Source: an uncultured delta proteobacterium
GTDB lineage: Bacteria > Desulfobacterota > Syntrophia > Syntrophales > Smithellaceae
Direction: 5' to 3'
DNA: 64,000 nucleotides
Assembly (NCBI GenBank): GCA_903907985.1
Contig: CAIVQG010000022.1
Coordinates: 1,538-65,537 of the forward strand
In this document: in pieces, positions 1-64,000 of the stretch
How positions within the stretch are numbered: the stretch's first letter is position 1
Layout of the letters: the number at the start of each line of letters is the position of its first letter
The notes under the pieces: generated by a model
Told to the model about the DNA's origin: nothing
Seen by the model: only the letters and a program-made list of their open reading frames with translations
Database searches by the model: none
Made by a program: the position numbers and the translations under genes

Positions 1-26
1 TTCCGGCACAGGTAATTGAAGCCGGC

Positions 27-509
27 ATGAATGAAATTCAACCGGGCGTGCAATATACGGTTGTTCTCGGTTTCTATGGCCGTGCAGAGATAGTAGATGC
101 CATTGAAGATACTGCACCGTTTCTTTACTGGTTAACTCATGGGACAAAATTTTCTGTAAGAGCCCATAGTCAGTGGATTCAAAATATTTTTATTGACAAT
201 CAAATTTATGAAGGAACCTATTGTTTGCCTTCCACTAATCCCGAATTTGACAATAAACCGGTAAATATGGATATGCTCAAAGAAGCTGGTGTCGCCATTT
301 TTGATTATAGAGGATCAAGAGATCCTATTGCTCCGGCAGGTTCCTGTGTCGCCGGTGAAACTTGGGGGCAAGTGGGCTGCGGCAATGTGGAAGTTCTTAG
401 TCCTGGTTTAAACCGGACGATTGAGAAAAATATCGGGCATATATTTGTAGTTAGCCGCAAACATTTAGCGGAGTACCTGGAATCGGTCAACGCTTTTCTC
501 CGCACCTGA
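27..509 (+). CDS. hypothetical protein (possibly 5'-truncated by the window edge)
   Basis: 160-aa ORF. The frame stays open upstream to nt 3, so the true start may lie outside the window. No motif recognised. Confidence 0.35.
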   Translation: MNEIQPGVQYTVVLGFYGRAEIVDAIEDTAPFLYWLTHGTKFSVRAHSQWIQNIFIDNQIYEGTYCLPSTNPEFDNKPVNMDMLKEAGVAIFDYRGSRDPIAPAGSCVAGETWGQVGCGNVEVLSPGLNRTIEKNIGHIFVVSRKHLAEYLESVNAFLRT

Positions 510-543
510 GACCGGCTTTGTTAGAAAACTCTATGTTGTTTAT

Positions 544-582
544 CGCCTCGCGTAACCTTCAGACAGGTTATCAGGTTATCAG
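544..582. repeat. short intergenic repeat, copy 1 (cores TCGCGT / TTCAG / GGTTATCAGGT)
   Basis: A related ~40-nt segment recurs at 43841-43879. Contains tandem AGGTTATC octamers. Lies between convergent genes. Confidence 0.4.
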
Positions 583-612
583 TTGACGGGATGCTGTGTG
601 TTATTTGAAAAA

Positions 613-1095
613 TTACTCTGCCTCTAATAAATTTTTCCAATCGAGAGATGGAAAAGTTGTGTTCAGCGAATGATCATCGCCAACCAGGTGATGTTCCAAT
701 TGGCTGAAGACTTTTCCGGCGATGCCTTTTACGAGATAAGGATCGACTATATTGTCGTCCATTCCATGATAAATTATCACCGGAAGATGTAGCTGCTGCC
801 CTGCTCCGGGACTGAATTCGGGAAGATTGAGCGCCGGAGCCAGCAAAATAATTTTGTTCACCCGATTTTCATTCTGCAAGGTAAATTGGGCGGCCATCAG
901 GCCGCCATAACTTGATCCTACCAGAATCAGATTATCCTTTCCGGCAAGTATTGCCGCAAGTTTTTGCATCCTTTCGGCAAAGTCGCCGGCATAGTCTTCA
1001 ATCATCATTTCCGGGAAATATTTCCGGAAAAATTGTCCTTTCGTACCTTGTGACGTACTTTCCAGGCCATGAATAAAAACAAGGGTAGTAGCCAT
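613..1095 (-). CDS. small alpha/beta-hydrolase (esterase-like)
   Basis: N-terminal LVFIHGLES. Nucleophile elbow GSSYGG (GxSxG). C-terminal IIYHGMDDNIVD and DDHSL, consistent with a Ser-Asp-His triad. Confidence 0.6.
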   Translation of the reverse strand: MATTLVFIHGLESTSQGTKGQFFRKYFPEMMIEDYAGDFAERMQKLAAILAGKDNLILVGSSYGGLMAAQFTLQNENRVNKIILLAPALNLPEFSPGAGQQLHLPVIIYHGMDDNIVDPYLVKGIAGKVFSQLEHHLVGDDHSLNTTFPSLDWKNLLEAE

Positions 1096-1186
1096 CTTTA
1101 ATTAGTCCCCTAAAAAATCTTTGTTCAATTTTGCATTGCCTAGATTATGCCAGTATGTTAGGACTCGCGCAAGAGGAGATTTAATT

Positions 1187-2425
1187 ATGGCTTTAGTATT
1201 ACCTTTTAGAGCGGTCCGGCCACAGCGCCAGTATGTGTCTCAAGTGGCCGCATTACCCTATGATGTTATGACGCGGGAAGAAGCAAAAAAAGCTGTTTTA
1301 GGCAAACCTTTGAGTTTTCTGCATGTTGAAAAATCAGAAATTGATGTTCCCGACCAGACTAAAAGCAACGCTGCCTTGATTTATGAGACAGCAGAACGCA
1401 ATTTTACCCAAATGCAGGAAAAAGGTGTATTGTTCCAAGAGGAATCCCCCTGCTTTTATGTTTATCGGCAGCAAATGGGCGGGCAAATTCAAACCGGTCT
1501 GGTCGGTGTTGTCAGTGCCGGAGAATACAATGAAGGTAAAATTAAGAAACACGAACTTACCAGGCAGGATAAAGAAGAAGACCGTATCAACCATGTGAAT
1601 AAAGTTGATGCGCAAACCGGACCGGTATTTCTAACATATCAATCCCGTCCGCAATTGAATATTGTCGTCAATCAGGTAACGACCAATAATCCCGAATATG
1701 CTTTTACCGCTGAGGATGGTGTGATTCATACTGTTTGGCTTGTAACAGACGCTCAACAGATTGAAGAAATAAAAAACGAGTTTTCGGCTGTCGACGCCCT
1801 ATATATTGCAGATGGGCATCACCGCGCAGCGGCTGCATCGGCCGTGGCCCGGATGAGGCGCACGAATGATAATTCTAATGGTATCCAGGAGTATGAAAAA
1901 GTCCTGGCTGTGCTCTTCCCCCATAATCAATTAAGAGTTATGGATTATAACCGTGCAGTGCAGGATTTAAATGGTTGGGCACCGCAGGAGTTTGAAGAAA
2001 AAATAAGTTCCTGCTTTACAATTACTAAAGATTTAGCGCTAAAATCGCCGCAACGATTCCATGATTTCGGAATGTATCTCCAGGGTCAATGGTATCAACT
2101 GACGATCAAAGAAGGAATATATAACGCTAATGATCCTGTAGCCCGTCTGGATGCGGCAATATTGCAGGAACATTTATTGGCGCCAATTCTGGGGATTAAT
2201 GATCCGCGTACCGATGACCGTATTAAGTTTGTCGGTGGTATCCGGGGTATGGCCGAACTGGAAAAACTGGTGGATAAAGATGGCTTTGCTGTTGCTTTTT
2301 CTCTTTATCCGACATCTATCGAACAGGTGATGCAGGTAGCCGATGCCGGAGCAATCATGCCGCCGAAATCCACCTGGTTTGAGCCCAAGTTGCGTAGCGG
2401 GATATTTGTTCATAAACTCAGTTAA
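1187..2425 (+). CDS. DUF1015 family protein
   Basis: N-terminus MALVLPFRAVRP..ALPYDVMTREEA is typical of DUF1015. GAGGAG RBS before ATG 1187; the ORF track start at 1121 is probably an upstream extension. Confidence 0.7.
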   Translation: MALVLPFRAVRPQRQYVSQVAALPYDVMTREEAKKAVLGKPLSFLHVEKSEIDVPDQTKSNAALIYETAERNFTQMQEKGVLFQEESPCFYVYRQQMGGQIQTGLVGVVSAGEYNEGKIKKHELTRQDKEEDRINHVNKVDAQTGPVFLTYQSRPQLNIVVNQVTTNNPEYAFTAEDGVIHTVWLVTDAQQIEEIKNEFSAVDALYIADGHHRAAAASAVARMRRTNDNSNGIQEYEKVLAVLFPHNQLRVMDYNRAVQDLNGWAPQEFEEKISSCFTITKDLALKSPQRFHDFGMYLQGQWYQLTIKEGIYNANDPVARLDAAILQEHLLAPILGINDPRTDDRIKFVGGIRGMAELEKLVDKDGFAVAFSLYPTSIEQVMQVADAGAIMPPKSTWFEPKLRSGIFVHKLS

Positions 2426-2430
2426 TCGAG

Positions 2431-3159
2431 ATGAATGAAGAAACTCTTGACGAAATTCTTGACGGACGTTTGCGTGTCTTCCAGAAAAAAAGAGGCTACC
2501 GGTTTTCTCTGGATGCCGTTTTGCTTGCCCATTTTGTTTTCCTGAAAGCAAAAGGCAAAGCCATCGATCTGGGGACTGGCAGCGGCATTATTCCTTTGAT
2601 TCTGGCAACTCGTTTCCCGCATGTTGCCTGGACCGGTTTGGAAATCCAGGCCTCACTTGCCGAACTGGCAAATAGAAGTATTGAGCTCAATTGTTTGCAG
2701 AACCATATTAATATTGTCCATGGTGATGCCCGCAAAATTAAGAATTTTTTCCTAGCGCATTCTTTTGATGCTGTAACTTTTAACCCTCCCTACCGGAAAA
2801 TAAATTCCGGCAGAATTAATCCCGATAAGGAAAAAGCTATTGCCCGCCATGAGATCAAGGGATCTCTGAAAGATTTTTTACAGGCTGCAAAGTATTTGCT
2901 GAAACCGTCGGGAAAGATTTTTACTATATATCCGGCGAAAAGATTGGCCCAACTGGTGTCTCTTTTTCGTGCTAATATAATCGAACCAAAAAGGATGAAA
3001 TTTGTTTTTTCCGCTGTGAACTCTGATGCCGAGTTTGTTTTAGTCGAGGGCCGGGCAGGGGCGCGCGAGGAATTGAAAATTGAACCTTCTCTGGTTATTT
3101 ATGATGAAGATAGAAGGTATACTGACCATATGAATAGCGTCTTCACTGATCTTGCTTGA
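2431..3159 (+). CDS. SAM-dependent methyltransferase, tRNA (adenine37-N6) YfiC/TrmN6-like
   Basis: RGYRFSLDAVLLA, SAM motif IDLGTGSGII, and amino-methyltransferase motif FNPPYRK. Confidence 0.7.
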   Translation: MNEETLDEILDGRLRVFQKKRGYRFSLDAVLLAHFVFLKAKGKAIDLGTGSGIIPLILATRFPHVAWTGLEIQASLAELANRSIELNCLQNHINIVHGDARKIKNFFLAHSFDAVTFNPPYRKINSGRINPDKEKAIARHEIKGSLKDFLQAAKYLLKPSGKIFTIYPAKRLAQLVSLFRANIIEPKRMKFVFSAVNSDAEFVLVEGRAGAREELKIEPSLVIYDEDRRYTDHMNSVFTDLA

Positions 3160-3664
3160 GCTGCAACCGGCGACGACGATTGATTTCTGTTTGCATCACT
3201 CTTTTAAATATTGCGGCTAATTCGGGGTCAGCTAAAGAAGCCGTGCATTGGGCAATCATCTTTTTGTCCCGGTCTTTCAAAAATGATTTTTTCGCGGTGA
3301 CAATTTCTGCTTCCCTTGAAATCTTAGCTTTGCTGATTTCATGTCCAACCGCAAAACGAATTTCTTTAATGGCATCCCTTCCGGCTAGTTCATTGAGCTT
3401 CTGGCGAATATCCTCCTTCATGAAATGCAGCTGCTGGACCCAAACCGAGGAAGTGGTTTTTACGAAAAGTGTCCCGCCGCGCAAACTGTCCGGTTGAGTT
3501 TGTGCGGCAATTTGCTGGCCTACGGCCTTCGGCCAGAATTTCAAGACGGCATTTTCTTCGAGTTTTGCCGCCATGCCGCGCCGTTTAAAGGCGGAAAACA
3601 AGATTTCGCCGATTGATTGCAATCGGGTCTGGTGATTTTTTCTGCGCATGATTTTCTGTGGCAC
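3143..3664 (-). CDS. DUF721 (DciA-like) protein
   Basis: WPKAVGQQIAAQTQPDSLRGGTLFVKTTSSVWVQQLHFMKEDIRQKLN matches the DUF721 pattern as I recall it. Confidence 0.55.
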   Translation of the reverse strand: MPQKIMRRKNHQTRLQSIGEILFSAFKRRGMAAKLEENAVLKFWPKAVGQQIAAQTQPDSLRGGTLFVKTTSSVWVQQLHFMKEDIRQKLNELAGRDAIKEIRFAVGHEISKAKISREAEIVTAKKSFLKDRDKKMIAQCTASLADPELAAIFKRVMQTEINRRRRLQLKQDQ

Positions 3665-3719
3665 AATTTGGGAAATAGGTCAAGAAGGCAACGTAAAGTT
3701 TTAAAATGGCATTACAAAA

Positions 3720-4040
3720 TCAAGGACACGATCTGTCATCCAAAATATTCCGCAGTTGACGGGATATCTCCAGCATTGTGAAAGGTTTTTGAATGAAACC
3801 GACACAACCTCGGCTGATGATCTTGCTGGCTTGACCGTTGATGCTATAACCACTGGATAGCAAGACCTTGACATCAGGATTAATCTTTTTGAGTTCGTCA
3901 AAGATTTCTCCTCCGTTCATTTCCGGCATAACCATGTCGAGAATTACTAAATCAATAGTTTCTTTTGATTGTCTGTAAATGTCAATTGCCGCTGTGCCGT
4001 TTTGGGCTGTTAATACCTTATATCCTAATGCTTTCAACAA
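3720..4040 (-). CDS. response-regulator receiver domain, distal part (separated from the upstream kinase ORF by one in-frame TAA)
   Basis: LKALGYKVLTAQNGTAAIDIY..IDLVILDMVMPEMNG (acceptor Asp)..KVLLSSGY..GFIQKPF. Only a TTG start is available. Same frame as 4044-5678. Confidence 0.7.
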   Translation of the reverse strand: MLKALGYKVLTAQNGTAAIDIYRQSKETIDLVILDMVMPEMNGGEIFDELKKINPDVKVLLSSGYSINGQASKIISRGCVGFIQKPFTMLEISRQLRNILDDRSCP

Positions 4041-4043
4041 ATC

Positions 4044-5678
4044 TTATGCTACATCCAGGATCAAGGACTCATCATCAATTAGCAGGATCGTTTCCGTGCC
4101 TCTTGATATTTCCATATTCTGCTCTGCTTTCTGTTCTTTAATTTCCTGATGGGCAGAAGCCGGTAGATAAATATTGAAAGTAGAACCTTGTCCTTTTTCG
4201 GAATAAACGTTGATAAACCCATTATGGTTTTTGATAATTCCATAAACGGAGGCTAGTCCCAGTCCGGCTCCCCGTCCCATCTCCTTGGTAGTGAAAAACG
4301 GTTCAAAGATTCGTTCTTTTGTCTTTTCATCCATACCGACGCCGGTATCGGTTATGGAGATCTTTACATAACGACCATTTTTGCCATTGTAATCTTTAAA
4401 CATTTTTTCTTCGAGAATGATATTGGACGTTCTCAAATAGAGGTCACCACCTCCCGGCATAGCCTGCCAGGCATTCACATAAAGATTGAGCAATACCTGA
4501 TCGATTTGCCCCGAATCAACGTCTGTCAGCCATAAATCATTGGCGAGGTTGTGGTGAATCGTGATTTCTTTCTTGGTACGACCAATTGTTTCCGACGTCC
4601 TGCATATTAATGAATTAATGTCTGCTGTTTTTACTTCGTATTTGCCACCGCGGGCAAATCCCAATAATTGTTTAGTTAATTCCGCTCCGCTCATAACCAG
4701 TCCTTCGATGGTTCTCAGGTGTCCATGGATGGGAGACTGAGGATCCATCATTAAAAGGGCTAAGGAAGCGTGTCCTTGTATTCCCATGAGCAGGTTATTG
4801 AAATCATGAGCAATGCCGCCGGCAAGGGTGCCGATGGATTCCATCTTTTTTGCCTGCAATAGCCGAGCTTCTGTCTTTTTTTGGCTGGTTATATCGCGCA
4901 TGAAATTTAATATTGCCGGCTGATTATTCCAATTGATAACTACACTATTTGTTTCTGTCCAATGAGTGGAACCGTCTTTGTTAATGATCCGGAAGATGTA
5001 GTTATTTGTTGAGTCTTCTCCCTGCAGAGAGCTTTGTTGTCGCTCACAAACCATATTGCGATCCTCTTCCAGAATCAGCTGGAGAAAGGGAGTATTCAGT
5101 ATTTCCGGGAGATTATAACCAAGCATTTGGGGAAAACGCTTATTGGCGAAAGTTATCTTTTCTGACTGAATGATGAATATTGCTTCATTGGAGTTTTCGA
5201 TCAGCAGGCGGTATTTTTCTTCGGACCTCTGCAGGGCCTCTTCATTCTGCTTTCGGTCGGTGATGTCTTTGGACACAATAGCGACGGCAATATTATTTTG
5301 AGAATTTCCGTCTTTTCTTACCGGACTGAATGTTCGCAAAAAGTATTCTTTTGTATTCGGGCTATGATGTTCGTCCTGAATTGATTGCCCTGTATTAAAT
5401 ACTTGTTTAACTTTTTCAGCAAAGTCTTCACTTTGTTGAGGGGAATGAAAATCATTGTATGAGTAACCGACAATTTTTTCCGCAGGCAAATTTAAGCGCT
5501 GTAAATGGTTGTCATTGATGAAAATATAACGCCCCTTCTCATTAACGAGATAAAGGGAATCACTTGTGGAGTCGACAAGATAGCGGTATTGGTTTTCGGA
5601 TGTTTCCATCTGGTGGAGTCTAAGCTCTAAGTCTTTTATTCTTTGCCCGAGCTCTTTGTTGGTGAGGTTCTGTATCAT
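4044..5678 (-). CDS. PAS-domain sensor histidine kinase (hybrid type, ends inside its receiver domain)
   Basis: Coiled-coil N-terminus and two PAS-like segments. H-box GGIAHDFNNLLMGIQGH. HATPase motifs (NLYVNAWQAM, DTGVGM, GLGLASVYG). Ends with ILLIDDESLILDVA followed by TAA. Confidence 0.85.
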   Translation of the reverse strand: MIQNLTNKELGQRIKDLELRLHQMETSENQYRYLVDSTSDSLYLVNEKGRYIFINDNHLQRLNLPAEKIVGYSYNDFHSPQQSEDFAEKVKQVFNTGQSIQDEHHSPNTKEYFLRTFSPVRKDGNSQNNIAVAIVSKDITDRKQNEEALQRSEEKYRLLIENSNEAIFIIQSEKITFANKRFPQMLGYNLPEILNTPFLQLILEEDRNMVCERQQSSLQGEDSTNNYIFRIINKDGSTHWTETNSVVINWNNQPAILNFMRDITSQKKTEARLLQAKKMESIGTLAGGIAHDFNNLLMGIQGHASLALLMMDPQSPIHGHLRTIEGLVMSGAELTKQLLGFARGGKYEVKTADINSLICRTSETIGRTKKEITIHHNLANDLWLTDVDSGQIDQVLLNLYVNAWQAMPGGGDLYLRTSNIILEEKMFKDYNGKNGRYVKISITDTGVGMDEKTKERIFEPFFTTKEMGRGAGLGLASVYGIIKNHNGFINVYSEKGQGSTFNIYLPASAHQEIKEQKAEQNMEISRGTETILLIDDESLILDVA

Positions 5679-6230
5679 TCAGTCGCCATTGTTATGATTA
5701 AAAAGTAATTTTTTAAACTCAATGGAAAAAATTTCATAAGTTCGCCGGTCAAATAAAATATGGCGAATGAGCTCAATTCCGGTGTTTTCTCCCGCAAACT
5801 CAATACAGGTCTGAAGCGCCAGACGAGCTGCTTCAGCTATAGGGTAGCCGTAAACACCGCAACTTATAGCCGGAAAAGAAATACTTTGCAAACTATTTTC
5901 CGAGGCTAGTCTTAAGCTTTCGCGATAAGCACATTGCAAAAGTCTTGCTTCATCTTTTAATCCGCCGCGATAAATCGGGCCGACAGTATGAATAACGTAT
6001 CTAGCTTTGAGGTTGCCGCCGCTGGTAATGACGGCCTGACCCGTCGGACAGCTGCCTATTTTGCGGCATTCCTTCATAATTGCCAGGCCGCCAGCCCTGT
6101 GAATTGCTCCATCAACACCGGCACCACCAGCCAGGCGCGCATTAGCGGCATTTACTATGGCGGCAGTTGATTCTTCGGTAATGTCACCACACGCCAGTGC
6201 AATCAGAGTTTCATTAATTTTAGCTTCCAT
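5679..6230 (-). CDS. macro-domain protein (O-acetyl-ADP-ribose deacetylase, YmdB-like)
   Basis: GDITEESTAAIVNAANARLAGGAGVDGAIHRAGG..VIHTVGP..SISFPAISCGVYGYP. Confidence 0.85.
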   Translation of the reverse strand: MEAKINETLIALACGDITEESTAAIVNAANARLAGGAGVDGAIHRAGGLAIMKECRKIGSCPTGQAVITSGGNLKARYVIHTVGPIYRGGLKDEARLLQCAYRESLRLASENSLQSISFPAISCGVYGYPIAEAARLALQTCIEFAGENTGIELIRHILFDRRTYEIFSIEFKKLLFNHNNGD

Positions 6231-6236
6231 CAGAAT

Positions 6237-7823
6237 CTATGTTCCCTGGATTTTTGTTCCGTCTCCATATACAAGCATGCGGTATGTTTTTTCAATTCTA
6301 TCCCAGTTTCCCTCACGGTCCATTGACCAGTAGCGGCCAATTACCGAAACAACCTGTCCTATATTCAGCGATAAAGATTTTTCTTCAATTTTATTTATAT
6401 ATAGAGGACCACTTTCCGGCATTTCGCCGCGCCGTCCCAGCATGGAATGAATAAAAAGATTTTCAATTCCTTGGGCTTTGGCCATTTCCATTAGGGCAAA
6501 AAGGTGATTGATCGACCCATGAGAGCTGAAGAAAGAAACTATCCCGATCAGATGCAGCGCCTTGCTGGACTCTTTAGCTTTCCGCATCACACTTAAAAAA
6601 GCATCGTTCTGGTAAAAATATTTATTGGCAATGGCCTGGTCGATTTTAAACCGATCGGAATAAATTTTACGGCCGGCACCGATATGCAAATGTCCAGCCT
6701 CCGAATTACCTACGGTGCCAGCCGGTAATCCGACGGCTTCTCCTGCTGCCGCAAGCCGGGATGTGGGAAAGCAACCCATGAGCTTATCCATAACGGGTGT
6801 TTTGGCGCGGGAAATCAGATTGGCTTCTATGTTATCATTTAGTCCCCATCCATCGAGAATTATCAGTAACAATCTTTTTGTAGCTTCGCTTCCGGTCAGT
6901 TTTTGCGAAATCAATGATGAACCTGTCATCAAGGTGGATGGAGGTAAACCAAGAATATCCAAAACGGTCGGTGCCACATCAGTTAGCTCGCCTTCTTTGC
7001 GCAAAGTTAGTGCACTATTTTGGTGCACTAGAATAAAAGGCACAAGGCTGTCGGTATGTCCTGTATCCACGGCTCCATCCGGATAATACCATTTTTCTAC
7101 AGTGCCGTGATCGGCAGTAATAATTACTGCCATTTCTTTTTCCCGGGCATTCTCAATAATCATGCCGGCATGTTTGTCGACCGCCTCGACAGCCCGCAGA
7201 ATGGCGGCTTCGTTTTCAATATGGCCAACAACGTCCACATTAGGAAAATTAACAACGATAAAATTACAATTATCATCAGCAATTTTATCCATTGCTGCTT
7301 TCGCTATCTTTTCTATGGACATTTCCGGCGCTTCATCAAACTGGGCAACATCTTTTCTGGTCGGGACAACAATCCTTTCTTCTCCGGAAAAGAGCTCTTG
7401 CTTCTTTCCATTAAAGAAGAACCCTACATGCACTGCTTTTTCTGCTTCCGTAATTTTTGCCTGTTTCATTTTATGACGGGAAATAATTTCGCTTAACGTA
7501 TCTTGCAGTGTTTCCTCTGGCGGGAAAGCAACCTGGACGTTAAGCCCTTTTTGATATTCAATCATGGTGGCAAAATGCAGATTAAGATCAGGGGTAATAG
7601 GAAATTCAACGAAATTATCTTCTGTTAAGCTGCGGGTTAATTCGATTTCCCGCTCACCGCGAATATTGTAAAAAATGACACAGTCATCCTTGCCAATCCT
7701 GCCCGCGGGTTTACCTTGCAGGTTTGTAAAAATCAAAGGCAAAAGGGTTTCGTCTTCCTGTCCTTCTTTGTAAGCGCTGCGGACAGCTTCGGACATGGGG
7801 AAATTAAAATCTGAACTCATCAT
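6237..7823 (-). CDS. gpmI: 2,3-bisphosphoglycerate-independent phosphoglycerate mutase homologue with swapped (circularly permuted) segment order
   Basis: Contains LIILDGWG, GNSEAGHLHIGAGR, GRYWSMDREGNWDR, FYNIRGERE, NFPNVDVVGH, ITADHG and APTVLDILGLP. The canonical N-terminal block lies in the C-terminal half of the ORF. Confidence 0.8.
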   Translation of the reverse strand: MMSSDFNFPMSEAVRSAYKEGQEDETLLPLIFTNLQGKPAGRIGKDDCVIFYNIRGEREIELTRSLTEDNFVEFPITPDLNLHFATMIEYQKGLNVQVAFPPEETLQDTLSEIISRHKMKQAKITEAEKAVHVGFFFNGKKQELFSGEERIVVPTRKDVAQFDEAPEMSIEKIAKAAMDKIADDNCNFIVVNFPNVDVVGHIENEAAILRAVEAVDKHAGMIIENAREKEMAVIITADHGTVEKWYYPDGAVDTGHTDSLVPFILVHQNSALTLRKEGELTDVAPTVLDILGLPPSTLMTGSSLISQKLTGSEATKRLLLIILDGWGLNDNIEANLISRAKTPVMDKLMGCFPTSRLAAAGEAVGLPAGTVGNSEAGHLHIGAGRKIYSDRFKIDQAIANKYFYQNDAFLSVMRKAKESSKALHLIGIVSFFSSHGSINHLFALMEMAKAQGIENLFIHSMLGRRGEMPESGPLYINKIEEKSLSLNIGQVVSVIGRYWSMDREGNWDRIEKTYRMLVYGDGTKIQGT

Positions 7824-8000
7824 AACACCTATTAGGATAATTCGAATATTTATCGGTGGATGTATTTAGCGAAATAACAGAAAACTGTAAAGACAAACTT
7901 ACTGCCGGGCTGGAAATCTATTTATTTTATTCAGAAATGGAATAAGTTGAAAAGTAAGCTGTTAAATGATAGTGACTCGTGAAGCCTCTCCCGGAGAGTA

Positions 8001-8399
8001 ATGGTTATGCAATTGCCGCGATCACCAAGAGAAGAAAAACATGATACTCTATGTGAAGAGTTATTAAGAGAACGGGCAGCGGTGCTGGGCCGCGCAGGCA
8101 TGGCCGTAGAAGATGCCCTTGCTGAATTGACAAAATTAGATAACGAAATTAAAACAAAAAAAGAACAACTGAAATTATTGAAGCTTCGGGAGCAATGTCC
8201 TCATAGTCTGAATGAGCAACAGGCAGCCGTCGAAGAAATTAATGCGAAAATAGATCAATTCAACGCAGTTCGCAAGAAAGCTCAACTGAAATATTATTAT
8301 CTCATTGTCACCCGCGAAGCACTGGGTTTAAGGCGGCATGATATGATTAAGGAAATATACATAATTCCGGTAAAAAAGAAAAAGATACAGGATTTTTGA
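8001..8399 (+). CDS. hypothetical coiled-coil protein
   Basis: 132-aa ORF, Lys/Glu-rich heptad-like region. Stop overlaps the pcm start (ATGA-type overlap at 8396). Confidence 0.4.
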   Translation: MVMQLPRSPREEKHDTLCEELLRERAAVLGRAGMAVEDALAELTKLDNEIKTKKEQLKLLKLREQCPHSLNEQQAAVEEINAKIDQFNAVRKKAQLKYYYLIVTREALGLRRHDMIKEIYIIPVKKKKIQDF

Positions 8400-9052
8400 T
8401 GGATAGATATAGAAAACAGCGGGCACGAATGATAGAAACGCAGCTAATGGCGCGTGGCATAACTGATGCCGGTGTTTTAAAGGCCATGGAAAATGTGCCC
8501 CGTCATCTTTTTGTTGATGAAGGTCTAATTGATCAAGCATATAGCGACAATCCGCTGCCAATTGGTGAAAAACAGACGATCTCCCAGCCTTACATTGTAG
8601 CTCTCATGACGCAGGGGTTGGAATTGAATAGGAAGGACAGGGTGCTGGAAATTGGAACCGGCTCTGGTTATCAGGCGGCAATTCTGGCACAATTAGTCGA
8701 TCGCGTTTTTTCCATCGAACGTATTGCCGCGTTAGCTTCCCGGGCTCGCAAGATTTTTGATCAGCTCAATTATTATAATGTAGCCATCAGAGTTGGTGAT
8801 GGTTCCTATGGCTGGAAAGAAGAGGCTCCGTTTGACGCGATCATTACTACGGCTGCCGCGCCGGGAGTGCCAAAATATTTAATCGAACAGCTTGTTGTCG
8901 GAGGTCGGCTGATTGTTCCCGTCGGGGGACGAGATGTGCAGACTTTGTATAAATGGACGCGCCTTTCTGAAAATATCAATGACATCAAAAAAGAAGACCT
9001 GGGTGGTTGCCGCTTTGTGAGTTTGATTGGGGAGAGTGGATGGAAGGAATAG
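8396..9052 (+). CDS. pcm: protein-L-isoaspartate O-methyltransferase
   Basis: ISQPYIVALMTQ and VLEIGTGSGYQAAILAQL. Length 218 aa. Followed by an nlpD-like gene, as in the conserved pcm-nlpD arrangement. Confidence 0.9.
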   Translation: MMDRYRKQRARMIETQLMARGITDAGVLKAMENVPRHLFVDEGLIDQAYSDNPLPIGEKQTISQPYIVALMTQGLELNRKDRVLEIGTGSGYQAAILAQLVDRVFSIERIAALASRARKIFDQLNYYNVAIRVGDGSYGWKEEAPFDAIITTAAAPGVPKYLIEQLVVGGRLIVPVGGRDVQTLYKWTRLSENINDIKKEDLGGCRFVSLIGESGWKE

Positions 9053-10032
9053 GGCACAGTCTGGTTAAAAACACAATTCGTATCAGCAAACCATTCGTAT
9101 ATAGTTGCTTCGTATTATTAATCTTTGTTTTTCTTGCTTCCTGTTTGGCGCCTTCTTCCTATGTTCAAAAGGAACCGGCGAAAGGTGTTTATCATCGGGT
9201 AAAAAAAGGTGAAACATTTCGTGGCATTGCCCGTGCTTATGCTGTTAAAATACAGGATTTGGCCGAGGTAAACAATATCAGCAACCCCGGTCTAATCGAA
9301 GAAGGATCGGTTATTTTCATTCCTGATGCCAATCAGGTTATTGATGATGTTATTACTTCTGTAAAAAAAATAGATGCCGAAACAAAAACGGTGGCTAGGG
9401 CTGATAGCGCTGTAAAGGTTAAGCCGTCTCTGGAAAGCGAGAGTGGGAAAAAAGTCCGGAGCGCCACAGAAGACACCAGGGGTTCTGACAAAAAAGCATT
9501 ACTGCCTGCTGCTCCACAGGAAAAGGAGAAAATCGCCAGGTTGGTGCCAAGTGAAGACGTGTCGTCAACAGGACAAACTCCGGCGCGAAAGCCGGCGGAC
9601 GAAAAACTGGAACATAAAACTAAGTCAACTGGAGAAGAAAAAGAGGATATTCAATTTGAAAAAAAGCAATTTATTTGGCCGGTGCGCGGCAGTGTGAAAA
9701 CGCGCTTCGGGATTCAACCTAATAAAACTTATCACAATTGGGTAAAAATTGTTTCTGTCGCCGGAACTTCGGTTAAAGCCGCCGCATCAGGTATAGTTAT
9801 CTTTTCTGCGCAGTTAAAAGATTACGGCGAGACAATTATTGTCCGTCACGAAAACAGCTATGCTACTGTATATACGCATCTGAAGAAAAGATACGTTAAA
9901 ACTGATCAAAAAATTAAAAAAGGAGATGTAATTGCAATCATTGGAGAAACAGATGAAGCAGGCGATTCTTATATGAATTTTGAAGTGCGTCTGCATGGTA
10001 AAGCACGCAATCCTCTTTTTTTTCTACCTTAG
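9040..10032 (+). CDS. nlpD: NlpD-like lipoprotein (LysM + degenerate M23/LytM domain)
   Basis: Lipobox FLASC. LysM YHRVKKGETFRGIARAYAVKIQDLAEVNNI. C-terminal LytM fold (WPVRGSV..GDVIAIIGETD) in which the catalytic His motifs look degenerate (MNFEVR instead of LHFE). ATG 9040 preferred over 9007. Confidence 0.8.
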   Translation: MEGIGHSLVKNTIRISKPFVYSCFVLLIFVFLASCLAPSSYVQKEPAKGVYHRVKKGETFRGIARAYAVKIQDLAEVNNISNPGLIEEGSVIFIPDANQVIDDVITSVKKIDAETKTVARADSAVKVKPSLESESGKKVRSATEDTRGSDKKALLPAAPQEKEKIARLVPSEDVSSTGQTPARKPADEKLEHKTKSTGEEKEDIQFEKKQFIWPVRGSVKTRFGIQPNKTYHNWVKIVSVAGTSVKAAASGIVIFSAQLKDYGETIIVRHENSYATVYTHLKKRYVKTDQKIKKGDVIAIIGETDEAGDSYMNFEVRLHGKARNPLFFLP

Positions 10033-10234
10033 TAATTTCAGTAGATTTGCCAGAAAAATATTAAATAACCATTAAATATTATTAACTATTATAACAATCT
10101 AATCAATCATTTAGCTTACATAAGATTCCAGGCCATTTTTTTTGCCCGATAGTATTAAATAGTATTAATCATTGACTAAAAATTAAAATGGTGGTAGTCT
10201 GTTACGTTCTTAAGGAAAGGCAGGTAAATGAAAA

Positions 10235-10720
10235 ATGTTTAAAGTAGGGGATTTGGCAGTATATCCTGCGCAGGGCGTCGGAGTCATTGAAGCTATTGAA
10301 AACAGGGAAGTAATGGGGAAGAAGCAACCCTTTTATATTATGAAAATCATGGGTAATGGCATGAAAATAATGATCCCGACAACAAGTGCCGAGGCTGTAG
10401 GTTTGCGCGAAGTCATTTTGGAAAAAGAAATACCCAGAGTATATGAAATTCTACGCAACAAAGATGTTACGATAGACAAGCAAACCTGGAATAAGCGTTA
10501 CCGGGAGTACCTGGAAAAAATTAAAACAGGCTCCGTATTTGAAATAGCCAGTGTTTTGCGTGACCTCTTTATATTGAAAAGCGACAAGAATCTTTCCTTT
10601 GGTGAACGGAAAATGATGGATACTGCAAAAAATTTGCTGGTTAAGGAAATTTCCGTGGCGACCAACAAGCGCGAAGACAAGGTTGAACAAGATTTACAGA
10701 CTATTTTTACCGTACAATAA
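10235..10720 (+). CDS. carD: CarD/CdnL family transcriptional regulator
   Basis: MFKVGDLAVYPAQGVGVIEAIE..FYIMKI. 161 aa. Confidence 0.85.
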   Translation: MFKVGDLAVYPAQGVGVIEAIENREVMGKKQPFYIMKIMGNGMKIMIPTTSAEAVGLREVILEKEIPRVYEILRNKDVTIDKQTWNKRYREYLEKIKTGSVFEIASVLRDLFILKSDKNLSFGERKMMDTAKNLLVKEISVATNKREDKVEQDLQTIFTVQ

Positions 10721-10888
10721 TTTATTGTTCTATGACCACCTTGAAGAAGTGTTCTTTGAAAATCAAAAAAAGAGTAAATCGTCTTTCCTGAATAATTTAA
10801 AGGAAACCGCAAATACTGCCTCTGTTTTTTGAGAAACCGATATTTATGAACTGCAGCGAAATGTACAAAAATAGAAAATAATATCTGT

Positions 10889-11935
10889 ATGAAGGAGGTG
10901 AGACGGTTGGTCATAAGAATTCTCTTGGTTTTGGCTTGCTCCATAAGTGGTTCCGCTATTGCCTACTATACGGCATCTCCGAATTCATCATATTTAATTG
11001 TTCAATCGATTATCGGCTTAATTATCGGATTATTTGTTGCCTTATTGGTGATACGGCTGGAGAAAGACCTTCGTAAAATCTCGCTTAGAATTATTCTTGG
11101 TGGGGTTATCGGCATGATCATCGGTCTGCTGACGGCGTTAATCTTGGGCTTCGGCCTGAATATGGTCAGTAAGATCAGAGAAAATCAGCAAATTATTCCG
11201 TGGATTTATCTGCTTTTAACCGGGATATTAGGATATCTTGGTCTCGTTTTGGGATCAAAAAAAATTGAGGAATTTAACTTTCGGGGAAGCAGCTTAAAAA
11301 CGGAGTCAGAACAAAGAATTTTGGACACAAGTGTTATAATTGACGGAAGGATTGCTGATATTTGCGACAGTGGGTTTATGGAAGGAGTATTAATTGTTCC
11401 TCGTTTTGTGTTAAATGAATTGCAGTTTGTTGCCGATTCTTCTGATTCCATAAAACGGTCGCGTGGACGCCGCGGGCTGGACGTCTTAAACCGGATGCAA
11501 AAAAGTTCGACCATTCACATTGAAATTGTTGAACAGGATTTTCCGCGAATCAAGGGTGTGGATGGAAAATTGGTGGCCTTAGCGCAGAAGATTAATGCCA
11601 AACTTTTAACCAATGATTTCAACCTGAACAAAGTGGCGGAATTACAGGGAGTCCGGGTCCTGAACATCAATGAACTGGCGAATGCCCTGAAACCGGTTGT
11701 CCTGCCGGGCGAGCAAATGGCTGTTAAGATTATTCGCGAAGGTAAAGAGCATGGGCAGGGTGTCGGTTATCTGGATGATGGTACGATGATCATTGTGGAT
11801 AGTGCCCAGAAACTGCTCAATACAAATGTGGAAGTAGTTGTTACCAGCGTATTGCAGACAACTGCCGGCCGCATGATTTTTTCGGAATTAAAAGAAGCGG
11901 CGGAAAAGAAGAATAATCAAAATTCAAAGACCTGA
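10889..11935 (+). CDS. PIN/TRAM domain membrane protein (YacL-like)
   Basis: N-terminal TM helices. PIN segment ILDTSVIIDGRIADI..VPRFVLNELQ. C-terminal TRAM-like GEQMAVKIIREGKEHGQGVGYLDDGTMIIV. Sits upstream of ispDF, as yacL does in Bacillus. Confidence 0.8.
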   Translation: MKEVRRLVIRILLVLACSISGSAIAYYTASPNSSYLIVQSIIGLIIGLFVALLVIRLEKDLRKISLRIILGGVIGMIIGLLTALILGFGLNMVSKIRENQQIIPWIYLLLTGILGYLGLVLGSKKIEEFNFRGSSLKTESEQRILDTSVIIDGRIADICDSGFMEGVLIVPRFVLNELQFVADSSDSIKRSRGRRGLDVLNRMQKSSTIHIEIVEQDFPRIKGVDGKLVALAQKINAKLLTNDFNLNKVAELQGVRVLNINELANALKPVVLPGEQMAVKIIREGKEHGQGVGYLDDGTMIIVDSAQKLLNTNVEVVVTSVLQTTAGRMIFSELKEAAEKKNNQNSKT

Positions 11936-12080
11936 TGTTCTTTAATCAAATATTTAAATCGATACTGATATCAATTTTTAACAAAGAAATCGATTTGAGA
12001 TGTACGTAAGATAAAGCCGACAAAGATAACACTTTGCTTTGGAATTGGATAAGGACGGGAAAAAGTACCTTTGGCCAATA

Positions 12081-12116
12081 AGCCCGGGAAAAACATTTTC
12101 CGGGCTTTTGCTTTTT
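12081..12116 (+). terminator. candidate rho-independent terminator after the PIN/TRAM gene
   Basis: AGCCCGG(GAAAA)..(TTTTC)CGGGCT stem followed by TTTGCTTTTT. Confidence 0.45.
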
Positions 12117-12127
12117 GAAGGACAATT

Positions 12128-13315
12128 ATGAAAACAGTGGCAATTATACCTGCCGGTGGCGCCGGCCGTAGATTAAAATCCGGGATAGCCAAGCAATATC
12201 AGCAGTTAGAGAAGCTGCCGGTATTAGTGCATGCACTCAAAGTATTGGAGCAGACAGCGGTTATCAATGAAATAATTCTGGTTGTTCCGGAATCTGACAT
12301 AGAATTTGTCCGGAAAGAGTTTGTAATAAAAAACGATTTGAAAAAAGTGGCAAAGATTATTGCCGGTGGCACCGAGCGGCAGGATTCAGTGAGAAACGGC
12401 CTCGCTGCTATTGACAATCAATGTGATATTGTCCTGGTTCATGATGGAGTGAGACCTTTCGTTACGTCGGAAATGATCAGCCGGGTTGTTGAAGTTGCCT
12501 GCGAGTGTCAGGCTGTTGCGGTTGGAGTTCCGCCTAAAGATACGATCAAGGAAACGCAGAATGATGATCTTGTAGTGAAAACAGTGCCGCGGCAGAATTT
12601 ATGGCTTGTCCAAACTCCGCAGGCTTTTACTTTTGCCGTCTTGAAAGAGGCCTATGAGGCGGCTTATCAGAATGATTATTACGGCACTGATGATGCATCT
12701 TTAGTTGAGCGAATCGGCGTAAGAGTTAAGATGATAGCCGGTTCCTATGAAAATATTAAAATTACAACCCCGGAAGATTTAATCATTGCGGAAGCTTTGC
12801 TAAAAAACAAATTTGGGGGAGAAATGCAAATTCGCACCGGTTTTGGTTATGACAGTCACCGCTTTGCCGGGGGAAGAAAACTTATTCTTGGTGGTATTGA
12901 TATTCCTCATGATCAGGGCCTGCAGGGGCATTCCGATGCCGATGCCTTGATTCATGCTGTTTGTGATGCGATTTTGGGGGCGGTGGGCGCGGGTGATATC
13001 GGCCGGCACTTTCCCGATACCGATCCGGCCTACAAAGGTATTTCCAGTATGATTCTTCTGGAACGTGTGCGAGAAATGATCATGGCGAAATATTTTTGCA
13101 TCATTAATATCGATGCTTCGATTATCATGGAGAAGCCGAAACTGGCTCCCTTTGCCGGTGAGATTGCCGCAAATCTTGCAAAAGCTTTAAATCTGTCTGC
13201 TGCCGCTGTCAATGTTAAAGCCAAAACAAATGAGGGCATGGGGTTTGTGGGCAGGAAGGAAGGTGTGGTTGTCTTTGCGGTGGCCACAGTAATGGAAAGG
13301 AAAAATAATGGCTGA
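12128..13315 (+). CDS. ispDF: bifunctional MEP cytidylyltransferase / MEcPP synthase
   Basis: IspD N-terminus AIIPAGGAGRRL..VLVHDGVRPF. IspF C-terminus GFGYDSHRF..GHSDADALIHA..GDIGRHFPDTDP. Confidence 0.95.
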   Translation: MKTVAIIPAGGAGRRLKSGIAKQYQQLEKLPVLVHALKVLEQTAVINEIILVVPESDIEFVRKEFVIKNDLKKVAKIIAGGTERQDSVRNGLAAIDNQCDIVLVHDGVRPFVTSEMISRVVEVACECQAVAVGVPPKDTIKETQNDDLVVKTVPRQNLWLVQTPQAFTFAVLKEAYEAAYQNDYYGTDDASLVERIGVRVKMIAGSYENIKITTPEDLIIAEALLKNKFGGEMQIRTGFGYDSHRFAGGRKLILGGIDIPHDQGLQGHSDADALIHAVCDAILGAVGAGDIGRHFPDTDPAYKGISSMILLERVREMIMAKYFCIINIDASIIMEKPKLAPFAGEIAANLAKALNLSAAAVNVKAKTNEGMGFVGRKEGVVVFAVATVMERKNNG

Positions 13316-14744
13316 TAAGCCCAGAGTAAGATTTGCGCCATCACCGACGGGAGAATTGCATGTTGGTAATGCGCGCACAGCCCTGTTTAATTGGATGTTT
13401 GCCCGCCATCATGGCGGTGATTTTATCTTGCGCATCGAAGATACTGATGAAACTCGCAGCGCGCTTTCATACCAGGTAAATTTGCTCAATGACTTAACTT
13501 GGCTAGGTCTGGATTGGGACGAAGGACCGCAAAAAGAGGGAGCTTACGGCCCTTATAAACAAAGTGAGCGGCTCGATATCTACGCGCGCCATTTGCAGCA
13601 GCTTGAGTCCGCCGATCTGGTTTATCCCTGCTATTGTACGGAGGAAGAACTCGAAGAAGAGAGGCAGGCATTAATCTTGAGCAAGCGTATGCCCCGCTAT
13701 ATGGGCAAATGCCGTCAGCTTACGCGGGATGAGAGAAAACAAAAAGAAGATGCAGGCAGAAAGCCGTCATTCCGTTTTAAAGTTCCTGATGAAACATTTC
13801 AGTTTGCCGATTTAATCCGCGGGGCGATGAAGTTTGAAGGCACGGCCATTGGCGATTTTATCATTGTCCGTTCCAACGGCATGCCCGCCTACAATTTTGC
13901 GGTAGTTATTGACGATCACCTCATGGGCATCACGCATGTTATCCGCGGTGAAGATCATTTGTCCAATACGGCATTGCAAATCATGCTCTACAAAGCTTTC
14001 GGTTTTGTGCCGCCAACTTTTGCGCATCATTGCCTGATCCTGGGTAAAGATCGAGCCAAGTTAAGCAAACGCCATGGGTCGGTTTCTGTCGGCGAATTCC
14101 GCAAACAGGGTATTTTACCCGAAGCGCTGATGAATTACCTGGGACTGCTGGGCAGCTCTTTTACCGAAGGACGCGAAGTATTATCCCGTGAGGAAATGAT
14201 GGCCGCTTTTTCATTAGATCGCGCATCCAAAAGCGGCGCAATATTTGATGAAGAGAAACTGCACTGGCTCAACGCCATTTACATTCGTAATTGTCCTACG
14301 GAAAATTTAGTTTCGCGGCTGCAGCCTTTTTTAGAGCAGGCGGGTTATTCCACTGATGCTCTCGATCCGGTATTGCTCTATGGGGTTGTTGATTTGATTA
14401 AGAATGATTTGACGACACTTTCCGCCATCGGTAACCATATCAGCTTTTTCTTCGATGATGAGTATGAAATCACCGCCGAGGCCAGACAAATACTGGAAAA
14501 GGAAAGTGCCCTTCGTGTTTTAAAGACTTTTGCTGAATATCTGAAAAACAGCGCGGAAGCCGTACAGGAAATTTACCCCGCGGCCATAAAACATCTTAAA
14601 GAAAAAACCGGTGTCAAAGGCAAAGATTTATTTATGCCTATTCGCGCCGCTCTCACCGGCCGTAATCATGGCCCGGAACTCGATCGAGTGTTTGCGATAC
14701 TGGGTAAGAATGCTGCTTTAAAAAGGCTGAACCCTTTTGTTTGA
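13308..14744 (+). CDS. gltX: glutamate--tRNA ligase
   Basis: RFAPSPTGELHVGNARTALFNW (HIGH region) and KLSKRHG (KMSKS). Overlaps the ispDF stop. Confidence 0.95.
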   Translation: MADKPRVRFAPSPTGELHVGNARTALFNWMFARHHGGDFILRIEDTDETRSALSYQVNLLNDLTWLGLDWDEGPQKEGAYGPYKQSERLDIYARHLQQLESADLVYPCYCTEEELEEERQALILSKRMPRYMGKCRQLTRDERKQKEDAGRKPSFRFKVPDETFQFADLIRGAMKFEGTAIGDFIIVRSNGMPAYNFAVVIDDHLMGITHVIRGEDHLSNTALQIMLYKAFGFVPPTFAHHCLILGKDRAKLSKRHGSVSVGEFRKQGILPEALMNYLGLLGSSFTEGREVLSREEMMAAFSLDRASKSGAIFDEEKLHWLNAIYIRNCPTENLVSRLQPFLEQAGYSTDALDPVLLYGVVDLIKNDLTTLSAIGNHISFFFDDEYEITAEARQILEKESALRVLKTFAEYLKNSAEAVQEIYPAAIKHLKEKTGVKGKDLFMPIRAALTGRNHGPELDRVFAILGKNAALKRLNPFV

Positions 14745-14757
14745 GAAGTAGGTTGTT

Positions 14758-14989
14758 ATGAAAGAAGCAGCAAAGCTCGCTTTATGTGGTCTGCCTGATC
14801 TTTTCCCTGATCAAATGGTATATAATTCCTCTCTTGTCCTTTGTTTTTTTATGTTTACACCCGGGAAATCAAAGAAGCGCGCCGGAGTCAGGACTGGAAC
14901 GCGGTACTGGCCGGGTTGACGATTTTCGGCGTTGATTTCTTTAGCGAGACCTGGAACGGCTGGATCCTGCATTTTACCGGGCGCTCCGC
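14758..14989 (+). pseudogene. decayed duplicate of the 5' end of the membrane-protein gene at 25517
   Basis: 232 nt alignable to 25517-25746, roughly 85-90% identity by eye. Two 1-nt insertions break the frame; ORF 14841-15032 carries the in-frame remainder YVYTREIKEARRS.DWNAVLAG.TIFGVDFF.ETWNGWILHFTGRSA. Homology stops abruptly at 14989. Confidence 0.7.
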
Positions 14990-15004
14990 ATCAACATTGC
15001 CTCT

Positions 15005-15682
15005 TTATTTTTGCGCCTTGACGATTACGTAAGGACAGGTTCCTATATTCTGCATCTGAATATTTTTAAATCCCGCCGCTTTGAAAAAAGCAACGATTTC
15101 CTGTTGCGAATAGCTTTCACCGAAAATTATATGGCGCAATCCCCAGGAGAGAAGGAGATTCCAGAGGTACCATGCCTTGAAGCGCGCCATGAATCGTCTT
15201 AAGGCCTCGTCCGACACCTCTTTGTCCGTTTCTGAGATAACCGCCCAGCCTCCTGGTGCGAGAACACGTCTCATCTCGGATACGCCTTTCTGAGGATCCG
15301 GCCAGTGCTTGATGGAACCGACACTAACGACGGCAGCGAAGTGATCTTCTATGAAGGGTATCTCCATGGCATTTCCCCGCTGGTAACGGCAGTTCCCGAC
15401 ATCCATTTTCTTTCTTAGCCGTTCTGCTGCCCGGATCTGCATAGGCGAAAAATCTATCCCCACGACGGATGTCATGGGGAAGTGCGCTGCCAATTGCAGT
15501 GCCATGTATCCTCGGCCGGTTCCGATGTCAAGAATTTGCGAATCCGTGTCAACATCGATATTCAAAGAGATATGATCGTAGAGTTCAAAAATGGCGTTAT
15601 ATATCTGCCGATTGTAGATCGGTCCGAACATGTCCCAAAGCCATCGGGCATCTCTTGCTTTAACGAGGAGCTTCTTGAACAT
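15005..15682 (-). CDS. class I SAM-dependent methyltransferase
   Basis: ILDIGTGRGYMALQLA, VVGIDFSPMQI and VVSVGSIKHW motifs. Confidence 0.75.
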   Translation of the reverse strand: MFKKLLVKARDARWLWDMFGPIYNRQIYNAIFELYDHISLNIDVDTDSQILDIGTGRGYMALQLAAHFPMTSVVGIDFSPMQIRAAERLRKKMDVGNCRYQRGNAMEIPFIEDHFAAVVSVGSIKHWPDPQKGVSEMRRVLAPGGWAVISETDKEVSDEALRRFMARFKAWYLWNLLLSWGLRHIIFGESYSQQEIVAFFKAAGFKNIQMQNIGTCPYVIVKAQK

Positions 15683-16327
15683 TGATAATCCCTATTCCAT
15701 CAAGTTCTAATACAAGATACTCAATCATCAGCGCCATGATGATCCCCATGATGACGGGTGTTGCCACGGAAACCATTGTATCCCAAGAGAATGGTCTCCC
15801 AAAATGGATCATCTGTCTTTCAGTCCGCATCTGAACCGCACAAGAGGAGACGCTAGCGATTTATAGCCGCAATGCCTTCGTAAATATCCCCGATCGGCGG
15901 TGCTACCATGAGTGCCTCGACGTCGACTAACAGCTGCAAAATTTTTAATAAGACATTGCTTCAGCATGTTTGAAATATAGGAAGTCTGGCCTTGTATGTC
16001 AAGAAAATCTTGACCATAAGATGTGGGTTGTTGCATAGATGACAGGGTTGAAGGCATATTGCATCGTCCGTCTTTTTGAGAAATCCGTTTATCTTGTGGC
16101 TGAGTTATCTAAAAAATAAGTGTTTTTTACAGAATTCAGGCAGACCCTTCCAGCACGTCTCGTTTTCACAATGCGTTAGGACTGAATGTGTTTATTCCAA
16201 GTGTATTCTGGGTCGCCGTAGATAGTATCAGCGTGTTCGTTCCGGGGCGCTCCCTGCGGGCTTCCGCAACATGTCCCCGCATGACGCCTGGGTGCTGTAA
16301 CGCACCAGATTTTCCATTGCTGTTTTG

Positions 16328-16522
16328 TCATTGGGTGATATATGATTGCCGCAGAAGAAGTTGAAGCCGGAATGTTTTCACGCAGACAAAACCATTGTGC
16401 AAATCTCCCCCGTATCGGGGTCCGGGGCAGGCTGCATTCAGATAACTGTAGATCACCTGCTCGACATAAAGCCGCCGGAATCCATACTGCCGTGAGAATT
16501 GTTCATCATATGTCTGGACGAA
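16328..16522 (-). pseudogene. possible remnant of an IS91-family-type transposase N-terminal (zinc-binding) region
   Basis: The minus-strand frame reads FVQTYDEQFSRQYGFRRLYVEQVIYSYLNAACPGPRYGGDLHNGFVCVKTF. This resembles the F..Y...YG.LR...V...L.CG.L..GF segment of that family as I recall it, but the Cys ligands are lost and there is no start. The surrounding 15.7-16.6 kb has no intact ORF. Confidence 0.25.
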
Positions 16523-16649
16523 GGTTACAGCGGGGGCATTCCTATCGAGAGGATATAAATTGCATCAAACATCATTCGTTACTCAATTGTCTTTTTTTCG
16601 GTAATAGTATAAGGACATGGACGAAGGTAACGATATAGGCGTATAGATT

Positions 16650-17477
16650 ATGACGAATTGTCCTGAAGATAAATTCATTCATATTGACGGTTTGCGTCTT
16701 CATTACCTGGAGTGGGGCAATGGGCATCCGGTAACCATGCTTTTGCTACACGGCATTGGCAATGACGCCCATGTTTGGGATCATTTTGCCCAGAATGTTG
16801 CGAACCGAATCAGAATCATCGCACTGGATCAAAGAGGTCACGGACTGAGTGACTGGCCGATGCCGCCTGCTTACCGCTGCGAAGACTACGTGGCCGATGT
16901 TGATAAATTAGTCTATGCTCTTCAATTGAATGAGCTAATTCTGATGGGACATTCTATGGGGGCTTTGCATGCAATCAATTATGCCGCCATGCAACCGGGA
17001 AAAGTGGCCTGCCTCATTCATGCCGATATTGAACCATGCCCACCCGACTGGAACAAAAAATATCTCCTCAACCTCTATGAAAATTTACCGCACTTCTATG
17101 AATCTATTCACGACTACGTTCAAGAGGCGCAAAAAAACAGTCCCTATGCGGATGAGGCATTGCTTTACCGCATTGCCTCATCCGCCCTTGAGGAGGGGAA
17201 AGACGGCAAGTTGAGATCTCGATTCGACCGGGAGGTTCTGCTTCACTTCGATCGGTACGATCAACGCCCATACCTCAGGGACATTCGGTGTCCATCCCTC
17301 ATCATTCGTGGTAAAGAAAGCCGCGTAATGCGGCATGAAATTGCTAAGGAAATGAGTGAGATTATCCATAAAGGAAGCTTTGCAGAAATACCTAAAGCAA
17401 CCCATCCTGTGCACTTGGACAATCCCGTTGAGTTTCTGAGGGTAGTATCGGAATTTTTGCAGTCGATATTCCATTGA
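16650..17477 (+). CDS. alpha/beta hydrolase
   Basis: LLLHGIGNDAHVWDHF, nucleophile elbow GHSMGA, and C-terminal ATHPVHLDNP. Confidence 0.8.
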   Translation: MTNCPEDKFIHIDGLRLHYLEWGNGHPVTMLLLHGIGNDAHVWDHFAQNVANRIRIIALDQRGHGLSDWPMPPAYRCEDYVADVDKLVYALQLNELILMGHSMGALHAINYAAMQPGKVACLIHADIEPCPPDWNKKYLLNLYENLPHFYESIHDYVQEAQKNSPYADEALLYRIASSALEEGKDGKLRSRFDREVLLHFDRYDQRPYLRDIRCPSLIIRGKESRVMRHEIAKEMSEIIHKGSFAEIPKATHPVHLDNPVEFLRVVSEFLQSIFH

Positions 17478-17542
17478 CATCCAAGCCTGTATTCCCTATA
17501 GTTCTCAATAAATATGCGTATGAGACCTTCATGGAGGAAAAT

Positions 17543-17869
17543 ATGGAGTTGATGGTCCGTAAAGAAGAAAACGCTGTTATAGTATCTGTAATCGGTTGGA
17601 TGGATGCCGTGGCGGCACCGCAGTTTGATAAACGGCTTGAGACACTTATGGAGGAAGGCGAAACACGCATCATTATCGATTTCAAAGACCTGGAATACAT
17701 AAGTAGCGCCGGCCTGCAGACAATCCTCGCCGCGGCAAAAAAAATGGAAGAGGTTAACGGCGAAATTGTGCTGTTGCATCTTAAAGATGCCGTGAAAGAG
17801 GTCTTTGAAATATCGGGATTTGATATGATATTTCGTGTTTTTGACGACCAGGATGCAGCTCTGGCCTGA
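17543..17869 (+). CDS. STAS-domain anti-sigma-factor antagonist (RsbV/SpoIIAA-like)
   Basis: IIDFKDLEYISSAGLQTILAAAKK (phosphorylatable Ser context). The ~109-aa size fits a start at 17543 (GGAGGA upstream). Alternative starts are 17531 or TTG 17474, which overlaps the hydrolase stop. Confidence 0.8.
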   Translation: MELMVRKEENAVIVSVIGWMDAVAAPQFDKRLETLMEEGETRIIIDFKDLEYISSAGLQTILAAAKKMEEVNGEIVLLHLKDAVKEVFEISGFDMIFRVFDDQDAALA

Positions 17870-17883
17870 TATTGATCTTATAA

Positions 17884-18348
17884 GTGGGCACTATGTTATC
17901 CATAAAACTAAAGGCGACCCTCGCCAACCTGGAAGAGTTTACTAATTCTGTCTTCGAGTGGCTCAGAAGCTATGATGTGTCACAAAAACAAATTATGTCG
18001 ATTGAACTGGCCCTGGAAGAGGCCCTGGTGAATGTTTGCCTCTATGCATATCAGGAGCGGACCGGCGATGTGGAAGTACGCTGCCTCTTCGTAGATGACG
18101 ATCGATTCCTGATTGAAATTATAGATTCCGGCATACCATTCGATGTCTGTACTCTGCCGACGCCTGATCTAAAGGCTTGCATTGCTGAACGTAAGATTGG
18201 TGGTTTGGGGGTCCATTTTATAAGAAAAATGGCAACTAGTATTGAATACCACAGAAAGGATGGATTTAACATCCTTTCTCTTACTTTTAAGGCGGTGCCC
18301 GACCGTGGGACGGGGATGGTGACATTGCGACATAATACAGGTAATTGA
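17884..18348 (+). CDS. anti-sigma regulatory Ser/Thr kinase (RsbW/SpoIIAB-like, HATPase_c)
   Basis: ELALEEALVNVCLYAY (N-box), EIIDSGIPFD, and GGLGVHFIRKMATSIEY. Start is GTG 17884 or ATG 17893. Confidence 0.8.
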   Translation: MGTMLSIKLKATLANLEEFTNSVFEWLRSYDVSQKQIMSIELALEEALVNVCLYAYQERTGDVEVRCLFVDDDRFLIEIIDSGIPFDVCTLPTPDLKACIAERKIGGLGVHFIRKMATSIEYHRKDGFNILSLTFKAVPDRGTGMVTLRHNTGN

Positions 18349-18386
18349 TGTTTGTTTGATACATCTAATCCTTTTGGGACAACGTT

Positions 18387-19343
18387 ATGAATACTGATGA
18401 TACTAAGACAAAGATCAGGGTTGAGCAATACTTGCGGGCGTCCATCCTCAACGATGTAGTTGAGCTGGAAAAACGTGTCTGGAAAAGGGAAGGTTACCGT
18501 GAAGTAAACGCCCCCATGCTCTACTTTGAACTGGCCTATATCACGAACGGACTTGTTCTGACTGCCTTCGACGATGGAATTTACGGTATGGAGGAACGAA
18601 AACAGATGGCCCTTGAAGACCCATGGTACGGGGGGGATCATCCCATCGCCTTTCTCGTCTGCTTTGCCGACTTTGATCATAACGGTCCCTTCTGGTATGG
18701 TGCAAGAATGGGCGTGGATCAGCGTTACCAAGACAAAAACATTGGAGAAGCGATGGTTAGTAAACTCTATACTTGCGCGCAGGAACGGCGCATTTCACGC
18801 ATTCGCTGGACCTACGATCCCCTGCAAGCCAGGAACGGGCACATCTATCTCCGCAGGATGGGCGGGCTTGTAAAAGAAATCGGTTTCAACTACTACAGCG
18901 CCGTATTTACCAACGACCAATTCAACCGGGGTATTTCCACGGACCGCTTTGTCGTAGAATGGGACATCAATTCAGAACGAGTTACCGAACGGATGCAAAA
19001 AGGGAAAGCTCCTGTTTTTGACGAATCACTGATTACGCAGGATAATACAATCAATGAGATCGATCTGGATGAACTAGGACTGGAACATCATGGCGAGAAA
19101 TGGCTTTTCCATGCAAAGGTATCACCCATATTCATTGAAATTCCATATGCCCAGGATCGCCTGCTCCAGGCAGACCGTACTAAGGCCCAGGCATTGCGGG
19201 ACAAGTGCCGCGCGCTGTTCATGCATTACTTGGCCAGGGGCTATGTCGTAAACGATTTTGTCCTGAAGAAAATGCCTGATGGCCGGCGCAGGGCATTCTA
19301 CCGGCTTGATCAGGAGGCGCAATGGCAAACATTGAGTCTATAA
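18387..19343 (+). CDS. GNAT-fold protein (COG3375-like predicted acetyltransferase)
   Basis: RWTYDPLQARNGHIYLRRMGGLVKEIGFNYYS..NRGISTDRFVVEW resembles the TFDPL..RNA.FN..KLGA...Y..FYG...SDR..V.W signature of that family. This is from memory. Confidence 0.5.
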   Translation: MNTDDTKTKIRVEQYLRASILNDVVELEKRVWKREGYREVNAPMLYFELAYITNGLVLTAFDDGIYGMEERKQMALEDPWYGGDHPIAFLVCFADFDHNGPFWYGARMGVDQRYQDKNIGEAMVSKLYTCAQERRISRIRWTYDPLQARNGHIYLRRMGGLVKEIGFNYYSAVFTNDQFNRGISTDRFVVEWDINSERVTERMQKGKAPVFDESLITQDNTINEIDLDELGLEHHGEKWLFHAKVSPIFIEIPYAQDRLLQADRTKAQALRDKCRALFMHYLARGYVVNDFVLKKMPDGRRRAFYRLDQEAQWQTLSL

Positions 19344-21037
19344 ACAGACCGCCAACGGAGCAAAAAGCCACTGCACGACTCAAAATCCGCACGAAGTTTC
19401 TTCTTGTTTTCCTCGGCATTTCCGTGATTCCACTAATGCTATTCGGATATATTGCCTTCCGGGACATTCGGGAAGTGAGCCGTTATGTCCTAAAGAGCAG
19501 TGATTCCATTGAGGTAAGCGCTTCAAGCGACAGCGCTTTGGCACTGGAAGCCTTAGGCGCGGAAATCTTGCGGCAGAAGGCGGTCGACGTAGCTTTGCAA
19601 TGCCGGATCTTCATCGACGCCCATCCAGGCATGTCAACTAAAGACCTTCAAAAAAGCAGAGAATTTCAAAAAATCGCCGTGCAACCCGTCGGTGAAACAG
19701 GATATACTATCGTCTACGAGAAGAAGACGGGTATCATGAGGTTCCACATCAATCCCGCCCTGATCGATTTCAACATGCGTAACTGGAAGGATAAACTGCC
19801 CGATTTCTGGGCCCTCTTTGAACGATCACTCGACGGTACGCCTGGAGGCGGTTATTACGACTGGCAGGACAGCGACAAAAAAATACGTAAGAAGTTTATG
19901 TATATCGCTTCCGTTGAAGGAACAAATTTCATGGTTTCGGCCACTACTTACATTGATGAGTTCTCTCGGCCGGCTAAGGCCATCCGCAAACAGATCGCGG
20001 AATCCACACGAAACATCAATGAACAGATCCAAGAGGGTATCAGCGGTATCCGCATTACCTTTCTGATGATCCTTCTGATTATGACGATGACTGTTGCGGT
20101 AATCTCCTTGAATCTTGCCCGCATGATCACCAAACCGATCATTGCTCTGAGTAGAGGTGTCAGAGCCTTGGGAAGAGGTGATATGGAGTATCGTGTGGAA
20201 GTGAAAACGGGAGATGAATTGGAATCCCTTGCCAAATCATTTAACCGTATGACCACGGACCTGAAGATTCATATGGAAGAACTTCAATGTACAACGGCCG
20301 AAAAAGAGGGACTGTTAAAAGAGTTGGAAATCGCCCGTGGCATCCAGCAGCGTCTACTTCCAAAAGTTGCCCCGGCCATGAAGGATATAGAGATTGCCGC
20401 AAACAACATACCGGCGCGGGAAGTTGGGGGAGATTTTTATGATTTCGTTCCGGTGACGGAAGACACTTGGGGGCTGGTCATCGCTGATGTGTCCGGTAAA
20501 GGCATGCCTGCCGCCATGTTAATGGGCCTGTCCAGGACCATCGTCAGAGCCAGCGCCACGGGAAATCCCGACGTTGCCAATGTCATCAAACAGGCCAATG
20601 AATTGATCTGCCGTGATTCCACCTCCGGTATGTTTGTGACCCTCTTTTACGGTGTTATGAATGCACACGAGAAACGGTTCCGTTATGTCAATGCCGGCCA
20701 TAACCATCCCCTATGGTATCGGAAAGGGACAGACGAAATCATTCCCCTGTGCTCGAAAGGGATAGCTCTCGGAGTCATGCGGCCGATCGACCTTAAAGAA
20801 GAGGAAATCACTTTATCCAGCGGGGATGTTCTGGTGCTTTATACGGATGGCATCACGGAGGCGGTCAATGAAAACATGATCCCCTTCGGCAAGGAAAGGC
20901 TTATTGATTTGATTCGCAATATTCACACAATGCCGGCCAAGGAGATCATCAACGCGATTCAGCGTGAGGTTTCCGAGTTTGCCGGCCATCAACCCCAGTT
21001 CGATGACATCACGCTCATGGTCGTGAAAGTTGCCTGA
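19322..21037 (+). CDS. membrane sensor PP2C phosphatase (periplasmic sensor - HAMP - SpoIIE/RsbU-like)
   Basis: Two TM segments flank a ~210-aa extracytoplasmic region. HAMP region PIIALSRGVRALGRGDMEYRVEV..LAKSFNRMT. PP2C motifs GGDFYDF, VIADVSGKG, VNAGHNHP and LYTDGITEA. GGAGG RBS. Overlaps the upstream gene by 22 nt. Confidence 0.85.
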   Translation: MANIESINRPPTEQKATARLKIRTKFLLVFLGISVIPLMLFGYIAFRDIREVSRYVLKSSDSIEVSASSDSALALEALGAEILRQKAVDVALQCRIFIDAHPGMSTKDLQKSREFQKIAVQPVGETGYTIVYEKKTGIMRFHINPALIDFNMRNWKDKLPDFWALFERSLDGTPGGGYYDWQDSDKKIRKKFMYIASVEGTNFMVSATTYIDEFSRPAKAIRKQIAESTRNINEQIQEGISGIRITFLMILLIMTMTVAVISLNLARMITKPIIALSRGVRALGRGDMEYRVEVKTGDELESLAKSFNRMTTDLKIHMEELQCTTAEKEGLLKELEIARGIQQRLLPKVAPAMKDIEIAANNIPAREVGGDFYDFVPVTEDTWGLVIADVSGKGMPAAMLMGLSRTIVRASATGNPDVANVIKQANELICRDSTSGMFVTLFYGVMNAHEKRFRYVNAGHNHPLWYRKGTDEIIPLCSKGIALGVMRPIDLKEEEITLSSGDVLVLYTDGITEAVNENMIPFGKERLIDLIRNIHTMPAKEIINAIQREVSEFAGHQPQFDDITLMVVKVA

Positions 21038-21159
21038 TGTTTCTCAAATGGTAATTTAATTGATCTTCTTCATTGAACAGCAGATCACTGATGAGTTCAT
21101 AAGGTTCTTTCCTCATTTCCATGGCCGCAGTCTTTGCATCCCCGATCAGGTCGAAGACT

Positions 21160-22200
21160 CAAGGGGTCAAATCTCTTCTTGATTCATCTCATGGATTGGT
21201 TTATTGAAGTCACATGGCAAGACCTTTACGAATCCAATATCCCGATGCCTGGTATCATGTCATGAACCGGGGTCGAAGCAAGGCGCAGATATTTTCTTCG
21301 CGGGAAGATTACTCTGCGTTTATTGAACTGCTGAAAGACGCATCTTCTTTGTGGAAGGTTCAGTTTGCTGCCTACTGCCTGATGTCAAATCATTATCATC
21401 TGCTTGTTCAAACACCGGAGGCCAATCTATCCCGCTGCATGCGTCATATCAACGGGCTTTACACACAATATTTCAACAGAACAAATAAAAGCGACGGACA
21501 GTTATTTCGAGGGCGCTTTAAGACCATTGTCATTGATGGTGGCAGTTACTTGCTGGAACTGATGCGATATATCCACCGCAATCCTCTACATGCCGGACCG
21601 GTAAATCGACTTGAAGATTATTCATGGAGTTCACACAAAGCATATATTGCCAAAGGGAACGAAGGCAACTGGTTGCAGAAAGATTTTGTTTTGGCCATGC
21701 TGGAAGATAATAAAAGCAAAAGACGGCAGGCCTATATTGATTTTATGAAACAAGAAGAACCGGAAACGCTAAGAGCCTTATATGAAAAAAAGAAGTTGCC
21801 ATTGTTGTTGGGCGCAAATGATTTCATAGATGACATAAAGCAGAAGTATTTTGATAAGACGATCATAAAAGAAATCCCGCAAGTCAAGGAACTATTCCTG
21901 GATAAATCCCGGATAGAAAAGGCCGTATGCCGCTTTTATCAGATTGAAGTTGATGATCTGTTAAAATCACGGTGTGGCAACTATAACGAGGCCCGCAACG
22001 TGGCAATATGTCTCCTGCGGAAACATACTGGAGCATCTTTACAGAATATTAGTTCCAACTTCGAGATGAACAGTTACAGCAGTGTTGGCATTGTTATTAT
22101 GCGAATCAAACAGGCGATAGCCCGGGACAAAAAGCCACAACAAAGGATAACAGCAGTCGAGAGAGTGCTAACATGAGTCAAGAAGAGACTCGACCCCTTG
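21160..22200 (+). mobile_element. RAYT/IS200-like unit: HUH transposase gene flanked by ~30-bp REP-like inverted repeats
   Basis: 21160-21189 CAAGGGGTCAAATCTCTTCTTGATTCATCT versus the reverse complement of 22171-22200, CAAGGGGTCGAGTCTCTTCTTGACTCATGT. The 26-nt core matches at 23 positions; the flanking 4 nt are weaker. The right repeat contains the tnp stop codon. Confidence 0.5.
21214..22176 (+). CDS. Y1 HUH transposase (REP-associated tyrosine transposase-like) with C-terminal DnaA-domain-IV-like HTH
   Basis: YHVMNRG, HUH motif SNHYHLLV and Tyr motif YIHRNP. C-terminus NEARNVAICLLRKHTGASLQNISSNF..SSVG resembles the DnaA C-terminal HTH. Confidence 0.8.
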   Translation: MARPLRIQYPDAWYHVMNRGRSKAQIFSSREDYSAFIELLKDASSLWKVQFAAYCLMSNHYHLLVQTPEANLSRCMRHINGLYTQYFNRTNKSDGQLFRGRFKTIVIDGGSYLLELMRYIHRNPLHAGPVNRLEDYSWSSHKAYIAKGNEGNWLQKDFVLAMLEDNKSKRRQAYIDFMKQEEPETLRALYEKKKLPLLLGANDFIDDIKQKYFDKTIIKEIPQVKELFLDKSRIEKAVCRFYQIEVDDLLKSRCGNYNEARNVAICLLRKHTGASLQNISSNFEMNSYSSVGIVIMRIKQAIARDKKPQQRITAVERVLT

Positions 22201-22277
22201 TTTTGCTTGAGTGAGATGTTTTTTAACTTATTACGAGTTTGTCAATATTGACTTTGTCCCCGAATCACGGAGGGTGC

Positions 22278-23354
22278 ATGGCAAGAGAAGATGATGGATT
22301 GCCGTTTTTACTGCGTTATGAAAATGTAGCCCGTTACGAGGAAGGTGACGTATTGATCTTGGACCGGCAAAAGTATCCTGCCCGGGAAGAGTTTGTCCGC
22401 TGCACCGATTATCGGCAGGTCACCAAAGCAATCGCCGACATGGTGACTCAGAGCGGCGGCCCCTGGCTCGCGGCTGCCTTGGGAATGGTTAGTGCAGTCA
22501 GGAGTGTACATCATCTCCCTGTCGAGCAGGCGAAGGAAGAATTGCAGCGTGCTGCTGCCATTCTGAGCAGTGCCCGTCCCACAACGGCTGCAGGAATGAA
22601 GTCTCATATTGAGCGCATACTGAAAACGGCACAAAACGCCCTTGATCGGGGAGAGGATGCCGAGGCGGTAACCCTTGCTTACGTCCGGCAGAATCTTGAA
22701 AAGCGCTATCGGCAATCCCGGAGGATGGCTGCATATGCCGTCGATCTCCTCCCGGAAGAAGTCTCGGTCCTGACCCAGTGTTATGCAGAAACGCTTATCG
22801 GTTTCATCCTCCTTGTCGCTCAGGAGAAAGGCAAGAAGATATCCCTGATCTGTCCGGAGACACGACCATACCTGCAGGGAGCAAGGCTCACCGCCAGTGT
22901 GGCCCATGATATGGGGATCCCGGTTACAGTCATTACGGACAACATGCCCGCCTATATTCTGTCAAAAGGGATGGCCCACGTATTCATTTCCGCCGCAGAC
23001 GTAATCACCCTTGATGGATATGTGTTCAACAAGATTGGCACGTTTCAGATTGCCTTGGCGGCCCATTACCATGGCGTACCGTATTATGCATTGGGCACGC
23101 CGTCACTGGATATCCCCGATATTTCCGCTGTCGCAATAGAAGAACGGGACCCTGAAGAAACCGTCCACGTTATGGGAATTCGGACAGCAAAAGAGGGGGT
23201 GCCCGGTTTTTATCCTGCATTTGATATCACGCCTCCCAATTTAGTTAGCGCTATAATAACACCGAAAGGGGTCTTTTCTCCCAGGGAACTGAAAAACCAT
23301 TTCGGGGACGCAAATACATCGGAATCATCAGTCATCACGCCGGGAAAGGAATAG
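22278..23354 (+). CDS. eIF-2B-like sugar-phosphate isomerase (MtnA / 5-(methylthio or deoxy)ribose-1-phosphate isomerase family, divergent)
   Basis: ETRPYLQGARLTA, SAADVITLDGYVFNKIGT, VPYYALG, IEERDPEE and PAFDITPPNLVSAIITPKGV. N-terminal TQSGGPW replaces the canonical VRGAPAI. GGAGGG RBS before ATG 22278. Confidence 0.7.
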   Translation: MAREDDGLPFLLRYENVARYEEGDVLILDRQKYPAREEFVRCTDYRQVTKAIADMVTQSGGPWLAAALGMVSAVRSVHHLPVEQAKEELQRAAAILSSARPTTAAGMKSHIERILKTAQNALDRGEDAEAVTLAYVRQNLEKRYRQSRRMAAYAVDLLPEEVSVLTQCYAETLIGFILLVAQEKGKKISLICPETRPYLQGARLTASVAHDMGIPVTVITDNMPAYILSKGMAHVFISAADVITLDGYVFNKIGTFQIALAAHYHGVPYYALGTPSLDIPDISAVAIEERDPEETVHVMGIRTAKEGVPGFYPAFDITPPNLVSAIITPKGVFSPRELKNHFGDANTSESSVITPGKE

Positions 23355-23357
23355 CCG

Positions 23358-24008
23358 ATGCTATACGAGGAACTTCGAAAATCACTGCATAAAACGGTTA
23401 TTGATCTTTATCAGAAAGATTTAATCCAGTTGAATTCGGGTAATGTAAGCGCCCGCGCTTCCGCAGAACACCTGGCGATAACACCGACAGGCATACCGTA
23501 TGACCGTATGACTCCGGAGGACATAGTCATTATCGACTTCGGCGGAGCTTTTGTGGAGGGCCTTTACGCGCCCTCCTCCGAAACGCCCATGCACATCGCC
23601 GTGTATAAGAACATGCCGAAAACGGCAGCAGTGGTGCACAGTCATTCCCCCTATGCCCTCGCCTTTGCAACAGTGGGAAAAAGCATTCCCATAATCTGTA
23701 CGGAAGGTCTGGCTGTGCGTGGCCCTGTGCCCGTCGCCGAATACGCCTGCCCCGGCACGGAAGCCCAGGGCCGGGTTGCCGTTCAGGCAATGAAAGGACC
23801 TCCATCTGTGACTGCAACCCTTTTGAAAAACCATGGAGTACTCTCCGCAGGGAGCAGCCTGGCACAGGCATACTCAACGGCCTGCCGGATTGAAATGGCC
23901 GCGAAGGTTTACTTTCTGGCCCTTCAGATCGGTACCCCCGACATTTTAACGGAAAAGCAGATCAATGAAATCCGAAACGTGTATTCTTCAAAAAAACCAT
24001 CCCCGTAA
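23358..24008 (+). CDS. class II aldolase/adducin-family protein (FucA/MtnB/Ald2-like)
   Basis: SGNVSAR, PSSETPMHIAVY, VVHSHSPYA and LLKNHGVLS. Confidence 0.8.
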   Translation: MLYEELRKSLHKTVIDLYQKDLIQLNSGNVSARASAEHLAITPTGIPYDRMTPEDIVIIDFGGAFVEGLYAPSSETPMHIAVYKNMPKTAAVVHSHSPYALAFATVGKSIPIICTEGLAVRGPVPVAEYACPGTEAQGRVAVQAMKGPPSVTATLLKNHGVLSAGSSLAQAYSTACRIEMAAKVYFLALQIGTPDILTEKQINEIRNVYSSKKPSP

Positions 24009-24059
24009 TTTTTTTGATAAGAACTTGCTTTCATGGGAAGAAGAAACTAAAGGGGTCAA

Positions 24060-24159
24060 GTCTCTTCTTGGCTCATCTTTAGGGTTGTTATAGAATAATT
24101 TGCATAGATGAAACAAGGTCAGGCATCTGAACAACATGGCAAGACCTTTCGAGTTGTAG
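24060..24159 (+). repeat. third REP-like copy plus 7-codon stump of a second RAYT gene
   Basis: 24060-24088 AAGGGGTCAAGTCTCTTCTTGGCTCATCT matches the left repeat at 21161. 24136-24159 ATGGCAAGACCTTTCGAGTTGTAG matches the first 14 nt of the tnp gene (ATGGCAAGACCTTT) and then stops. Confidence 0.55.
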
Positions 24160-24320
24160 CCCTCTAAATTCATCGACCCTGACAATTTGGAAAGGGAGGT
24201 ATCAAACGGATGAATCTTTACATGATCTAGTAATACAAAAGTTCTGCGTTGACAATAGAACGATGAAAACGTCGCCGTATTTTTTTGACTATTTGATACC
24301 GGTGGTATATAATCGCTATT

Positions 24321-25442
24321 ATGAATATAAAGCGCCATGTTTATAGCCAGTTAGTCGATGACCTCCGACGGCCTGAAGTATCCATAATTCTTGGGTCCAG
24401 GCAAGTAGGCAAAACATTTCTGTTTAAAGAACTGGAAAGTGATGCCCGGGCCAGAGGATTGCGCACCCGTTATTATAATCTTGAACTACCCTACGATCTT
24501 CTGGCGTTTAATAAAGACGACAACGAACTGTTGCGCATGTTGACCACTGATTTGGATATAGTGTTTATTGATGAATTTCATTATTTGCCGAACGCATCCA
24601 AACTATTCAAGTCCATCTTTGATGCCGGTTCAAAAACAAAGATTGTTGCCACAGGGTCGTCAGCGATTGAGATGCACAAGCACCTGAAAGAAAGCCTTGC
24701 CGGCAGGCGTCTTGCTGTCCGGTTGATGCCGCTTTCCTTTGCCGAATATGCGCAACAGGGAAAAGATTGCCGGGGTTGATAAATAATGACGCGCCGGAGG
24801 AAAAAATCAGGCTTTTAAACGAAATCCTGGAAACATACATTCAAAAAGACATTAAATCATTAATCAGAGAAGAGAATATCAGGGCGTTTAACAGCTTGCT
24901 CTATTTACTGGCACAGCGTCAGGGTTCCTTGATTTCTCTGGGGGGGGGATTGCCAATGATATCGGGCTGACCGCGCGTACGCTGGAGCGGCACATTTCTA
25001 TTATGGAACAAACGTATATCTTGTATTCCGTTTTTCCTACGCAAGAAATATCGGCAATGAACTTAAAAAATCAAGAAAATTATATTTCTATGATCTGGGA
25101 ATAAGAAATGCTTTTTTACGTGATTTTAGCATGCCGGCGGAAAGAAGCGATATCGGTGTAATCCATGAATCTTTCGCGGCGCTTCAGCTTATCTCGCGCA
25201 TAAAACCTAATATGGAATTGAAATTCTGGCGTAACAAGGCCGGGCAGAAAATAGATTTTGTCCTGCTGAAAAACAGACAGCCGTTGCTGATTGAAATCAA
25301 AACGACAATTCATGAACCGAAGGTGCCGCAGGCAATTAAAATATTTATCAAAAATTATCCCGAGACGGCAGGGACGATTATTTATTCAACAGAACTTAAC
25401 GCGGATGTCGAATATTTATGTAAACAGGTAGCTTTCAGATAG
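24321..25442 (+). pseudogene. AAA ATPase (AAA_14 + DUF4143 type), multiply frameshifted
   Basis: P-loop GSRQVGKT and Walker B VFIDEF. The protein continues across at least three frame changes: near 24770, in the G9 tract 24940-24948, and near the T5 run at about 25035. Manual reading gives ..LANDIGLTARTLERHISIMEQTYILYSV|SYARNIGNELKKSRKLYFYDLGIRNAFL... Confidence 0.75.
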
Positions 25443-25516
25443 CTGGAATCATTATGTGAAGGCGAACTAATTGCAAATTGGTGAGCCGTATTTTAATATT
25501 TAATAAGGATGTTTTT

Positions 25517-26170
25517 ATGACAGAAGCAACAAAGCTCGCTTTATGTGGTTTGCGTGATCTTTCCCTGATCAAATGGTATATTATCCCTCTTTTGTCCTTA
25601 GTTTTTTATGTTTACACCAGGGAAATCAAAGAAGCGCGACGGAGTGGAGACTGGAACGCGGTACTGGCCGGTATGACGATTTTCGGCGTTGATTTTTTTA
25701 ACGAGACCTGGAACGGCTGGATTCTGCATTTTACCGGGCGCTCCGCTTTCTGGACAACTCCCGGTGATACCGCCTTGCGGACAATGGTTGGCTGGAATAT
25801 CGAGATCATGTTCATGTTTCTGCTGCTGGGCATTATCTACTATCACACTCTCTCGGATAGCAAGAAAGAGAAAATATTAGGCGTTCCCGAAAAATGGTTC
25901 TGGGCTATTGGCTACACTATCTTTTGCGTTTTTGTTGAATGTCTTTTAAACATCGGCGGACATCTGGTCTGGGAATATCCCATCTGGTATTTGTCCTTTA
26001 AAGGCATTTGGCTGATATTCCTGATCGGTTACTTCCACTTTTTCTGTTTTGCCATTTTAGTCATCAGCCTGAAAACAATGAAAGCTAAACTGGCGACCGT
26101 GAGTATTATTTATGCCGTGCCGTTGATAATGAACATCCTTGCCTTCGGTTTCTGGGGCTGGAGATATTAA
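25517..26170 (+). CDS. polytopic membrane protein, unknown function
   Basis: About 6 hydrophobic helices. ATG 25517 corresponds to the start of the duplicated fragment at 14758. Confidence 0.6.
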   Translation: MTEATKLALCGLRDLSLIKWYIIPLLSLVFYVYTREIKEARRSGDWNAVLAGMTIFGVDFFNETWNGWILHFTGRSAFWTTPGDTALRTMVGWNIEIMFMFLLLGIIYYHTLSDSKKEKILGVPEKWFWAIGYTIFCVFVECLLNIGGHLVWEYPIWYLSFKGIWLIFLIGYFHFFCFAILVISLKTMKAKLATVSIIYAVPLIMNILAFGFWGWRY

Positions 26171-26188
26171 TTTCATTTCGGAAGAAAA

Positions 26189-26243
26189 CACTATCTTTGT
26201 TGGTGGAGCCGGCAAAGATAGTGGGCAATGCCGGCTTTCTTTG
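26189..26243. terminator. bidirectional terminator region between convergent genes
   Basis: An 11-bp stem CACTATCTTTG/CAAAGATAGTG (26189-26223) overlaps stem AGCCGGC/GCCGGCT (26207-26236). T-rich tracts follow on both strands. Confidence 0.5.
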
Positions 26244-26247
26244 CGAG

Positions 26248-28242
26248 CTATTTTCTTAAAATAAATCTGCCCGCAAGCTTATCTTGTGGTGGATGCAAGT
26301 TAGGGCTCTGCTCAACGTTTAATGTTCTTGCCTCATCTTCAACTAAAGGCTTTATATACTCATAAATCTCCGCTATTGTTCTTTTCTCGTCTTGTAATGC
26401 CTTTAGAAAATAATAGGTAAATATACCATGCCTTTTTTCAGGAGATGAAGTGCTGATCTGACCTCCTTGCGTTGCGGTAAGCACTGCCATATTGCGTGAG
26501 ACGAAGGACGCATCTTTCACCATTACCAGAGGCCGTGCTCCTTTTGCTAAAACGCTCCTGCCGCCAGTGCCGGAAAAACAAGAATCAAGAAGAATGATGG
26601 TCTCATGTGTCTTCAAAACACCGAGTTTTTCGTAGAGCCTTTTCAAAGAATAGCCGGACGTGGCAAGATAATTGGGATCTCCGTCAAAAGGAACAATATA
26701 TGCTTCACCGGTTTTGGGTTCTGGTGCTCCATGTCCTGAATAATAAAAGATGATTCTACTATCACTCTTTACGTGGTTGGGGAGCCATCCCTCTATTGCT
26801 GTCTCGATTCTTGACTTTGTTGCTCGTTCATTGAGAATAAGAGCAATATTCCGTTCCGCAAAACCGAGCGCCTTTAGATATTCTTTCACAAGTTCTGCAT
26901 CGCTTACGGAATGATCCGATTTTGGTATTCCCTGATAATTTTCTATTCCGATGACGATGGCGATGTCGTTTGCCCGCGGTGCCATTTTAAAATCGGGAAT
27001 CCTGTTAATGTTTCCAATATCTACTTTCGTGGTAACAGGTACTGGTGCGGAACTTCGAGCAACTGACGCAGCAGCCCCGATACTGCGAAGGGCGAAACGT
27101 TCATTCGTGACATCATCGACGAGGACTGTATCCGTCAGGCGGATATTTTCGGCATCATGGTATTTTAATTTCCCTTCCACATGTATTTGATTTTTATGGC
27201 CCTGCATTGCCATCGCTTTTTCCCGCGGAACACTTATAAATACACTCTTTCCGATAAGAATTGCCGTAAAGCCTCTCTTGTCCGCATCGTAAGCGCCCAG
27301 CACAATCGGAGTTGTATAATCCTGCTGCCATTTGCTCATACGCTCTTCATATTCTCCAGTCGCTTCGAATTCCCCTTTCGTGAACGTATTTTTAACGGAC
27401 AACATGCGGGCATCATAGATAGTAATGATATTATTTTTTTTATCAATATTCAGCTCCCAGCCTTTACTGCTAAGATGTGTGGAACTCTTTTCATGTTTGG
27501 TCCGATCAGCGGCTGCGGAAGGACGGCTTTCTTCCCATGCTGAAATATCATGAAAAAACCTGTTTTGCATCCATGAGATGACCAGCGATTTCCCGTAGAA
27601 ATTTTCAATAAATCCATCGAACGAATCAAGCAGTTGCCAGGATGAAGTATCATAAAGAAGTACTTTATTTGCAGCACTGAACATAGATGGGTGATAGCGA
27701 TTCACCGCCATTAACTTTCCGTTGGGACTAAATTTCCCCAGCCATCCATGGAATTGCCGGATTGTTTCCCCGGAAGACGTATTTAAAATTGTAACCGTGG
27801 CGTCATTATTGGTTACTTCCGTGTAATTGGATATGCTGACCATTTTGCAACCGGTATCAAAGGAGATCTGTCCACCCCCGTAACTTTTAATGACTTGCTT
27901 TGTTTTCAAGTTGAAAAAGGTTAATAAACTATTGCCGTCAACAACCATAATGTCTTGATTTGGGCTGAAACAATAAGACGAGCCGCTTATTTTCTTTACT
28001 TCCTGCCATGTTACCGGTTCATAGACAATGGTGTTCCCCTTTTCATTTAGCACCAGCACCTCCCCTTGCGGGCTGAACGATGCAGAGAAACCATTCATAG
28101 TTTTAACTACACTGGCGTTTGAAATGGCTAAGATCACATCTTGGGCTTTCTGATCCTGGCCATTCTGAATTGCCCAGGCAGACGATGCGGCAAAAGTCAT
28201 CATGGCTATTAGAAATACACAAATTCTGTTCATGACTTTCAT
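26248..28242 (-). CDS. exported caspase-like (peptidase C14) protein with N-terminal beta-propeller-like repeats
   Basis: Signal peptide ..VFLIAMMTFAASSAWA. Repeated FSPxG/FSPNG strands. C-terminal caspase fold IAIVIGIENY..IIFYYSGHG (His)..IILLDSCFSG (Cys). Start ambiguous (28275, 28242 or 28233). Confidence 0.85.
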   Translation of the reverse strand: MKVMNRICVFLIAMMTFAASSAWAIQNGQDQKAQDVILAISNASVVKTMNGFSASFSPQGEVLVLNEKGNTIVYEPVTWQEVKKISGSSYCFSPNQDIMVVDGNSLLTFFNLKTKQVIKSYGGGQISFDTGCKMVSISNYTEVTNNDATVTILNTSSGETIRQFHGWLGKFSPNGKLMAVNRYHPSMFSAANKVLLYDTSSWQLLDSFDGFIENFYGKSLVISWMQNRFFHDISAWEESRPSAAADRTKHEKSSTHLSSKGWELNIDKKNNIITIYDARMLSVKNTFTKGEFEATGEYEERMSKWQQDYTTPIVLGAYDADKRGFTAILIGKSVFISVPREKAMAMQGHKNQIHVEGKLKYHDAENIRLTDTVLVDDVTNERFALRSIGAAASVARSSAPVPVTTKVDIGNINRIPDFKMAPRANDIAIVIGIENYQGIPKSDHSVSDAELVKEYLKALGFAERNIALILNERATKSRIETAIEGWLPNHVKSDSRIIFYYSGHGAPEPKTGEAYIVPFDGDPNYLATSGYSLKRLYEKLGVLKTHETIILLDSCFSGTGGRSVLAKGARPLVMVKDASFVSRNMAVLTATQGGQISTSSPEKRHGIFTYYFLKALQDEKRTIAEIYEYIKPLVEDEARTLNVEQSPNLHPPQDKLAGRFILRK

Positions 28243-28459
28243 CCTAAGAAATACAATGATCCTCAGTAACTCCATTTTGGAGATGGAATTATAATAAAGA
28301 AGGCCTTGTGCGTCAATTCAAAATGCAACCGACTAATGTATTTCTGAGAAGATGCCAAAGGGCAGGGGGAGCAATCGGCCAGAGACAATTTATTGCGCTT
28401 TGTTAACAGTTATTGTATGAAGTTATACCAATCTGATAGTCAAGGAGGGTTGTATATAG

Positions 28460-30034
28460 ATGAAATCCGTCATGGGAAGAATGATTCTTGTTTCTCTCCT
28501 TTTTGCTTTAATGCAGGCTTTCCCTGCTCAGGCGGCGCCGGAGCAGCGTTTGGCGCTGGTAATCGGCAATGCTGTTTACGGTTTTTCGCCCTTGAAAAAT
28601 CCCGTGAATGATGCTTCCGACATTGCCACATCCCTCCAGAAGCTTGGTTTTACAGTGATTCTCAAGAAAAACGTCAACATCAAAGAGATGGAAGCCAGCA
28701 TCGAGGATTTCGGCAATCGTCTGAAACGCGGCGGTGTTGGTCTTTTTTACTTTGCCGGCCATGGTCTCCAGGTGGGGGGTGTCAATTATCTTATTCCTGT
28801 CGGCGCCAAAATCGACAAGGAGTCAGACATCAAGTATGAAGCAGTGGATGCGGGGAAAATTCTTGATGAAATGGCCAATGCCGCCAACGGCTTTAATATC
28901 GTAATCCTTGATGCCTGCCGGGACAATCCTTTCCATCAGCAGTTCCGTTCTGTCAGCCGCGGTTTGGCGATTGTCGGCAGCGCTCCCAAAGGATCATACA
29001 TTTCCTATTCAACCTCTCCCGGCCAGGTGGCACTCGACGGTGATGGCCGCAACAGCCCTTTTGCCGCCGCATTAATAAAATACATGAAGGAACCCGGCTG
29101 GACTATAGAACAGGTTTTTAAAAACGTCCGTCATCGACTGAGTCAGGATACGTTAGGCAAGCAGGTGCCCTGGGAATTGTCGTCTCTGGAAGGCGATTTT
29201 TTCTTCATACCTGGCAACAAAAGTTCAGACTATTCCAGAGAATTATCCGATAGCAGAGAAACTATTGCAGCACGGACTAAACAATCAACCAAAGAAAGAT
29301 CTTTTTTGGAAGGGGGCAATACTTATAAAGACCCTGTTACCGACATGGAATTTATCCTGGTTCAAGGGGGATGCTTCCAGATGGGAGACAGCTTCGGTGA
29401 TGGCTGGGCTGATCAGGAAAAACCACTGCATGAAGTTTGTGTGGACAGTTACTACCTCGGCAAATACGAGGTGACCCAGGGGCAGTGGAAAAAGATCATG
29501 GGGACAAACCCGGCCCATTTCAAAGGCTGTGGAGAAAACTGTCCGGTAGAAAGTATAAGCTGGACGGATGTACAGAGCTTTATTGCGGAAATGAGCAATC
29601 AGAGCGGTCAGAAATACCGACTGCCCACGGAAGCGGAATGGGAATATGCCGCCCGTGAAGGCGGCAAAACGATAAAATGGGCGGGGACAAGCATCGAAAG
29701 CAGGCTGGACGAGTATGCGTGGCACGAGGCCAATACTGACGACAGGGTACGCCCGGTAGGGCAAAAAAAACCGAATGCGCTGGGTTTCTATGACATGTCG
29801 GGAAATGTCTGGGAATGGACGGGGGATATATATTCAGAAACATATTATCAGAAAAGCCCCCGGGAGAATCCCCGCGGTGCTGAAGAAGGTAAAAGGCGGA
29901 CATTACGCGGTGGCAGTTGGATGGACAAGACCAGCAGTGTACGTACTTCGATTCGCTATTTCTTTTGGGAGCATCAGCAAGGTTTTAGAAATGTCGGGTT
30001 ACGCCTGGTAAAGCAGATAGGCAATTCCAACTGA
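28460..30034 (+). CDS. exported caspase-like (C14) domain fused to an FGE-sulfatase (SUMF1-like) domain
   Basis: Signal peptide LLFALMQAFPAQA. LALVIGNAVY..LFYFAGHG..NIVILDACRDNPF. C-terminal YLGKYEVTQGQW..YRLPTEAEWEYAAR..DMSGNVWEW..LRGGSW. Confidence 0.85.
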   Translation: MKSVMGRMILVSLLFALMQAFPAQAAPEQRLALVIGNAVYGFSPLKNPVNDASDIATSLQKLGFTVILKKNVNIKEMEASIEDFGNRLKRGGVGLFYFAGHGLQVGGVNYLIPVGAKIDKESDIKYEAVDAGKILDEMANAANGFNIVILDACRDNPFHQQFRSVSRGLAIVGSAPKGSYISYSTSPGQVALDGDGRNSPFAAALIKYMKEPGWTIEQVFKNVRHRLSQDTLGKQVPWELSSLEGDFFFIPGNKSSDYSRELSDSRETIAARTKQSTKERSFLEGGNTYKDPVTDMEFILVQGGCFQMGDSFGDGWADQEKPLHEVCVDSYYLGKYEVTQGQWKKIMGTNPAHFKGCGENCPVESISWTDVQSFIAEMSNQSGQKYRLPTEAEWEYAAREGGKTIKWAGTSIESRLDEYAWHEANTDDRVRPVGQKKPNALGFYDMSGNVWEWTGDIYSETYYQKSPRENPRGAEEGKRRTLRGGSWMDKTSSVRTSIRYFFWEHQQGFRNVGLRLVKQIGNSN

Positions 30035-30143
30035 TTCCCACCGGTGTTTTTAAATCCGTTTGGCGTTTCCTGGCAGCACTAATAGTTATGTTTTTTACAG
30101 TAGATTGATTTTAATCTATTCCAAAGAACGGAGGAACAATTCA

Positions 30144-33100
30144 ATGAACATTTCATGGCGAAAATGGTTAGGGTCGTTTCTTACTGTTATCTCCCTTCTT
30201 CTGTTTTCACTTCCGGCTTTTGCCGGCTATGCGGATGAGTGCACCGATCAGAATACCTGGAAGCCGGATTATCAGAAAGGCCAGCCTGTCGAGATTAAAA
30301 ACGGCACAGTTTGCATCGGTCCGGGTGAATATAATTACGACTTCGTCAACATCCACAGTAAAGGCAAGCTGATTTTCAAGGATGCTAATATCGATTTCTG
30401 GGCCAAATCTATTTTGGTGGAAAAGGATGGCAGCTTGATTGCCGGATCAGAGGATTTCCCTATAAGCAGCAAAATAACCATCCATCTTTACGGAAAAGAA
30501 GAGGGGCCGGGCATAACCTGTAAGACAACAAGCGACGGGAACGATCCCGACTTGATTTGCGGAGTCCCGCGGACTCAATGGTCAAACGGTGACCAAAACA
30601 CCTACAAACTGCCATCGGGTATCGAAGACTATTTTTACGCATACAAAAAGCTTCCCACCGACGATGATTTGGCGGAACGGGCCTACTTTGGCCGCAAGGT
30701 GCTGGCTGTTTCCTACGGCGGGACCATCCAGATGTTCGGAAAGAAAGGAGCCACCTACGAGAAAGATTTAAGCTCATTGAACCCCATGGAAGCCGATGCC
30801 TCCAGGGTATTCTTTTACAATAAGCCTCTGACCAGTGGTGCTTCCCATTTTGACGTTGACCGGGTCATCGATTGGGAAAAGGGGCATCCCGTACTTTTCA
30901 AAGGTAAGGGCTCCGGAAAATACGAGGTCCGGAAGCTAAAGGAGATCACCGTTTCCAGAGACACGAATGACTTTCACACCAGTATTATTATTGAAGAGGG
31001 GTTGACTTCGGACATCAGTTCGGAAGGGGGCTATATCGTCCTTCTCCACAACTCCGGTACAAGCTGGGCAAGGCTGGCGGACAATCTGCCCGCTCAAACC
31101 GCACCACAGAACCTTACCCTGGACAGGGATGTTGACTGGCAGAAAAATGATAAGATCGTGGTGACGACGACGGACTACCTGCCCGGTCATTCCGAGGAGT
31201 TGACCATTGGCGATAAAACAGATGGAAGAAAAATCACCATTAATAATGAGATTAAATATCCACACAACGGCAGGAAGTATTCTCTGGCCGGGCATAATAT
31301 CCCCGATCGCATGAAGAATGCCGGATTTCGTATTGAGGAAGTGGAAACAAGGGCGGCCGTTGCCCTGCTCACGAGGAATATTCGGATTGTTTCTGAAGGC
31401 GATAGTTATCAGACGCAACTCCCGGGCGACAGTTATTTCGGCGGCCATACAATTATCCGCCAGGGGTTCAACAAATTTCAGATGCAGGGGGTAGAGTTCC
31501 AGAAGCTTGGTCAGGGCGGTCGCATGGCCCATGCGCCCGTCAATTTCCATTTAACGCGGGAAGTTCCGGACGGAACCTTTGTCAAAGATTGTTCGATCAA
31601 CGAGTCGATGACCCACTGGATCGAACTGAGGGGAGCACAGAAGGTTCGCCTGGAGAGAAATGTCGGCTGGAAATCAATCGGTCACGGATATTATCTTTCC
31701 GACGGCACCGAGGCGGAAAATGCCATCATTGCCAATATCGGCATCAATGCCCGGGCCGCTGTGGACAGTGATCAAAATCCCCGCAAAGTCCCCGGTGTCA
31801 TGGCAATGACTTCCAATGAAACGCCCCCTCCCGGAGCGCAACTCCAGCAGTACGCAAGCGACATCATGCATCCCTCCGTGTTTCAGATCACGAACGCCTG
31901 GAATACGTTCGATCACAATATGGCGGTGGGCGCCGGAACGTGCGGAGCGTGTTACTGGATCGTGCCTTCCCGGATAAGCGGCCTTTCGAGTGACATGAGT
32001 TGGTCGGGTTACGCCGGCATTCAGAATCCCGGAGTAAAGCGCGATCAGCCCTATGGCAAGGCACCGCTGAAATCTTTCCGCGGGAACTTCTGCTCCACAG
32101 CCCAGTATTCGCTGATCACTGTCGGCGACACGGCTACGTGCAACGGCGTTGTCATGGATTTGCACGATGGGAACAAGAGTTACAAACTGCAGCCGATTCC
32201 CAATAAGTTCGCCCAGAGCTATTTTGACCAGAAACCCACACTGTATCCGGATACCAGTAATTTCGCCAATTACACACCGGCGCTGTGCGACGGCAAGGCA
32301 TGTGATCAATCGGTCTGCCTCCAGGGCAATACCGATAAATGTCCGGTCAGCGTCATCGATTCCTACACATCGTCTTTCCACTGGGCGCAGCAGAATTTTG
32401 CGGCGATCTGGCTGCGGGCCAACTGGTTTCTGGTGACCGACAGCGCACTGACCGATGTGCTCAACGGCGGATTGACGATGGTGTCGGGCGGCAGCTACGA
32501 TCAGGTCATCAACGGCTACTGGGCCCTGACGCGGAACAGCGTCTTTATCGGAAACACGCAGCCCTGGGATCCGTCGAACAAGCAAACCCCCGGCAACGCC
32601 TATGCGTCACCGGCCGGTCCTTTCAATACATACCCAAACGGCCTGGCCTGCGCCTATTCACCGGACAGAGGTTACTGCCTGTCCAAGGCGGAGGGGATTT
32701 CCATGCCAATCGATACGTTTGGCGTGTATCAGCGGCTCTATAATATTTACGACGGTCCTGTTTACCAGGAGAATAACGCCTATCTGCAGATCAGGAAGCT
32801 CCCCGTGGATAATTGCGGCAAAGGCCAGTGCAACAGCCAGTATATGTACGGCTCGGGATTCCGTGCGCTCAGCATTCCCAGGGCCAAGGAGGACCCGTAT
32901 AAAGGACAGTGCATCCTGCCTAACGCAGCCATCGGCTGGAAACAGCCCAACGGGTTTTACTATCCCCCCGCTTTCCACTCGCGGAATCTCTATTTCGACA
33001 AGGTGGACCTGCGCCACTATATCATTGTGCCGCTCTTTAAACCGGGCACAGCCGAAGTCAATGAAAACTGGGTCGAGCGCGACTACTGCTACTATCCGGG

Positions 33101-34343
33101 GATAAAATCCGAACTCTTTGCCAAAGACTTTACCGATGTGGATCGTCAGACGGAACTCAACGACAACGACGGCTCGCTTGCCGGGCTTGCCGGCGCCAAG
33201 AGCCTTCCCTATTCGGATTTCGAAGGTACCATCGCGGTTAACAAGGACAAATTCTTTCTGGCGCCGACCCTGACCATGGAATGCGGTTCCGATCAAACCT
33301 GTTTTCAGGCGCCTTTCGACTATGTGACGGCGGTCGTTTACCCCAACGAGTTCAAGCCCGGTGCCGGGGATGACTATTGCAAGGACAACACCTGGTGCAA
33401 TTCGTGCGATCAGCGCAACTGTTACGGCGTGCCTATTTACCGGCAGTATTACACCGCCGAGGAGGAGAAGGAAGGAAAGAAAAAAGATCCCGGGCAAAGT
33501 ATCCGCATGATGGGAGCGGGAATCTGGCAGCGCAGTACCCTGATTGCCAACCTTGGAAAATACTATATCGACACAGCCGTCAGCAGGGACACCCAGGTTA
33601 AAGGAACACCACGCTACGGGGATCCGACCAAGATTTTTCACAACCTCAATGTCTTCGAAAAGAACAAGAGCTACAACTTTTTCCTGCTGTACGCCAAACC
33701 GTCTACGCGCGTGACCTTCCAGATATATGTCGGCATGGATCCAAATTTTTCCAGCACCGCCAATGTCCGCATGGTAAGGGTGGGCACAAAAGTTAAGGAT
33801 GGCGAAGATGAAGTCGTTATTCTGTGGGGAAACAAGTTGAATTTTACTCCCGTGGATTTCTGGCCGACCAACTGGAGCAGGGAATATAAGAGCGACAAGG
33901 GCATTCTGGAAGTTACCATGGATATGGGATTTGGCCAGGGCAAGGACGACGCGACCAAAAAGCTTGCCGATGACTTCGGCAACAAGGCGAAAAAAGAAAC
34001 CTGCAAACCCAAATCTTTCTGCAGGTGGGATACCGGTCTCAATAAGTGCTGTTCGGCGGACAACAAAAATGATTGTGACGACTCTGTCTGCAGCTGGGCA
34101 AACAAGGCCCTTGACTGCCCCAGCGGCGGCTGCATGGGATTCAAGATAACCTTTCCGGACAAATTTGAAGCCAGTGATATAACGGGCGGGGCAAACCGGC
34201 CCGATACCGAGCCCTATCCCGCCAAAGACTGGAGCGTCGGCTGGAAATATGCCGATAAAATATATGACGGAGACCTCAATTCCTGCACCTATTCCGATAT
34301 GAACAAACCGGAGCAGGTAACGCCTGATTTATGGAAAGAGTGA
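30144..34343 (+). CDS. giant secreted Cys-rich G8-domain / CEMIP-TMEM2-like beta-helix protein
   Basis: GGAGGA RBS and signal peptide LLLFSLPAFA. G8-like segment TWKPDYQKGQPVEIKNGTVCIGPGEYNYDFVNIHSKGKLIFKDANIDFWAKSILVEKDGSLIAGSEDFPISSKITIHLYG. GRMAHAPVNFHL...VGWKSIGHGYYLSDGTEAEN resembles the GRYPIHFHL...GH.FF.EDG.E..N core of CEMIP/TMEM2 (from memory). The ORF track start at 30060 was rejected. Confidence 0.8.
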   Translation: MNISWRKWLGSFLTVISLLLFSLPAFAGYADECTDQNTWKPDYQKGQPVEIKNGTVCIGPGEYNYDFVNIHSKGKLIFKDANIDFWAKSILVEKDGSLIAGSEDFPISSKITIHLYGKEEGPGITCKTTSDGNDPDLICGVPRTQWSNGDQNTYKLPSGIEDYFYAYKKLPTDDDLAERAYFGRKVLAVSYGGTIQMFGKKGATYEKDLSSLNPMEADASRVFFYNKPLTSGASHFDVDRVIDWEKGHPVLFKGKGSGKYEVRKLKEITVSRDTNDFHTSIIIEEGLTSDISSEGGYIVLLHNSGTSWARLADNLPAQTAPQNLTLDRDVDWQKNDKIVVTTTDYLPGHSEELTIGDKTDGRKITINNEIKYPHNGRKYSLAGHNIPDRMKNAGFRIEEVETRAAVALLTRNIRIVSEGDSYQTQLPGDSYFGGHTIIRQGFNKFQMQGVEFQKLGQGGRMAHAPVNFHLTREVPDGTFVKDCSINESMTHWIELRGAQKVRLERNVGWKSIGHGYYLSDGTEAENAIIANIGINARAAVDSDQNPRKVPGVMAMTSNETPPPGAQLQQYASDIMHPSVFQITNAWNTFDHNMAVGAGTCGACYWIVPSRISGLSSDMSWSGYAGIQNPGVKRDQPYGKAPLKSFRGNFCSTAQYSLITVGDTATCNGVVMDLHDGNKSYKLQPIPNKFAQSYFDQKPTLYPDTSNFANYTPALCDGKACDQSVCLQGNTDKCPVSVIDSYTSSFHWAQQNFAAIWLRANWFLVTDSALTDVLNGGLTMVSGGSYDQVINGYWALTRNSVFIGNTQPWDPSNKQTPGNAYASPAGPFNTYPNGLACAYSPDRGYCLSKAEGISMPIDTFGVYQRLYNIYDGPVYQENNAYLQIRKLPVDNCGKGQCNSQYMYGSGFRALSIPRAKEDPYKGQCILPNAAIGWKQPNGFYYPPAFHSRNLYFDKVDLRHYIIVPLFKPGTAEVNENWVERDYCYYPGIKSELFAKDFTDVDRQTELNDNDGSLAGLAGAKSLPYSDFEGTIAVNKDKFFLAPTLTMECGSDQTCFQAPFDYVTAVVYPNEFKPGAGDDYCKDNTWCNSCDQRNCYGVPIYRQYYTAEEEKEGKKKDPGQSIRMMGAGIWQRSTLIANLGKYYIDTAVSRDTQVKGTPRYGDPTKIFHNLNVFEKNKSYNFFLLYAKPSTRVTFQIYVGMDPNFSSTANVRMVRVGTKVKDGEDEVVILWGNKLNFTPVDFWPTNWSREYKSDKGILEVTMDMGFGQGKDDATKKLADDFGNKAKKETCKPKSFCRWDTGLNKCCSADNKNDCDDSVCSWANKALDCPSGGCMGFKITFPDKFEASDITGGANRPDTEPYPAKDWSVGWKYADKIYDGDLNSCTYSDMNKPEQVTPDLWKE

Positions 34344-36091
34344 GGAACTGCTGTCACCGATCAATGAAGAAAAGATTTTTCATGGAAACAAAGAAGTCTC
34401 GCCACGGTGTCTGCGTAATACTAATTGCTTTTTGCATGGGCATAGCGGCGCTGGCGATTTTTTCCGCATTCCCGATCGAAGCGCGCTCAACCGGTACAAT
34501 CTCTGGTGTAGTATTCGACGAGAGGGGACCGGTAGTCCAGGCGCGGGTTCGTATTCAGGGGTCAGAGAATGTGGTTGTGACGGACGGGGCCGGCCGTTTT
34601 GTTCTGTCCGGCGTTCCTGCCCAAAGAGCTTTCAACGTCAGCGCCTGGAAGGAAGGATACTACAGCGCGCTTCTCAAGGATGTAAGAGCCCCGAAAGAAG
34701 GGACTCGCCTGTTTCTGGTACGTTACCAGATAAACGACAACCCGCACTATGAATGGATTCCTCCCGAGGGCGCAAAAGGCAGCTGTGCGGAGTGCCACCC
34801 TGCCGTTACTGAAATGAGCCTTAACGACGCTCACCTGAAAGCGGCGGTCAATCCCCGCTTTCTCACTATGTATTACGGAACGGATATAGAGGGTAAACAA
34901 AGTCTCCCCACGCGCTATGAAAAAGGAACGGCCTTCAGCCTCTGGGGCAACACCACCGTGCCGCGTCGTCCCGACGGTTCAAAAGCTTATTACGGCCCCG
35001 GATTTCAGCTCGATTTCCCCGGCGCAGTCGGAGATTGCAGTGCGTGCCACATTCCCGGTACGTCCATTGGAAAAAACGTGGACCCGGGATCGGTGAAGGG
35101 CGCCAATCGGTATGGCGTGCATTGCGATTTCTGCCACAAGGTAGGCAGTGTTCGACTTGACCCCAAATCCATGCTGCCTTTCGCGAATGTTCACGGCGTC
35201 CACACCATGAAGGTCAAGCGTCCCTTCACGGACGATCCGAAAAGACCCCAGCTGTTCTTTGGCACCTTCGAGGATGTCAACGCGTCCGAAGGAGACACAA
35301 ATCTTCCTCTGATCAGGGAGAGCAAGTACTGTGCTCCTTGTCACTACGGGGGGTTCTGGGACACCCTTGTTTATAACTCCTACGGAGAATGGTTGCAGAG
35401 CCCCTATGCCGATTCCCAATCGGGAAAGGCCAGAACCTGCCAGGAATGTCACATGCCTTCGCCCACCCTTTACAAAGGAAAGCCGATTACAAATATTGCG
35501 CCGGGCAAAGGCGGGATAGAGCGCGCCGCCGCCTCCATCCATAACCACAACATGACCGTGGACGCCGAGCTGTTGCGGAATTCTCTGACAATGGTAGCGT
35601 CAGCAAGGATGAACAAGGACAAGGTGCTGGTTGCAGTAAAATTGATCAACGACAAAACGGGGCACCATATTCCCACTGATTCACCGCTGCGCCATTTGAT
35701 CCTGCTGGTTGAGGTGAAAGATGAAAAGGGCAATTTGTTGCGGCAGGAAAGCGGACCTGTATTACCGCAGTGGTGTGGTGACAGGAAAAATATCAAGGGC
35801 CATTATGCCGGTCTTCCGGGAAAGGCTTACGCGAAGCTGCTCAAAGAAAAGTGGACGGATGTTTTCCCGACTGCGGCCTATTGGAATCATACCGAACTGG
35901 TGAGTGATAACCGTATTGCAGCTTTTGCCGAGGATTCAACCTCCTTCGAATTTATGCCGCCGAAAAAAGGGAAGGCCATAATCACAGTTTCTCTCCTTTA
36001 CCGCCGGGCATTTATTGAGCTGATGGAGCAAAAGAAGTGGGATGTTCCGGATATCATGATGGCGCAGCAGATCGTTGTTATTAAGAGGTAA
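34331..36091 (+). CDS. multihaem (5 x CXXCH) c-type cytochrome with N-terminal carboxypeptidase-regulatory-like domain
   Basis: N-terminal anchor/signal VCVILIAFCMGIAALAIF. GTISGVVFDERGPVVQARVRIQG..TDGAGRFVL (CarboxypepD_reg-like). CAECH, CSACH, CDFCH, CAPCH and CQECH. Also a GHHIPT motif. Start is 34331 (13-nt overlap with the G8 gene), 34364 or 34382. Confidence 0.85.
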   Translation: MERVRNCCHRSMKKRFFMETKKSRHGVCVILIAFCMGIAALAIFSAFPIEARSTGTISGVVFDERGPVVQARVRIQGSENVVVTDGAGRFVLSGVPAQRAFNVSAWKEGYYSALLKDVRAPKEGTRLFLVRYQINDNPHYEWIPPEGAKGSCAECHPAVTEMSLNDAHLKAAVNPRFLTMYYGTDIEGKQSLPTRYEKGTAFSLWGNTTVPRRPDGSKAYYGPGFQLDFPGAVGDCSACHIPGTSIGKNVDPGSVKGANRYGVHCDFCHKVGSVRLDPKSMLPFANVHGVHTMKVKRPFTDDPKRPQLFFGTFEDVNASEGDTNLPLIRESKYCAPCHYGGFWDTLVYNSYGEWLQSPYADSQSGKARTCQECHMPSPTLYKGKPITNIAPGKGGIERAAASIHNHNMTVDAELLRNSLTMVASARMNKDKVLVAVKLINDKTGHHIPTDSPLRHLILLVEVKDEKGNLLRQESGPVLPQWCGDRKNIKGHYAGLPGKAYAKLLKEKWTDVFPTAAYWNHTELVSDNRIAAFAEDSTSFEFMPPKKGKAIITVSLLYRRAFIELMEQKKWDVPDIMMAQQIVVIKR

Positions 36092-36120
36092 GAGTTTGTT
36101 GGAATACGGAGATTAATTTT

Positions 36121-36621
36121 ATGAATCATTTATTTTTGCCTATGATTGCGGTGGCCGGTGCGTTGATCCATGTCTATCTGGATCGCCGGCAGCGTTCGGC
36201 CCACAGAGTGCTGGAGATAATTCTGGTGTGGTTTCTGTCCGTATTTTCAGGAATTTCCAGCATAGTGGCTTTCTTCGGCCACACATTTGCCGCCGTTAAA
36301 ATTGCGGCATACATAGGATGGCCGCCGGGCAGCCCCTTTCAGTTTGAAGTGGCCGTAGCCAATCTGGCCATCGGCGTGCTGGGCATCTCCTGCATCTGGC
36401 TGCGCGGAAACTTCTGGACGGCTACGGTCATGGCCGGAGCGGTTTTCGGGTTGGGTGCGGCCTTCGGACACATCCGGGATATAATGGTAAATAACAACTA
36501 TGCTCCGGGCAATGCGGGTGTGATTTTATATCTGGATATTGGTGGCCCCGTCCTGATGATAGTTCTTCTGACCATTTTTAAAATACTGGAAAAAAGAGAA
36601 CTACACAATAAATCCTGCTAG
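36121..36621 (+). CDS. small polytopic membrane protein
   Basis: 166 aa, about 5 hydrophobic helices. Its 3' end is duplicated at 37274-37360. Confidence 0.55.
   Translation: MNHLFLPMIAVAGALIHVYLDRRQRSAHRVLEIILVWFLSVFSGISSIVAFFGHTFAAVKIAAYIGWPPGSPFQFEVAVANLAIGVLGISCIWLRGNFWTATVMAGAVFGLGAAFGHIRDIMVNNNYAPGNAGVILYLDIGGPVLMIVLLTIFKILEKRELHNKSC
36507..36594 (+). repeat. direct repeat copy 1 (3' end of the membrane-protein gene)
   Basis: GGGCAATGCGGGTGTGATTTTATATCTGGATATTGGTGGCCCCGTCCT.. is about 80% identical to 37274-37360. Confidence 0.7.
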
Positions 36622-36729
36622 GCTGAAAGTGCTGGCCTGCGCAATCATCCCGACAACGGGTATAAAAATAAATTGTAAATTGTACTTCCTGAACACAAAA
36701 GGAATGTCTTATCAAATCATAAGGGGTAT

Positions 36730-37236
36730 GTGTCCAAGATGAAGTATCGCATCACCGGTAAACAGGAGAACAGTAACAACTGCATAGTCTGCGGACTGAA
36801 AAACGAACTGGGCTTGAAGGCCAACTTCTACGAGCTGGAGAACGGCGATGTGGTGGCCATTTTCACAGCGCGCGATGAGCACCAAAGTTATCCCGGGCGT
36901 CTGCACGGCGGGGTCGCCGCGGGGATTCTGGATGAAGTTATCGGGCGGGCCATGATGGTCGAGAACAAGAACGCCTGGGGGGTTACCGTTGAGCTCAGCC
37001 TCCGGTACAAAAAGCCCATCCCGCTCAATGAGGAACTCAAGGCTGTCGGCAGGGTGATCAAGGATTCGAGACGGCTGTTTGAAGGATACGGAGAAATCCT
37101 GCTGCCAACCGGCGAGGTGGCGGTCAGCGCGGTGGGCAAGTACATGAAGATGCCCATCGACAAGATCACAAATTTTGACAACCTCAAATGGGAGGTCACA
37201 GCAGCGGACAGTGATCCAGAGTTTATGGAGCTTTAA
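36730..37236 (+). CDS. PaaI-family hotdog-fold thioesterase
   Basis: NCIVCGLKNELGLKANF and GRLHGGVAAGILDEVIG. 168 aa. Confidence 0.8.
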   Translation: MSKMKYRITGKQENSNNCIVCGLKNELGLKANFYELENGDVVAIFTARDEHQSYPGRLHGGVAAGILDEVIGRAMMVENKNAWGVTVELSLRYKKPIPLNEELKAVGRVIKDSRRLFEGYGEILLPTGEVAVSAVGKYMKMPIDKITNFDNLKWEVTAADSDPEFMEL

Positions 37237-37273
37237 GAGCCGGACTGGAAAGTAAGGCCTATCGTTATTTTCA

Positions 37274-37360
37274 GGGTAATGCGGGTTTGATTTTATATTT
37301 GGGTATCGGTGGCCCTGTCCTTTTGATAGTTCTTTTGAACATTTATAAATGTTGGAAAAT
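37274..37360 (+). repeat. direct repeat copy 2 (orphan 3'-end fragment of a paralogous membrane-protein gene)
   Basis: Reads in frame as GNAGLILYLGIGGPVLLIVLLNIYKCWK.., versus GNAGVILYLDIGGPVLMIVLLTIFKILEK.. in the intact gene. Confidence 0.7.
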
Positions 37361-37677
37361 TATTAATAAGGGTTGAGTGGAGAAACTCTACAAAATGAGT
37401 TGGAATATCATGCCGATTCATATAACATCCCAAGTAAAAAGATAGTAAATAGGTTGATTGTAGTTAAATATTAAGTTACTTGATATAAATTATACAGTAT
37501 TGTTGCGGTGTATTATGCCGACAGCATTGCGGCGGTTGGGTTATTATTAGTGAAACTCCAATTCCAAAAAAAGCAATGCCTTGGTATTGGCTAGTTGAAC
37601 TTATCCCGCAAAACGGAGGATCGAAGATCTGTGGCCACCGATCCGTATAAACATTGTTGGAAAGTCCAAATTAATAT

Positions 37678-38367
37678 ATGGCAAATGAAATAATTCCATA
37701 TCTTGAGATGTGTCAGCGCGAAGGTGTAAGCCTTCAGCGTGGCATGAATTATCGACTCAAAGGTAATCATTCAGTCATTCTCATGTCTCTTCGTCCTGGT
37801 GCGCCATACACTGATAGGATTGATGATGATGGTACAACTCTAGTTTATGAAGGACACGATATCCCCCGTTCTTCTCAACATGCGGACCCTAAGTCTTTTA
37901 ATCAACCGGAGCATTCTCAATACGGGCATCTTACCGAGAACGGTAAGTTTCACAAGTCGGCACAGGAGTTTAAAAATGGACTTAGGCCGCCAGATCGAGT
38001 TCGTGTATACGAGAAGATCAAACCTGGTATTTGGTCATACAATGGGGTTTTTCATCTTGTTGATTCTTGGCAAGAGCAGTGTAATGGACGCAGTGTTTTC
38101 AAATTCAAACTCACTGCGGTTGAAGGGGAGGAAGACTTCTCTATTCCTGTTCCAGCACTCTCAGTAACAAGGCGTGTAATTCCCACTGTGGTCAAACTAG
38201 AAGTTTGGAAAAGAGATGGAGGGAAATGTACAAAGTGCGGAGTTACTGAAGATCTTCACTTTGATCATATTATACCATGGTCAAAAGGTGGCTCATCAAA
38301 CACTGCTGACAATATTCAATTACTTTGTGGAAAACATAATTTGGCAAAGCATGATAAAATTGAATGA
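37678..38367 (+). CDS. HNH endonuclease with N-terminal SRA/PUA-like domain (candidate modification-dependent type IV restriction enzyme)
   Basis: C-terminal HNH CTKCGVTEDLHFDHIIPWSKGGSSNTADNIQLLCGKHNLAKH. The N-terminal pattern HSVILMSLRPGAPYTDRIDDDGTTLVYEGHD ... VRVYEKIKPGIWSYNGVFHLVDSW...VFKFKL parallels the SRA (YDG) domain layout. Confidence 0.75.
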   Translation: MANEIIPYLEMCQREGVSLQRGMNYRLKGNHSVILMSLRPGAPYTDRIDDDGTTLVYEGHDIPRSSQHADPKSFNQPEHSQYGHLTENGKFHKSAQEFKNGLRPPDRVRVYEKIKPGIWSYNGVFHLVDSWQEQCNGRSVFKFKLTAVEGEEDFSIPVPALSVTRRVIPTVVKLEVWKRDGGKCTKCGVTEDLHFDHIIPWSKGGSSNTADNIQLLCGKHNLAKHDKIE

Positions 38368-38486
38368 ATATCCAACCATGCAATCCACGCGGACCGTCGT
38401 TCCGCCGGCCGGTGATCGCCACGTTGTACGTTTCAAAGAGTAATCGGCAATTCTGACAACTGCTCACTAAGGATAATCACATTATA

Positions 38487-39620
38487 ATGTTGACGGACGA
38501 TCAAATTTACAGGCAACTCCAGGTTCAATTAGACAAGTATCCGATTGGCTATCCCGCGACAAAAAGCGGTGTGGAAATTGATATCCTGAAATATTTCTTT
38601 ACTCCGCTTACGGCGAAGATTGCTCTTTGCCTGACACTACGCTCCATCCCCGTCTCTTTAATCCACAAAAGGTTCCAGAAAAAATTCGATGGGGAATTGT
38701 CCCGGGATGCTCTGGAAGCGCTGCTCGATGAAATGTTCAGAAAAGGCGTTATCCGGCGTTCGGAAAGCGGTGGGGCGCCCAGCTACGGCATTGCCATGCT
38801 GGCCATCGGCATGTTTGAATATCATGTGGATGATCTCACACACGAGCTGGTGGAAATGATCCACAGATATTTTGATGAAGCATTCGGCGCCGAATTTTTT
38901 CGTTCATCTCTGCCGCAATTGCGGACAAGCCCGCATCTCCAGGCGATCGTTCCGGAATACATTGTCGATACGTATGACAACATGCGCCAATTCATCACCA
39001 ATACTAAAGAAACAATCCATGTGGCCAACTGCGTTTGCAAGCAGGGTGAAGCCCTGATGGGAAAACCTTGCCGGCAGACCGATAATATTGAAGTCTGCCT
39101 GCTTTTCGGATCAACCAGTTACGCGGCGCGCAACCGGGCCAGACTAATATCTAAAGAGGAATGCCTGAAGATATTAGACCTGGCTTGCGATAGAGGGATG
39201 GTGCTGCAACCCGGAAACTCGCTTAAGCCAAGCTGCATTTGTATCTGTTGCGGGTGCTGCTGCGGGGTTTTAACTACCGCTAAAAAACAATCCCGGCCGG
39301 CCCGGTTTTTCGCCACCAATTATTACGCCCGAATTGATATGGCTTTATGCAAAGGCTGTGGGATTTGTGTACAGCGCTGCCAGATGGACGCGATTATTCA
39401 GGATGGTAAAAACTTTCGTGTGGATCTGGACAGGTGCATCGGGTGCGGCCTGTGCGTGACCAAATGCAAACCCCAGGCTGCCGGGCTTATCAAAAAAGAC
39501 AAGGCCACTGTGCCGCCGAGAAATACAGAACTTTTGTATTTAAGCATCCTGATGGAAAAAGCCGGTAAGAAAAAAATGATTGTTAATATGTTAAAGCTGC
39601 TATTGGGAAAGCCTTTATAA
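38487..39620 (+). CDS. 4Fe-4S dicluster domain protein with additional Cys-rich segment
   Basis: CKGCGICVQRCQ and CIGCGLCVTKC ferredoxin motifs, preceded by SCICICCGCCCG and CVCKQGE..CRQ. Confidence 0.75.
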   Translation: MLTDDQIYRQLQVQLDKYPIGYPATKSGVEIDILKYFFTPLTAKIALCLTLRSIPVSLIHKRFQKKFDGELSRDALEALLDEMFRKGVIRRSESGGAPSYGIAMLAIGMFEYHVDDLTHELVEMIHRYFDEAFGAEFFRSSLPQLRTSPHLQAIVPEYIVDTYDNMRQFITNTKETIHVANCVCKQGEALMGKPCRQTDNIEVCLLFGSTSYAARNRARLISKEECLKILDLACDRGMVLQPGNSLKPSCICICCGCCCGVLTTAKKQSRPARFFATNYYARIDMALCKGCGICVQRCQMDAIIQDGKNFRVDLDRCIGCGLCVTKCKPQAAGLIKKDKATVPPRNTELLYLSILMEKAGKKKMIVNMLKLLLGKPL

Positions 39621-39955
39621 AGTCGAAAGATAGAGATGCTGGTATTGAAGAGAGGCCTTGACAAAACCATATGAAACCGGCAATTCTGTGTCCGAATCTC
39701 TGCTTTCAGAAAGGTAATAAGCATACCAATTGAAAGCGGTATTTTTTGAGATGGCAAAACCATCGTTAGCATTAGTATTATTCTTATATTATTTTATATT
39801 TTTCTGCCCGTATTTTTGTGTTATTATAATATAAAGTTCAACTTAGTGATGCATCCTCCCCCTTCCCGTTTTGAAAATTTCTGATCCCGCTCTTTTGACA
39901 GGATAGTTTTTGGAAACTATTTAACCCAGTCAACAAGATTGAAAGGAGATCTCTT

Positions 39956-40414
39956 ATGCCAGCAAGAAAATTGAAAGAGTTTCTGGAAAGCCAGGCGGTT
40001 AAATACTTGAAGATTGCGCATTCGCCGGCCTATACAGCTCGGGAAGTTGCTCAGTCTTTGCACATCAAGGGGCATAAGGTGGCCAAGACCGTCATCGTCT
40101 TCATTGAGGGAAAGATGGCTATGGCGGTCATGCCAGCCAACCGCTCCATCGATTTTGATTATTTTCGGAAGGAAATCGGTGCGAAGGAGATCAAACTTGC
40201 CTCCGAAGGACAATTCAAGGATGTGTTTCCTGATTGCGAGGTCGGTGCCATGCCCCCTTTCGGCAACCTGTACGGAATGGAGGTCTATGTGGATCAGCAT
40301 CTGATGGAGGATGAAGATATCTTTTTCAATGCCTGTACCCACTCGGAACTGATCCGGATATCTTACCAGGACTTTGAGAGACTTGTGACGCCCAAGGTGG
40401 TAAAACTCGCCTGA
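39956..40414 (+). CDS. YbaK/EbsC-type aminoacyl-tRNA deacylase domain protein
   Basis: HKVAKTVIV..MAVMPANRSIDF..CEVGAMPPFGNLYGMEVYVD. AGGAG RBS. Confidence 0.75.
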   Translation: MPARKLKEFLESQAVKYLKIAHSPAYTAREVAQSLHIKGHKVAKTVIVFIEGKMAMAVMPANRSIDFDYFRKEIGAKEIKLASEGQFKDVFPDCEVGAMPPFGNLYGMEVYVDQHLMEDEDIFFNACTHSELIRISYQDFERLVTPKVVKLA

Positions 40415-40667
40415 GGTCGGTTTCTTTCCTTTCTCCGGTAAGGGTAGCGATAAGAGATCCGGATTGCTCCTCTTTCCGGAAAAGGCAAAACTGACACTGC
40501 CCATTCAAAGAGATGGGCGGTGTCGGAATGGATTTAAGTAACGAATCTGTATCCTGTTACAATACCCGGAAGTTGCAGCCCTCCTCGGTGGCCTCGCTGG
40601 TCGATTCTTAAAAACTTCTGCATAGACATCTCTCCAAATTATTCATACGGTCTCTCCGGGCATACCA

Positions 40668-41684
40668 TCAGACTTTGTCCTTGGGGTGATCTTCGGGGGA
40701 GGTGTCTTTTAGAGCTTCAACAAATGCTGATGCGGCCCGTAGAAAAGATCTTTTTCCTGTTTTTCTCAGCGGGAGGAAGCGTCCGGCAAAATGAGCAATC
40801 CGCTGGTATAAAGGAAGAGCTCCATGAATCTTCCCCAGAGCATCGCGAGTAGCCTCTTCCCCTTTCCTGATTAGATCTCCGGCCCGGCTGAAGTCCATCC
40901 AGTGGAGATCTCCAACCTGCGGGCGAATGATCACATCCGCATCCTTCAGTTCAGCTGCCTCGAGAGTGTTTGTCGTAATTTCTCCCGCCCGGTAAAAAGC
41001 ATCCATACCCGTTTCGATGCTGACGGATGCAGGCAAATCGCAATCCACCATTACGGCGATGACGACGTCAGCCCCTGCCTCACGCGCCGCGTGCACGGGA
41101 ACGATACTTGTGATGCCTCCGTCAGCCAGAATCCAGTCTCCCTGATGGACCGGTTCCACCGCTCCGGGAACGGAACAACTCGCCAGTACGGCCTGACGCA
41201 GAGGTCCCTCAGAGAAAACGATTTGCCTTCCAGTAATCAAATCCGTGGATACAGCGAGGAAAGGAATTTTTGTTTCACGAATATCAATGTCAGGCAGAAA
41301 ATAATTAATAAGAGATTGAAAATCACCTGAAGAGAGTACGGACGGTGTAAAAAATGAACGGACAAACCAGAAGCGATTCATGATGAAGTTTCGTGTCTTC
41401 TTGAAAAGACTTTTGCTTTCCGGGGAAAATGTCAAACCGATTGACTTGATTTTTGAAACATTAAATTCAGGACTGCGAAGATAAGCATCAATTTTGGCTT
41501 GAATTTCCTGAGGCGACTGACCGCTGGCATAAGCGCCGCCGATCAGCGCGCCTGCGCTTGTCCCTACAATCAAATCAATATCAATGCCTTCCTTTTCCAG
41601 AATATTAAGGACGCCGATATGGGAAAAGCCGCGGACACCGCCGCCACCAAGCGCAAGACCAACTTTTTTCCCTGTCCATTTCAT
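40668..41684 (-). CDS. patatin-like phospholipase
   Basis: GLALGGGGVRGFSHIGV (oxyanion), GTSAG (GxSxG) and ADGGI (DGG). Confidence 0.9.
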   Translation of the reverse strand: MKWTGKKVGLALGGGGVRGFSHIGVLNILEKEGIDIDLIVGTSAGALIGGAYASGQSPQEIQAKIDAYLRSPEFNVSKIKSIGLTFSPESKSLFKKTRNFIMNRFWFVRSFFTPSVLSSGDFQSLINYFLPDIDIRETKIPFLAVSTDLITGRQIVFSEGPLRQAVLASCSVPGAVEPVHQGDWILADGGITSIVPVHAAREAGADVVIAVMVDCDLPASVSIETGMDAFYRAGEITTNTLEAAELKDADVIIRPQVGDLHWMDFSRAGDLIRKGEEATRDALGKIHGALPLYQRIAHFAGRFLPLRKTGKRSFLRAASAFVEALKDTSPEDHPKDKV

Positions 41685-42125
41685 GATACGCCTGTTGCCT
41701 TTTCATCTAATTAAGATTAATAAGTTCATATATAGAGCTTTCAGGATTCCGCGCAGCGGCATGTTTCTTAGACAAACCTCGTTAGTATACTCTCCTAATG
41801 GAGCATACTGACGACCAGGCCTTTATATTTGTACCATATATCAAGGTAGAGTTCAGCCATTTTAATTATTCCCGATTTAAGTACAGTCTTTTCAACAAGC
41901 ATGACGGTCTGTTTCTTACAGGAAATAATAAAAAAATCCGATTACTATTTTTCAACATCACAGAATAACCGGAAGCACTGAGTACACCTACGACTAAATG
42001 GTTTTGAGAATTATGAAAGTACGTATTAAGGATCGAAAGAGAATAAGCATGGGTATAGACCCTGCAGCAGTGTATCCGTCAAGAGGCTTAAGATTTCCCC
42101 TCCTCTTTATATTCGGTGTCAAAGA

Positions 42126-43574
42126 TTATTGTAAGGTCGTATTTATAAAGCAGAAACCGTTCTTGCCGGCTTTTTTAATTCTATACATAGCCTCATCGGC
42201 ATCCTTGATAAGCTGTTTCATCTCTTCACCGTCGTCGGGATAAAGTGCGATCCCAATACTTGTGCCAACGACTGCCTGTTCCCCATCGAAGATGATTGGC
42301 TGGGATACGGTACTAATTATCTTTTCAGCAATCTGCGACGCATTTTCGGGAGCATGGATTCCGTTTGCAATAATCAGAAACTCATCTCCCCCGACACGGG
42401 CAACCGTATCGGATTCGCGTACGCAGGAAAGCAAACGTTGGGCCACTTGCTTGAGGACATAATCTCCGGCATCATGTCCAAGGCTGTCGTTGACGCTTTT
42501 GAACCCATCGAGGTCGATAAACATCAAAGCCACCGCCGTTTTATTCCGGCGTGCCAAACTAATAGCCATTCCCAGGCGATCATTGGCCAAACTCAGACTT
42601 GGCAGATCCGTTAATAAATCGTGCGACGCCAGGTGTTTTATCTTTTCCTCGGCCTTCTTGCGTTCTGTGTCATCGAGAACAAATCCCCGTAGACCAACAG
42701 AGATACCATCGACTGTAATCGGCGCCGAGAAGCCGATGGCCGGGAAAGTGCTGCCATCTTTTTTCAGGGCATAATAATCAATATATCCCCGGCCGATCCC
42801 CTGAAACTTTTCCTTTATCCGGCTCCGCATCCTATCTCGATCATCGGGTGCCACCAAATTGAAGATATTCAACCCATTTGCAATATCCTCTTCCGTGTAA
42901 CCGAACTGTTCGAGACCGTGTTTATTCGCATAGGTAACATGTCCTTCCATATCTGCCTCGAAAATCGTTTCTGGAAACACTTCGGCCAGTTGCTTGAACC
43001 GCTCCTCACTTTTCCGCAGCGCCTCCTGATCACGGATCAGGGCATTTTCTGTATAAGCTCTTGTAATTTCGTAGTACAAAGCTAGAGCAACAACCCATAA
43101 TATGAAAATGATGACGTTGAAATAAGCAACAGAAGGAAGATTCGGATGAGAGTTGATAAAAAGAATCACGCATAGAGGTACAGTGAATGCGCTAAAGAAA
43201 AAGCCCATCCTTGCACCAAGTAGAAAAAAAGCGAACAGTGGCCCGAGTCCAGTCCAAATAAAAATTGTTGGATGGGCCTGTTGAGTACCCGACGCGATAA
43301 CCCCGAACGTGAAAGACATTACTACAAAGATTTTACTTGCTAATAAAAAATGATTTGGTCGTAAATAAACAAATAACAGAATCATTATACAACAGATGAA
43401 CACAACAACTTCCACCGTTGCTATGAAGAAAAGACCTCGATGGAAATTCAAGATGCTGAAAACCAGCCCGATTATGGCTACAAGGGCAAGAGATACGCAG
43501 AGCATCACATATCTCCTGTTATCCATATATGTTAGATGATCATATTTCCGGTCAGGTGCAGAAAATAGTTTCAT
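42126..43574 (-). CDS. membrane-anchored PAS-GGDEF diguanylate cyclase
   Basis: About 6 N-terminal TM helices and a PAS segment. GGDEF active site VARVGGDEFLI with an RESD (RxxD) I-site five residues upstream. Confidence 0.9.
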   Translation of the reverse strand: MKLFSAPDRKYDHLTYMDNRRYVMLCVSLALVAIIGLVFSILNFHRGLFFIATVEVVVFICCIMILLFVYLRPNHFLLASKIFVVMSFTFGVIASGTQQAHPTIFIWTGLGPLFAFFLLGARMGFFFSAFTVPLCVILFINSHPNLPSVAYFNVIIFILWVVALALYYEITRAYTENALIRDQEALRKSEERFKQLAEVFPETIFEADMEGHVTYANKHGLEQFGYTEEDIANGLNIFNLVAPDDRDRMRSRIKEKFQGIGRGYIDYYALKKDGSTFPAIGFSAPITVDGISVGLRGFVLDDTERKKAEEKIKHLASHDLLTDLPSLSLANDRLGMAISLARRNKTAVALMFIDLDGFKSVNDSLGHDAGDYVLKQVAQRLLSCVRESDTVARVGGDEFLIIANGIHAPENASQIAEKIISTVSQPIIFDGEQAVVGTSIGIALYPDDGEEMKQLIKDADEAMYRIKKAGKNGFCFINTTLQ

Positions 43575-43840
43575 GGTGAGTTCCCTTCAAGCTGGAGATT
43601 CGGCTTTAATTTTAGTTCTTTTGTATATTAAATTAAGTCAGAATTCAATAAGGTTATGATTTTACAACGCCGGAAAAAAGCGATTCGGTTTCTAAAACAT
43701 ATGTTCAATTGGTGGAAGTGTCGCAAGGAGCTCCGAATAGTGAAATAGGCATTACAAGGCAACCGCTCTTTCTGGCACACCTCGGGGTTGATTTGATTGA
43801 CTGCCGATCTTGTAACCTGGCGCGACCTCGTGTGTCTTCG

Positions 43841-43886
43841 CGCCACCTCGCGTGAACTTCAGGTTATCAGGTGGTCAGATTATCAC
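43841..43886. repeat. short intergenic repeat, copy 2
   Basis: CGCCACCTCGCGTGAACTTCAGGTTATCAGGTGGTCAGATTATCAC. Shares its cores with 544-582. Preceded by a related half-unit, GCGCGACCTCGTGTGTCTTC. Confidence 0.4.
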
Positions 43887-43920
43887 GTTACGAAAGGCCG
43901 GTATCCGGGAATTCCTGGAT
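43885..43920 (-). terminator. 13-bp perfect palindromic hairpin downstream of the acyl-CoA ligase gene
   Basis: AAGGCCGGTATCC-GGGAATTCCT-GGATACCGGCCTT. Only a short T run follows on the minus strand. Confidence 0.5.
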
Positions 43921-43959
43921 ACCGGCCTTTGCCTGATTAGGGTTTTTCCAAGCGGTATT

Positions 43960-45747
43960 TTACGAATATAGAGCTGCAATCTGATCTTTATACTTCTCGA
44001 AAACGACACGCCGTTTCAATTTCATGGTCTGGGTGAGCGTTCCATTCTCCAGATTAAAAGTTTCGCTTAAGAAAATAAATTTCCGGGGGATTTCATAACT
44101 GCCGTATTTACCCTTAAGAGAAGTGAGTATTTCATTATTAAGAAAGCTTTTTACCTCTTCTCTCTTGACGAGCTCGGCAGGATCTTTCGGCAGATTATTT
44201 TTCTGTGCCCATTTTCCCAGCGCGACAAAATCAGGGATAATAATGCAGATGTTATATTCCCGGCCTTCACCGTAGATCATGGCGTTTTCAATGTAATGGT
44301 TGAGCTTGATGTCCTCTTCTATGGAAACAGGAAATACGTATTTGCCGTTTTCCAGTTTGAACTGTTCTTTGAGACGCCCGGTAATATACACAAATCCGTC
44401 CGCATCGATCCTTCCGCGGTCACCAGTCCGGAAACCGCCATCCGGAGTCATGACTTCCTTTGTGGCTTCAGGCTTGTTGTGATATCCCTGCATTACATTA
44501 GGACCGTAAATCACAATTTCACCGTCGCTGGACTCTTCTCCCACGACTGATTTATCAATGACGACTCTACACTTATCAATAACTTTACCGATGCTGCCTA
44601 TTCGATAGGCGTCCGGCCCATTCATGGTGGCGGCGGGAGTTGTTTCCGTAAGTCCGTAGGCATCATACAGGGGGATTCCTATGTCCCAGAAAAAATGCGA
44701 TATTTCTACATTCATTAATGCGCTGCCGGTCATGGAACCCTTCAGCCGGCCACCTAATTTTGCGCGCACTTTGCTGAAAACAATGGCGTCGGCAATTTTA
44801 AATTTCATGTTTGTCAGGAAATCGGATTTCCCCTGTGTGGCGAGCTCGCGCTTCTTCTTGCCGCTTTCAATACCCATGATAAATAATTTTCTGGGCAGTC
44901 CGCCTTCCTCGTTCATCTTTGTCCAGAGCCCGTCATAGATCCTGTTGAACACACGGGGAACAGCAATAAGGAACGTCGGTTTGACAACGGCGATATCATC
45001 AACGATAGTACTGGCGCTTTCTGCCAGTCCTATAGATGCGCCTATTTGGCAGAAGGTGATCAATTCGCCTAATCCGAAAACATGGGCCCACGGCAGAATC
45101 GAAAGAGTGCGCTCGTCTTTGTCGAAGGTTCCATATATCTTGATCCGGGCATGGGAGTTGCTCGAAAGATTGCCCTGGGACAGGAGTACCCCTTTGGGAT
45201 CGCCGGTAGTTCCCGATGTATAGATCAAAACGCCTATTGTGGATTGGTCCGGATAAATGCTCTTCACTTTCCGGGATGCTCCTTTTTTCTCGAGCTCAAA
45301 GAGCGTATCCGGCCCTTCGCCTTCCATTAATATTATTTTTTGCAGTGTGGGAATGTAAGAAGAAAATGCTTTAACTTTATCATATATTTCTTTTTTCGTA
45401 ACAAACAGTACCTTGATGTTGGAGTCGGTAATTATATATTTCCAAATCTGGACAAGTTCGGCTTCATACATCGGAACAAAGCGCGCCGCCAACCCTCCTG
45501 TGGCAAAAAAACATATGGCCCAGTTAACGCTGTTATTGGAGATGATTCCCACCGCGTCGTCTTTTTGTACGCCGATTTGTTGCAGGCCGCTCCTGACATT
45601 GTCCACCCGCTGACCGAAATCCTCATACGTTATCCAGTCGTATTGCTTCTGCTTATTCTTCGTTCCCAGAAAAGGCATCTGGGCATATTTCGCAACACTC
45701 TGTTCCAAAATCTCCACGACGTTATCAGGTTTATCCAGTTGATACAT
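43960..45747 (-). CDS. long-chain fatty acid--CoA ligase (AMP-forming)
   Basis: IYTSGTTGDPKGV, YGLTETT, and TGDRGRIDADGFVYITGRLKE. Confidence 0.9.
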   Translation of the reverse strand: MYQLDKPDNVVEILEQSVAKYAQMPFLGTKNKQKQYDWITYEDFGQRVDNVRSGLQQIGVQKDDAVGIISNNSVNWAICFFATGGLAARFVPMYEAELVQIWKYIITDSNIKVLFVTKKEIYDKVKAFSSYIPTLQKIILMEGEGPDTLFELEKKGASRKVKSIYPDQSTIGVLIYTSGTTGDPKGVLLSQGNLSSNSHARIKIYGTFDKDERTLSILPWAHVFGLGELITFCQIGASIGLAESASTIVDDIAVVKPTFLIAVPRVFNRIYDGLWTKMNEEGGLPRKLFIMGIESGKKKRELATQGKSDFLTNMKFKIADAIVFSKVRAKLGGRLKGSMTGSALMNVEISHFFWDIGIPLYDAYGLTETTPAATMNGPDAYRIGSIGKVIDKCRVVIDKSVVGEESSDGEIVIYGPNVMQGYHNKPEATKEVMTPDGGFRTGDRGRIDADGFVYITGRLKEQFKLENGKYVFPVSIEEDIKLNHYIENAMIYGEGREYNICIIIPDFVALGKWAQKNNLPKDPAELVKREEVKSFLNNEILTSLKGKYGSYEIPRKFIFLSETFNLENGTLTQTMKLKRRVVFEKYKDQIAALYS

Positions 45748-45900
45748 TACAGCCTCCTATTGTTTTGACAAAGTATGTGGGCAAGCCCCTTATCTTAACA
45801 AGGACTTTTTCCTTACCTCTAATTAATAAACATCACTCGATTACAGATGATAATTCCGGTGCCATTCCGGATAATTTCGCGTATTGCATTCTGCTGATGC

Positions 45901-47112
45901 CTAAGGCTTTTTAATAACCTCGTTCGCGCTACCGAGTGCTTCCGCTCCCCGCGCCGTGTTATCTTTCAGTTGGAATGATTTAAGCTCTCCCGACAAGGGA
46001 TCGAATTCAATCGAGTGTGAATTGTTCTGGAACGCACCATTAGTGATCTCCAAAGCGCCGATTCTTCCGCATTGCATCACTTCTATATAATTTGTCGACA
46101 CAAGGGTGTCCTTTGTGATCTCCAATTTACATATGGCCGGTATTCTGTAATAAAGCCCTTCGACGCTGGCTGTTTTTTTATTCTGGTCTTTAACCTGGGG
46201 GCTGCAATTGCTGATCGTGTAGGACAATTTATTTTCCTCTATCCACGTCTGAAATTGTTTGCCCATAGCATCATTATTGCCTGCATTACCAAACCATTTT
46301 GTAAAAGGGGAACTTTCCAGCGTAATATCACCAAAACTGTCACATTTCCCTGACTCGATGATTAACGGCTTCCGATATTGAATAGTGAGATGTTTATCCA
46401 GTTCGACGAGGCGCTCCTTCGTTTTCCTGATGACATTCTCAATATCCGCAATCCGTTCCGGCATGCCGTCCCTTTTTTCGACCAGTTGAACCTCCGCCTC
46501 ATACAGTTTCCGTTTCATGGTGCTCATGTGCAGCAGAAGAAAATCATACTCGGCCAGAATGTTTCTTGTCTCCGCATTGCAGATACCCTTACCCGGTGTT
46601 TCTGATCCTTGCTGTGCTCCGCTTAATTGAAACGATCTGCTGCCGGCAAGCAGCATTAATGCCCCGCCGAGAGACGGCAGCTTGAGCGGCAAAACGTTGG
46701 AGGCCACGTCGGTCAGAAGGGTGACGCCGCTTTTAATTATATCCACCGTCGAATCTTTCGCGTCATAGCTTATGCCCGCCAGCATTCCATTGTTAATGGT
46801 AATTTTCGCCAGAGGGATCGTCTTGGATAGACTGCTCAAAGAAGATGAATCAATCAGATATGTCCCCTTCGCTTTGTCGGGAACCACTTTTTGCTCAATG
46901 GCGGCATCCGTAATTTCGATTGCGCCGCGGCTGTCCTTCAGGCGAAAAGTCATCACATAGGAAAGCTCCGTGGCGGGAAGGTGGTAGGCTATTCCCACTG
47001 CGGGAACGACATCCTCGGCCGGCCGGGAAACGATTTTTGTCGTACATGATGCCATAAGACCGGCAGTAACCAGCAAGGCAACGGATATCTTATATAATTT
47101 GCTGTCCTTCAT
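45901..47112 (-). CDS. probable lipoprotein, unknown function
   Basis: Signal sequence ending LVTAGLMASC. 403 aa. No catalytic motif recognised. Confidence 0.5.
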   Translation of the reverse strand: MKDSKLYKISVALLVTAGLMASCTTKIVSRPAEDVVPAVGIAYHLPATELSYVMTFRLKDSRGAIEITDAAIEQKVVPDKAKGTYLIDSSSLSSLSKTIPLAKITINNGMLAGISYDAKDSTVDIIKSGVTLLTDVASNVLPLKLPSLGGALMLLAGSRSFQLSGAQQGSETPGKGICNAETRNILAEYDFLLLHMSTMKRKLYEAEVQLVEKRDGMPERIADIENVIRKTKERLVELDKHLTIQYRKPLIIESGKCDSFGDITLESSPFTKWFGNAGNNDAMGKQFQTWIEENKLSYTISNCSPQVKDQNKKTASVEGLYYRIPAICKLEITKDTLVSTNYIEVMQCGRIGALEITNGAFQNNSHSIEFDPLSGELKSFQLKDNTARGAEALGSANEVIKKP

Positions 47113-47327
47113 CAGTGCCCCCAGTGTTATTTGTCAGTAAAAAATTGTCATGTCGATCAACGGGAGATATCTTGCTTCTTTTAATGACTATTAATGTTTT
47201 CCGCGTTGCGTCGAAAGGACGTATTGTCAAGCTGTTATCGGAAAATTACACCTGCTTGGCGAAACGGTATAAATATGTTGTTCACCTATCACATTTCGCC
47301 GTAGATTTCATTTAATTTTCGCGGCGC

Positions 47328-47655
47328 TTACTCCAGGCCCATGACCTCGTAGAGACATTCTCCCGCCGAGGGAATGGATACGCCGCCATCAACGATTGTG
47401 CCGTTATAATCGTCGATAATCCGGAAGTACGTAGGTCGGTTATAAATGTTCGCGCCACCCACCGGGTGAAAGGGTTCAATCCCGTCGCAGCAAGCAGATC
47501 GCCTCTTCGACCAGTGTTTTATAGCGAATTTGGATATGGGTTTCTACTCCTTTTTCGGTATGATCAATATCAATCTGCCGGGGATAATGCCTTTTTAGTT
47601 GGGGGTGCGTGGCAAAATCGCGCTGTGTGATCGTGGGGCTGACGGTGCCGTCATG
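47328..47655 (-). pseudogene. orphan, frameshifted C-terminal gene fragment (family not recognised)
   Basis: Two consecutive minus-strand frames read ..HTEKGVETHIQIRYKTLVEEAICLLRRD and then DGIEPFHPVGGANIYNRPTYFRIIDDYNGTIVDGGVSIPSAGECLYEVMGLE-stop. No start codon; upstream stops. Confidence 0.3.
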
Positions 47656-47697
47656 CGTTTTTGGGCAATATTCTGATAATTTAAAAGCTCTTGATTT

Positions 47698-48888
47698 CTA
47701 AGGTTGTGTATTGCTGCGAAAAAGACGCGCGAGAAGCGACTTCATAATGATCAACGGCAATCGGGGAACTTGCGCCAGCAGTTCAACATAGCTTAAGCGA
47801 CCGGCCATTACGCGAAAGTGCATTTTTCGAATGCGTTCATGAGACTGAAAAAAATTGAAGCTCGCCTGAGGGAAAGTATTGAGTGGCAAAGACACTTTCC
47901 AGGCCGCACGGAGTTCCGGCAGGATATGGCGTCCGAGCGCAGTGGTATAAACACCGGCCGCCTGTTTTCCGGTTGCCAGAGTTGCGCTTATAGCGCGTGC
48001 AGCTTCCTCGCCGCTTTTGAGAGCCCAATAGATTCCCTCGCCTGTAACGGGGTCAACAAAGGACGCGGCATCGCCGGCGAGCAAAATGTTGCCGCGGCAA
48101 AAAGGTCTCCGCGTCAGCGGTGAAAAGAGCGGAAGGGCATGGCCTTTGGCCTGGGCTGCCAGATTGCCGGGAAGTCCGAGCGCTTCCAGAAAATCCGCCA
48201 GAAGACCGCGAGCGCGGCGGGCATATTTCATCGGTATGCCTATGCCGATAGAGGCATCTTCTCTGCGGGGGAAGATCCATCCGTAGCCGTCGGGCAGATA
48301 ACCAAAATAGAAGCCCAGCTTGTGAACATGATCCCGGATAAGGGCATGTTCGTAGGGCACATACACCTCCAGGCCGATGGACGCCGGAGGTGCGGAGCAT
48401 CCTAAAATCCCGGCTGTAGCTCCCTGTGCACCATCGGCACCGATCAGCGCCCGGCACCGATAAGTATCCCGATTTGTCCCCACTTCAATCATATGGTCTC
48501 GTTCGGCAACCATGCGCACCGATTCTCCTTCGGAAATTATAGCCCCGGCATTACCTGCGCGCAGGGCAAGGAGATGGTCGAAAACCGAACGGTTTACAAC
48601 ATAGCCTAAGTTGTCTTCCCGGGGCATTTCCACGCTTTTCATTTGGCGGAAACTGACCACGGCACTTTTTATTTCCTGTTCAATCGCGGCGGAGAAATCA
48701 AAATCTAAAAGATCGACAACTTTGGCGGGAATGCCGCCCGCACAGGTTTTATGGCGCGGCATAATTTTTTTCTCAAGCGCCAGTGTGCGAATCCCTGCGC
48801 ATCCCAGATGATATGCGGCATTGGCGCCGGCCGGACCAAGACCCGCCACAATGACATCATAATCTGCTTTGTGCCGGCCTTTATCCAT
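47698..48888 (-). CDS. FAD-dependent oxidoreductase, geranylgeranyl-reductase family
   Basis: YDVIVAGLGPAGANAAYHLG (dinucleotide fold), IGADGA, and LAGDAASFVDPVTGEGI. Confidence 0.8.
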   Translation of the reverse strand: MDKGRHKADYDVIVAGLGPAGANAAYHLGCAGIRTLALEKKIMPRHKTCAGGIPAKVVDLLDFDFSAAIEQEIKSAVVSFRQMKSVEMPREDNLGYVVNRSVFDHLLALRAGNAGAIISEGESVRMVAERDHMIEVGTNRDTYRCRALIGADGAQGATAGILGCSAPPASIGLEVYVPYEHALIRDHVHKLGFYFGYLPDGYGWIFPRREDASIGIGIPMKYARRARGLLADFLEALGLPGNLAAQAKGHALPLFSPLTRRPFCRGNILLAGDAASFVDPVTGEGIYWALKSGEEAARAISATLATGKQAAGVYTTALGRHILPELRAAWKVSLPLNTFPQASFNFFQSHERIRKMHFRVMAGRLSYVELLAQVPRLPLIIMKSLLARLFRSNTQP

Positions 48889-48921
48889 AACTTATACGTC
48901 CTCATCCATTGGTAATAACAA

Positions 48922-49899
48922 TCAGGCAGCGGTGTAAAAAAGAACGTTGCCAATGATAGTTTCTTTGATAACCCCGTCCCTCTTGAGTTCCTGCAGATAA
49001 ACATAGGTTTCATTGAGGGCCATGAATTTTTCCCAGTCGTCCCAATTAGCTGCCGCCGCGCCGATCATTTCGCCGCAGATGGTGTAGGTTGTTTTGGGTT
49101 GCACGCCCATATTTTTCAGAAGAAGCTGCTTTTTCAACAGGTGATGGGTGCGGATTTCTTCTATTCTCTCATCAATGCCCGTCAAAGAATTGCCGTGTCC
49201 CGGATGGATGGTGGTTATCGGCAGAGTTTCGATGATGCAAAGCGATTCCAGGTAGCTTTTCAGCGGCTGAAAGATTTCATCATAGATATTGGGACTGAGA
49301 CTGGGCGCGATATAAGGCAGGACATGATCGCCGGCCAGCAGAAGTCCTTCTTCCCGGAAAAAAAAACAGACATGATCTGCGGCATGCCCCGGCGTGAAAA
49401 TAACTTCAAAGGAACGATTGCCGAATTGACGAATTTCATTTTTCTGCAAAAAGGTATCTACGGTAAATTGGGGAATGTGGATGCGGATATCTTCAATCTC
49501 TTCCACTATCGCTTCCACTTCCGCAGGCGACATGCCGTGTTTGGCGTAAAACAATCTGGCCTGCGCAATCAGATAATCTGCCTGCTGAAAATGCGCATGG
49601 ACCTGATGGGAGGTCTCCGACAAATGAATCCGGGCTTTTGATTGTTCCTGAACTCGTCCGGCCATACCGCAGTGATCGGTGTGGACATGGGTGATGTAAA
49701 TATCGCGGATGGAATCGACGGATAATCCGATGCTGGCCAAATCCGCTGCCAGCTTTTCATAAGCGCCGGGCATGTTCATGCCGGCATCGAACAGCGCGAC
49801 ATTGTCTCCGTCGACCAAAGCGTAGGCGTGGACGTGCCTCAAACGATAAGGCATGGGCAGCGTTATTCGGTAGAAGTTTTCCGCAATTTCAGCAATCAT
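48922..49899 (-). CDS. MBL-fold metallo-hydrolase
   Basis: ITHVHTDHCG (HxHxDH). The later HPGHG is a guessed metal ligand. Start at MIAEIAENFYRI is preferred over the 50016 extension. Confidence 0.8.
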   Translation of the reverse strand: MIAEIAENFYRITLPMPYRLRHVHAYALVDGDNVALFDAGMNMPGAYEKLAADLASIGLSVDSIRDIYITHVHTDHCGMAGRVQEQSKARIHLSETSHQVHAHFQQADYLIAQARLFYAKHGMSPAEVEAIVEEIEDIRIHIPQFTVDTFLQKNEIRQFGNRSFEVIFTPGHAADHVCFFFREEGLLLAGDHVLPYIAPSLSPNIYDEIFQPLKSYLESLCIIETLPITTIHPGHGNSLTGIDERIEEIRTHHLLKKQLLLKNMGVQPKTTYTICGEMIGAAAANWDDWEKFMALNETYVYLQELKRDGVIKETIIGNVLFYTAA

Positions 49900-50148
49900 A
49901 ATAGTGACACAATCTTCGGTACCCGGCCGGTTGCCCGCAGGCGACCAGGATGTTGCCGATCCCCCGCTCAAAAAACCGGTTATTACGGGTGGCAGGCAAT
50001 AAATCAATCTACACACTAATGCTTTATCAAATCACAGTGTGTTGCTTTTGTCCAGATGAAGAGGCAATGATTCGCGGCAATCCTCGAGCGTCCGGCAATC
50101 CCAGATAACTTTTTTCCCCTGCACAATCGGGACAGGTGTGAAATAAGA

Positions 50149-50186
50149 ACGGGTATGAAGGGATGATCGTCCCTTCATACCCGTTG
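50149..50186 (-). terminator. perfect 16-bp hairpin downstream of the truncated carboxyltransferase pseudogene
   Basis: AACGGGTATGAAGGGA-TGATCG-TCCCTTCATACCCGTT. Modest T-rich tail on the minus strand. Confidence 0.35.
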
Positions 50187-50203
50187 CTGAGACATCTTAC
50201 TTT

Positions 50204-50963
50204 AAATATTAAAAAGGAATATTGTTGTGTTTTTTCGGCAAGCGGTATCGTTTTCGGGGACAAAGTGACAGACACCGCTTTTTGTGGCGTGAGCCACGGC
50301 GCTGCCTAAATCTTCATGCGACACTTCTTCGTCGATAACTGCTTTAATTGCATCGGGACCAGTAATATATATAACTGTAACCTTTAACCATGAAGACCCA
50401 GTCGGTCAGAGCCGGTGAATAAAAAGCGCCGCCAGCCGCTGGTCCCATGATGGCTGTAATTTGCGGTATATATCCGGAACCGAGAGTGTTGCGGTAAAAA
50501 ATTCCGCCGTAGCCATCAAGCGCGGGGACACCTTCCTGGATGCGCGCACCGCTGGAATCGTTAAGGGCGATAAAGGGCTTTTGAGCGGATATGGCCATAT
50601 CCATCATTTTTCATATTTTTTTAGCATGCATTTCTCCCAGACTTCAACCCGAGCTGGTGAAATCCTGTGCGGCTGCAAAAACCTTGTGTCCGTTGACTTT
50701 GCCAAAGCCGGTAATGACGCCATCTGCGGGGATTTCTTTTTTATCCAGGCCAAAGAGGTTGGAGCGATGTTGAACAAAGAGCTGTACTTCCTGAAAATAT
50801 CTTCAGCGAATAAAACTGCTAATTGTTTGCGGGTTGTCAGTTTGCCCGAGTCGTGCTGTTTGGCAATTTGTTTTTCACCGCCCATTTGCTTTAAACTTTT
50901 CTCTTTTGCTGCAAAAGTGCTTGCTTTTCCAATGGTTGTGTTTTTCTGGAAATCTTCACTCAT
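50204..50963 (-). pseudogene. acyl-CoA carboxylase carboxyltransferase (PccB/MmdA-like) pseudogene
   Basis: GGEKQIAKQHDSGKLTTRKQ.., then by frame-hopping [100 protein letters not shown]. At least 2 frameshifts. In-frame TGAs at 50644-50646 and 50610-50612. Only about half of the expected length is present. Confidence 0.8.
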
Positions 50964-51002
50964 TGCCAGCTTCTCCTTCGCCCGTATATTATGGTTTTTA
51001 AC

Positions 51003-51031
51003 TTGACCAATAATGACAGGTAGGCTATTAT
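51003..51031 (+). promoter_or_regulatory. candidate sigma70-type promoter upstream of pgk
   Basis: TTGACC - 17 nt - TATTAT. Confidence 0.3.
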
Positions 51032-51144
51032 GCCGCGCAAATCGGTCATTGTCTATTGCTCAAGTGCTCGATATCAGGGGTAAAAATAAAAAATAATTGG
51101 CAGTGACATTAGCCTGTTTAGCAAAAAATGGCAAGGAGTAATCG

Positions 51145-52332
51145 GTGAACTTTATTAATCAAATTGATCTCAAAGGTAAAAGAGTAATGTTTCGTTTTGA
51201 TTTTAACGTTCCTTTGGACAGCAGCCAGAACATTACTGATGATATAAGAATTCGTGCAGTTCTACCTTCTTTAAACTATGCTCTGGATGAAGGTGCAAGA
51301 GTTATCATTATTTCCCATTTAGGCCGGCCGAAAGGCAAACCGGTTCCCCAAATGAGCTTAGCTCCGGTTGCCAAAAGATTGTCCCGCCTTTTGGGCAAGC
51401 AGGTGCTCCTGGCCAATGATTGCATCGGGCCGGATGTGGAAAAAATAGTGCAGGACTTAAAACCGGGTTGTGTCCTGATGCTGGAAAATCTTCGTTTTCA
51501 CAAAGAAGAAGAAGCCAATGACGATGAGTTTTCCCAAAAGCTGGCTTACTTTGCCGATGTCTACATTGACGATGCCTTCGGCAATGCCCACCGGGCTCAT
51601 GCTTCCAATGTCGGCATCACCAAATATGTAAAAGCCTGTGGTGCCGGATTCCTGATGAAAAAAGAACTTAATTACTTTCAGACGCAACTGGACAAGCCTG
51701 TACGTCCTTTTGTGGCAATAATCGGCGGTTCTAAAGTTTCCGACAAACTATCCACACTGATTAATTTAATTAAGAAAGTGGATAAAATGATCATCGGCGG
51801 CGGTATGGCCTTTACGTTTTTAAAAGCCCAGGGCTTGGAGATAGGAACGTCGTTAGTTGAAGATCATTTAATAGAGCAAGCCCGTGATATTCTCGAGAAG
51901 GCGCAAAAACTGGGTGTGAAATTATATTTGCCTATTGATTGTGTTATTGCGCAGAGTATGAGCGCAGAGGCAGTGACAAAAATTGTTCCGGTGCAGGAGA
52001 TATTCCCTGATTGGATGGGGCTTGATATCGGGCCGGCCACAATTACTCTTTTCCGGGAAGTTATTGCCAACGCTAAGACAATTCTTTGGAACGGACCAAT
52101 GGGAGTTTTTGAAATCGATGCCTTCAGCCGTGGCACATCCGCTATGGTTCATGCTTTGGCCGGTACTCATGCCTTAACGATAGTCGGCGGTGGCGATACC
52201 GATGTTGCCGTGCAGAAGGCAGGAGAAAACGACAACATCTCTTATATATCCACGGGAGGCGGTGCGTCGCTGGAACTTCTGGAAGGGAAAACCCTCCCGG
52301 CGATTGAAGCTTTGGAAAAATGTGCCGATTAA
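51145..52332 (+). CDS. pgk: phosphoglycerate kinase
   Basis: KRVMFRFDFNVPLD, ISHLGRPKG and GGGDT. GTG start with AGGAG RBS. Confidence 0.95.
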   Translation: MNFINQIDLKGKRVMFRFDFNVPLDSSQNITDDIRIRAVLPSLNYALDEGARVIIISHLGRPKGKPVPQMSLAPVAKRLSRLLGKQVLLANDCIGPDVEKIVQDLKPGCVLMLENLRFHKEEEANDDEFSQKLAYFADVYIDDAFGNAHRAHASNVGITKYVKACGAGFLMKKELNYFQTQLDKPVRPFVAIIGGSKVSDKLSTLINLIKKVDKMIIGGGMAFTFLKAQGLEIGTSLVEDHLIEQARDILEKAQKLGVKLYLPIDCVIAQSMSAEAVTKIVPVQEIFPDWMGLDIGPATITLFREVIANAKTILWNGPMGVFEIDAFSRGTSAMVHALAGTHALTIVGGGDTDVAVQKAGENDNISYISTGGGASLELLEGKTLPAIEALEKCAD

Positions 52333-52368
52333 TTGGACCTGTTTCAGGATAATCTAAAGTAAATGCAT

Positions 52369-52403
52369 AAAAGGGGAAGCTGATACTTCCCCTTTTATTT
52401 TTG
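52369..52403 (+). terminator. rho-independent terminator after pgk
   Basis: AAAAGGGGAAG-CTGATA-CTTCCCCTTTT followed by ATTTTT. Confidence 0.8.
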
Positions 52404-52425
52404 GTAATGATATTTAGTGAATAGT

Positions 52426-53163
52426 ATGCGCAATTTCAAAATGGTTGTCGAATATGATGGTACCGATTACTGTGGCTGGCAGCGGCAGAAAAACGGTCTG
52501 TCTATTCAGCAGGTTCTAGAGGAGACGATACGGCTCATCACGCAGGAAAAGGTAACGGTGTTTGGGTCCGGCAGAACTGATGCCGGAGTGCATGCCTTAA
52601 ATCAGGTGGCCAGCTTTCGCAGCAATACCCGCCTGCCTGCGGAAATATTATACCGGGGAATTAACGGTTTATTGCCGCCGGATATTGTTCTGAAGGCTTT
52701 GGAAGAAGTTGCCTGGGAATTTAGTGCGTTGCGGGATGCGCGGGGAAAAGTATATTTCTACAGGATTTGCAACAAACGCTTACGCCCTGCTCTTAACCGC
52801 AATTATTTCTGGTTTATCCATCAGCCGCTGAATTTGCCTTTGATGGAACAAGCGGCTCAGTATTTAGTAGGCCGTCATGATTTTTCATGCTTTTGTGCCA
52901 CGGGCAGCGATGTTAAAGATCATACACGGACTGTCACGAGCATAAATATCAGTAGCGTTGAGGATGGTTTACTGGAAATAACGATCGAGGCGCAGGGCTT
53001 TTTGAAATACATGGTGCGCAATATTGTCGGCACGCTCGTGGATGTCGGTCGGGGTAAGCGAAAGCCTTCGGAAATGAAGGAAATAATTGACTCGTGTGAC
53101 CGGAACATTGCCGGCATAACAGCTCCTGCTCGCGGACTTTATTTAAAGGAGGTCAAATATTGA
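52426..53163 (+). CDS. truA: tRNA pseudouridine(38-40) synthase
   Basis: VEYDGTDYCGWQRQ and GSGRTDAGVHA. ATG 52426 (MRNFK) preferred over GTG 52417. Confidence 0.9.
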   Translation: MRNFKMVVEYDGTDYCGWQRQKNGLSIQQVLEETIRLITQEKVTVFGSGRTDAGVHALNQVASFRSNTRLPAEILYRGINGLLPPDIVLKALEEVAWEFSALRDARGKVYFYRICNKRLRPALNRNYFWFIHQPLNLPLMEQAAQYLVGRHDFSCFCATGSDVKDHTRTVTSINISSVEDGLLEITIEAQGFLKYMVRNIVGTLVDVGRGKRKPSEMKEIIDSCDRNIAGITAPARGLYLKEVKY

Positions 53164-53164
53164 A

Positions 53165-54010
53165 ATGAAAATATTGTTGCTTGGCCATAAGGGTATGTTG
53201 GGCTGCGACCTTCTTTCCCAATTGGGAAGAAAACATGATATTATCGGACTCGACAAGGAGGAAATAGACATTACTTCCGAGTCTGAGTGCCGGAGGGCAA
53301 TTCATGAGAACAGACCGGATATTGTCATAAATGCCGCCGCTTACACAGATGTTGATGGTTGCGAGAAGGCAAAAGACGAATGTTTTGCCGTCAATGCCGA
53401 GGCAGTAAAGAATATTGCCGAAACCTGCCGGGAAAAAAATATTCGCATTATTCATTTCAGCACTGATTATATTTTTGACGGGAACAGCAATGAACCTTAT
53501 AAAGAAGACAGCCTCTGTAATCCGGTCAACGTTTATGGTGCTTCCAAATTGGCGGGGGAGAGATATCTGCAAGAGCTTTCGAGTAATTATATTCTCGTCC
53601 GTACAGAGTGGTTGTACGGTAAAAATGGCAAGAATTTTGTGCGGACAATTTTAGAAAAGGCCCGGACAGTAAATAAATTGGAAGTTGTTGACGATCAAAC
53701 CGGATCCCCGACTTATACCCGGGACCTGGCAGCGGCAGTCGATTTGTTGATTGAGCGAAACGTTGCCGGAATATTCCATTTAACCAACAGGGGCAGTTGC
53801 AGCTGGTTTCAATTTGCCCAGAAAATATTGCAGGGAGCAGGTGTCACAGGGGTGCAGGTGATGCCGATAAAGTCCGGCCAGCTGAACAGGCTGGCCCAAC
53901 GTCCTGCCTACAGCGTTTTAAGCATGCAAAAATTTATTGCGGCGACGGGGAAAACAATGCAGCCCTGGCAATTGGCGCTGCAGGACTATCTGCAAAGTAT
54001 TAAATATTAG
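53165..54010 (+). CDS. rfbD: dTDP-4-dehydrorhamnose reductase
   Basis: MKILLLGHKGMLG, INAAAYTDVD, HFSTDYIFDG and YGASKLAGE. Confidence 0.9.
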   Translation: MKILLLGHKGMLGCDLLSQLGRKHDIIGLDKEEIDITSESECRRAIHENRPDIVINAAAYTDVDGCEKAKDECFAVNAEAVKNIAETCREKNIRIIHFSTDYIFDGNSNEPYKEDSLCNPVNVYGASKLAGERYLQELSSNYILVRTEWLYGKNGKNFVRTILEKARTVNKLEVVDDQTGSPTYTRDLAAAVDLLIERNVAGIFHLTNRGSCSWFQFAQKILQGAGVTGVQVMPIKSGQLNRLAQRPAYSVLSMQKFIAATGKTMQPWQLALQDYLQSIKY

Positions 54011-54359
54011 CAGGCTGTAGTCCGGGATAGCATTCCCCTTAGGGAGGCGCAATCAAATTAACTATCTTCCTTACCGGAAAAAACCTCAGGTTTTACAATG
54101 CCCTGATAACCTATAGATCACAAGAGGGCACGTGAAGGCTCATCTGCTGTTTATGACCTTTAGGGGAACGTGACCTTCTTCAGCTTCTTCCCTGCCTAAT
54201 CTTACCCCCTGTAATCTGAATCGCCTAAGCTTATGTTTAATCCGCTCATTAGCTGCATAGAGCAGAAAAAATATATGCGGTCATATTTAAATGATGAAAC
54301 TAATTGGCGATGAGCTTATAGTCAATTCTCTAAAGTTATCCCCGAACCAAGGATGTTTT

Positions 54360-56930
54360 ATGGAAATATCGGAACAGGATATTAAAAAGCTGCAAGGTTT
54401 GTCGGCTGCCGAAGCAGCGGAACGATTAAAAAAATGTGGATACAATGAACTGCCTTCTGCAAAAAAACGCAGCATAATCAAGATAATTATTGAAGTCTTC
54501 TGCGAGCCGATGTTTCTGCTGCTGGTTGCCTGCGGCACTTTGTATCTGATCCTCGGTGATGTTGGAGAAGCCTTGATGCTTCTGGGTTTTGTTCTCGTAA
54601 TCATCGGTATTACTATTTATCAGGAAAATAAAACGGAAAAAGCGCTTGATGCACTCAAAGATCTTTCAAGTCCGCGAGCCCTTGTTATCCGCGAAGGCTA
54701 TGAAAAACGCATCGCCGGTAAAGAAGTTGTCCCCGACGACCTGATCATTGTCCGGGAAGGCGACAGAATCCCCGCCGACGCCGTCCTGATTTGGGGCATG
54801 CACTTAACAGTTGATGAATCGCTGCTTACCGGAGAATCTGTGCCGGTGAGGAAAAAACCATCCCAACCGATTGATCAGGAAATTTCAAAGCCGGGAGGCG
54901 ACGATCTACCCTTCATCTACTCGGGCAGTCTCATAGTGCAGGGACAAGGCGTGGCCAGAGTGCTTTCTTGCGGCAGCAGTACGGAAATCGGTAAAATCGG
55001 GAAAGCCCTCTACGCGATTTCCGAAGAAAAAACCGCCTTGCAGAAGGAAACAGGAAAAATAGTTAAAACGGTTTTTATCTTTGCCGCTGTGCTCAGTTTA
55101 ATTATTATCTGTGTCTATGGAATAACCAGGGGCGACTGGTTAAATGGAATTCTGTCCGGTATCACGCTGGCCATGGCTATGCTGCCGGAAGAATTCCCCG
55201 TTGTCCTGACAATATTTTTAGCTCTTGGCGCCTGGCGTATGTCTAAAAAGCAGGTACTTACCCGGAAAGTTGCTGCCGTAGAAACTCTGGGAGCAGCGAC
55301 CGTTTTATGTGTGGATAAGACGGGAACATTAACGCAAAACAAGATGAGTATTAAAAAAATATTCAGTAAAAATGAATTATACGAAATTGTCGACAGCTCC
55401 ATTGACAGCCTCCCCGAAACATTTCATGAACTGATTGAATATGGAATCCTGGCCAGCAAAAAAGATCCCTTCGATCCCATGGAACGGGCGTTGCATGAGC
55501 TGGGCCACAAAACTCTCTACAGTACAGAACATCTTCACTCAAACTGGAATATACTGGAAGAGTATCCGCTATCGGGCGAGTTATTATCGTTATCCCATGC
55601 TTATAAACATCCGGAAACGGGGGCTTATTATGTATCCGCAAAGGGAGCTCCCGAGGCCATCTTTGATCTTTGCCATTTGAATAAGCCTGTCAGAGATGAT
55701 CTGGCGGTGAAAGTTAATGTTATTGCCGCGGAAGGATTGCGTGTCTTAGGTGTGGCCAAGGCTATATTTAATAAAAATAAGCTTCCCCAAAATCAGCATG
55801 ACTTTGAATTCGAGTTTCTGGGTTTAATCGGCCTTGCTGACCCGATTAGAGAATCTGTACCGGGCGCAATAAAGGAATGCTACCAGGCCGGAATTCGGGT
55901 TGTCATGATCACCGGTGATTATCCGGCTACTGCGCAAAACATTGCCCGCCAGATCGGATTGAAAAACATCGATCAGGTTATCAGCGGACCGGAGCTGTCC
56001 GCGATGGGGTCTCAGGAATTAAAAGATAAAGTCAGCGTGGTAAATATCTTTGCCCGTGTTGTTCCCGAGCAGAAGCTTTTACTGGTAAACGCTTTAAAAG
56101 AAAACGGGGAAATTGTAGCCATGACCGGAGATGGTGTGAATGATGCTCCGGCATTGAAGGCAGCTCATATTGGTGTGGCGATGGGGGAACGAGGAACGGA
56201 CGTGGCCAGGGAATCTTCAGCCATTGTTCTTCTGAAAGACGATTTTGCTTCGATCGTTGCGGCCGTGAGAATGGGGAGACGCATTTTCGATAACATGAGA
56301 AAAGCAATGGCTTATATCATCAGTGTGCATATTCCTATTGCCGGTATTTCTCTTATTCCGGTTTTATCAGGTTGGCCGGTAATTTTATATCCTGTTCACA
56401 TTTTATTTCTGGAGCTGATTATTGATCCGGCCTGCTCTGTTGTATTTGAACAGGAAAAAGAAGAAGCAAATACTATGCTGCGAGCACCGCGGGATTCCGC
56501 CGAACCTCTTTTCGGAAAACGGCTTTTGTTTTTGAGCATTCTACAAGGTCTGTTTTCTCTGGCGGTTATTATTGCTGTATATAAAATAGCTCTTAATTTA
56601 AATCAGTCTGCTGCTGAAGCAAGGACGCTGTCATTTTTAACACTGATCATCTCCAACTTATGCCTTATACTGACCAATCGAAGCTGGTCGATGAGCATCC
56701 TCTCTTCCCTATTTGTTCCTAATAAGGCTTTGAAATGGGTAATTCTGGGGGCTATTCTTTTTCTGGGATTGGTAATCTATGTGCCGTTTTTGCAGAGGAT
56801 GTTCCATTTTGCGGCGATGCATAGCCTTGATATTATTATTGCTACCATCACAGGATTTTTAAGTGTAGCCTGGTTTGAAATTGTAAAAATTATGTCTGTT
56901 AAAAAACATGTTGAACTACTGAATGATTAA
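54360..56930 (+). CDS. cation-translocating P-type ATPase (type II, Ca2+/Mg2+-like)
   Basis: LTGESVPV, CVDKTGTLTQN, MITGDYPATA and TGDGVNDAPALK. About 10 TM helices. ATG 54360 (MEISEQDIKKL) preferred. Confidence 0.9.
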   Translation: MEISEQDIKKLQGLSAAEAAERLKKCGYNELPSAKKRSIIKIIIEVFCEPMFLLLVACGTLYLILGDVGEALMLLGFVLVIIGITIYQENKTEKALDALKDLSSPRALVIREGYEKRIAGKEVVPDDLIIVREGDRIPADAVLIWGMHLTVDESLLTGESVPVRKKPSQPIDQEISKPGGDDLPFIYSGSLIVQGQGVARVLSCGSSTEIGKIGKALYAISEEKTALQKETGKIVKTVFIFAAVLSLIIICVYGITRGDWLNGILSGITLAMAMLPEEFPVVLTIFLALGAWRMSKKQVLTRKVAAVETLGAATVLCVDKTGTLTQNKMSIKKIFSKNELYEIVDSSIDSLPETFHELIEYGILASKKDPFDPMERALHELGHKTLYSTEHLHSNWNILEEYPLSGELLSLSHAYKHPETGAYYVSAKGAPEAIFDLCHLNKPVRDDLAVKVNVIAAEGLRVLGVAKAIFNKNKLPQNQHDFEFEFLGLIGLADPIRESVPGAIKECYQAGIRVVMITGDYPATAQNIARQIGLKNIDQVISGPELSAMGSQELKDKVSVVNIFARVVPEQKLLLVNALKENGEIVAMTGDGVNDAPALKAAHIGVAMGERGTDVARESSAIVLLKDDFASIVAAVRMGRRIFDNMRKAMAYIISVHIPIAGISLIPVLSGWPVILYPVHILFLELIIDPACSVVFEQEKEEANTMLRAPRDSAEPLFGKRLLFLSILQGLFSLAVIIAVYKIALNLNQSAAEARTLSFLTLIISNLCLILTNRSWSMSILSSLFVPNKALKWVILGAILFLGLVIYVPFLQRMFHFAAMHSLDIIIATITGFLSVAWFEIVKIMSVKKHVELLND

Positions 56931-56992
56931 CTGTCTTAACCGCAGAGTTCCGGTGATCAAAACTGGTTAATTAAAAATATTAAATTTATTTC

Positions 56993-57021
56993 TTGACAAG
57001 AATTTTAAGTTTGTTTATACG
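56993..57021 (+). promoter_or_regulatory. candidate promoter of the aro leader/operon
   Basis: TTGACA - 17 nt - TATACG. Confidence 0.35.
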
Positions 57022-57051
57022 GTAATACAATAAAAGGTAAGGTTTTTCACA

Positions 57052-57147
57052 ATGGACAGAAAATTAAATGCAAATATCGGTTTTTACGGCTATTGGTTTT
57101 ATACCTATTTTGCATCGGTCTGCCCGTTGTTAAGAAGGACGTGTTAA
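57052..57147 (+). CDS. putative aromatic-amino-acid-rich leader peptide (31 aa)
   Basis: MDRKLNANIGFYGYWFYTYFASVCPLLRRTC. Codons 11-20 are F Y G Y W F Y T Y F. AAGGTAAGG lies upstream. The ORF sits between a promoter candidate and tandem terminator hairpins, directly ahead of the shikimate operon. Confidence 0.6.
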   Translation: MDRKLNANIGFYGYWFYTYFASVCPLLRRTC

Positions 57148-57168
57148 GGTAAAACAAACACCAAAAAC

Positions 57169-57208
57169 AGCCATGGGTAGATCGGAAACGAGCTTCCATG
57201 GCTTTTTC
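57169..57208 (+). promoter_or_regulatory. attenuator hairpin 1 (arms 1 and 2)
   Basis: AGCCATGG (57169-57176) pairs with CCATGGCT (57196-57203), followed by TTTTT. Confidence 0.5.
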
Positions 57209-57216
57209 AGTTTTAA

Positions 57217-57256
57217 GGGCCATGGCGGCAAAAGCCATGGCCCTTTTTTTATTTTT
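57217..57256 (+). terminator. strong rho-independent terminator (arms 3 and 4) immediately before the aroF RBS
   Basis: GGGCCATGGC-GGCAAAA-GCCATGGCCC followed by TTTTTTTATTTTT. RBS AGGAGGGG at 57258-57265. Confidence 0.8.
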
Positions 57257-57269
57257 CAGGAGGGGAATT

Positions 57270-58280
57270 ATGATTATTGTAATGAAGAATCAAGCAACAG
57301 AGAAACAAATTGAAAATGTGATCCACTGGATTGAATCCGTCGGTTACAAAGCTCATCCGTCAAGCGGTGTGGAACGAACTATAATCGGAGCAATAGGCGA
57401 TAGCCGCGATAAATCAGTCCTCAAATATGCCGAATCTCTGCCGGGGGTTGATAAAATCATACCAATTTTAAAACCTTATAAATTGGCCAGCCGGGAATCA
57501 CATGAAGGCAATACAATCGTTTCCGTAGGCCAGATTCCCATTGGCGGTCCCCAATTCATAGTAATGGCCGGACCTTGTGCCATTGAAAGTGAAGAGCAAT
57601 TATTAGAAAGCGCTTATATTGTGAAAAAAGGTGGAGGCCAGATTTTGCGGGGAGGGGCTTACAAGCCGCGTACATCGCCTTACAGTTTCCAGGGGATGGA
57701 AGAGGAAGGCTTGAAACTGTTGGAGCAGGTACGCCTGCGGACAGGTATGCCTGTTGTTACCGAAGTAATTAATCCGGCTGATGTTGACCTTGTCGAATCA
57801 TATGCCGATATGCTGCAAATTGGCGCCCGCAATGTGCAAAATTTTGCTCTGCTCAAGAAGGTCGGCCAGTCGAGAAAGCCGGTGCTTCTAAAAAGAGGAA
57901 TGATGACAACAATTGAAGAATTGCTGATGTCGGCGGAATATATCCTGTCATCGGGCAATCCTAATGTAATCCTTTGTGAACGCGGCATCCGGACATTCGA
58001 AACGGCGACTCGCAACACACTGGATTTAAGTGCTGTGCCCGTATTGAAAAGCTTGACGCATTTGCCCGTTGTGGTTGATCCCAGCCATGCCGCCGGACAT
58101 TGGAAACTGGTCATTCCTTTGAGCCGTGCTGCAGTTGCTGTAGGCGCAGACGGTCTGATTGTCGAAGTGCATCCGCGGCCGGAGACGGCAGTCTCCGATG
58201 GAATGCAATCTTTAAAACCGGAAAAATTCTATCAGTTAATGGATGAATTAAGAAATATTGCTGCGGCAATGAGACACTAA
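57270..58280 (+). CDS. aroF: 3-deoxy-7-phosphoheptulonate (DAHP) synthase, type I-beta with N-terminal ferredoxin/ACT-like regulatory domain
   Basis: An N-terminal ~65-aa extra domain ([23 protein letters not shown]..), then [27 protein letters not shown] and VDPSHA. Confidence 0.9.
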
Positions 58281-58341
58281 GCCGTTGTTCAATAGTAATT
58301 GAGACATTGTAATAATCATAACCGGCATAATGGGCCGTAAC

Positions 58342-58394
58342 GAAATGGTTAGCAATGTAAAGGTTATTTGTTTCGTAACGGCCCCTAATGGAGC
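58342..58394 (+). other. intercistronic stem-loop (14-bp stem with one mismatch, ~25-nt loop)
   Basis: GGGCCGTAACGAAA ... TTTCGTAACGGCCC. No T tract follows. Confidence 0.4.
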
Positions 58395-58400
58395 AACTAT

Positions 58401-59495
58401 ATGCGGTCAATAAAAGTCAATCTCGATAAAAAGTTATCATCATCTTACGAAATCTGTATCGGCAACGCTATTCTTGACCGGATGGTACTGCTTATTGCCA
58501 AAAACCATAAAGCCGGACGTCATATCGTTATTACCGACAGCAATGTCAATAAATTGCATGGTCCCAAGCTTCTTGCCGCACTCAAAGATGTTGGTCTCAA
58601 TGTCGATTTAATTGAATTTCCGGCCGGGGAAGCATCAAAGAATATCAACACGGCTGTTGATATTGCCGGAAAACTGCTCGAGTTGGGGGCTGGCAGGAAT
58701 TCGCTGCTCATTGCCTTTGGCGGTGGTGTGGTAGGTGATCTGACAGGATTTGTCGCTTCCATGTTTATGCGTTCCGTTCCTTATATTCAAATTCCCACTA
58801 CGTTGCTGGCACAGGTGGACAGCAGCATTGGCGGAAAAACAGCGGTTGACCTCCCTTATGGAAAAAATCTGCTGGGAACTTTTTATCAGCCGCAGGCAGT
58901 ATTTGCTGATTTGAGTTATCTTACAACTCTACCGGAAAATGAGTTTAATAACGGGTTGGCGGAAATTATCAAATATGGCATCATTGACGATGCAAAAATG
59001 TTTCGCCTGCTGGAAGATAATATGGATCAGGTAAAAATAAAAGACCCGGTGCTATTGTTAAAGCTTGTAGAAATGTGTTGCCGCATCAAGAAATCAATTG
59101 TCGAAATTGATGAAAAAGAGCAAGGCTTAAGGCGGATTCTCAATTACGGTCACACGCTGGGACATGCCCTCGAAGCGCAATCCAACTTCACTCTCTCGCA
59201 TGGTGAAGGTGTTGCTTTAGGTATGATTGCCGCGGCGCGAATTTCGGAAAATTCCGGCTATCTGGAATCATCCTCGCGGGAACGCATTGAAAAAATAATA
59301 CAGAAAGCGGGACTACCCTGCCGGATAAATAATAATATGGCAACAGAAGGAATAATTTCCCGGTTAAAAATGGATAAGAAAAAAGAAGGTGACATCATCC
59401 ATTTCGTTTTGCTCAAAAAAATAGGCATGCCGTTTGTTAACGGAGGTATCGATGGGAAAATTATCACACCCGTAATTGAAGGAATGAGAGAATGA
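58401..59495 (+). CDS. aroB: 3-dehydroquinate synthase
   Basis: GGGVVGDLTGFVAS, DSSIGGKTAV and NYGHTLGHALE. Confidence 0.95.
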   Translation: MRSIKVNLDKKLSSSYEICIGNAILDRMVLLIAKNHKAGRHIVITDSNVNKLHGPKLLAALKDVGLNVDLIEFPAGEASKNINTAVDIAGKLLELGAGRNSLLIAFGGGVVGDLTGFVASMFMRSVPYIQIPTTLLAQVDSSIGGKTAVDLPYGKNLLGTFYQPQAVFADLSYLTTLPENEFNNGLAEIIKYGIIDDAKMFRLLEDNMDQVKIKDPVLLLKLVEMCCRIKKSIVEIDEKEQGLRRILNYGHTLGHALEAQSNFTLSHGEGVALGMIAAARISENSGYLESSSRERIEKIIQKAGLPCRINNNMATEGIISRLKMDKKKEGDIIHFVLLKKIGMPFVNGGIDGKIITPVIEGMRE

Positions 59496-60571
59496 AATCA
59501 CGGCTGGAAAAATTAAGAGAAAACATGAGAGAGAAAGACAGGGAAATCATCCGTCTTTTAAATGAACGCTCGCAGATATCTGTCCGGATCGGTGAAGTTA
59601 AAGGCCGGGAAGGTTTGAATGTATATGATCCTTCCCAGGAAGCGAGAGTCTATGGCTACTTGCAGGAGCTCAATTGCGGGCCGCTGCCACCGCCGGCGAT
59701 CAATGCGATTTTCCGGGAGGTTATTTCGGCTTCCCGTGATTTGCAGAAGCCGACAACGGTTGCTTTTCTGGGACCGGATGCTTCGTTTTCTCATCTGGCG
59801 GCGCAATTGCATTTTGGTCAGTCCAGCCGCTTTGTTGCCCAGCCGGGAATTGCCCGTGTTTTTGATGAAGTGGAAAGAGGCTCCATCGATTGGGGTGTGG
59901 TTCCTGTGGAAAACTCGCAGGAAGGTTCTGTTAATATCACACTGGACCGGCTGGTTCTAACACCCTTGAGGATTCGTGCGGAAATATATCTGCGGATCAG
60001 CCAATCCCTGATTTCTTCTTCCAAAGACATGCGGAGGATTAAAAAAATATATTCACACCCCCAGGCATTAGCTCAGTGCCGGTCCTGGCTCAAGGCCAAT
60101 CTTCCTAACTGTGCGCTCTGCGAGGCGGAAAGTACTGCGGCCGCTGCGCAAATGATTAAAGGGAAAAAGACTCAAGGGGCGATAGGTAGTTGTCTTGCCG
60201 CGCAAGCCCACGGACTTCATATTCTGGCGGAAGACATCGAAGATAATACTTCCAACACAACGCGGTTTTTGATTATCGGTAACGGAGCGAGTACGGCAAC
60301 GGAAAAAGACAAGACGTCTTTGATTTTCGCCACACACCATTCCCCGGGGTCGCTGCATCTCGCGCTATCACCATTTGCTGCCCGCCGGATTAATTTGATC
60401 AAGATTGAATCGCATCCGGTTAAAGATAGGTTGTGGGAGTATCTCTTTTTTGTCGATATTGTCGGCCATGTTGAGGAGAAGGAAGTAAAAAATTGTCTGG
60501 AGGAACTGCAAGAGAAAACGACATTTTTAAAAATTCTGGGCTCCTACCCGAGAGCGGAAGGACCGTTATGA
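59492..60571 (+). CDS. pheA: bifunctional chorismate mutase / prephenate dehydratase
   Basis: N-terminal CM helix LRENMREKDREIIRLLNERSQIS. PDT VAFLGPDASFSHLAA and VPVENSQEGSV. ACT TSLIF..PGSLH..INLIKIESHP. Confidence 0.9.
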   Translation: MKSRLEKLRENMREKDREIIRLLNERSQISVRIGEVKGREGLNVYDPSQEARVYGYLQELNCGPLPPPAINAIFREVISASRDLQKPTTVAFLGPDASFSHLAAQLHFGQSSRFVAQPGIARVFDEVERGSIDWGVVPVENSQEGSVNITLDRLVLTPLRIRAEIYLRISQSLISSSKDMRRIKKIYSHPQALAQCRSWLKANLPNCALCEAESTAAAAQMIKGKKTQGAIGSCLAAQAHGLHILAEDIEDNTSNTTRFLIIGNGASTATEKDKTSLIFATHHSPGSLHLALSPFAARRINLIKIESHPVKDRLWEYLFFVDIVGHVEEKEVKNCLEELQEKTTFLKILGSYPRAEGPL

Positions 60572-62142
60572 TCTGCATACCCATTATAGCGATATCTCAT
60601 AAAGAAGCATTGCGTGATATCGAACGCAGTTGCCTGCTGGCCGATGCCATCGAACTCAGGATGGATTTGATTGCGGATGGCGCACTTCCCGAATTAATTT
60701 CCGCCGTGCGCCGCAATTCCAATACAGTTAGAATAATTGTCACCTGGCGAAAAAAAGAAGAAGCGGCGCAGACTGTTGAATCTCCCGAAGCCGGGGACCA
60801 GATCAAAGATCAAAAAGACAAAAAAATGGCGATGCTCAAACAGGCCATTGAGCTTGGCGCCGATTACATTGATATTGAACTCTCCGAAGGTAACGACGCC
60901 ATTGAGGAGTTAAAGTCTCATGGTGCAAAGATGGGCAGCTCGACAAAAATTATAATTTCTTATCACAATTTTCAAAGAACCCCTTCCCTGAACAGGCTGA
61001 AGGGAATATTTAATCAATGCCGGGAGTTTAAGCCGGCTGTTGTGAAAATAGTTACTTTCGCCCGGAAGCCGGAAGATAATTTGCCGGTGCTCAGTTTGAT
61101 ACCCTATGCCCGCAAACATTTGCAGGAAATAATTGCCTTGTGTATGGGGGATAAAGGCCGGATCAGCCGCGTGATGGCGCCCTTGCTGGGTAATTTTCTT
61201 AATTTTGCGACTTTGGAGCAGGGCACACAATCGGCGCCTGGTCAGCTGACTGCTTCCGAGATGAGGCAAATTAATAAACTAGTGAATGGTGATAAGACCA
61301 GTCAAAAGCATCAGGTATTATCGAGACAAGAGAGTCAACCCAGGAACTATATTTTATTGGGTAATCCGGTAGGGCAAAGTCTTTCGCCACTGATGCATAA
61401 TACGGCGCTCTGCGATCTGGGTATTGAAGGGCGATATAATGCGTTTTGCGTATATGATCTGGCGGCGGCGATACAGGGCATCAGGGGAATGGATGTTCGT
61501 GGTGCGAGTGTGACCATACCATTTAAATCTGCTGTGATGGAATATCTGGATGATATTTCCGCCGATGCAAGGAATATCGGAGCGGTAAATACGATTATCA
61601 ACAGCAATGGTCGCCTGACGGGCGTCAATACCGACTGGCGGGGATTGCTTGCTGCCCTGCGGGAAGCTATGACGATTAAAGGGAAAAAGTTTGTGATTAT
61701 CGGCGCCGGCGGCACAGCCAGGTCAGCGGCTTATGGAATAATTCAGGAAGGCGGATTTCCGGTAATTGTTAATCGCACGGCGGAAAAGGGTAAACTTCTG
61801 GCAGTCAAGTTCAACTGCCCGTTTTATGCGTTGGATGATATCGAAAAAATAGAGGCTGATTGTCTGATTAACACAACACCGGTGGGCATGTATCCTCATG
61901 TTGATAAATCGCCGGTAGATTCCGCTTCGCTTGCCGGCTATAAATACGTGATGGATGTTATCTATAATCCACTGGAAACAAAACTGCTGAAAGATGCCAG
62001 GCAGCGGGGCTGTCATGTTTTGCCGGGGTTGGATATGTTTGTGCATCAGGGCGCCGAGCAAATAAAACTATGGACCGGTCTTGATCCTAATCGGGCATTG
62101 ATGAAAAAAACAGTCAAGGAAAGGTTGGCCGAAGGTGAATAA
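60568..62142 (+). CDS. aroDE: fused type I 3-dehydroquinate dehydratase / shikimate 5-dehydrogenase
   Basis: N-terminal half MICIPI..ELRMDL..YIDIEL..ISYHNF..VKIVTFA. C-terminal half GNPVGQSLSPLMHN..GASVTIPFK..NTDW..IIGAGGTARS. ATGA overlap with the pheA stop. Confidence 0.9.
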   Translation: MICIPIIAISHKEALRDIERSCLLADAIELRMDLIADGALPELISAVRRNSNTVRIIVTWRKKEEAAQTVESPEAGDQIKDQKDKKMAMLKQAIELGADYIDIELSEGNDAIEELKSHGAKMGSSTKIIISYHNFQRTPSLNRLKGIFNQCREFKPAVVKIVTFARKPEDNLPVLSLIPYARKHLQEIIALCMGDKGRISRVMAPLLGNFLNFATLEQGTQSAPGQLTASEMRQINKLVNGDKTSQKHQVLSRQESQPRNYILLGNPVGQSLSPLMHNTALCDLGIEGRYNAFCVYDLAAAIQGIRGMDVRGASVTIPFKSAVMEYLDDISADARNIGAVNTIINSNGRLTGVNTDWRGLLAALREAMTIKGKKFVIIGAGGTARSAAYGIIQEGGFPVIVNRTAEKGKLLAVKFNCPFYALDDIEKIEADCLINTTPVGMYPHVDKSPVDSASLAGYKYVMDVIYNPLETKLLKDARQRGCHVLPGLDMFVHQGAEQIKLWTGLDPNRALMKKTVKERLAEGE

Positions 62143-63388
62143 AGAAGCAAATATTAAATCAGTTTCGGCAGCGATCCACATTCCCGGTTCCAAAAGTTTG
62201 ACCCAACGAGCTCTTGTGGCGGCGGCATTGGCCGAGGACAATTCTTTTATCGGCAATGCCCTTGTTGCCGAAGATACTCTCTATCTGATGGACGGATTGC
62301 GGGCATTGGGCGCGCAGATTGTTGCCGCCGACGGTGGTTTTTTTGTTTCGGGTACGGCGGGAAAAATTATCAATAGCTCAAAAGAAATCTTTCTGGGAAA
62401 CAATGGTACGGCGCTGCGTATTTTGGCTGCGCTGGTAACACTGGGCAGCGGTAAATATGTTTTAACCGGGGAGAAAAGGCTTTGTGAACGACCAGTCGGC
62501 CCGTTGGTCGAGGCGTTGCAGAGCATGAATGTGGATATTTTCTGCCGCAATAATTGTCCACCGGTGACTGTAAATGCCGCTGGGCTTACTGGTGGCAAAA
62601 TAGCATTGAAAGACATCGAAAGTTCGCAATATGTCTCCGCGCTGTTGCTTTGTGCGCCCTATACGAAAAAAGGTATTGATCTTTCTTTGCAGGGGGAAAT
62701 TGTTTCTGCGCCCTATATCGATTTGACCATTTCCATAATGCGTGATTTTGGCGCCAAGGTCAGCGAAACAGGTCAACATGAATATTCTGTTGAAGCCGGG
62801 AAAATTTACAAAGGACGCGACTATTTTATCGAAGGGGATGCCTCCAGTGCTTCCTACTTTTTTGAAGCTGCAGCCATTTTAAAAAAGCCAGTTCGAGTTA
62901 ATGGCATTGGGATAAGAAGCAAACAGGGCGATCTGCGATTGCTCCCGATCCTGGAAGAACTGGGCTGCAAGGTTTATTGCGGAGATACCTGGATAGAAGT
63001 GGCCTGTGACAATTTGCAAGAAGGCGACTTTACATTCGATTTAAATGATATGCCGGACATGGTGCCGACAATGGCAGTGCTTGCTGCTTTCCGCAAGGGG
63101 AAAACAGTAATTACTAATGTTGCTCACTTGCGGTTTAAGGAAAGCAATCGTCTAGACGCCTTGGCTACCCAATTAAAGCGTATTGGCATTGAAGCCTGCG
63201 AAACTGCGGATGGTATTATCGTATCGGGTGGTCGTCCTCATCCGGCAGTCATTGAAACTTACAATGATCATCGCATTGCCATGAGCTTTGCCGTTGCCTC
63301 GCTGGCTGTTCCCGGGATCGAAATATACGATAAAAAAAGTGTGGATAAATCTTTCCCGGGGTTCTGGGAGGAGTTAAAAAAGATATGA
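62135..63388 (+). CDS. aroA: 3-phosphoshikimate 1-carboxyvinyltransferase (EPSP synthase)
   Basis: PGSKSLTQRAL, LGNNGTALR, RPVGPLVEAL, KESNRL and DHRIAMSFAV. GTG start. Confidence 0.95.
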   Translation: MNKEANIKSVSAAIHIPGSKSLTQRALVAAALAEDNSFIGNALVAEDTLYLMDGLRALGAQIVAADGGFFVSGTAGKIINSSKEIFLGNNGTALRILAALVTLGSGKYVLTGEKRLCERPVGPLVEALQSMNVDIFCRNNCPPVTVNAAGLTGGKIALKDIESSQYVSALLLCAPYTKKGIDLSLQGEIVSAPYIDLTISIMRDFGAKVSETGQHEYSVEAGKIYKGRDYFIEGDASSASYFFEAAAILKKPVRVNGIGIRSKQGDLRLLPILEELGCKVYCGDTWIEVACDNLQEGDFTFDLNDMPDMVPTMAVLAAFRKGKTVITNVAHLRFKESNRLDALATQLKRIGIEACETADGIIVSGGRPHPAVIETYNDHRIAMSFAVASLAVPGIEIYDKKSVDKSFPGFWEELKKI

Positions 63389-63954
63389 AAGTGATTCTGG
63401 TCGGCTATCGGGCCTGCGGAAAATCCACGGTGGGGAAGCTGCTGGCTGCTAAATTAAAAATTCCCTTTCGGGATTCAGATTTGCTGGTGGAGGAGAGCCT
63501 GGGTTTGTCCATAAAAGAAATTGTGGCCGGCTACGGGTGGGACTATTTTCGTACCCGGGAAAAAGAAGCAATTCAACAGACAGCGCTAAAAGGGGCATGC
63601 GTTCTGGCAACCGGTGGTGGTGCGGTTCTGTCCGAAGAAAACGTTGATTTGCTCAAAAAGATGGGTGTTGTCATCTGGCTTGCCGCTCCCCTTACGGATA
63701 TTATTGAACGGCTGGAAGCCGATGCTGAAGTCCAGGGAACACGCCCGCAATTTACAGCCGACAGCCTGGTTGAAGAAACCACGGCGGTGTTGCAGCAGCG
63801 CATTTCTTTGTATGAAAAAGCTGCCGATTATTCTCAGGATACAGCAGGCAAAAGCGCTCCACAAGTGGCGGAAAATATTTATCAGCATTTGCTGGAATCC
63901 GGCATTCTGGCAAAAATTAATAAATGTAAAAATAAATCTGGTATAAACTTATAG
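63385..63954 (+). CDS. aroK: shikimate kinase
   Basis: ILVGYRACGKSTVGKLLA, FRDSD and LATGGGAVL. Confidence 0.9.
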   Translation: MKVILVGYRACGKSTVGKLLAAKLKIPFRDSDLLVEESLGLSIKEIVAGYGWDYFRTREKEAIQQTALKGACVLATGGGAVLSEENVDLLKKMGVVIWLAAPLTDIIERLEADAEVQGTRPQFTADSLVEETTAVLQQRISLYEKAADYSQDTAGKSAPQVAENIYQHLLESGILAKINKCKNKSGINL

Positions 63955-63970
63955 CAAGGGGAGAGTAATT

Positions 63971-64000
63971 ATGGCCGGCAACACGACAGGCAGTATATTT
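63971..64000 (+). CDS. aroC: start of probable chorismate synthase (truncated by the window end)
   Basis: GGGGAGAG RBS, then MAGNTTGSIF, resembling the MAGNT.G..F chorismate synthase N-terminus. Operon context supports it. Confidence 0.5.
   Translation, partial: MAGNTTGSIF

Follow-up and report, generated by a model that had tools for sequence, protein, structure and literature searches.

A decayed partial copy of a membrane-protein gene beside gltX, most likely a rearrangement relic in a hypervariable interval of Smithella

The duplicated gene start and its junctions

In the 64-kb stretch of DNA analyzed here (the window), which comes from an uncultured delta proteobacterium of the Smithellaceae, the start of a membrane-protein gene occurs twice, on either side of variable DNA. 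Is this repeat the scar of an integrated element, or did it arise in another way? The initial annotation had proposed an element that integrated into the 5' end of the gene while supplying a replacement, the displaced native end being left to decay. The intact gene, that we named Memb (25517–26170, + strand), encodes a 217-aa membrane protein assigned by family match to PF27271 (AF_1327). Nucleotide alignment of the two window segments identified positions 14740–14989 (+ strand, the left copy) as a frameshifted copy of positions 25499–25746 (+ strand, the right copy), the corresponding segment of Memb. Of the 250 alignment columns, 225 match, 23 are mismatched, and 2 contain a gap (90.0%, against 85–90% first estimated by eye; blastn E ~7e-92), and identity reaches 92.2% over the 230 coding positions only. 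Homology begins 18–21 nt 5' of the Memb ATG, so that the copied part consists of the ribosome-binding site and codons 1–77, and it abuts the gltX stop codon (14742–14744). As the initial annotation had noticed, the left copy carries two 1-nt insertions that break its frame: they are +1 T insertions within T runs, at 14801 and 14844, owing to which the Memb frame passes through all three frames. The alignment also bore out the abrupt end of homology at 14989/25746, the final 23 nt before the break being identical in both copies.

The left copy is present in every contig of the window's species, and the arrangement is fixed across its strains. The window belongs to a metagenome-type assembly and only its left junction was seen in independent contigs, but an assembly artefact or a chance similarity is extremely improbable. 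The blastn E value argues against it, and the two copies differ by 10% and therefore could not be confused by an assembler. Moreover, the junction from gltX through the left copy to the following methyltransferase module is not an assembly artefact, as six or more independent metagenome contigs from different samples contain it, at 98.9–100% identity.

Two joints delimit the left copy. The first, J1, lies between gltX and the left copy at ~14735–14744. The glutamate-tRNA ligase gene gltX (13308–14744, + strand; Pfam tRNA-synt_1c and Anticodon_2) is the conserved left anchor of the locus. Its synteny with all relatives ends within the last codons: homology to the relative loci L167, L169, L171, and L173 stops at window positions 14738–14747, and every lineage has C-terminal residues of its own. 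By this comparison, J1 coincides exactly with the end of conserved gltX sequence. The second joint, J2, separates the left copy from the methyltransferase module at 14989|14990, a position fixed by comparison with L184 and L176. The break is exact, because L184 shares the 3' flank of the module with the window down to ~14985–14990 and diverges beyond. With microhomology limited to ~2 nt (GC), J2 joins Memb codon 77 illegitimately to the native sequence on the 3' side of the methyltransferase module.

Gene content between gltX and Memb

The DNA between the two copies is made of several distinct parts. A discrete SAM-dependent methyltransferase module of ~750 nt (14990–15752, − strand; CDS 15005–15682; Pfam Methyltransf_25/11) comes first. 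It is 93% identical at the nucleotide level to L184 (14985–15735) and 88.6% to L176 (15003–15752), with unrelated flanks in both cases, and in L176, L184, and L183 it stands alone among other neighbors. It is followed by ~0.9 kb (15753–16649, no strand assigned) without detectable gene, RNA family, or recombinase remnant in Pfam, Rfam, and plasmid-database searches. All the genes listed for the block in the initial annotation were found again, except for a "transposase-like remnant" at 15.7–16.6 kb. The search of this stretch for recombinase remnants returned no match: the ten open-frame stretches of at least 47 aa at 15.65–16.68 kb have no Pfam match at E<=5, and neither Rfam nor the plasmid database gave a match at 15.7–16.6 kb.

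A partner-switching signaling module of five genes identified with Pfam (16650–21037, all + strand) comes next: an alpha/beta hydrolase (16650–17477), a STAS protein (17474–17869), a HATPase_c_2 kinase (17884–18348), a GNAT-like gene (18387–19343), and a Cache-HAMP-SpoIIE phosphatase (19322–21037). It has a counterpart in none of the relative loci fetched.

The only transposase-type gene of the block belongs to a RAYT unit (21157–22208, + strand). The gene (21214–22176) matches Pfam Y1_Tnp above cut-off (1.2e-12) and NCBIfam REP_Tyr_transpos with 70.7 bits, under the 80-bit cut-off, and encodes a C-terminal DnaA_C helix-turn-helix as an extra domain. Inverted REP-like repeats (21157–21203 and 22170–22208; 28 nt, 89%) flank it. 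A third REP lies at 24041–24092, bringing the full copies in the 64-kb window to three. Related REP cores are present in L005, L167, and L175. As in described RAYT/REP units (PMC2817692, PMC3337134), a Y1 transposase-like gene is associated with inverted palindrome-containing repeats of 28–39 nt, and several synteny breakpoints in relatives fall at such repeats. A decayed orthologous RAYT (89–90% nucleotide identity) lies directly 3' of gltX in a sister species (L167/L168), and synteny breaks in this comparison coincide with both RAYT-flanking REPs. Judging from L167, the RAYT unit is native to the slot between gltX and Memb. The boundaries of the duplicated segment differ in this respect: no REP occurs at 14989/25746 or at 14740/25499. 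For this reason, a role of RAYT/REP in the formation of the left copy is hypothetical.

Beyond the RAYT unit, a stretch ending with the third REP (22239–24092) encodes an MtnA-like isomerase (22239–23354) and a class II aldolase (23358–24008), both on the + strand and identified with Pfam; this pair sits between inverted REPs. The last part (24264–25498, + strand; Pfam, PADLOC) combines a broken AAA_14/DUF4143 ATPase gene, surviving as ORF pieces at 24321–24779 and 25131–25442 and recognized as the PADLOC candidate PDC-S01, with the native sequence 5' of Memb; Memb itself anchors the slot on the right. On the 3' side of Memb, a caspase-domain gene (26248–28275, − strand; Pfam Peptidase_C14) is also variable among relatives, being absent in L003 and L004 and reduced to a 104-nt remnant (26241–26344) in L171 and L172.

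The statement that no intact integrase is present held true: a Pfam search of all ORFs of at least 95 aa at 15.0–25.5 kb revealed no integrase, resolvase, or DDE domain. The suggested compositional analysis gave no deviation, the block ranking 81 of 107 among sliding 10.5-kb segments.

The gltX–Memb interval in related genomes

The comparison covered 84 Memb and 89 gltX loci from relatives. In none of them does gltX directly adjoin an intact Memb, and the empty site expected for an integrated element was thus not found. No Memb or Memb fragment is present at any of the 89 gltX loci, and no fragment resembling the left copy occurs at any other locus of the two sets. Between gltX and Memb, the closest genomes carry ~9–11 kb (9.4–10.8 kb) with Ppnp and a V-ATPase block. 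The V-type ATPase operon occurs in either orientation, being inverted between the L003 and L006 lineages. These arrangements were reconstructed by joining L175 to L005 through a 9.2-kb overlap (100% identical) and L169 to L003 through a 317-nt overlap (100%); the latter is collinear with L173, which matches L006. Among genomes whose gltX is 85–89% identical to that of the window at the nucleotide level, five different states of the slot were observed. In L171/L172, gltX runs nearly straight into downstream genes and Memb is missing too; as Memb is absent and the 104-nt remnant of the caspase gene is kept, this locus is a deletion derivative. These comparisons show an ancestral slot whose content changes from one close relative to the next: a V-ATPase operon, which can face either way, or defence-candidate genes, the slot of one lineage being empty. 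The variability extends further, over the entire 35.7-kb interval from gltX to w50419.

The region upstream of Memb is informative on the status of the right copy. An AAA_14 remnant, window positions 24264–24508 joined to 25431–25516, also immediately precedes Memb in L003 and L006, where this remnant occurs alone and which have neither the block nor any left fragment. Because the same flank precedes Memb in these block-less relatives, the right copy and its AAA_14 upstream flank are orthologous and in situ rather than borne by an element. The two AAA flank segments of the window are 89% and 95% identical to L006, and 83% and 88% to L003. The AAA gene has one and the same internal deletion in L003 and L006; the window copy lacks this deletion and is longer, which is awkward for a simple vertical descent of the window copy.

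In no relative does any of the DNA from 14990 to ~24263 occupy the interval between gltX and Memb, in agreement with the accessory character first attributed to the block. The RAYT unit is the sole stretch of the block that recurs elsewhere at the slot, as the remnant after gltX in the sister species. Since the methyltransferase module and the RAYT remnant occur separately elsewhere, the block is a mosaic and not one element.

Direct repeats bracketing ~10.5 kb of variable DNA, with their last 23 nt identical, speak for a site-specific element that inserted into the 5' end of a gltX-adjacent Memb with a replacement end and was later immobilized by loss of its integrase. SXT/R391 elements encode a tyrosine integrase, use short and nearly identical attP and attB sites, and have a demonstrable empty site. 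As with SXT/R391 at prfC, the inserted DNA would lie 5' in a gene that stays intact. Unlike SXT/R391, it has no integrase, no empty site, a repeat of 250 nt at 90%, and a "replacement" end with a chromosomal flank. No core is defined in the repeat, since an att core could be delimited only with attP or attB. Because of the in situ right copy, the missing empty site among 84 Memb and 89 gltX loci, the mosaic block with parts found in other contexts, the lack of an integrase or remnant of one, and the unremarkable composition, the integration model is not supported; already disfavored, it is very improbable.

Origin of the left copy and turnover of the slot

If the left copy is not an attachment site, when and from what did it arise? 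Left and right copies share five derived sites found in 0 of 4 outgroups and are mutual nearest neighbors (92.2%, vs 88.7% and 89.1% to L003). Since their split, the left copy has acquired 8 private substitutions and 2 indels, and the right copy 7 private changes, 6 of them synonymous. This sister signal comes from nt 12–30 only; as every pairing among the two copies and L003 has 92% identity over nt 31–230, age and polarity are soft and gene conversion is possible. The private changes of the left copy (3.5% of sites) are fewer than expected from those of the right copy (~12% of synonymous sites), a deficit that requires a further assumption, for instance that the right copy contains a recombination patch.

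The left copy is probably a derived duplicate made by a non-site-specific rearrangement inside the lineage. Most likely, it is a dead, lineage-specific partial duplicate of the start of the resident Memb, and not an attachment site, stranded at a rearrangement joint during remodeling of the hypervariable slot. It may have been produced by tandem duplication and deletion, by template switching, or by homology-facilitated import from a close relative. The path to which we commit, tentatively, is tandem duplication then deletion. An unequal or illegitimate exchange would have generated a tandem duplicate running from the methyltransferase module through the AAA gene to Memb codon 77, creating J2. 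J1 would have arisen from a later deletion that began at the gltX stop codon and reached the ribosome-binding site of the partial copy lying upstream, and the stranded 250 nt would then have gained the 8 private substitutions and the 2 frameshifts. In a one-step variant, replication template switching would have inserted a 250-nt copy of Memb sequence where gltX and the methyltransferase module already met; the resulting structure would be the same and, from sequence, inseparable from the two-step path. We infer the order and number of events, no intermediate genome having been found among the relatives.

Import by homology-facilitated illegitimate recombination (HFIR) is another way to reach this structure. 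Linear DNA from a very close relative, carrying the segment from the methyltransferase module through the AAA gene to Memb, would have entered the chromosome, its right end recombining homologously in Memb and its left end joining illegitimately at resident codon 77. The left copy would then be the resident 5' end and the right copy that of the donor, which retains the geometry first proposed without need for an integrase or att site, and a deletion, before or after, would have placed the fragment beside gltX. The mechanism and analogous arrays of displaced fragments have been described (PMC5361080, PMC3240628). As with the orphan fragments of T6SS effector/immunity and Rhs arrays (PMC5361080), newly placed DNA lies next to a resident gene's truncated copy and one joint has essentially no homology, J2 showing the minimal microhomology of HFIR joints. 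An HFIR product is expected to have a homologous joint, an illegitimate joint with 0–10 nt of microhomology, and a donor that can be identified. These arrays recurrently strand 3' ends together with immunity genes, whereas here a single 5' fragment is found and no donor is known. Exchange between lineages does occur at the slot: L003 and L006 have 94% identity in the V-ATPase block, compared with ~84% for gltX and 87% for Memb. The longer AAA gene of the window, relative to the deleted form of L003 and L006, its unusually close flank to L006, and the clustering of synonymous changes specific to the right copy at nt 34–157 are also in favor of import. However, the donor would have to be closer than any sampled species, because both copies share derived sites, and none was identified among the relatives. 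Furthermore, the left copy is not nearer than the right copy to the sister species L004 (86.1% vs 87.8%), excluding the hypervariable first 33 nt leaves no significant change of phylogenetic signal near nt 230, the RAYT and AAA components belong natively to the slot, and J1 still requires a second event. Duplication within the genome accounts for the data no less well than displacement of the HFIR type, which we consider unlikely.

The same final structure would be expected from a complete second Memb paralogue after gltX that lost its 3' two-thirds, either to a deletion or when the methyltransferase module inserted. The near-equidistance over nt 31–230 allows such an old duplication, and L167 has a possible remnant of a Memb start: ~25 nt right after gltX resemble the Memb ribosome-binding site and start (p ~0.002). 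But no relative has two Memb copies or any fragment, and with a dS to the sister species of 0.26–0.47, an old neutral fragment should far exceed 8 substitutions in 230 nt, making this origin improbable. The L167 sequence in itself hints at an older or recurrent gltX–Memb joint.

Whatever the path followed by the partial duplicate, the locus resembles flexible, or "replacement", genomic islands. Conserved anchors (gltX on one side, Memb and downstream genes on the other) enclose unrelated cargo in the same slot, content is exchanged laterally and independently of the flanks, and the cargo consists of a V-ATPase operon, a signaling module, and defence-candidate genes. It departs from such islands in the partial duplicate of one anchor gene, left at the opposite end of the slot. 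A more speculative view, to which we give little credence, is that the interval is a dedicated exchange slot in which Smithella swap cargo blocks by recombination in the unusually conserved Memb, the left copy and the possible L167 remnant being two independent footprints of one-sided import. Its cargo could include the V-type ATPase operon, the partner-switching sensor module, and PDC-S01/DndH-like defence candidates.

This is ordinary genome plasticity and implies no new molecular system. The chief value of the locus is cautionary: variable DNA enclosed by direct repeats of a gene end can mimic an integration scar, and synteny with close relatives shows it to be a rearrangement relic. It also documents a hotspot beside gltX in uncultured syntrophic Smithella, with RAYT/REP repeats at several of its breakpoints, where an energy-conserving V-ATPase operon, a signaling module, and defence candidates interchange among genomes ~85–89% identical to the window in gltX.

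A partial duplicate of a membrane-protein gene downstream of gltX

The segments at 14740–14989 and 25499–25746 are clearly homologous: 225 of the 250 columns of their alignment match, with 23 mismatches and two single-base gaps (blastn E value ~7e-92). The right copy comprises the ribosome-binding site and codons 1–77 of an intact gene (25517–26170) encoding a 217-aa membrane protein, here called Memb, assigned to PF27271 (AF_1327) in public precomputed annotation. The left copy begins at the gltX stop codon (14742–14744), and two extra T's in T runs, at 14801 and 14844, break its frame. It stops abruptly at 14989, the final 23 nt before the break being identical in both copies. The break is exact, as L184, the closest available relative of the adjoining methyltransferase gene (93% nt identity), keeps the 3′ flank of this gene to ~14985–14990 and then diverges. 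The initial annotation had described the duplicate, its two frame-breaking insertions, and its abrupt end, and all three are confirmed. The junction linking gltX, the fragment, and the methyltransferase gene was found in at least six independent metagenome contigs with 98.9–100% identity. This recurrence argues against chance similarity or an assembly artifact, either of which can practically be dismissed.

Using tblastn and blastn, we placed on the window 84 loci fetched around Memb homologs and 89 around gltX homologs. Among these, Memb fragments are confined to contigs of the species from which the window comes, which is an uncultured population of Smithella (Syntrophales). More than 2,400 Memb homologs were found. 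The protein is unusually conserved, with 76–97% aa identity across MAGs labeled Smithella, Desulfobacteraceae, Desulfomonilia, Leptospiraceae, and Spirochaetota, and its genomic neighbors vary (e.g., hemerythrin and ZnuABC genes in L083–L086).

The block between the two copies

The block of ~10.5 kb between the copies starts with a SAM methyltransferase gene on the minus strand (15005–15682) and a featureless stretch of ~0.9 kb (15753–16649). Alpha/beta hydrolase, STAS, HATPase_c_2, GNAT-like, and Cache-HAMP-SpoIIE genes follow (16650–21037), then a gene for a RAYT-type Y1 transposase with a DnaA_C helix-turn-helix (21214–22176), with inverted REP-like repeats on both sides. Beyond these lie genes for an MtnA-like isomerase and a class II aldolase (22239–24008), a third REP copy, and a broken AAA_14/DUF4143 ATPase gene (24321–25442) matching the PADLOC defense candidate PDC-S01.

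The methyltransferase gene forms a discrete module of ~750 nt (14990–15752), taking in 53–70 nt ahead of the start and ~15 nt beyond the stop. The module recurs at 88–93% nt identity in otherwise unrelated contexts: next to SpoU and Fe-ADH genes in L176 (430–1180), an ankyrin-caspase gene in L184 (163–914), and glycine-cleavage and lipoate genes in L183 (9994–10676). The module running from the alpha/beta hydrolase to SpoIIE is absent from all 184 fetched loci. Both the RAYT unit and the AAA gene are native: the former to the slot, that is, the gltX–Memb interval, as seen in L167, and the latter to its position upstream of Memb. The block is a mosaic.

A transposase-like remnant had been suggested at 15.7–16.6 kb, but no support for it was obtained. 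Ten open-frame stretches (≥47 aa) from this region gave no Pfam match at E ≤ 5, the region had no plasmid-database match by blastn, and no Rfam match was obtained over 14–27 kb at E ≤ 1. The stretch at 15753–16649 separates the methyltransferase and hydrolase genes, which are divergently oriented. It contains no ORF matching a family and shows no similarity with relatives, but its conservation between strains is 100%. The strain-level contig L177 is identical to the window over 14745–18348, but 41 of 804 positions (5.1%) differ within the GNAT-like gene (18387–19190), which looks like a sharp within-species recombination tract.

The compositional analysis proposed in the initial annotation did not single out the block, which ranks 81 of 107 among sliding 10.5-kb segments in GC and tetranucleotide usage; a compositional island was therefore rejected. 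The strongest deviation within the window lies at 30–37.5 kb. As the 64-kb window contains no tRNA or tmRNA gene, such a gene was also rejected as a target.

The REP-like repeat (core AAGGGGTCAAATCTCTTCTTG) is present in three copies, at 21161, 22179 (inverted), and 24050, within 21157–24092. The first two bracket the RAYT gene, and the block holds a putative RAYT/REP unit of the kind previously described (PMC2817692, PMC3337134). The second and third copies, inverted relative to each other, enclose the isomerase/aldolase pair, as if it were a two-gene cargo between REPs beside the RAYT gene. Several synteny breakpoints in relatives coincide with RAYT/REP repeats. All three copies lie inside the block. 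The ends of the duplicate have none; the idea of REP repeats there was accordingly rejected, and a role of RAYT/REP in making the fragment is unsupported.

The gltX–Memb slot in relatives

According to the initial annotation, the geometry fits an element that integrated into the 5′ end of a Memb gene lying directly after gltX and supplied a replacement 5′ end. This model needs a Memb gene originally abutting gltX, an element that brought in both the right repeat and the inner flank, and coherence of that element; none of the three holds. The search for an empty site in relatives that the annotation called for failed to reveal one, as gltX adjoins Memb in none of the 84 Memb loci or 89 gltX loci. 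L175 and L005, which belong to one genome (9.2-kb overlap, 100% identical), show the order gltX, Ppnp, V-type ATPase operon, two RAYTs, and Memb, with 10.8 kb from gltX to Memb. L173 and L006 have the same layout, with an AAA_14 remnant directly upstream of Memb. L169 and L003, joined via a 317-nt overlap (100% identical) and collinear against L173, have the order gltX, inverted V-ATPase block, AAA_14 remnant, Memb, and caspase/FGE gene, with a gap of 9.4 kb. In the closest gltX relatives, L167 and L168 (88.9% nt identity), a REP comes after gltX, then a decayed RAYT gene 89–90% identical to window positions 21381–22189, with unrelated genes beyond. In L004, from the same assembly, Memb lies on a different contig, preceded by an intact AAA_14/DUF4143 (PDC-S01) paralog (7108–8451), only 26% identical, and a DndH/HerA-like ATPase gene. 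The slot is ancestral and filled with other DNA in relatives, which argues against Memb having originally abutted gltX.

L171 and L172 were rejected as an empty site. They lack Memb and retain, 92 nt after gltX, only 104 nt of the window's caspase gene (26241–26344) followed by the caspase/FGE gene; the 92 nt contain no trace of Memb (score 12 vs. a background 95th percentile of 13). This arrangement is a deletion derivative and not an attachment site that was never occupied. The beta-propeller/caspase gene downstream of Memb (26248–28275), shrunk to this 3′ remnant in L171/L172, is absent from L003 and L004, where Memb directly precedes the caspase/FGE gene.

The inner flank of the right copy (24264–24508 joined to 25431–25516) is also found upstream of Memb in L003 and L006, both without the block, which argues against a flank supplied by an element. 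One coherent element is likewise at odds with the mosaic of a methyltransferase module, a slot-native RAYT, and a native AAA gene, and no recombinase is present in the block. Site-specific integration is thus very improbable. The likeness to SXT/R391 elements at the 5′ end of prfC is one of geometry only (PMC2791158). That family is defined by an integrase, an empty site, and an element-borne target end, and none of the three was found at this locus. In its behavior, the locus is like a flexible genomic island, or a hotspot, with conserved anchors on either side.

Ppnp and the V-type ATPase operon occupy the slot in three close lineages, inverted in one (L173 11530–19468; L003 1–6849; L169 9848–11252; L005, L006, L175). 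No convincing inverted repeats explain the inversion. At 94% identity, the V-ATPase blocks of L003 and L006 are closer to each other than the gltX and Memb genes of the two (only about 84–87%), a difference that suggests lateral exchange of slot content. In more distant Smithella (L094, L095, L096, L101, L146, and others), homologs of the window genes at 50.4–54.0 kb come only 1.6–7 kb after gltX, so the whole 14745–50418 interval (35.7 kb), which takes in the caspase/FGE and G8-domain genes, is variable at that scale.

Age and origin of the fragment

Over 230 coding positions, the left and right copies are 92.2% identical and mutual nearest neighbors; they are 88.7% and 89.1% identical to L003 and 86–88% to L004. 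Five derived sites are common to both copies and occur in none of four outgroups. After polarization, the left copy has 8 specific substitutions and 2 insertions and the right copy 7 substitutions (six synonymous, one Leu-to-Met), with 3 sites ambiguous. These copy-specific changes indicate that the duplication is not recent, and it predates strain divergence because L177 carries an identical fragment.

The joint at 14989/14990 fuses Memb codon 77 to the native methyltransferase 3′ flank with ~2 nt (GC) of microhomology, and is an illegitimate joint. The other joint sits exactly at the end of conserved gltX sequence; synteny breaks within the last gltX codons in every lineage, and the C-terminal residues vary by lineage. 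We consider it probable that the fragment arose within the genome by a non-site-specific process. In the two-step path that we favor, a tandem duplication running from the methyltransferase gene through the AAA gene to Memb codon 77 would have created the methyltransferase joint. The gltX joint would then have come from a deletion that began at the gltX stop codon and reached the ribosome-binding site of the partial copy lying upstream. Insertion of the 250 nt in one step, by template switching, would lead to an identical outcome. That the fragment is instead a full Memb paralog, since truncated, is improbable.

The main rival is import of DNA from a very close relative by homology-facilitated illegitimate recombination, a process that is known to leave pieces of resident genes stranded (PMC5361080, PMC3240628). 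Import is unlikely, but several observations keep it alive. Lateral slot exchange fits it (V-ATPase block 94% identical between L003 and L006, gltX ~84%). All five shared derived sites fall within nt 12–30, a hypervariable N-terminal stretch, and over nt 31–230 both copies and L003 lie at equal distances from one another (92% identity). Decay of the left copy (3.5% of sites) is less than the synonymous change of the right copy (~12%) would predict; for scale, dS to the sister species is 0.26–0.47. The AAA gene, broken but long in the window (24264–25516), has the same 914-nt internal deletion in L003 (7669–7995) and L006 (9674–10000), absent from the window, and the window's AAA gene and intergenic flank are nearer to L006, with identities of 89% and 95% against 83% and 88% for L003. 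Gene conversion may also be compatible with these caveats on age and polarity.

Site patterns hint at a Memb gene chimeric at codon 77, but a foreign 5′ end was rejected, the signal lying mostly in the hypervariable first 33 nt and being otherwise not significant. All seven right-specific substitutions, six of them synonymous, cluster in Memb nt 34–157 (25550–25673), and nt 158–332 have no window-specific change; a short tract acquired by recombination from an unsampled lineage may explain the cluster.

In L167 (9860–9900) and L168, a stretch of ~25 nt immediately after gltX, directly preceding the REP and decayed RAYT gene, resembles the ribosome-binding site and start of L004 Memb (empirical p ~0.002). 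On this resemblance, it may represent a second, independent or older, gltX–Memb joint. A common origin with the window's gltX joint, though suggested by this likeness, was rejected because the left fragment has decayed too little to agree with it.

The left fragment is real. It is most likely a pseudogene remnant, specific to this lineage, that marks where a hypervariable slot was rearranged; its cause is ordinary, and it is a new example of genome plasticity of an already known kind.

Follow-up and report, generated by a model that had tools for sequence, protein, structure and literature searches.

Two kinds of described protein come closest to the products of the locus analyzed here. For TMEM2, a G8 protein, mutations that affect activity map to the lectin-like domain, and the catalytic site and the activity are themselves unsettled (PMC10206443). 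For cytochromes with the PHC fold, published work draws links with ExtKL-type electron transfer and with AvECN, an archaeal nanowire cytochrome (PMC11976967). MccSep, a polysulfide reductase with a five-haem cap and an Ig-like stem (10.1101/2025.11.18.688581), is reported as a homotetramer, and a partner subunit is not reported (PMC11976967; 10.1101/2025.11.18.688581). In agreement with the preliminary description of this DNA, we found no G8-cytochrome system in the literature searched, and the pairing of a G8 protein with a pentahaem cytochrome appears undescribed. The reading we favor, with slightly less than even confidence, is that the two genes are a co-inherited and co-adapted cassette whose products most likely form one extracytoplasmic complex, with the cytochrome as its electron-transfer subunit.

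The host of the window (the whole 64-kb stretch of DNA analyzed) is a Smithella-like anaerobe. Five neighboring genes had been proposed to form one exported module. All five open reading frames and their domains are present, with coordinates that agree (Table 1), and, judged by eye from the N-termini, each of the five products seems to be exported or bound to the membrane. The block had also been described as GC-rich, which holds over the G8 and cytochrome genes (0.50-0.54, against ~0.46 for the window) and fails for the caspase genes (0.43-0.48); two further 2-kb bins also reach 0.51-0.52.

Table 1. Features of the window, with the evidence behind each assignment.
Feature	Coordinates	Strand	Evidence
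Caspase-fold protein with N-terminal beta-rich region; lineage-specific insertion	26248..28275	-	Absent from related loci
Caspase-fold (C14) protease with FGE-sulfatase-type domain, exported; probable accessory	28460..30034	+	Pfam, neighborhoods
TMEM2/CEMIP-like G8 protein, core gene 1, 1399 aa, Sec-exported	30144..34343	+	Pfam, PDB, AF2/Foldseek, tree, RBS
Pentahaem c-type cytochrome, core gene 2	34331..36091 (start 34331, 34364 or 34382)	+	Pfam, AF2, Foldseek, adjacency
DUF6790 small polytopic membrane protein; adjoining, no conserved partner	36121..36621	+	Pfam, neighborhoods
DUF4831-like lipoprotein	45901..47112	-	Related-locus comparison

The giant G8 protein is a genuine TMEM2/CEMIP homologue, and the resemblance first noticed in its motifs (GRMAHAPVNFHL and VGWKSIGHGYYLSDGTEAEN, both present in the translation) extends over its whole length. 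It matches the Pfam families G8 (60.5 bits, cutoff 22.9) and CEMIP_beta-hel (123.4 bits, cutoff 27.3). PDB searches matched it to TMEM2 (8c6i) with an E-value of 9e-24 for the single sequence and 8.8e-45 for the family profile. A Foldseek search with the AF2 model (pLDDT 84.7) also ranked 8c6i first (E 3.9e-33 over 1243 columns), followed by phage capsule depolymerases, GH110, GH87 and K1 lyase. The protein contains 34 Cys, and GGAGG, the ribosome-binding site of its gene, lies 7 nt 5' of the ATG at 30144. No redox cofactor motif is evident in it except an invariant CGACYW, which also occurs in the G8 clade without cytochromes.

The cytochrome carries exactly the five CXXCH motifs listed previously and a CarboxypepD_reg domain (36.5 bits, cutoff 32.3). 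An N-terminal hydrophobic helix or signal (residues 4-28 in the AF2 model, pLDDT 84) is followed by this transthyretin-like sandwich, the five-haem domain and, at the C-terminus, an Ig-like sandwich. The best Foldseek match of the model is 5ze8 (E 1.2e-14, TM 0.67), and the predicted structure has the PHC/c552/ExtKL fold. The proposed overlap of the start codon with the G8 gene was not established: the ATG at 34331 would overlap the TGA at 34341-34343, no clear Shine-Dalgarno sequence favors any of the three candidate ATGs, and the N-termini of homologues vary, some of which carry a lipobox. Across the three candidate starts the gap lies between -13 and +38 nt, and the spacing is nonetheless tight.

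The pair recurs as a unit. A five-CXXCH homologue (E <= 1e-178) lies directly downstream, at -126 to +64 nt, in 24 of the 24 informative loci of one G8 clade (genome loci with enough downstream DNA). Eight more pairs occur on metagenome contigs, and one further pair was found with independent gene calls (L161; the same pair is on contig L162). Hosts of the pair are syntrophs and Geobacter relatives. The adjacency recurs without exception across an entire clade and holds in every case down to protein identities of 42-48%, and the stretch between the two genes contains no terminator-like site. In one locus (L017) there are two tandem pairs, i.e. the pair was duplicated as a unit. All cytochrome-linked genes fall into one clade of the midpoint-rooted G8 tree, and the cytochromes linked to G8 are likewise united in a single clade, whose internal topology is broadly similar to that of the G8 tree. 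Between the window and L016, the flanks are 81-86% identical and the G8 body and 5' three-quarters of the cytochrome gene 47-78%; the low-identity region coincides with the rise in GC. Relative to L016, the cassette center is a divergent allele, and the alignment shows exchange of the cassette as a unit. An ordinary depolymerase, secreted to act on polysaccharides and lying beside a cytochrome gene by chance, would be in keeping with the depolymerases, GH110, GH87 and K1 lyase that follow TMEM2 among the fold matches. Such a coincidence is highly improbable and already disfavored, given the invariant adjacency, the duplication and exchange of the pair as a unit, the congruent trees and the site remodeling that correlates with linkage (see below).

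In these neighborhoods, the conserved module is smaller than the five-gene block. Both caspases match Peptidase_C14 (69.7 and 135 bits) with the quoted His/Cys dyads, the FGE-sulfatase domain scores 166 bits, and the small membrane protein after the cytochrome belongs to DUF6790 (E 5e-50); the beta-propeller repeats ascribed to one caspase gave only a sub-threshold match (22 bits, cutoff 57). None of 159 related loci contains a homologue of this propeller-caspase; in L001 and L004 the sequences that flank it here are contiguous, and compared with these two loci it is an insertion of 2.2 kb. DUF6790 homologues are sporadic, adjoining the pair in only four loci (L001, L004, L016 and L025). The caspase-FGE protein is found full-length 0-3 kb from the pair in 10 genome loci, in three different arrangements, and as partial or truncated caspase-domain matches in L008 and four metagenome loci (L080, L081, L083, L084). 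It is absent from the deeper linked clades (L012, L013, L017, L018, L020, L025-L028, L039, L077) and from L011, although the flanks of L011 are complete. Neighborhoods make it a plausible accessory in a Syntrophaceae subclade only. A true FGE carries its Cys pair in the GGSW...R segment; no Cys is present in this segment here, so we read the domain as non-catalytic. The DUF4831-like lipoprotein lies directly upstream of G8 in eight related loci and is displaced in the window and L004. Its recurrence, the closeness that the caspase-FGE gene keeps to the pair through its three arrangements and the exported look of all five products speak for a single five-gene system. We regard this as very unlikely; for the propeller-caspase and DUF6790 it is largely refuted by the distributions above, and the caspase-FGE gene is missing from the deeper clades.

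Across the loci compared, the cytochrome family pairs generally with large exoproteins. In sister clades the partner is a Sortilin/BNR propeller in 48 loci (-153 to +160 nt apart; loci L090-L159 and L160, with homologues that include an Anaerolineae MAG) or, in four loci with spacing within the same range, a third type of 870-930 aa. We found no description of the Sortilin/BNR modules in the literature searched. The haem-1 motif follows the partner: CXXCH in 32 of 32 G8-type cytochromes, CXXCK in all four of the third type, and H, K or M at the last position in the BNR type. Catalytic haems, e.g. in NrfA, typically have a Lys ligand, and CXXCK or CXXCM at haem 1 of the sister clades would fit a cytochrome that is itself an MccSep/NrfA-like reductase, with a large partner that only binds or brings a substrate of insoluble or polymeric nature (sulfur, polysulfide, mineral). 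Its fold matches c552 of T. tepidum, and its nearest characterized relative by family model is ExtKL/MccSep, a polysulfide reductase (10.1101/2025.11.18.688581). However, the match to NF040886 (ExtKL) is weak (39.8, cutoff 250) and spans haems 4-5 and the stem. The G8-linked clade has CXXCH at all five haems and conserves six additional His (H151, H247, H387, H389, H428, H429), so every haem has a candidate distal ligand and could be bis-His. C465 is the sole conserved non-haem Cys, so the Cys/Sec pair of MccSep cannot both be present. We therefore consider an enzymatic cytochrome distinctly unlikely.

Co-adaptation of the favored cassette is seen in the G8 protein. The ancestral His/Tyr/Glu ladder (YPVHFH, LHG, YLEDG) is shared by TMEM2. 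Its residues Y464, H467, H496 and E519 are kept in TMEM2 and in 49 of 49 resolvable unlinked G8s, and lost in 27 of 27 resolvable cytochrome-linked ones; the window protein has A464, N467, H469, R496, Y517 and S519. Ladder loss goes with cytochrome pairing and, among the sequences compared, is confined to the linked clade. The proposed CEMIP-like action on glycans is weakened, since these most conserved positions of TMEM2 and other bacterial homologues are replaced and the lectin-like domain of TMEM2 is missing. One may expect the same losses of catalytic-looking residues if a non-catalytic G8 protein binds the cell surface or matrix and merely holds the cytochrome in place for electron transfer outside the cell or between species, the ladder change being a loss of activity. 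An exopolysaccharide matrix serves Geobacter as an anchor for cytochromes, and the hosts include its relatives and syntrophs. The large partners of the cytochrome family have no structural relationship to one another (beta-helix, propeller, unknown fold), so a generic scaffold role fits as well as a catalytic one, and the PHC fold is tied to ExtKL-type transfer and AvECN (PMC11976967). We nevertheless hold a passive anchor to be unlikely. Conservation of the G8 body in the linked clade is very high: Cys, Trp, Arg and Asp are invariant at dozens of positions, and H435, H514 and E523 are still present. This exceeds the usual need of a passive scaffold. In addition, R496, E494 and Q1055 are each fixed (28/28), which suggests that a functional site was gained and speaks against decay. 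No covariation was seen between the clade-specific Cys residues of the G8 protein and the cytochrome.

As a best guess, the two products would form an electron-transfer complex outside the cytoplasm, whose target would be a polymer or otherwise insoluble. We infer that the TMEM2-like beta-helix would be the large subunit that recognizes the target, and that the cytochrome would be the electron-transfer subunit and probably also a membrane or lipid tether, through its N-terminal helix in the window and the lipobox of some homologues. Electrons may be taken up from carriers in the periplasm and passed along the five haems to the polymeric or insoluble target held by the beta-helix. The rebuilt ladder would make chemistry or docking at that face depend on the cytochrome and no longer on the ancestral site. 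No other cytochrome and no quinol dehydrogenase are encoded in the window. As the hosts are strict anaerobes, oxidative cleavage of a polymer is unlikely.

Compared with known systems, the cytochrome resembles NrfH/NapC/NirT and MtrC/OmcA, to which it has marginal Pfam matches, in being a multihaem subunit encoded beside, and apparently serving, a larger extracytoplasmic partner. It differs from the NrfH/NapC/NirT type in scoring below the cutoffs (Cytochrom_NNT 23.0, cutoff 24.1; TIGR03507 18.9, cutoff 209) and in the beta-sandwich spacer between membrane helix and haems, a layout that speaks against the oxidation of quinol at the membrane. With the PHC family (T. tepidum c552 5ZE8, Geobacter ExtKL/MccSep, Gsu2801) it shares the five-CXXCH alpha-helical cap followed by an Ig-like beta-sandwich, but adds the N-terminal helix and CarboxypepD_reg sandwich. 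It falls far under the ExtKL cutoff, has no Sec and one conserved non-haem Cys, unlike ExtKL/MccSep, and has an obligate partner, the large exoprotein encoded upstream, unlike MccSep. The Sortilin-Vps10/BNR modules have the identical cytochrome architecture (40-54% identity), with the cytochrome tightly downstream, on the same strand, of an exported protein of 0.8-1.2 kaa. Their partner is a beta-propeller instead of a beta-helix, CXXCK or CXXCM is frequent at haem 1, and C465 is mostly Gly. The G8 protein shares with TMEM2/CEMIP (HYBID, KIAA1199; 8c6i; PF10162 and PF24606) a beta-helix along the whole length with N-terminal turns made by G8, the motifs FGGH, GQxx..P.xFH and GHGxxL.DG.E..N, and an insertion at the identical point of the helix. 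TMEM2 is a type II membrane protein with lectin-like (GG) domains, whereas the window protein is Sec-exported and soluble, lacks these domains, has Y464, H467, H496 and E519 replaced together with its entire clade, and has a cytochrome partner.

The five open reading frames of the locus lie where the preliminary description placed them, and every motif that it quoted was found in their translations (table below). The sequence GGAGG stands 7 nt 5' of the G8 start codon. For the cytochrome, three ATGs are candidate starts (34331, 34364 and 34382). The N-termini of its homologues are variable and converge only at the hydrophobic segment, and neither the alignment nor inspection of ribosome-binding sites singled out one of the three. 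Because the start is ambiguous, we give the spacing from the G8 stop as a range, from -13 to +38 nt. The block as a whole had been described as GC-rich; this holds for the G8 and cytochrome genes (0.50-0.54) but not for the caspase genes. The cytochrome gene is the only CXXCH-bearing ORF in the 64-kb window. Scans for promoters and terminators returned nothing exceeding shuffle expectation. Over the locus, the closest relatives (MAGs of Smithella and Syntrophaceae) are 87-90% identical in nucleotide sequence. An exact-sequence look-up of the window cytochrome returned no record.

Genes of the locus in window coordinates, followed by two examples of propeller-cytochrome modules on related contigs
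Feature	Position	Strand	Length	Pfam evidence
Propeller-caspase	26248-28275	-	675 aa	Peptidase_C14 and a sub-threshold propeller match
Caspase-FGE protein	28460-30034	+	524 aa	Peptidase_C14; FGE-sulfatase (166 bits)
G8 + CEMIP_beta-hel protein	30144-34343	+	1399 aa	G8 (PF10162), 60.5 bits against a gathering score of 22.9, residues 39-119; CEMIP_beta-hel (PF24606), 123.4 bits against a cutoff of 27.3
Cytochrome	34331-36091	+	586 aa	CarboxypepD_reg and weak multihaem matches
DUF6790 protein	36121-36621	+	166 aa	DUF6790
Propeller-cytochrome module, contig L158	106-3672 and 3921-5630			
Propeller-cytochrome module, contig L160	6998-9469 and 10001-11740			

The giant protein is a true homologue of TMEM2 and CEMIP. 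The likeness had been noticed by eye, and the HMM, profile and Foldseek comparisons all bear it out. The single G8 sequence matched the TMEM2 ectodomain (8c6i) with an E-value of 9e-24, and a family profile built from 18 sequences matched it with 8.8e-45. An AF2 model of residues 28-1227 (pLDDT 84.7, pTM 0.87) retrieved the same structure as its top Foldseek match (E 3.9e-33 over 1243 columns, TM 0.49/0.46), followed by phage capsule depolymerases, GH110, GH87 and K1 lyase. The bacterial family is large: candidate scoring covered 978 clusters, and 479 species genomes encode a relative. Its conservation is strong, and Cys, Trp, Arg and Asp are invariant at dozens of positions. Some members outside the clade of the window carry RTX-type calcium-binding repeats (PF00353), which fits an extracellular location.

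To describe the neighbourhood of these proteins, we analyzed 79 genome loci around G8 homologues using our own ORF calls and phmmer. A midpoint-rooted neighbour-joining tree of the G8 proteins splits cleanly into a clade linked to the cytochrome and a cytochrome-less remainder. The adjacency seen in the window recurs throughout the linked clade: in all 24 loci with downstream DNA, a homologue with five CXXCH motifs follows on the same strand, between -126 and +64 nt from the G8 gene. The only members of the clade without a cytochrome (L015 and L019) are on contigs that end at the G8 gene. One locus (L017) carries two tandem G8-cytochrome pairs, and independent gene calls with Pfam labels confirmed a further pair (L161), which is also found on a second contig (L162). 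The linked clade is hosted by Smithella, Syntrophus, Syntrophaceae, Syntrophobacteraceae, Desulfobacteraceae and Geobacter MAGs, and the cytochrome-less G8 genes by Acidobacteriota, Burkholderiales, Binatia, Thiocapsa, Methylotetracoccus and others. Canonical G8 homologues also occur in cultured organisms, such as Thiocapsa roseopersicina DSM 217, Paludibaculum fermentans, Methylotetracoccus oryzae and Sorangium. At the cytochrome-less loci we found no CXXCH-rich neighbour and no universal partner, only lineage-specific neighbours. For instance, a gene for a BBP7-type outer-membrane beta-barrel (Pfam E 6e-51) flanks G8 in Burkholderiales and Lysobacterales (L037, L038, L043, L050, L052, L054 and L067), a hint that the outer membrane is where canonical G8 proteins are displayed, or the barrier across which they are exported. 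Tandem G8 paralogues occur in L042, L054 and L071.

Comparison of the window with a related locus, L016, showed that the two differ by a cassette exchange. The flanks are 81-86% identical (6777-14739, 28284-30529, about 35660-36604 and 38468-39705) and include the caspase-FGE gene, the first ~390 nt of the G8 gene, the 3' ~430 nt of the cytochrome gene, the DUF6790 gene and a Fer4 gene. The stretch from about 30530 to 35660, comprising the body of the G8 gene and the 5' three-quarters of the cytochrome gene, is only 47-78% identical, with the G8 proteins at 48% amino acid identity in this divergent middle. With similar flanks and a divergent centre, the central cassette differs as a unit between the two loci, and the divergent stretch coincides with the rise in GC content.

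Other differences lie outside the cassette. Some 13.5 kb of the window (14740-28283) are absent from L016, with genes for a SpoIIE/HAMP/Cache phosphatase, an IF-2B-like protein, a class II aldolase, a polytopic membrane protein and the propeller-caspase. This segment also contains an IS200-like Y1 transposase fused to a DnaA_C HTH (21214-22176) and an IstB-like fragment (24321-24779), and its membrane-protein gene (25478-26170) has a partial copy at the opposite edge (14826-15032). Downstream, a gene for an SRA (SAD/SRA) and HNH endonuclease of the modification-dependent restriction enzyme kind (37678-38367, + strand) falls in a region whose counterpart in L004 is a shorter gap. A 1815-bp contig binned as 'uncultured Lentisphaerae' (L007, CAIQLG010000314.1) encodes residues 630-1233 of the window G8 protein at 100% identity. 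As the other close relatives are all Smithella or Syntrophaceae, this contig is probably mis-binned, and its source may be the population that yielded the window.

We compared the G8 proteins of the linked clade column by column with 53 cytochrome-less sequences. A ladder of His, Tyr and Glu residues that is invariant in the latter is replaced in the former (table below): the window has APVNFH, LRG and YLSDG where the family has YPVHFH, LHG and (Y/F)LEDG.

Ladder positions (window G8 numbering); TMEM2 states are taken from the alignment of the family profile with 8c6i
Position	Cytochrome-less G8	Cytochrome-linked G8	TMEM2
464	Y, invariant	S/A	Y (YPVHFH)
467	H, invariant	N in 24/28	H
469	H, invariant	H in only 20/28	H
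496	H, invariant	R in 28/28	H (VHG)
517	Y, invariant	F/V/Y	F (FFLEDG)
519	E, invariant	A/S in 28/28	E

Among the resolvable G8 genes analysed, loss of the ladder coincides exactly with the presence of a cytochrome partner: the ancestral pattern (YHH, H, YE) is found in 49/49 genes without a cytochrome and a remodelled one in 27/27 genes with it. H435, H514 and E523 are retained in both clades. Among the replacements, E494, R496 and Q1055 are fixed and C1053 mostly so; the site looks rebuilt rather than decayed. The positions 435, 467/469, 496 and 517/519 are spaced by 21-32 residues and fall on successive strands of the AF2 model (408-412, 439-442, 466-469 and 489-491 in model numbering), which is consistent with their lying on successive rungs of one face of the helix. 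Residues 430-527 of the window protein align with about 440-545 of TMEM2 in 8c6i; conservation between TMEM2 and the 53 cytochrome-less homologues is highest at FGGH, YPVHFH, VHG and GHxFFLEDGxE. Judging from this conservation, the His-rich ladder is a candidate active or metal site of TMEM2 and CEMIP. In the linked clade, the rebuilt face could be either a new reaction site or a docking site. That the G8 protein is purely a scaffold for extracellular electron transfer we regard as possible but rather unlikely.

The cytochrome model (pLDDT 84.1, pTM 0.81) comprises an N-terminal helix (residues 4-28, replaced by a lipobox in some homologues), a transthyretin-like sandwich (37-111), the haem domain and a C-terminal beta-sandwich (403-568). 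Its best Foldseek match is Thermochromatium tepidum c552 (5ze8; E 1.2e-14, target TM 0.67), which the sequence profile also picks up, weakly. On the evidence of the model, the protein has the pentahaem fold of the PHC family, in which c552, ExtKL and Gsu2801 have been grouped (PMC11976967), with five c-type haem motifs in a helical cap and a C-terminal Ig-like sandwich. A relationship between c552 and the archaeal nanowire cytochrome AvECN has been suggested by Baquero et al. (cited in PMC11976967). The five CXXCH motifs are invariant across 21 G8-linked homologues, in which H151, H247, H387, H389, H428 and H429 are also conserved; these His could render every haem bis-His in the G8-linked clade. 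Two other cytochrome types were considered and rejected. A quinol dehydrogenase of the NapC/NirT/NrfH type was dismissed because Cytochrom_NNT scored 23.0 against 24.1 bits, on residues 328-381 only, and because the 37-111 sandwich separates the membrane helix from the haem domain. The OmcA/MtrC decahaem type was dismissed on a TIGR03507 score of 18.9 against 209.3 and on the five haems; PF22113 gave a borderline match (30.8 against 30).

The shared fold raises the question of whether the cytochrome is itself the catalyst. ExtKL is the same protein as MccSep, which reduces polysulfide and combines a five-haem cap with an Ig-like stem; haem 2 is of the His/Cys type, and the enzyme has a catalytic Sec (10.1101/2025.11.18.688581). 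The same preprint compares MccSep with c552 in structure and in the arrangement of the haems. The window cytochrome scored 39.8 bits against the MccSep/ExtKL model NF040886 (NCBIfam), short of the curated cutoff of 250. The only conserved Cys outside the CXXCH motifs is C465 (in WCG), and the gene has no in-frame TGA. With a single conserved non-haem Cys, a Cys/Sec pair of the MccSep type is impossible, and we consider an MccSep-like catalytic role for the cytochrome improbable. An intermolecular disulfide between C465 and the clade-specific C1053 of the G8 protein was also rejected, as the loci without one Cys are not those without the other (C1053 is missing in L026 and L028, C465 in L077). 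In L026 a seven-CXXCH protein (8499-10187) follows the pentahaem gene, and ResB/CcsA-like cytochrome c biogenesis genes are found downstream of the cytochrome in L086, L094 and L096.

For the reciprocal view, we scanned metagenome contigs with the cytochrome profile and retained 61 loci with upstream DNA. A G8 gene lies upstream in only 8 of them. In 48 the neighbour is a Sortilin-Vps10/BNR Asp-box propeller (0.8-1.2 kaa) that lies between -153 and +160 nt from the cytochrome, and in four (L137, L153, L155 and L157) it is a third type of protein, directly upstream, of 870-930 aa with no Pfam match. In the cytochrome tree, the G8-linked sequences form one clade and those linked to the third protein another, and the propeller-linked sequences fill the rest. 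As sampled, every type of partner comes with a cytochrome lineage of its own, which diverges along with it. The first haem motif is CXXCH in 32/32 G8-type cytochromes and CXXCK in 4/4 of the third type, and its ligand in the propeller type is H (18), K (17) or M (9). C465 is present in 31/32 G8-type cytochromes; elsewhere the position is mostly Gly (Cys in only 11/44 of the BNR type). Taken together, the partner survey and the tree indicate that the sampled cytochrome family, of at least 1836 clusters, is built to operate alongside a large exported protein. The propeller-cytochrome modules, a sister family of the G8-cytochrome pairs, are found within L090-L159 and in L160, with one named homologue (P0217) from an Anaerolineae MAG, and some of their propellers have a C-terminal TM anchor.

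The two caspase-fold genes upstream differ in their relation to the pair. Both match Peptidase_C14 (69.7 and 135 bits against a cutoff of 21.4), with the His/Cys dyads YYSGHG/LDSCFSG and YFAGHG/LDACRDN intact, as first described. The propeller-caspase had been counted as part of the module; we found no homologue of it among 159 related loci, and it sits in a 2.2-kb stretch missing from L001 and L004, whose flanks are contiguous. It is a lineage-specific insertion. In 10 genome loci the caspase-FGE gene lies 0-3 kb from the pair; matches to its caspase domain in L008 and four metagenome loci (L080, L081, L083 and L084) are partial or truncated. All these loci fall within one Syntrophaceae subclade. 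The gene is found divergent upstream, co-directional upstream or co-directional downstream of the cytochrome, which suggests that its linkage to the pair may be selected. Modification of the G8 protein by the FGE domain was rejected: the G8 protein has no C/SxP/AxR target motif, and the domain lacks the catalytic Cys pair, as the segment RGGSWMDKTSSVRTSIRY contains no Cys. We take the active-site pair to follow the GGS(W/Y) motif, as in human FGE. A defence-system reading of the caspases was also set aside, as PADLOC returned only generic caspase matches. The DUF6790 gene stands beside the pair only in L001, L004, L016 and L025. A DUF4831-like lipoprotein is encoded directly upstream of G8 in eight loci (L003, L006, L014, L019, L021, L030, L083 and L084), is displaced in the window to 45901-47112 (- strand) and is relocated in L004 too; in Syntrophaceae it may serve the module as an additional accessory.

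The two exported proteins are encoded, inherited and duplicated as a unit, whose central part differs blockwise between the window and L016; the type of partner and the cytochrome lineage diverge together; and remodelling of the ancestral site in the partner is confined to cases in which the cytochrome is present. We infer that the G8 protein and the cytochrome form a complex, in which the pentahaem protein would wire electrons to or from whatever the beta-helix binds. Candidate targets are a matrix polysaccharide, the surface of a partner cell, a mineral or sulfur. In a more ambitious joint reading, the ladder would be a real metal-dependent or redox active site, in TMEM2 and CEMIP too, that anaerobic Desulfobacterota have traded for a pentahaem wire; we hold this to be clearly unlikely. 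If true, it would define a new class of extracytoplasmic enzymes, driven by a cytochrome and directed at a polymer or an insoluble substrate, and the BNR-propeller-cytochrome pairs would be a parallel solution. We give the pair only a minority chance of being such a new enzyme class.

Apparently undescribed so far, the G8-cytochrome module is widespread and strictly conserved. It occurs in syntrophs (Smithella, Syntrophus and Syntrophobacteraceae) and in relatives of Geobacter, in which extracellular electron exchange is poorly understood. The bacterial family also offers comparative leverage on animal TMEM2 and CEMIP, as the ladder provides a short, testable list of candidate active-site residues, and its pattern may hint at a metal or redox step in the chemistry of the family. 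In the searchable literature we found no description of bacterial G8-cytochrome or propeller-cytochrome pairs, and nothing bearing on the pairing in work on BNR with multihaem proteins or on Smithella EET.

Both proteins depart from their best-known relatives. TMEM2 has a lectin-like insertion of about 200 residues that has no counterpart in the bacterial G8 profile; at this point the window protein carries an unrelated insert of about 100 aa, and Pfam finds no GG or lectin domain in it. Mutation of R265, D273 or D286 in the lectin-like GG domain of TMEM2 is reported to reduce hyaluronan depolymerisation; TMEM2's own depolymerase activity is disputed (PMC10206443). MccSep combines a distal Cys on haem 2 with a Sec/Cys in a stem loop, whereas the window cytochrome cannot hold both. 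The G8 protein and the cytochrome each come from known families, and what is apparently new is their pairing; a multihaem cytochrome that serves a large extracytoplasmic partner is in itself a known arrangement.

Follow-up and report, generated by a model that had tools for sequence, protein, structure and literature searches.

A probable leader-peptide attenuator with Phe, Tyr and Trp codons ahead of the shikimate operon of an uncultured Syntrophales bacterium

Described attenuators and the aro leader

The his attenuator of Salmonella and E. coli is built of six segments, which pair either as A:B, C:D and E:F or as B:C and D:E. The thr and ilv leaders of E. coli are multivalent, carrying Thr/Ile or Leu/Val/Ile codons, and in the trp attenuator the terminator is more stable than the antiterminator, so that the outcome is kinetic. 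The comparative attenuation surveys of Lyubetsky, Seliverstov and colleagues reportedly took in delta-proteobacteria, and to our knowledge no regulator of aromatic amino-acid synthesis is known in Smithella, Syntrophus and their relatives. A literature search for leader-peptide attenuation in Syntrophus or delta-proteobacteria returned nothing relevant. The trpL and pheL leaders of E. coli combine codons for the end product with alternative 1:2, 2:3 and 3:4 helices and an intrinsic terminator, and the position of the ribosome selects among them (PMC11802643). In Corynebacterium glutamicum, as far as it is summarised in PMC11802643, a Phe-Tyr-Phe leader (aroR) lies ahead of the DAHP synthase gene aroF, and Phe limitation raises read-through (Neshat et al. 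2014). The uORFC-13-1 motif of Acholeplasma is a predicted Phe-rich uORF beside an intrinsic terminator, upstream of aroF (PMC8632094).

In the 64-kb stretch of DNA analysed here as a whole (the window), comparative and computational evidence indicated that the aroF-aroB-pheA-aroDE-aroA-aroK operon is very probably controlled by a ribosome-mediated (leader-peptide) transcription attenuator. As in other leader-peptide attenuators, a conserved short ORF with a start codon and a ribosome-binding site, clustered codons for the amino acids of the pathway, and, downstream of the leader ORF, an intrinsic terminator ahead of the first structural gene were present, and computation revealed a terminator-excluding antiterminator, the 5' strand of which would be gated by the ribosome position. 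Six segments, numbered 0 to 5 and each pairing only with its neighbours, would adopt either a terminating register (0:1, 2:3 and 4:5) or a read-through register (1:2 and 3:4). As far as sequence comparison goes, the original prediction of a leader-peptide attenuator was supported by the conservation of the ORF, the aromatic run, the hairpins with their U-runs and the promoter across Syntrophales.

Compared with the trp and pheA attenuators of E. coli, the locus has likewise a short leader with end-product codons and alternative helices ending in a terminator, and segment 0 corresponds to region 1 of the trp attenuator. However, these attenuators have no sequence or covariance-model similarity to the Smithella-type leader, in which the first hairpin holds the regulatory codons in its loop, the antiterminator draws its 5' strand from within the ORF, ahead of the stop codon, codons for three amino acids would be read, and two successive terminators would be coupled by a relay. 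The his attenuator shares the six neighbour-pairing segments and the principle that stalling of the ribosome shifts the entire chain into the other register, but it has one terminator (E:F), whereas here 2:3 also carries a conserved U-run and hence is a predicted terminator; the amino acids sensed and the lineage are different as well. The thr and ilv leaders are similar in that a single leader combines codons for several amino-acid products of a branched pathway, and differ in that here the codons are those for Phe, Tyr and Trp, ahead of the common shikimate pathway and pheA. Compared by description, C. glutamicum aroR is a functional analogue, with an aromatic leader upstream of a DAHP synthase gene, but it belongs to an actinobacterium and has three regulatory codons without Trp, and the summary in PMC11802643 does not report tandem terminators. 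The uORFC-13-1 motif belongs to another phylum, is another motif and is a prediction only; it was not among the Rfam matches for positions 56850-57400. A single leader with all three aromatic amino acids ahead of the aro operon had been regarded as an unusual configuration, which appears less unusual in view of the Phe-Tyr-Phe leader aroR (PMC11802643) and the Phe-rich uORF of Acholeplasma (PMC8632094).

When positions 56850-57400 were searched against Rfam with cmscan at E values up to 10, only sub-threshold matches to unrelated families were obtained, mostly sRNAs and microRNAs, located on both hairpins. With no Rfam match and no describing paper found, the attenuator family has apparently not been described before. 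The amino-acid leader families of Rfam (Trp, Phe, His, Leu and Thr leaders) were considered for classification and gave no covariance-model match at E values up to 10.

Promoter, operon and leader ORF

All window features described below lie on the + strand, and re-reading of the sequence confirmed the originally predicted promoter, 31-codon ORF, four CCATGG arms and RBS at the same coordinates. The sigma-70-type promoter at 56993-57021 consists of TTGACA (56993-56998), a 17-nt spacer and TATACG (57016-57021); it was missed by a generic promoter scan because its -10 hexamer ends in G, and transcription would start near 57028. An exact TTGACA with a -10-like hexamer at 16-18 nt was found upstream of segment 1 in 72 of the 76 related leaders. 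The distance from the promoter to segment 1 was 115-136 nt in 74 of the 76, with outliers of 146 and 160 nt.

The first gene of the operon is the DAHP synthase gene (57270-58280), for which the Pfam scan showed a ferredoxin-like regulatory domain and DAHP_synth_1. Its ATG at 57270 is preceded by the RBS AGGAGGGG (57258-57265), and the alignment of homologues starts at residue 1. The following genes, as far as they are visible within the 64-kb window (58401-63954), were assigned by Pfam scan to aroB (58401-59495), pheA with chorismate mutase, prephenate dehydratase and ACT domain (59492-60571), an aroD-aroE fusion (60493-62142), aroA (62135-63388) and aroK (63385-63954), giving an operon content of the shikimate pathway plus pheA.

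Relatives with a DAHP synthase identity down to 74% were compared. In 76 of the 80 Smithella/Syntrophales loci, the promoter, the aromatic ORF and the two hairpins preceded the orthologous operon. The downstream gene order was kept, with aroB in 77/80 loci and pheA in 72/80, whereas the ATPase gene preceded the element in 1/80; the element therefore travels with the aro operon and not with the upstream gene. The hairpins as terminators of the upstream ATPase gene were ruled out, the upstream gene being a different one in 79/80 loci.

The leader ORF of 31 codons, MDRKLNANIGFYGYWFYTYFASVCPLLRRTC (57052-57147, stop codon at 57145; sequence and ORF list), has the purine-rich, Shine-Dalgarno-like GGTAAGG (57036-57042) 9 nt 5' of its ATG, and in the alignment relatives carry AAGGACAGG or GGAG-type motifs at this position. 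GGTAAGG would probably be used by ribosomes; as a weak motif 9-10 nt from the ATG, it counts against the attenuator reading. The regulatory codon run F Y G Y W F Y T Y F (codons 11-20, 57082-57111) contains 3 Phe, 4 Tyr and 1 Trp, which agrees with the predicted 8 aromatic codons in 10 and the presence of all three aromatic amino acids. It was the sole run with at least 8 aromatic codons per 10 in the six frames of the 64-kb window, and 8 aromatic codons were reached in 0/20 shuffles.

Alignment of the orthologous upstream regions showed that the small ORF and its aromatic run were conserved in 76/80 loci; of the remaining 4 loci, 3 were truncated by contig ends. Phe was found in 75 of the 76 leaders, Tyr in 73 and Trp in 67, and the number of aromatic residues per 10 codons ranged from 6 to 9, with at least 7 in 70/76. 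The claim of one leader with codons for all three aromatic amino acids was upheld as to their presence, and needs to be qualified in that Phe and Tyr codons predominate and Trp, present in 67/76 leaders, is mostly represented by one codon. The aromatic codons were kept despite nucleotide variation (TAT/TAC, TTT/TTC and F to Y swaps), the ATG was retained, and indels within the aromatic part came in multiples of 3. The N-terminal half of the peptide varied among relatives; its length was kept, and most relatives had the tail ..VCPSLRR... The last aromatic codon was 5 nt from segment 1 in 57 leaders and 8 nt in 15 (72/76), and segment 1 was followed after 10 or 13 nt by the start of the stop codon in 66/76. 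The run at 57082-57111 is proposed as the site of ribosome stalling under a shortage of charged tRNA-Phe, -Tyr or -Trp.

Mutually exclusive pairings in the leader transcript

The four arms with the CCATGG core are AGCCATGG (arm 1, 57169-57176), CCATGGCT (arm 2, 57196-57203, then T5), GGGCCATGGC (arm 3, 57217-57226) and GCCATGGCCC (arm 4, 57234-57243, then T7AT5); thus 4 of the 21 CCATGG sites of the window are clustered within 70 nt in the leader. The six segments defined by folding and alignment extend beyond these arms. Segment 0, GUUUUUCACAAUGGACAGA (57042-57060), covers the spacer, the start codon and the first leader codons, and its partner in minimum-free-energy folds is segment 1 together with the 3' extension of the latter, where GAAGGAC (57134-57140) pairs with 57042-57048. 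Without a ribosome, this pairing would hide the leader start site. Helix 0:1 was 76.8% paired compared with 34-46% in slid controls, and contained 92 double-change cells compared with 47.5 in shuffles. The inner stem of the 0:1 hairpin (57068-57115) is formed by 57068-57074 with 57109-57115 and holds the aromatic codons in its apical part in the fold; it showed compensatory changes in relatives (AUGCA/UGCAU, ACGCA/UGCGU, AUGUA/UACAU and GUGGGA/UCCCAU).

Segment 2, AGCCAUGGGUAGAUC (57169-57183), and segment 3, GAGCUUCCAUGGCU (57190-57203, then UUUUU to 57208), are the 5' and 3' arms of hairpin A, which together with the U-run makes up the predicted terminator T1 (57169-57208). Helix 2:3 was 98.4% paired with compensatory changes, and at least 5 T within 8 nt after the stem were found in 74/76 leaders. 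The second terminator T2 (57215-57256) is predicted from segment 4, AAGGGCCAUGGC (57215-57226), which is also the alternative partner of segment 3, and segment 5, GCCAUGGCCCUU, then T7AT5 (57234-57256); it has a 12-bp stem and a 7-nt loop and was flagged by the terminator scan. Helix 4:5 was 94% paired with compensatory changes in 6 pairs, at least 6 T followed within 10 nt of the T2 stem in 67/76 leaders, and hairpin B was without a U-run in about 6. Taken together, the terminating state was 94.5% paired with 57 compensatory cells, which was reached in 0/500 shuffles. The two successive terminator-like hairpins of the original prediction were recovered exactly, as T1 and T2, in an unbiased RNAalifold run, and their U-runs were kept. 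The 246-nt leader folded at -76.5 kcal/mol compared with -55.4 +/- 4.1 in shuffles (z = -5.1). Together with the unique aromatic run, the clustered CCATGG sites and the conservation in 76 related loci, this speaks against a chance pattern.

The read-through register starts from segment 1, GGUCUGCCCGUUGUU (57117-57131, with its extension 57117-57140), the 5' strand of the antiterminator. It spans codons V23-L27, begins 5 nt past the last aromatic codon inside the leader ORF and is approximately a direct repeat of segment 3. Positions 57117-57131 are complementary to arm 1 and its 3' bases (57169-57183), and this pairing competes with hairpin A, which supplies the link from ribosome position to the helices that the original prediction had noted as missing. 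Over 76 sequences, the 15-position helix 1:2 was 87% paired with one invariant C-C mismatch, compared with 33-42% in slid controls. The 1:2 duplex had an energy of -22.3 kcal/mol in the window compared with -19.7 for hairpin A, and a mean over the leaders of -23.9 kcal/mol compared with -11.6 +/- 2.8 with shuffled segment 1 and -20.1 for hairpin A. Once segment 0 was absent or masked, 1:2 was the minimum-free-energy structure.

Helix 3:4 (57196-57204 with 57217-57225) had a duplex energy of -16.1 kcal/mol and appeared in the minimum-free-energy fold when the transcript ended at 57232. The predicted alternative pairing of arm 2 with arm 3 was borne out, since 95.2% of the cells were paired compared with at most 42% in slid controls, and helices 1:2 and 3:4 together were 90.2% paired compared with 33-42%. 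With growing transcript length, the minimum-free-energy fold passed from 1:2 to 0:1 + 2:3, then to 1:2 + 3:4 and finally to 0:1 + 2:3 + 4:5, so that mutually exclusive folds alternate with length. The arms covaried in part: compensatory changes were present in 2:3 and 4:5, whereas the changes in 1:2 and 3:4 were almost entirely one-sided and wobble-compatible. The columns of 1:2 and 3:4 are nearly invariant, for which reason shuffle statistics are weak there, and slid controls and paralogous classes were used instead.

The nucleotides of segment 1 were near-invariant, third codon positions included; they were the same in three leaders that read them in another frame (L004, L006 and L007, ..FCIGLPV..), and a Pro-to-Leu change (C to U) retained a G-U pair. 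Segment 1 is therefore conserved as RNA, not as peptide. On the same grounds, the ..VCPSLRR.. tail as a conserved peptide, for example an arrest peptide, was ruled out.

Based on these pairings, we infer a mechanism with three states. Without translation, 0:1, 2:3 and 4:5 would form, and transcription would stop at T1, with T2 as a backup. With plentiful aromatic amino acids, the ribosome would traverse segment 1 and come to rest on the stop codon (57145), within what would otherwise be the loop of helix 1:2; hairpin A would form upon synthesis of segment 3, and both T1 and T2 would terminate. In the window, such a ribosome overlaps no more than about the last 2 nt of segment 1, so that the masking of segment 1 would depend on timing and on exclusion from the loop by steric hindrance rather than on direct coverage, which counts against the attenuator reading. 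Under a shortage of charged tRNA-Phe, -Tyr or -Trp, the ribosome would stall at 57082-57111, in the 0:1 loop just upstream of segment 1, which would leave segment 1 free to pair with segment 2. With the antiterminator 1:2 formed, T1 could not form, the freed segment 3 would pair with segment 4 before segment 5 exists, T2 would be blocked kinetically, and RNA polymerase would read into the operon. In folds masked for a stalled ribosome plus another one at the start site, 1:2 persisted and T1 was absent. At equilibrium, T2 forms even with the antiterminator (-25.6 kcal/mol for 4:5 compared with -16.1 for 3:4), and read-through past T2 would therefore rest on the kinetic argument.

Sister leaders and rival readings

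A relaxed pattern search of the 64-kb window gave no second copy of the scaffold. In relatives, the same RNA scaffold was found with Trp-only leaders (GWWCW) upstream of trpD-trpE-trpG, and one genome contig carried both aro-type and trp-type leaders. Trp-only codons ahead of a trp operon are what a codon-sensing device predicts. The parts of the chassis are GGUCUGCC..., GCCAUGGG..., CCCAUGGC with a U-run, and a second hairpin. F/Y/W leaders were located ahead of shikimate operons whose first genes encode either a bacterial DAHP synthase or AroA'/AroB' enzymes of archaeal type, W-only leaders were also found ahead of an outer-membrane channel gene, and an F/Y leader was found ahead of a gene encoding a GNAT-domain protein of about 525 aa.

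The stability of T2, which exceeds that of 3:4 and lets T2 form at equilibrium even with 1:2, would also suit an alternative that we regard as unlikely, in which T1 alone is under ribosome control, T2 is a constitutive partial terminator or insulator or responds to a separate input, and the complementarity of arms 2 and 3 is a by-product of T2 arising through duplication of T1. Segments 2/4 and 3/5 are near-repeats with a shared palindrome, so that 3:4 complementarity would come free. A mismatch in the middle of helix 3:4 in 12/76 leaders and the leader L065, in which T2 is absent and T1 is the sole terminator before the gene, fit this alternative too. However, constitutive termination at a strong site would shut down a biosynthetic operon that is essential, and 3:4 was paired at 95% over the 76 leaders. 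Hairpin A lacks a U-run in L104, L151, L152 and L197, which form a related class; with hairpin B as their sole terminator, control has to pass through 3:4. In L203, all of segments 1 to 5 were changed jointly (CCAUGG to CCGUGG or CCACGG) in such a way that 1:2, 2:3, 3:4 and 4:5 were kept and the palindromic 2:4 and 3:5 pairings were lost; without the palindrome, 3:4 was still perfectly complementary. In Trp-type leaders, a C to U change in segment 4 keeps a G-U pair with segment 3, and segment 5 compensates. These leaders argue for ribosome-mediated control that reaches T2 through 3:4. L203 also ruled out the CCATGG palindrome itself as the selected feature.

The very high conservation of GGUCUGCC, GCCAUGGG and CCCAUGGC across operons could reflect a binding site, as would be expected if a ligand, an uncharged tRNA (T-box-like) or an RNA-binding protein (TRAP-like) drove the switch and the ORF were incidental. 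This is very improbable, given that no Rfam family matched at E values up to 10, T-box and known riboswitches included, that neighbour pairing explains every conserved base, that the ORF keeps its ATG, frame and aromatic codons while its nucleotides vary, and that codon identity tracks the pathway (F/Y/W for aro, W for trp). A T-box riboswitch as such was rejected, with no model match at E up to 10 and the conserved bases accounted for by neighbour pairing. Still less credible is a functional small aromatic-rich peptide (e.g. a membrane peptide) with ordinary terminators or stabilisers as hairpins, for although the length and the ..VCPSLRR.. tail are conserved in most relatives, the tail is conserved as RNA, frame-shifted leaders encode unrelated tails (CIGLPVDEEDLLR) from the same nucleotides, the N-terminal half is variable, and two terminators with alternative pairings into the ORF are unexpected for a simple peptide gene.

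For the ribosome-mediated attenuator, the results provide a concrete model for the control of aromatic amino-acid synthesis in uncultured or hard-to-grow syntrophs (Smithella, Syntrophus and relatives). Classical attenuation would then cover a further lineage as well as the common shikimate pathway, and a multivalent aromatic leader would join the multivalent Thr/Ile and Leu/Val/Ile leaders. We lean slightly towards the broader reading that the leaders form an undescribed attenuator family of Syntrophales and other Thermodesulfobacteriota, with one RNA chassis, sensing codons swapped between operons, and relay-coupled tandem terminators. If so, the family would be a natural case of attenuator evolution through duplication and codon reprogramming and a ready-made modular part for synthetic biology, and its relay-coupled tandem terminators would be a distinct design tightening the off state. 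A shared chassis with exchangeable codons, present ahead of two operons on one contig, offers a natural experiment on attenuator evolution, and the alignment could serve as the seed of a new RNA family with which genomes are annotated. Such leaders currently go unannotated or are miscalled as small genes, for example by a 64-aa call over the trp leader of L201.

Leader region and its conservation upstream of the aro operon

Reading of 56700-57500 bore out the elements that the original prediction had placed between the ATPase stop and the DAHP synthase start: a promoter with -35 TTGACA (56993-56998), a 17-nt spacer and -10 TATACG (57016-57021); a 31-codon leader ORF (57052-57147; MDRKLNANIGFYGYWFYTYFASVCPLLRRTC), also found in the ORF listing, with the run F Y G Y W F Y T Y F at codons 11-20; four CCATGG-containing arms at 57169-57176, 57196-57203 (followed by T5), 57217-57226 and 57234-57243 (followed by T7AT5); the stretch labelled there as RBS (AGGAGGGG, 57258-57265); and the DAHP synthase ATG at 57270. 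No other run of 10 codons in any frame of the 64-kb window held 8 or more aromatic ones, and 0 of 20 shuffles reached 8; 4 of the 21 CCATGG sites in the window fell inside 70 nt of the leader, and the leader folding energy gave z = -5.1 against shuffles. The codon run, the CCATGG clustering and the fold z-score indicated that the leader pattern is not due to chance.

Pfam searches identified a P-type ATPase gene (54291-56930) upstream of the leader and, downstream, a DAHP synthase with an N-terminal ferredoxin-like regulatory domain (57270-58280), followed by aroB, pheA (chorismate mutase, prephenate dehydratase and ACT domains), an aroD-aroE fusion, aroA and aroK. The DAHP synthase, used as genome-scan query, retrieved 80 loci with identity from 97% to 74%, all 80 from Smithella, Smithellaceae, Syntrophaceae or Syntrophales genomes, thus the window derives from a Smithella-like member of Thermodesulfobacteriota. 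The ATPase was the upstream gene at just 1 of the 80 loci, and aroB and pheA were kept downstream in 77 and 72; since the upstream gene varies and the downstream aro genes are kept, the element belongs to the aro operon. The terminator scan found no terminator-like site at 56931-56992, between the ATPase gene end (56930) and the aro promoter, and transcription reading through from the ATPase gene would enter the putative attenuator.

Alignment of the related loci revealed that the ORF and its aromatic run were conserved. At 76 of the 80 loci, a short ORF lay at the same distance 5' of the gene and had 6-9 aromatic residues in 10 (3 of the other 4 loci were truncated by contig ends); 70 of these 76 leaders had at least 7 aromatic residues in 10. 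In 72/76, TTGACA was found exactly, at a fixed distance and with a -10-like hexamer 16-18 nt on. Phe, Tyr and Trp occurred in 75, 73 and 67 leaders, with means of 2.9, 3.8 and 1.2 codons per leader, respectively. That the ORF is translated is indicated by the indels in its aromatic part, whose lengths were multiples of three, and by frequent synonymous and F-to-Y substitutions. Two Syntrophaceae/Smithella loci (L034:2330-2750 and L035:2580-3000) carried the same aro operon with no leader, and the DAHP synthase gene was fused directly behind another ORF ending in ..FYEGLTEVEVED, so control must differ there. Additionally, L051, L061, L064 and L069 had 100-150 nt more separating the second terminator from the start of the DAHP synthase gene, and this insert held more GC-rich inverted repeats in L061 and L064.

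Exclusive folds and the role of segment 1

The leader RNA was described as six successive pairing segments (0 to 5), in which hairpin A (2:3) with its U-run forms terminator T1 (57169-57208) and hairpin B (4:5) with its U-run forms T2 (57215-57256). In the terminating state (0:1, 2:3 and 4:5), 94.5% of cells were paired compared to 22-55% with slid partners, and its 57 compensatory cells were matched by 0 of 500 shuffles. An unbiased RNAalifold run returned exactly T1 and T2, and T-runs were kept after T1 (at least 5 T in 8 nt, 74/76 leaders) and T2 (at least 6 T in 10 nt, 67/76). The two successive terminator-like hairpins, originally proposed from arms 1 with 2 and 3 with 4, were upheld by these compensatory changes, the RNAalifold result and the kept U-runs. 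Helix 0:1 was paired in 76.8% of cells (slid controls 34-46%). The read-through state (1:2 and 3:4) was paired in 90.2% (slid controls 33-42%), and the changes in it were mainly one-sided and wobble-compatible.

Duplex energies in the window were -13.7 (0:1), -22.3 (1:2), -19.7 (2:3), -16.1 (3:4) and -25.6 kcal/mol (4:5). Over the 76 leaders, 1:2 averaged -23.9 kcal/mol compared to -11.6 ± 2.8 with shuffled segment 1, and hairpin A averaged -20.1 kcal/mol. The pairing register flipped as the modelled transcript lengthened: the minimum-free-energy fold was 1:2 for an end at 57190, 0:1 + 2:3 at 57204, 1:2 + 3:4 at 57232 and 0:1 + 2:3 + 4:5 at 57250. With the RNA masked both for a ribosome stall at Tyr17 and for another ribosome on the start site, 1:2 stayed and T1 was not formed; with a ribosome over codon 27, T1 and T2 formed.

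Within the ORF, conservation was highest not in the aromatic run but in segment 1 (57117-57131; GGUCUGCCC(A/G)U(C/U)G(C/U)U), which encodes ..VCPSL.. Its third codon positions were invariant, the common Pro-to-Leu change was a C-to-U that maintained a G-U pair, and in three leaders (L004, L006 and L007) an extra T put the same nucleotides in a different frame (..FCIGLPVDEEDLLR); on these grounds segment 1 is conserved as RNA, not as peptide. It was complementary across 15 nt, with a single invariant C-C mismatch, to segment 2 (AGCCAUGGGUAGAUC, 57169-57183), which consists of arm 1 of the first hairpin and the bases 3' of it. Segment 1 was, in addition, a near direct repeat of the hairpin's 3' arm (segment 3). 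It also pairs with segment 0, the leader start region (GUUUUUCACAAUGGACAGA, 57042-57060), and the inner stem 57068-57074/57109-57115 showed the compensatory changes AUGCA/UGCAU, ACGCA/UGCGU, AUGUA/UACAU and GUGGGA/UCCCAU. The pairing of segment 1, inside the ORF, with segment 2 supplied the coupling of ribosome position to the helices that the original prediction had lacked. The last aromatic codon ended 5 or 8 nt 5' of segment 1 in 72/76 leaders, and the stop codon lay 10-13 nt past it in 66/76.

Right after segment 1 and 5-10 nt before the leader stop, a conserved motif resembling a Shine-Dalgarno sequence, GAGGAGGAC (window: GAAGGAC, 57133-57140), pairs with GUUUUUC (57042-57048) upstream of the leader ATG. 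This motif is conserved as RNA, since L006 and L007 read Glu-Glu-Asp there, not Arg-Arg-Thr; speculatively, it might hold the terminating ribosome via anti-SD contact.

Proposed attenuation and control of the second terminator

Based on this computational analysis, the element is very probably a ribosome-mediated attenuator, and conservation together with the exclusive pairings supports the initial reading as a leader-peptide attenuator of the operon. The route from a stall to read-through is inferred as follows. Stalling in the F/Y/W run would place the ribosome in the loop of the 0:1 hairpin, immediately 5' of segment 1; segment 1 would then capture segment 2, T1 would be blocked, and the free segment 3 would capture segment 4 before segment 5 is made. 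An unstalled ribosome would translate across segment 1 and halt at the stop 10-13 nt further, filling the loop that a 1:2 helix would have, and T1 and T2 would form. With no translation, 0:1 would likewise result in termination and would also mask the start site of the leader. As T2 is the favoured structure at equilibrium, its bypass must be a kinetic effect.

The closest logic is that of the trp attenuator, whose regions 1 to 4 have their counterparts in segments 0 to 3 here, and the chain extension is his-like; the multivalent thr and ilv leaders and the six-segment his chain are textbook cases. The leader region matched no Rfam family even at E up to 10, and full-text literature searches turned up no account of leader-peptide attenuation for either Syntrophus or delta-proteobacteria. 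Apparently, the element is an unannotated new case of a well-known kind of attenuator, noteworthy for a mixed aromatic leader serving the whole shikimate operon, for two terminators that would be coupled by a relay, and for one scaffold reused with different sensing codons. Functional precedents are the Phe-responsive aroR leader (Phe-Tyr-Phe) controlling aroF in Corynebacterium glutamicum (PMC11802643) and a predicted Phe-rich uORF motif 5' of aroF in Acholeplasma (PMC8632094).

Control of T2 via the 3:4 relay is favoured with less confidence. The complementarity of 3:4 could be a mere by-product of the shared palindrome, and a central 3:4 mismatch in 12/76 leaders, the loss of T2 in L065 and the lack of a U-run after hairpin B in about six leaders count against a relay. 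The alternative pairing of arms 2 and 3 suggested at the outset was nevertheless kept across leaders, and also in L203, a related locus without the palindrome. There, segments 1-5 were changed jointly (CCAUGG to CCGUGG in 2 and 4 and to CCACGG in 3 and 5; CCCAU to CCCAC in 1), every neighbour helix was kept at -18.8 to -25.0 kcal/mol, and 2:4 and 3:5 dropped to -8.7 and -12.0 kcal/mol. In a related metagenomic class (L104, L151, L152 and L197), hairpin A lacked the U-run and hairpin B was the sole terminator; in Trp-type copies, a C-to-U change in segment 4 kept a G-U pair with segment 3, and segment 5 compensated. These three lines are evidence for a real relay beyond the shared palindrome. 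In one clade (L048, L063, L071, L074, L075 and L079; columns 236-280 of alignment A1), hairpin B had diverged to CCTGG/CCGGG cores with no U-run, and T1 alone was terminator-like.

Related leaders with other sensing codons

A metagenome scan with the exact pattern segment 1 ... segment 2 ... segment 3 returned at least 120 loci. Among the matches listed, at least 57 were F/Y/W leaders 5' of the same DAHP synthase, about 20 carried Trp-only leaders on the same scaffold, 4 were F/Y leaders 5' of a gene for a ~525-aa GNAT-domain protein, and the others seem to be fortuitous matches within GC-rich coding sequence. Trp type one (..NWWCWEKK..EVCP..) preceded a TrpD-type gene, at some loci then trpE and trpG; type two (..GWWWWANISAGVCPS) preceded an outer-membrane channel gene of the Phenol_MetA_deg family.

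Both leader versions were found 9 kb apart on one NCBI contig of a MAG, L203 (GCA_040961635.1). The F/Y/W leader MDQLRNFNFSSGYYFWFYYAEVCPLLLADR (527-800) lay 5' of a shikimate operon (genes 793-9671) opening with an archaeal-type DeoC family gene (PF01791) and a PF01959 DHQ synthase gene, not DAHP synthase and aroB, and the second leader, GWWCW, lay 5' of trpD. The sensing codons thus vary with the pathway, the behaviour expected of a codon-reading device, and the attenuator goes with the pathway and not with one particular gene.

The Trp-only copies (L085, L101, L134, L145, L149, L153, L172, L183, L192, L198, L201:2190-2500 and L202:2190-2500) shared GGTCTGCC.., GCCATGGG.. and CCCATGGCC with a T-run, then a GGCTATGG/CCATAGCC terminator; with a leader such as MKSIFGLEMNGWWCWEKKVVEVCPVPV, they lay 5' of a TrpD-type gene, after which came trpE and trpG in L202 and trpE in L198. 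The second Trp-leader type (L087, L105, L113, L141, L146, L166 and L191; for example MAGLAHKTLLGWWWWANISAGVCPS) preceded the channel gene (PF13557), which may represent Trp- or indole-related uptake under Trp attenuation. A conserved ~520-aa GNAT-domain protein was tied to aromatic genes (L104, L151, L152, L197; L203:8115-9671, L202:590-2167): in L202 and L203 its gene had pheA on one side and the trp attenuator on the other, and on the other contigs it had its own F/Y leader (e.g. MDRSGHDRFFGRFFYYRFELGSA) on the same scaffold, with hairpin A lacking the U-run. In L104 it was followed by an ADP-forming acyl-CoA synthetase gene. Public gene calls placed a 64-aa hypothetical gene across the trp leader/attenuator (L201:2278-2472 and L204:1553-1747), probably an annotation artefact from the unrecognised leader.
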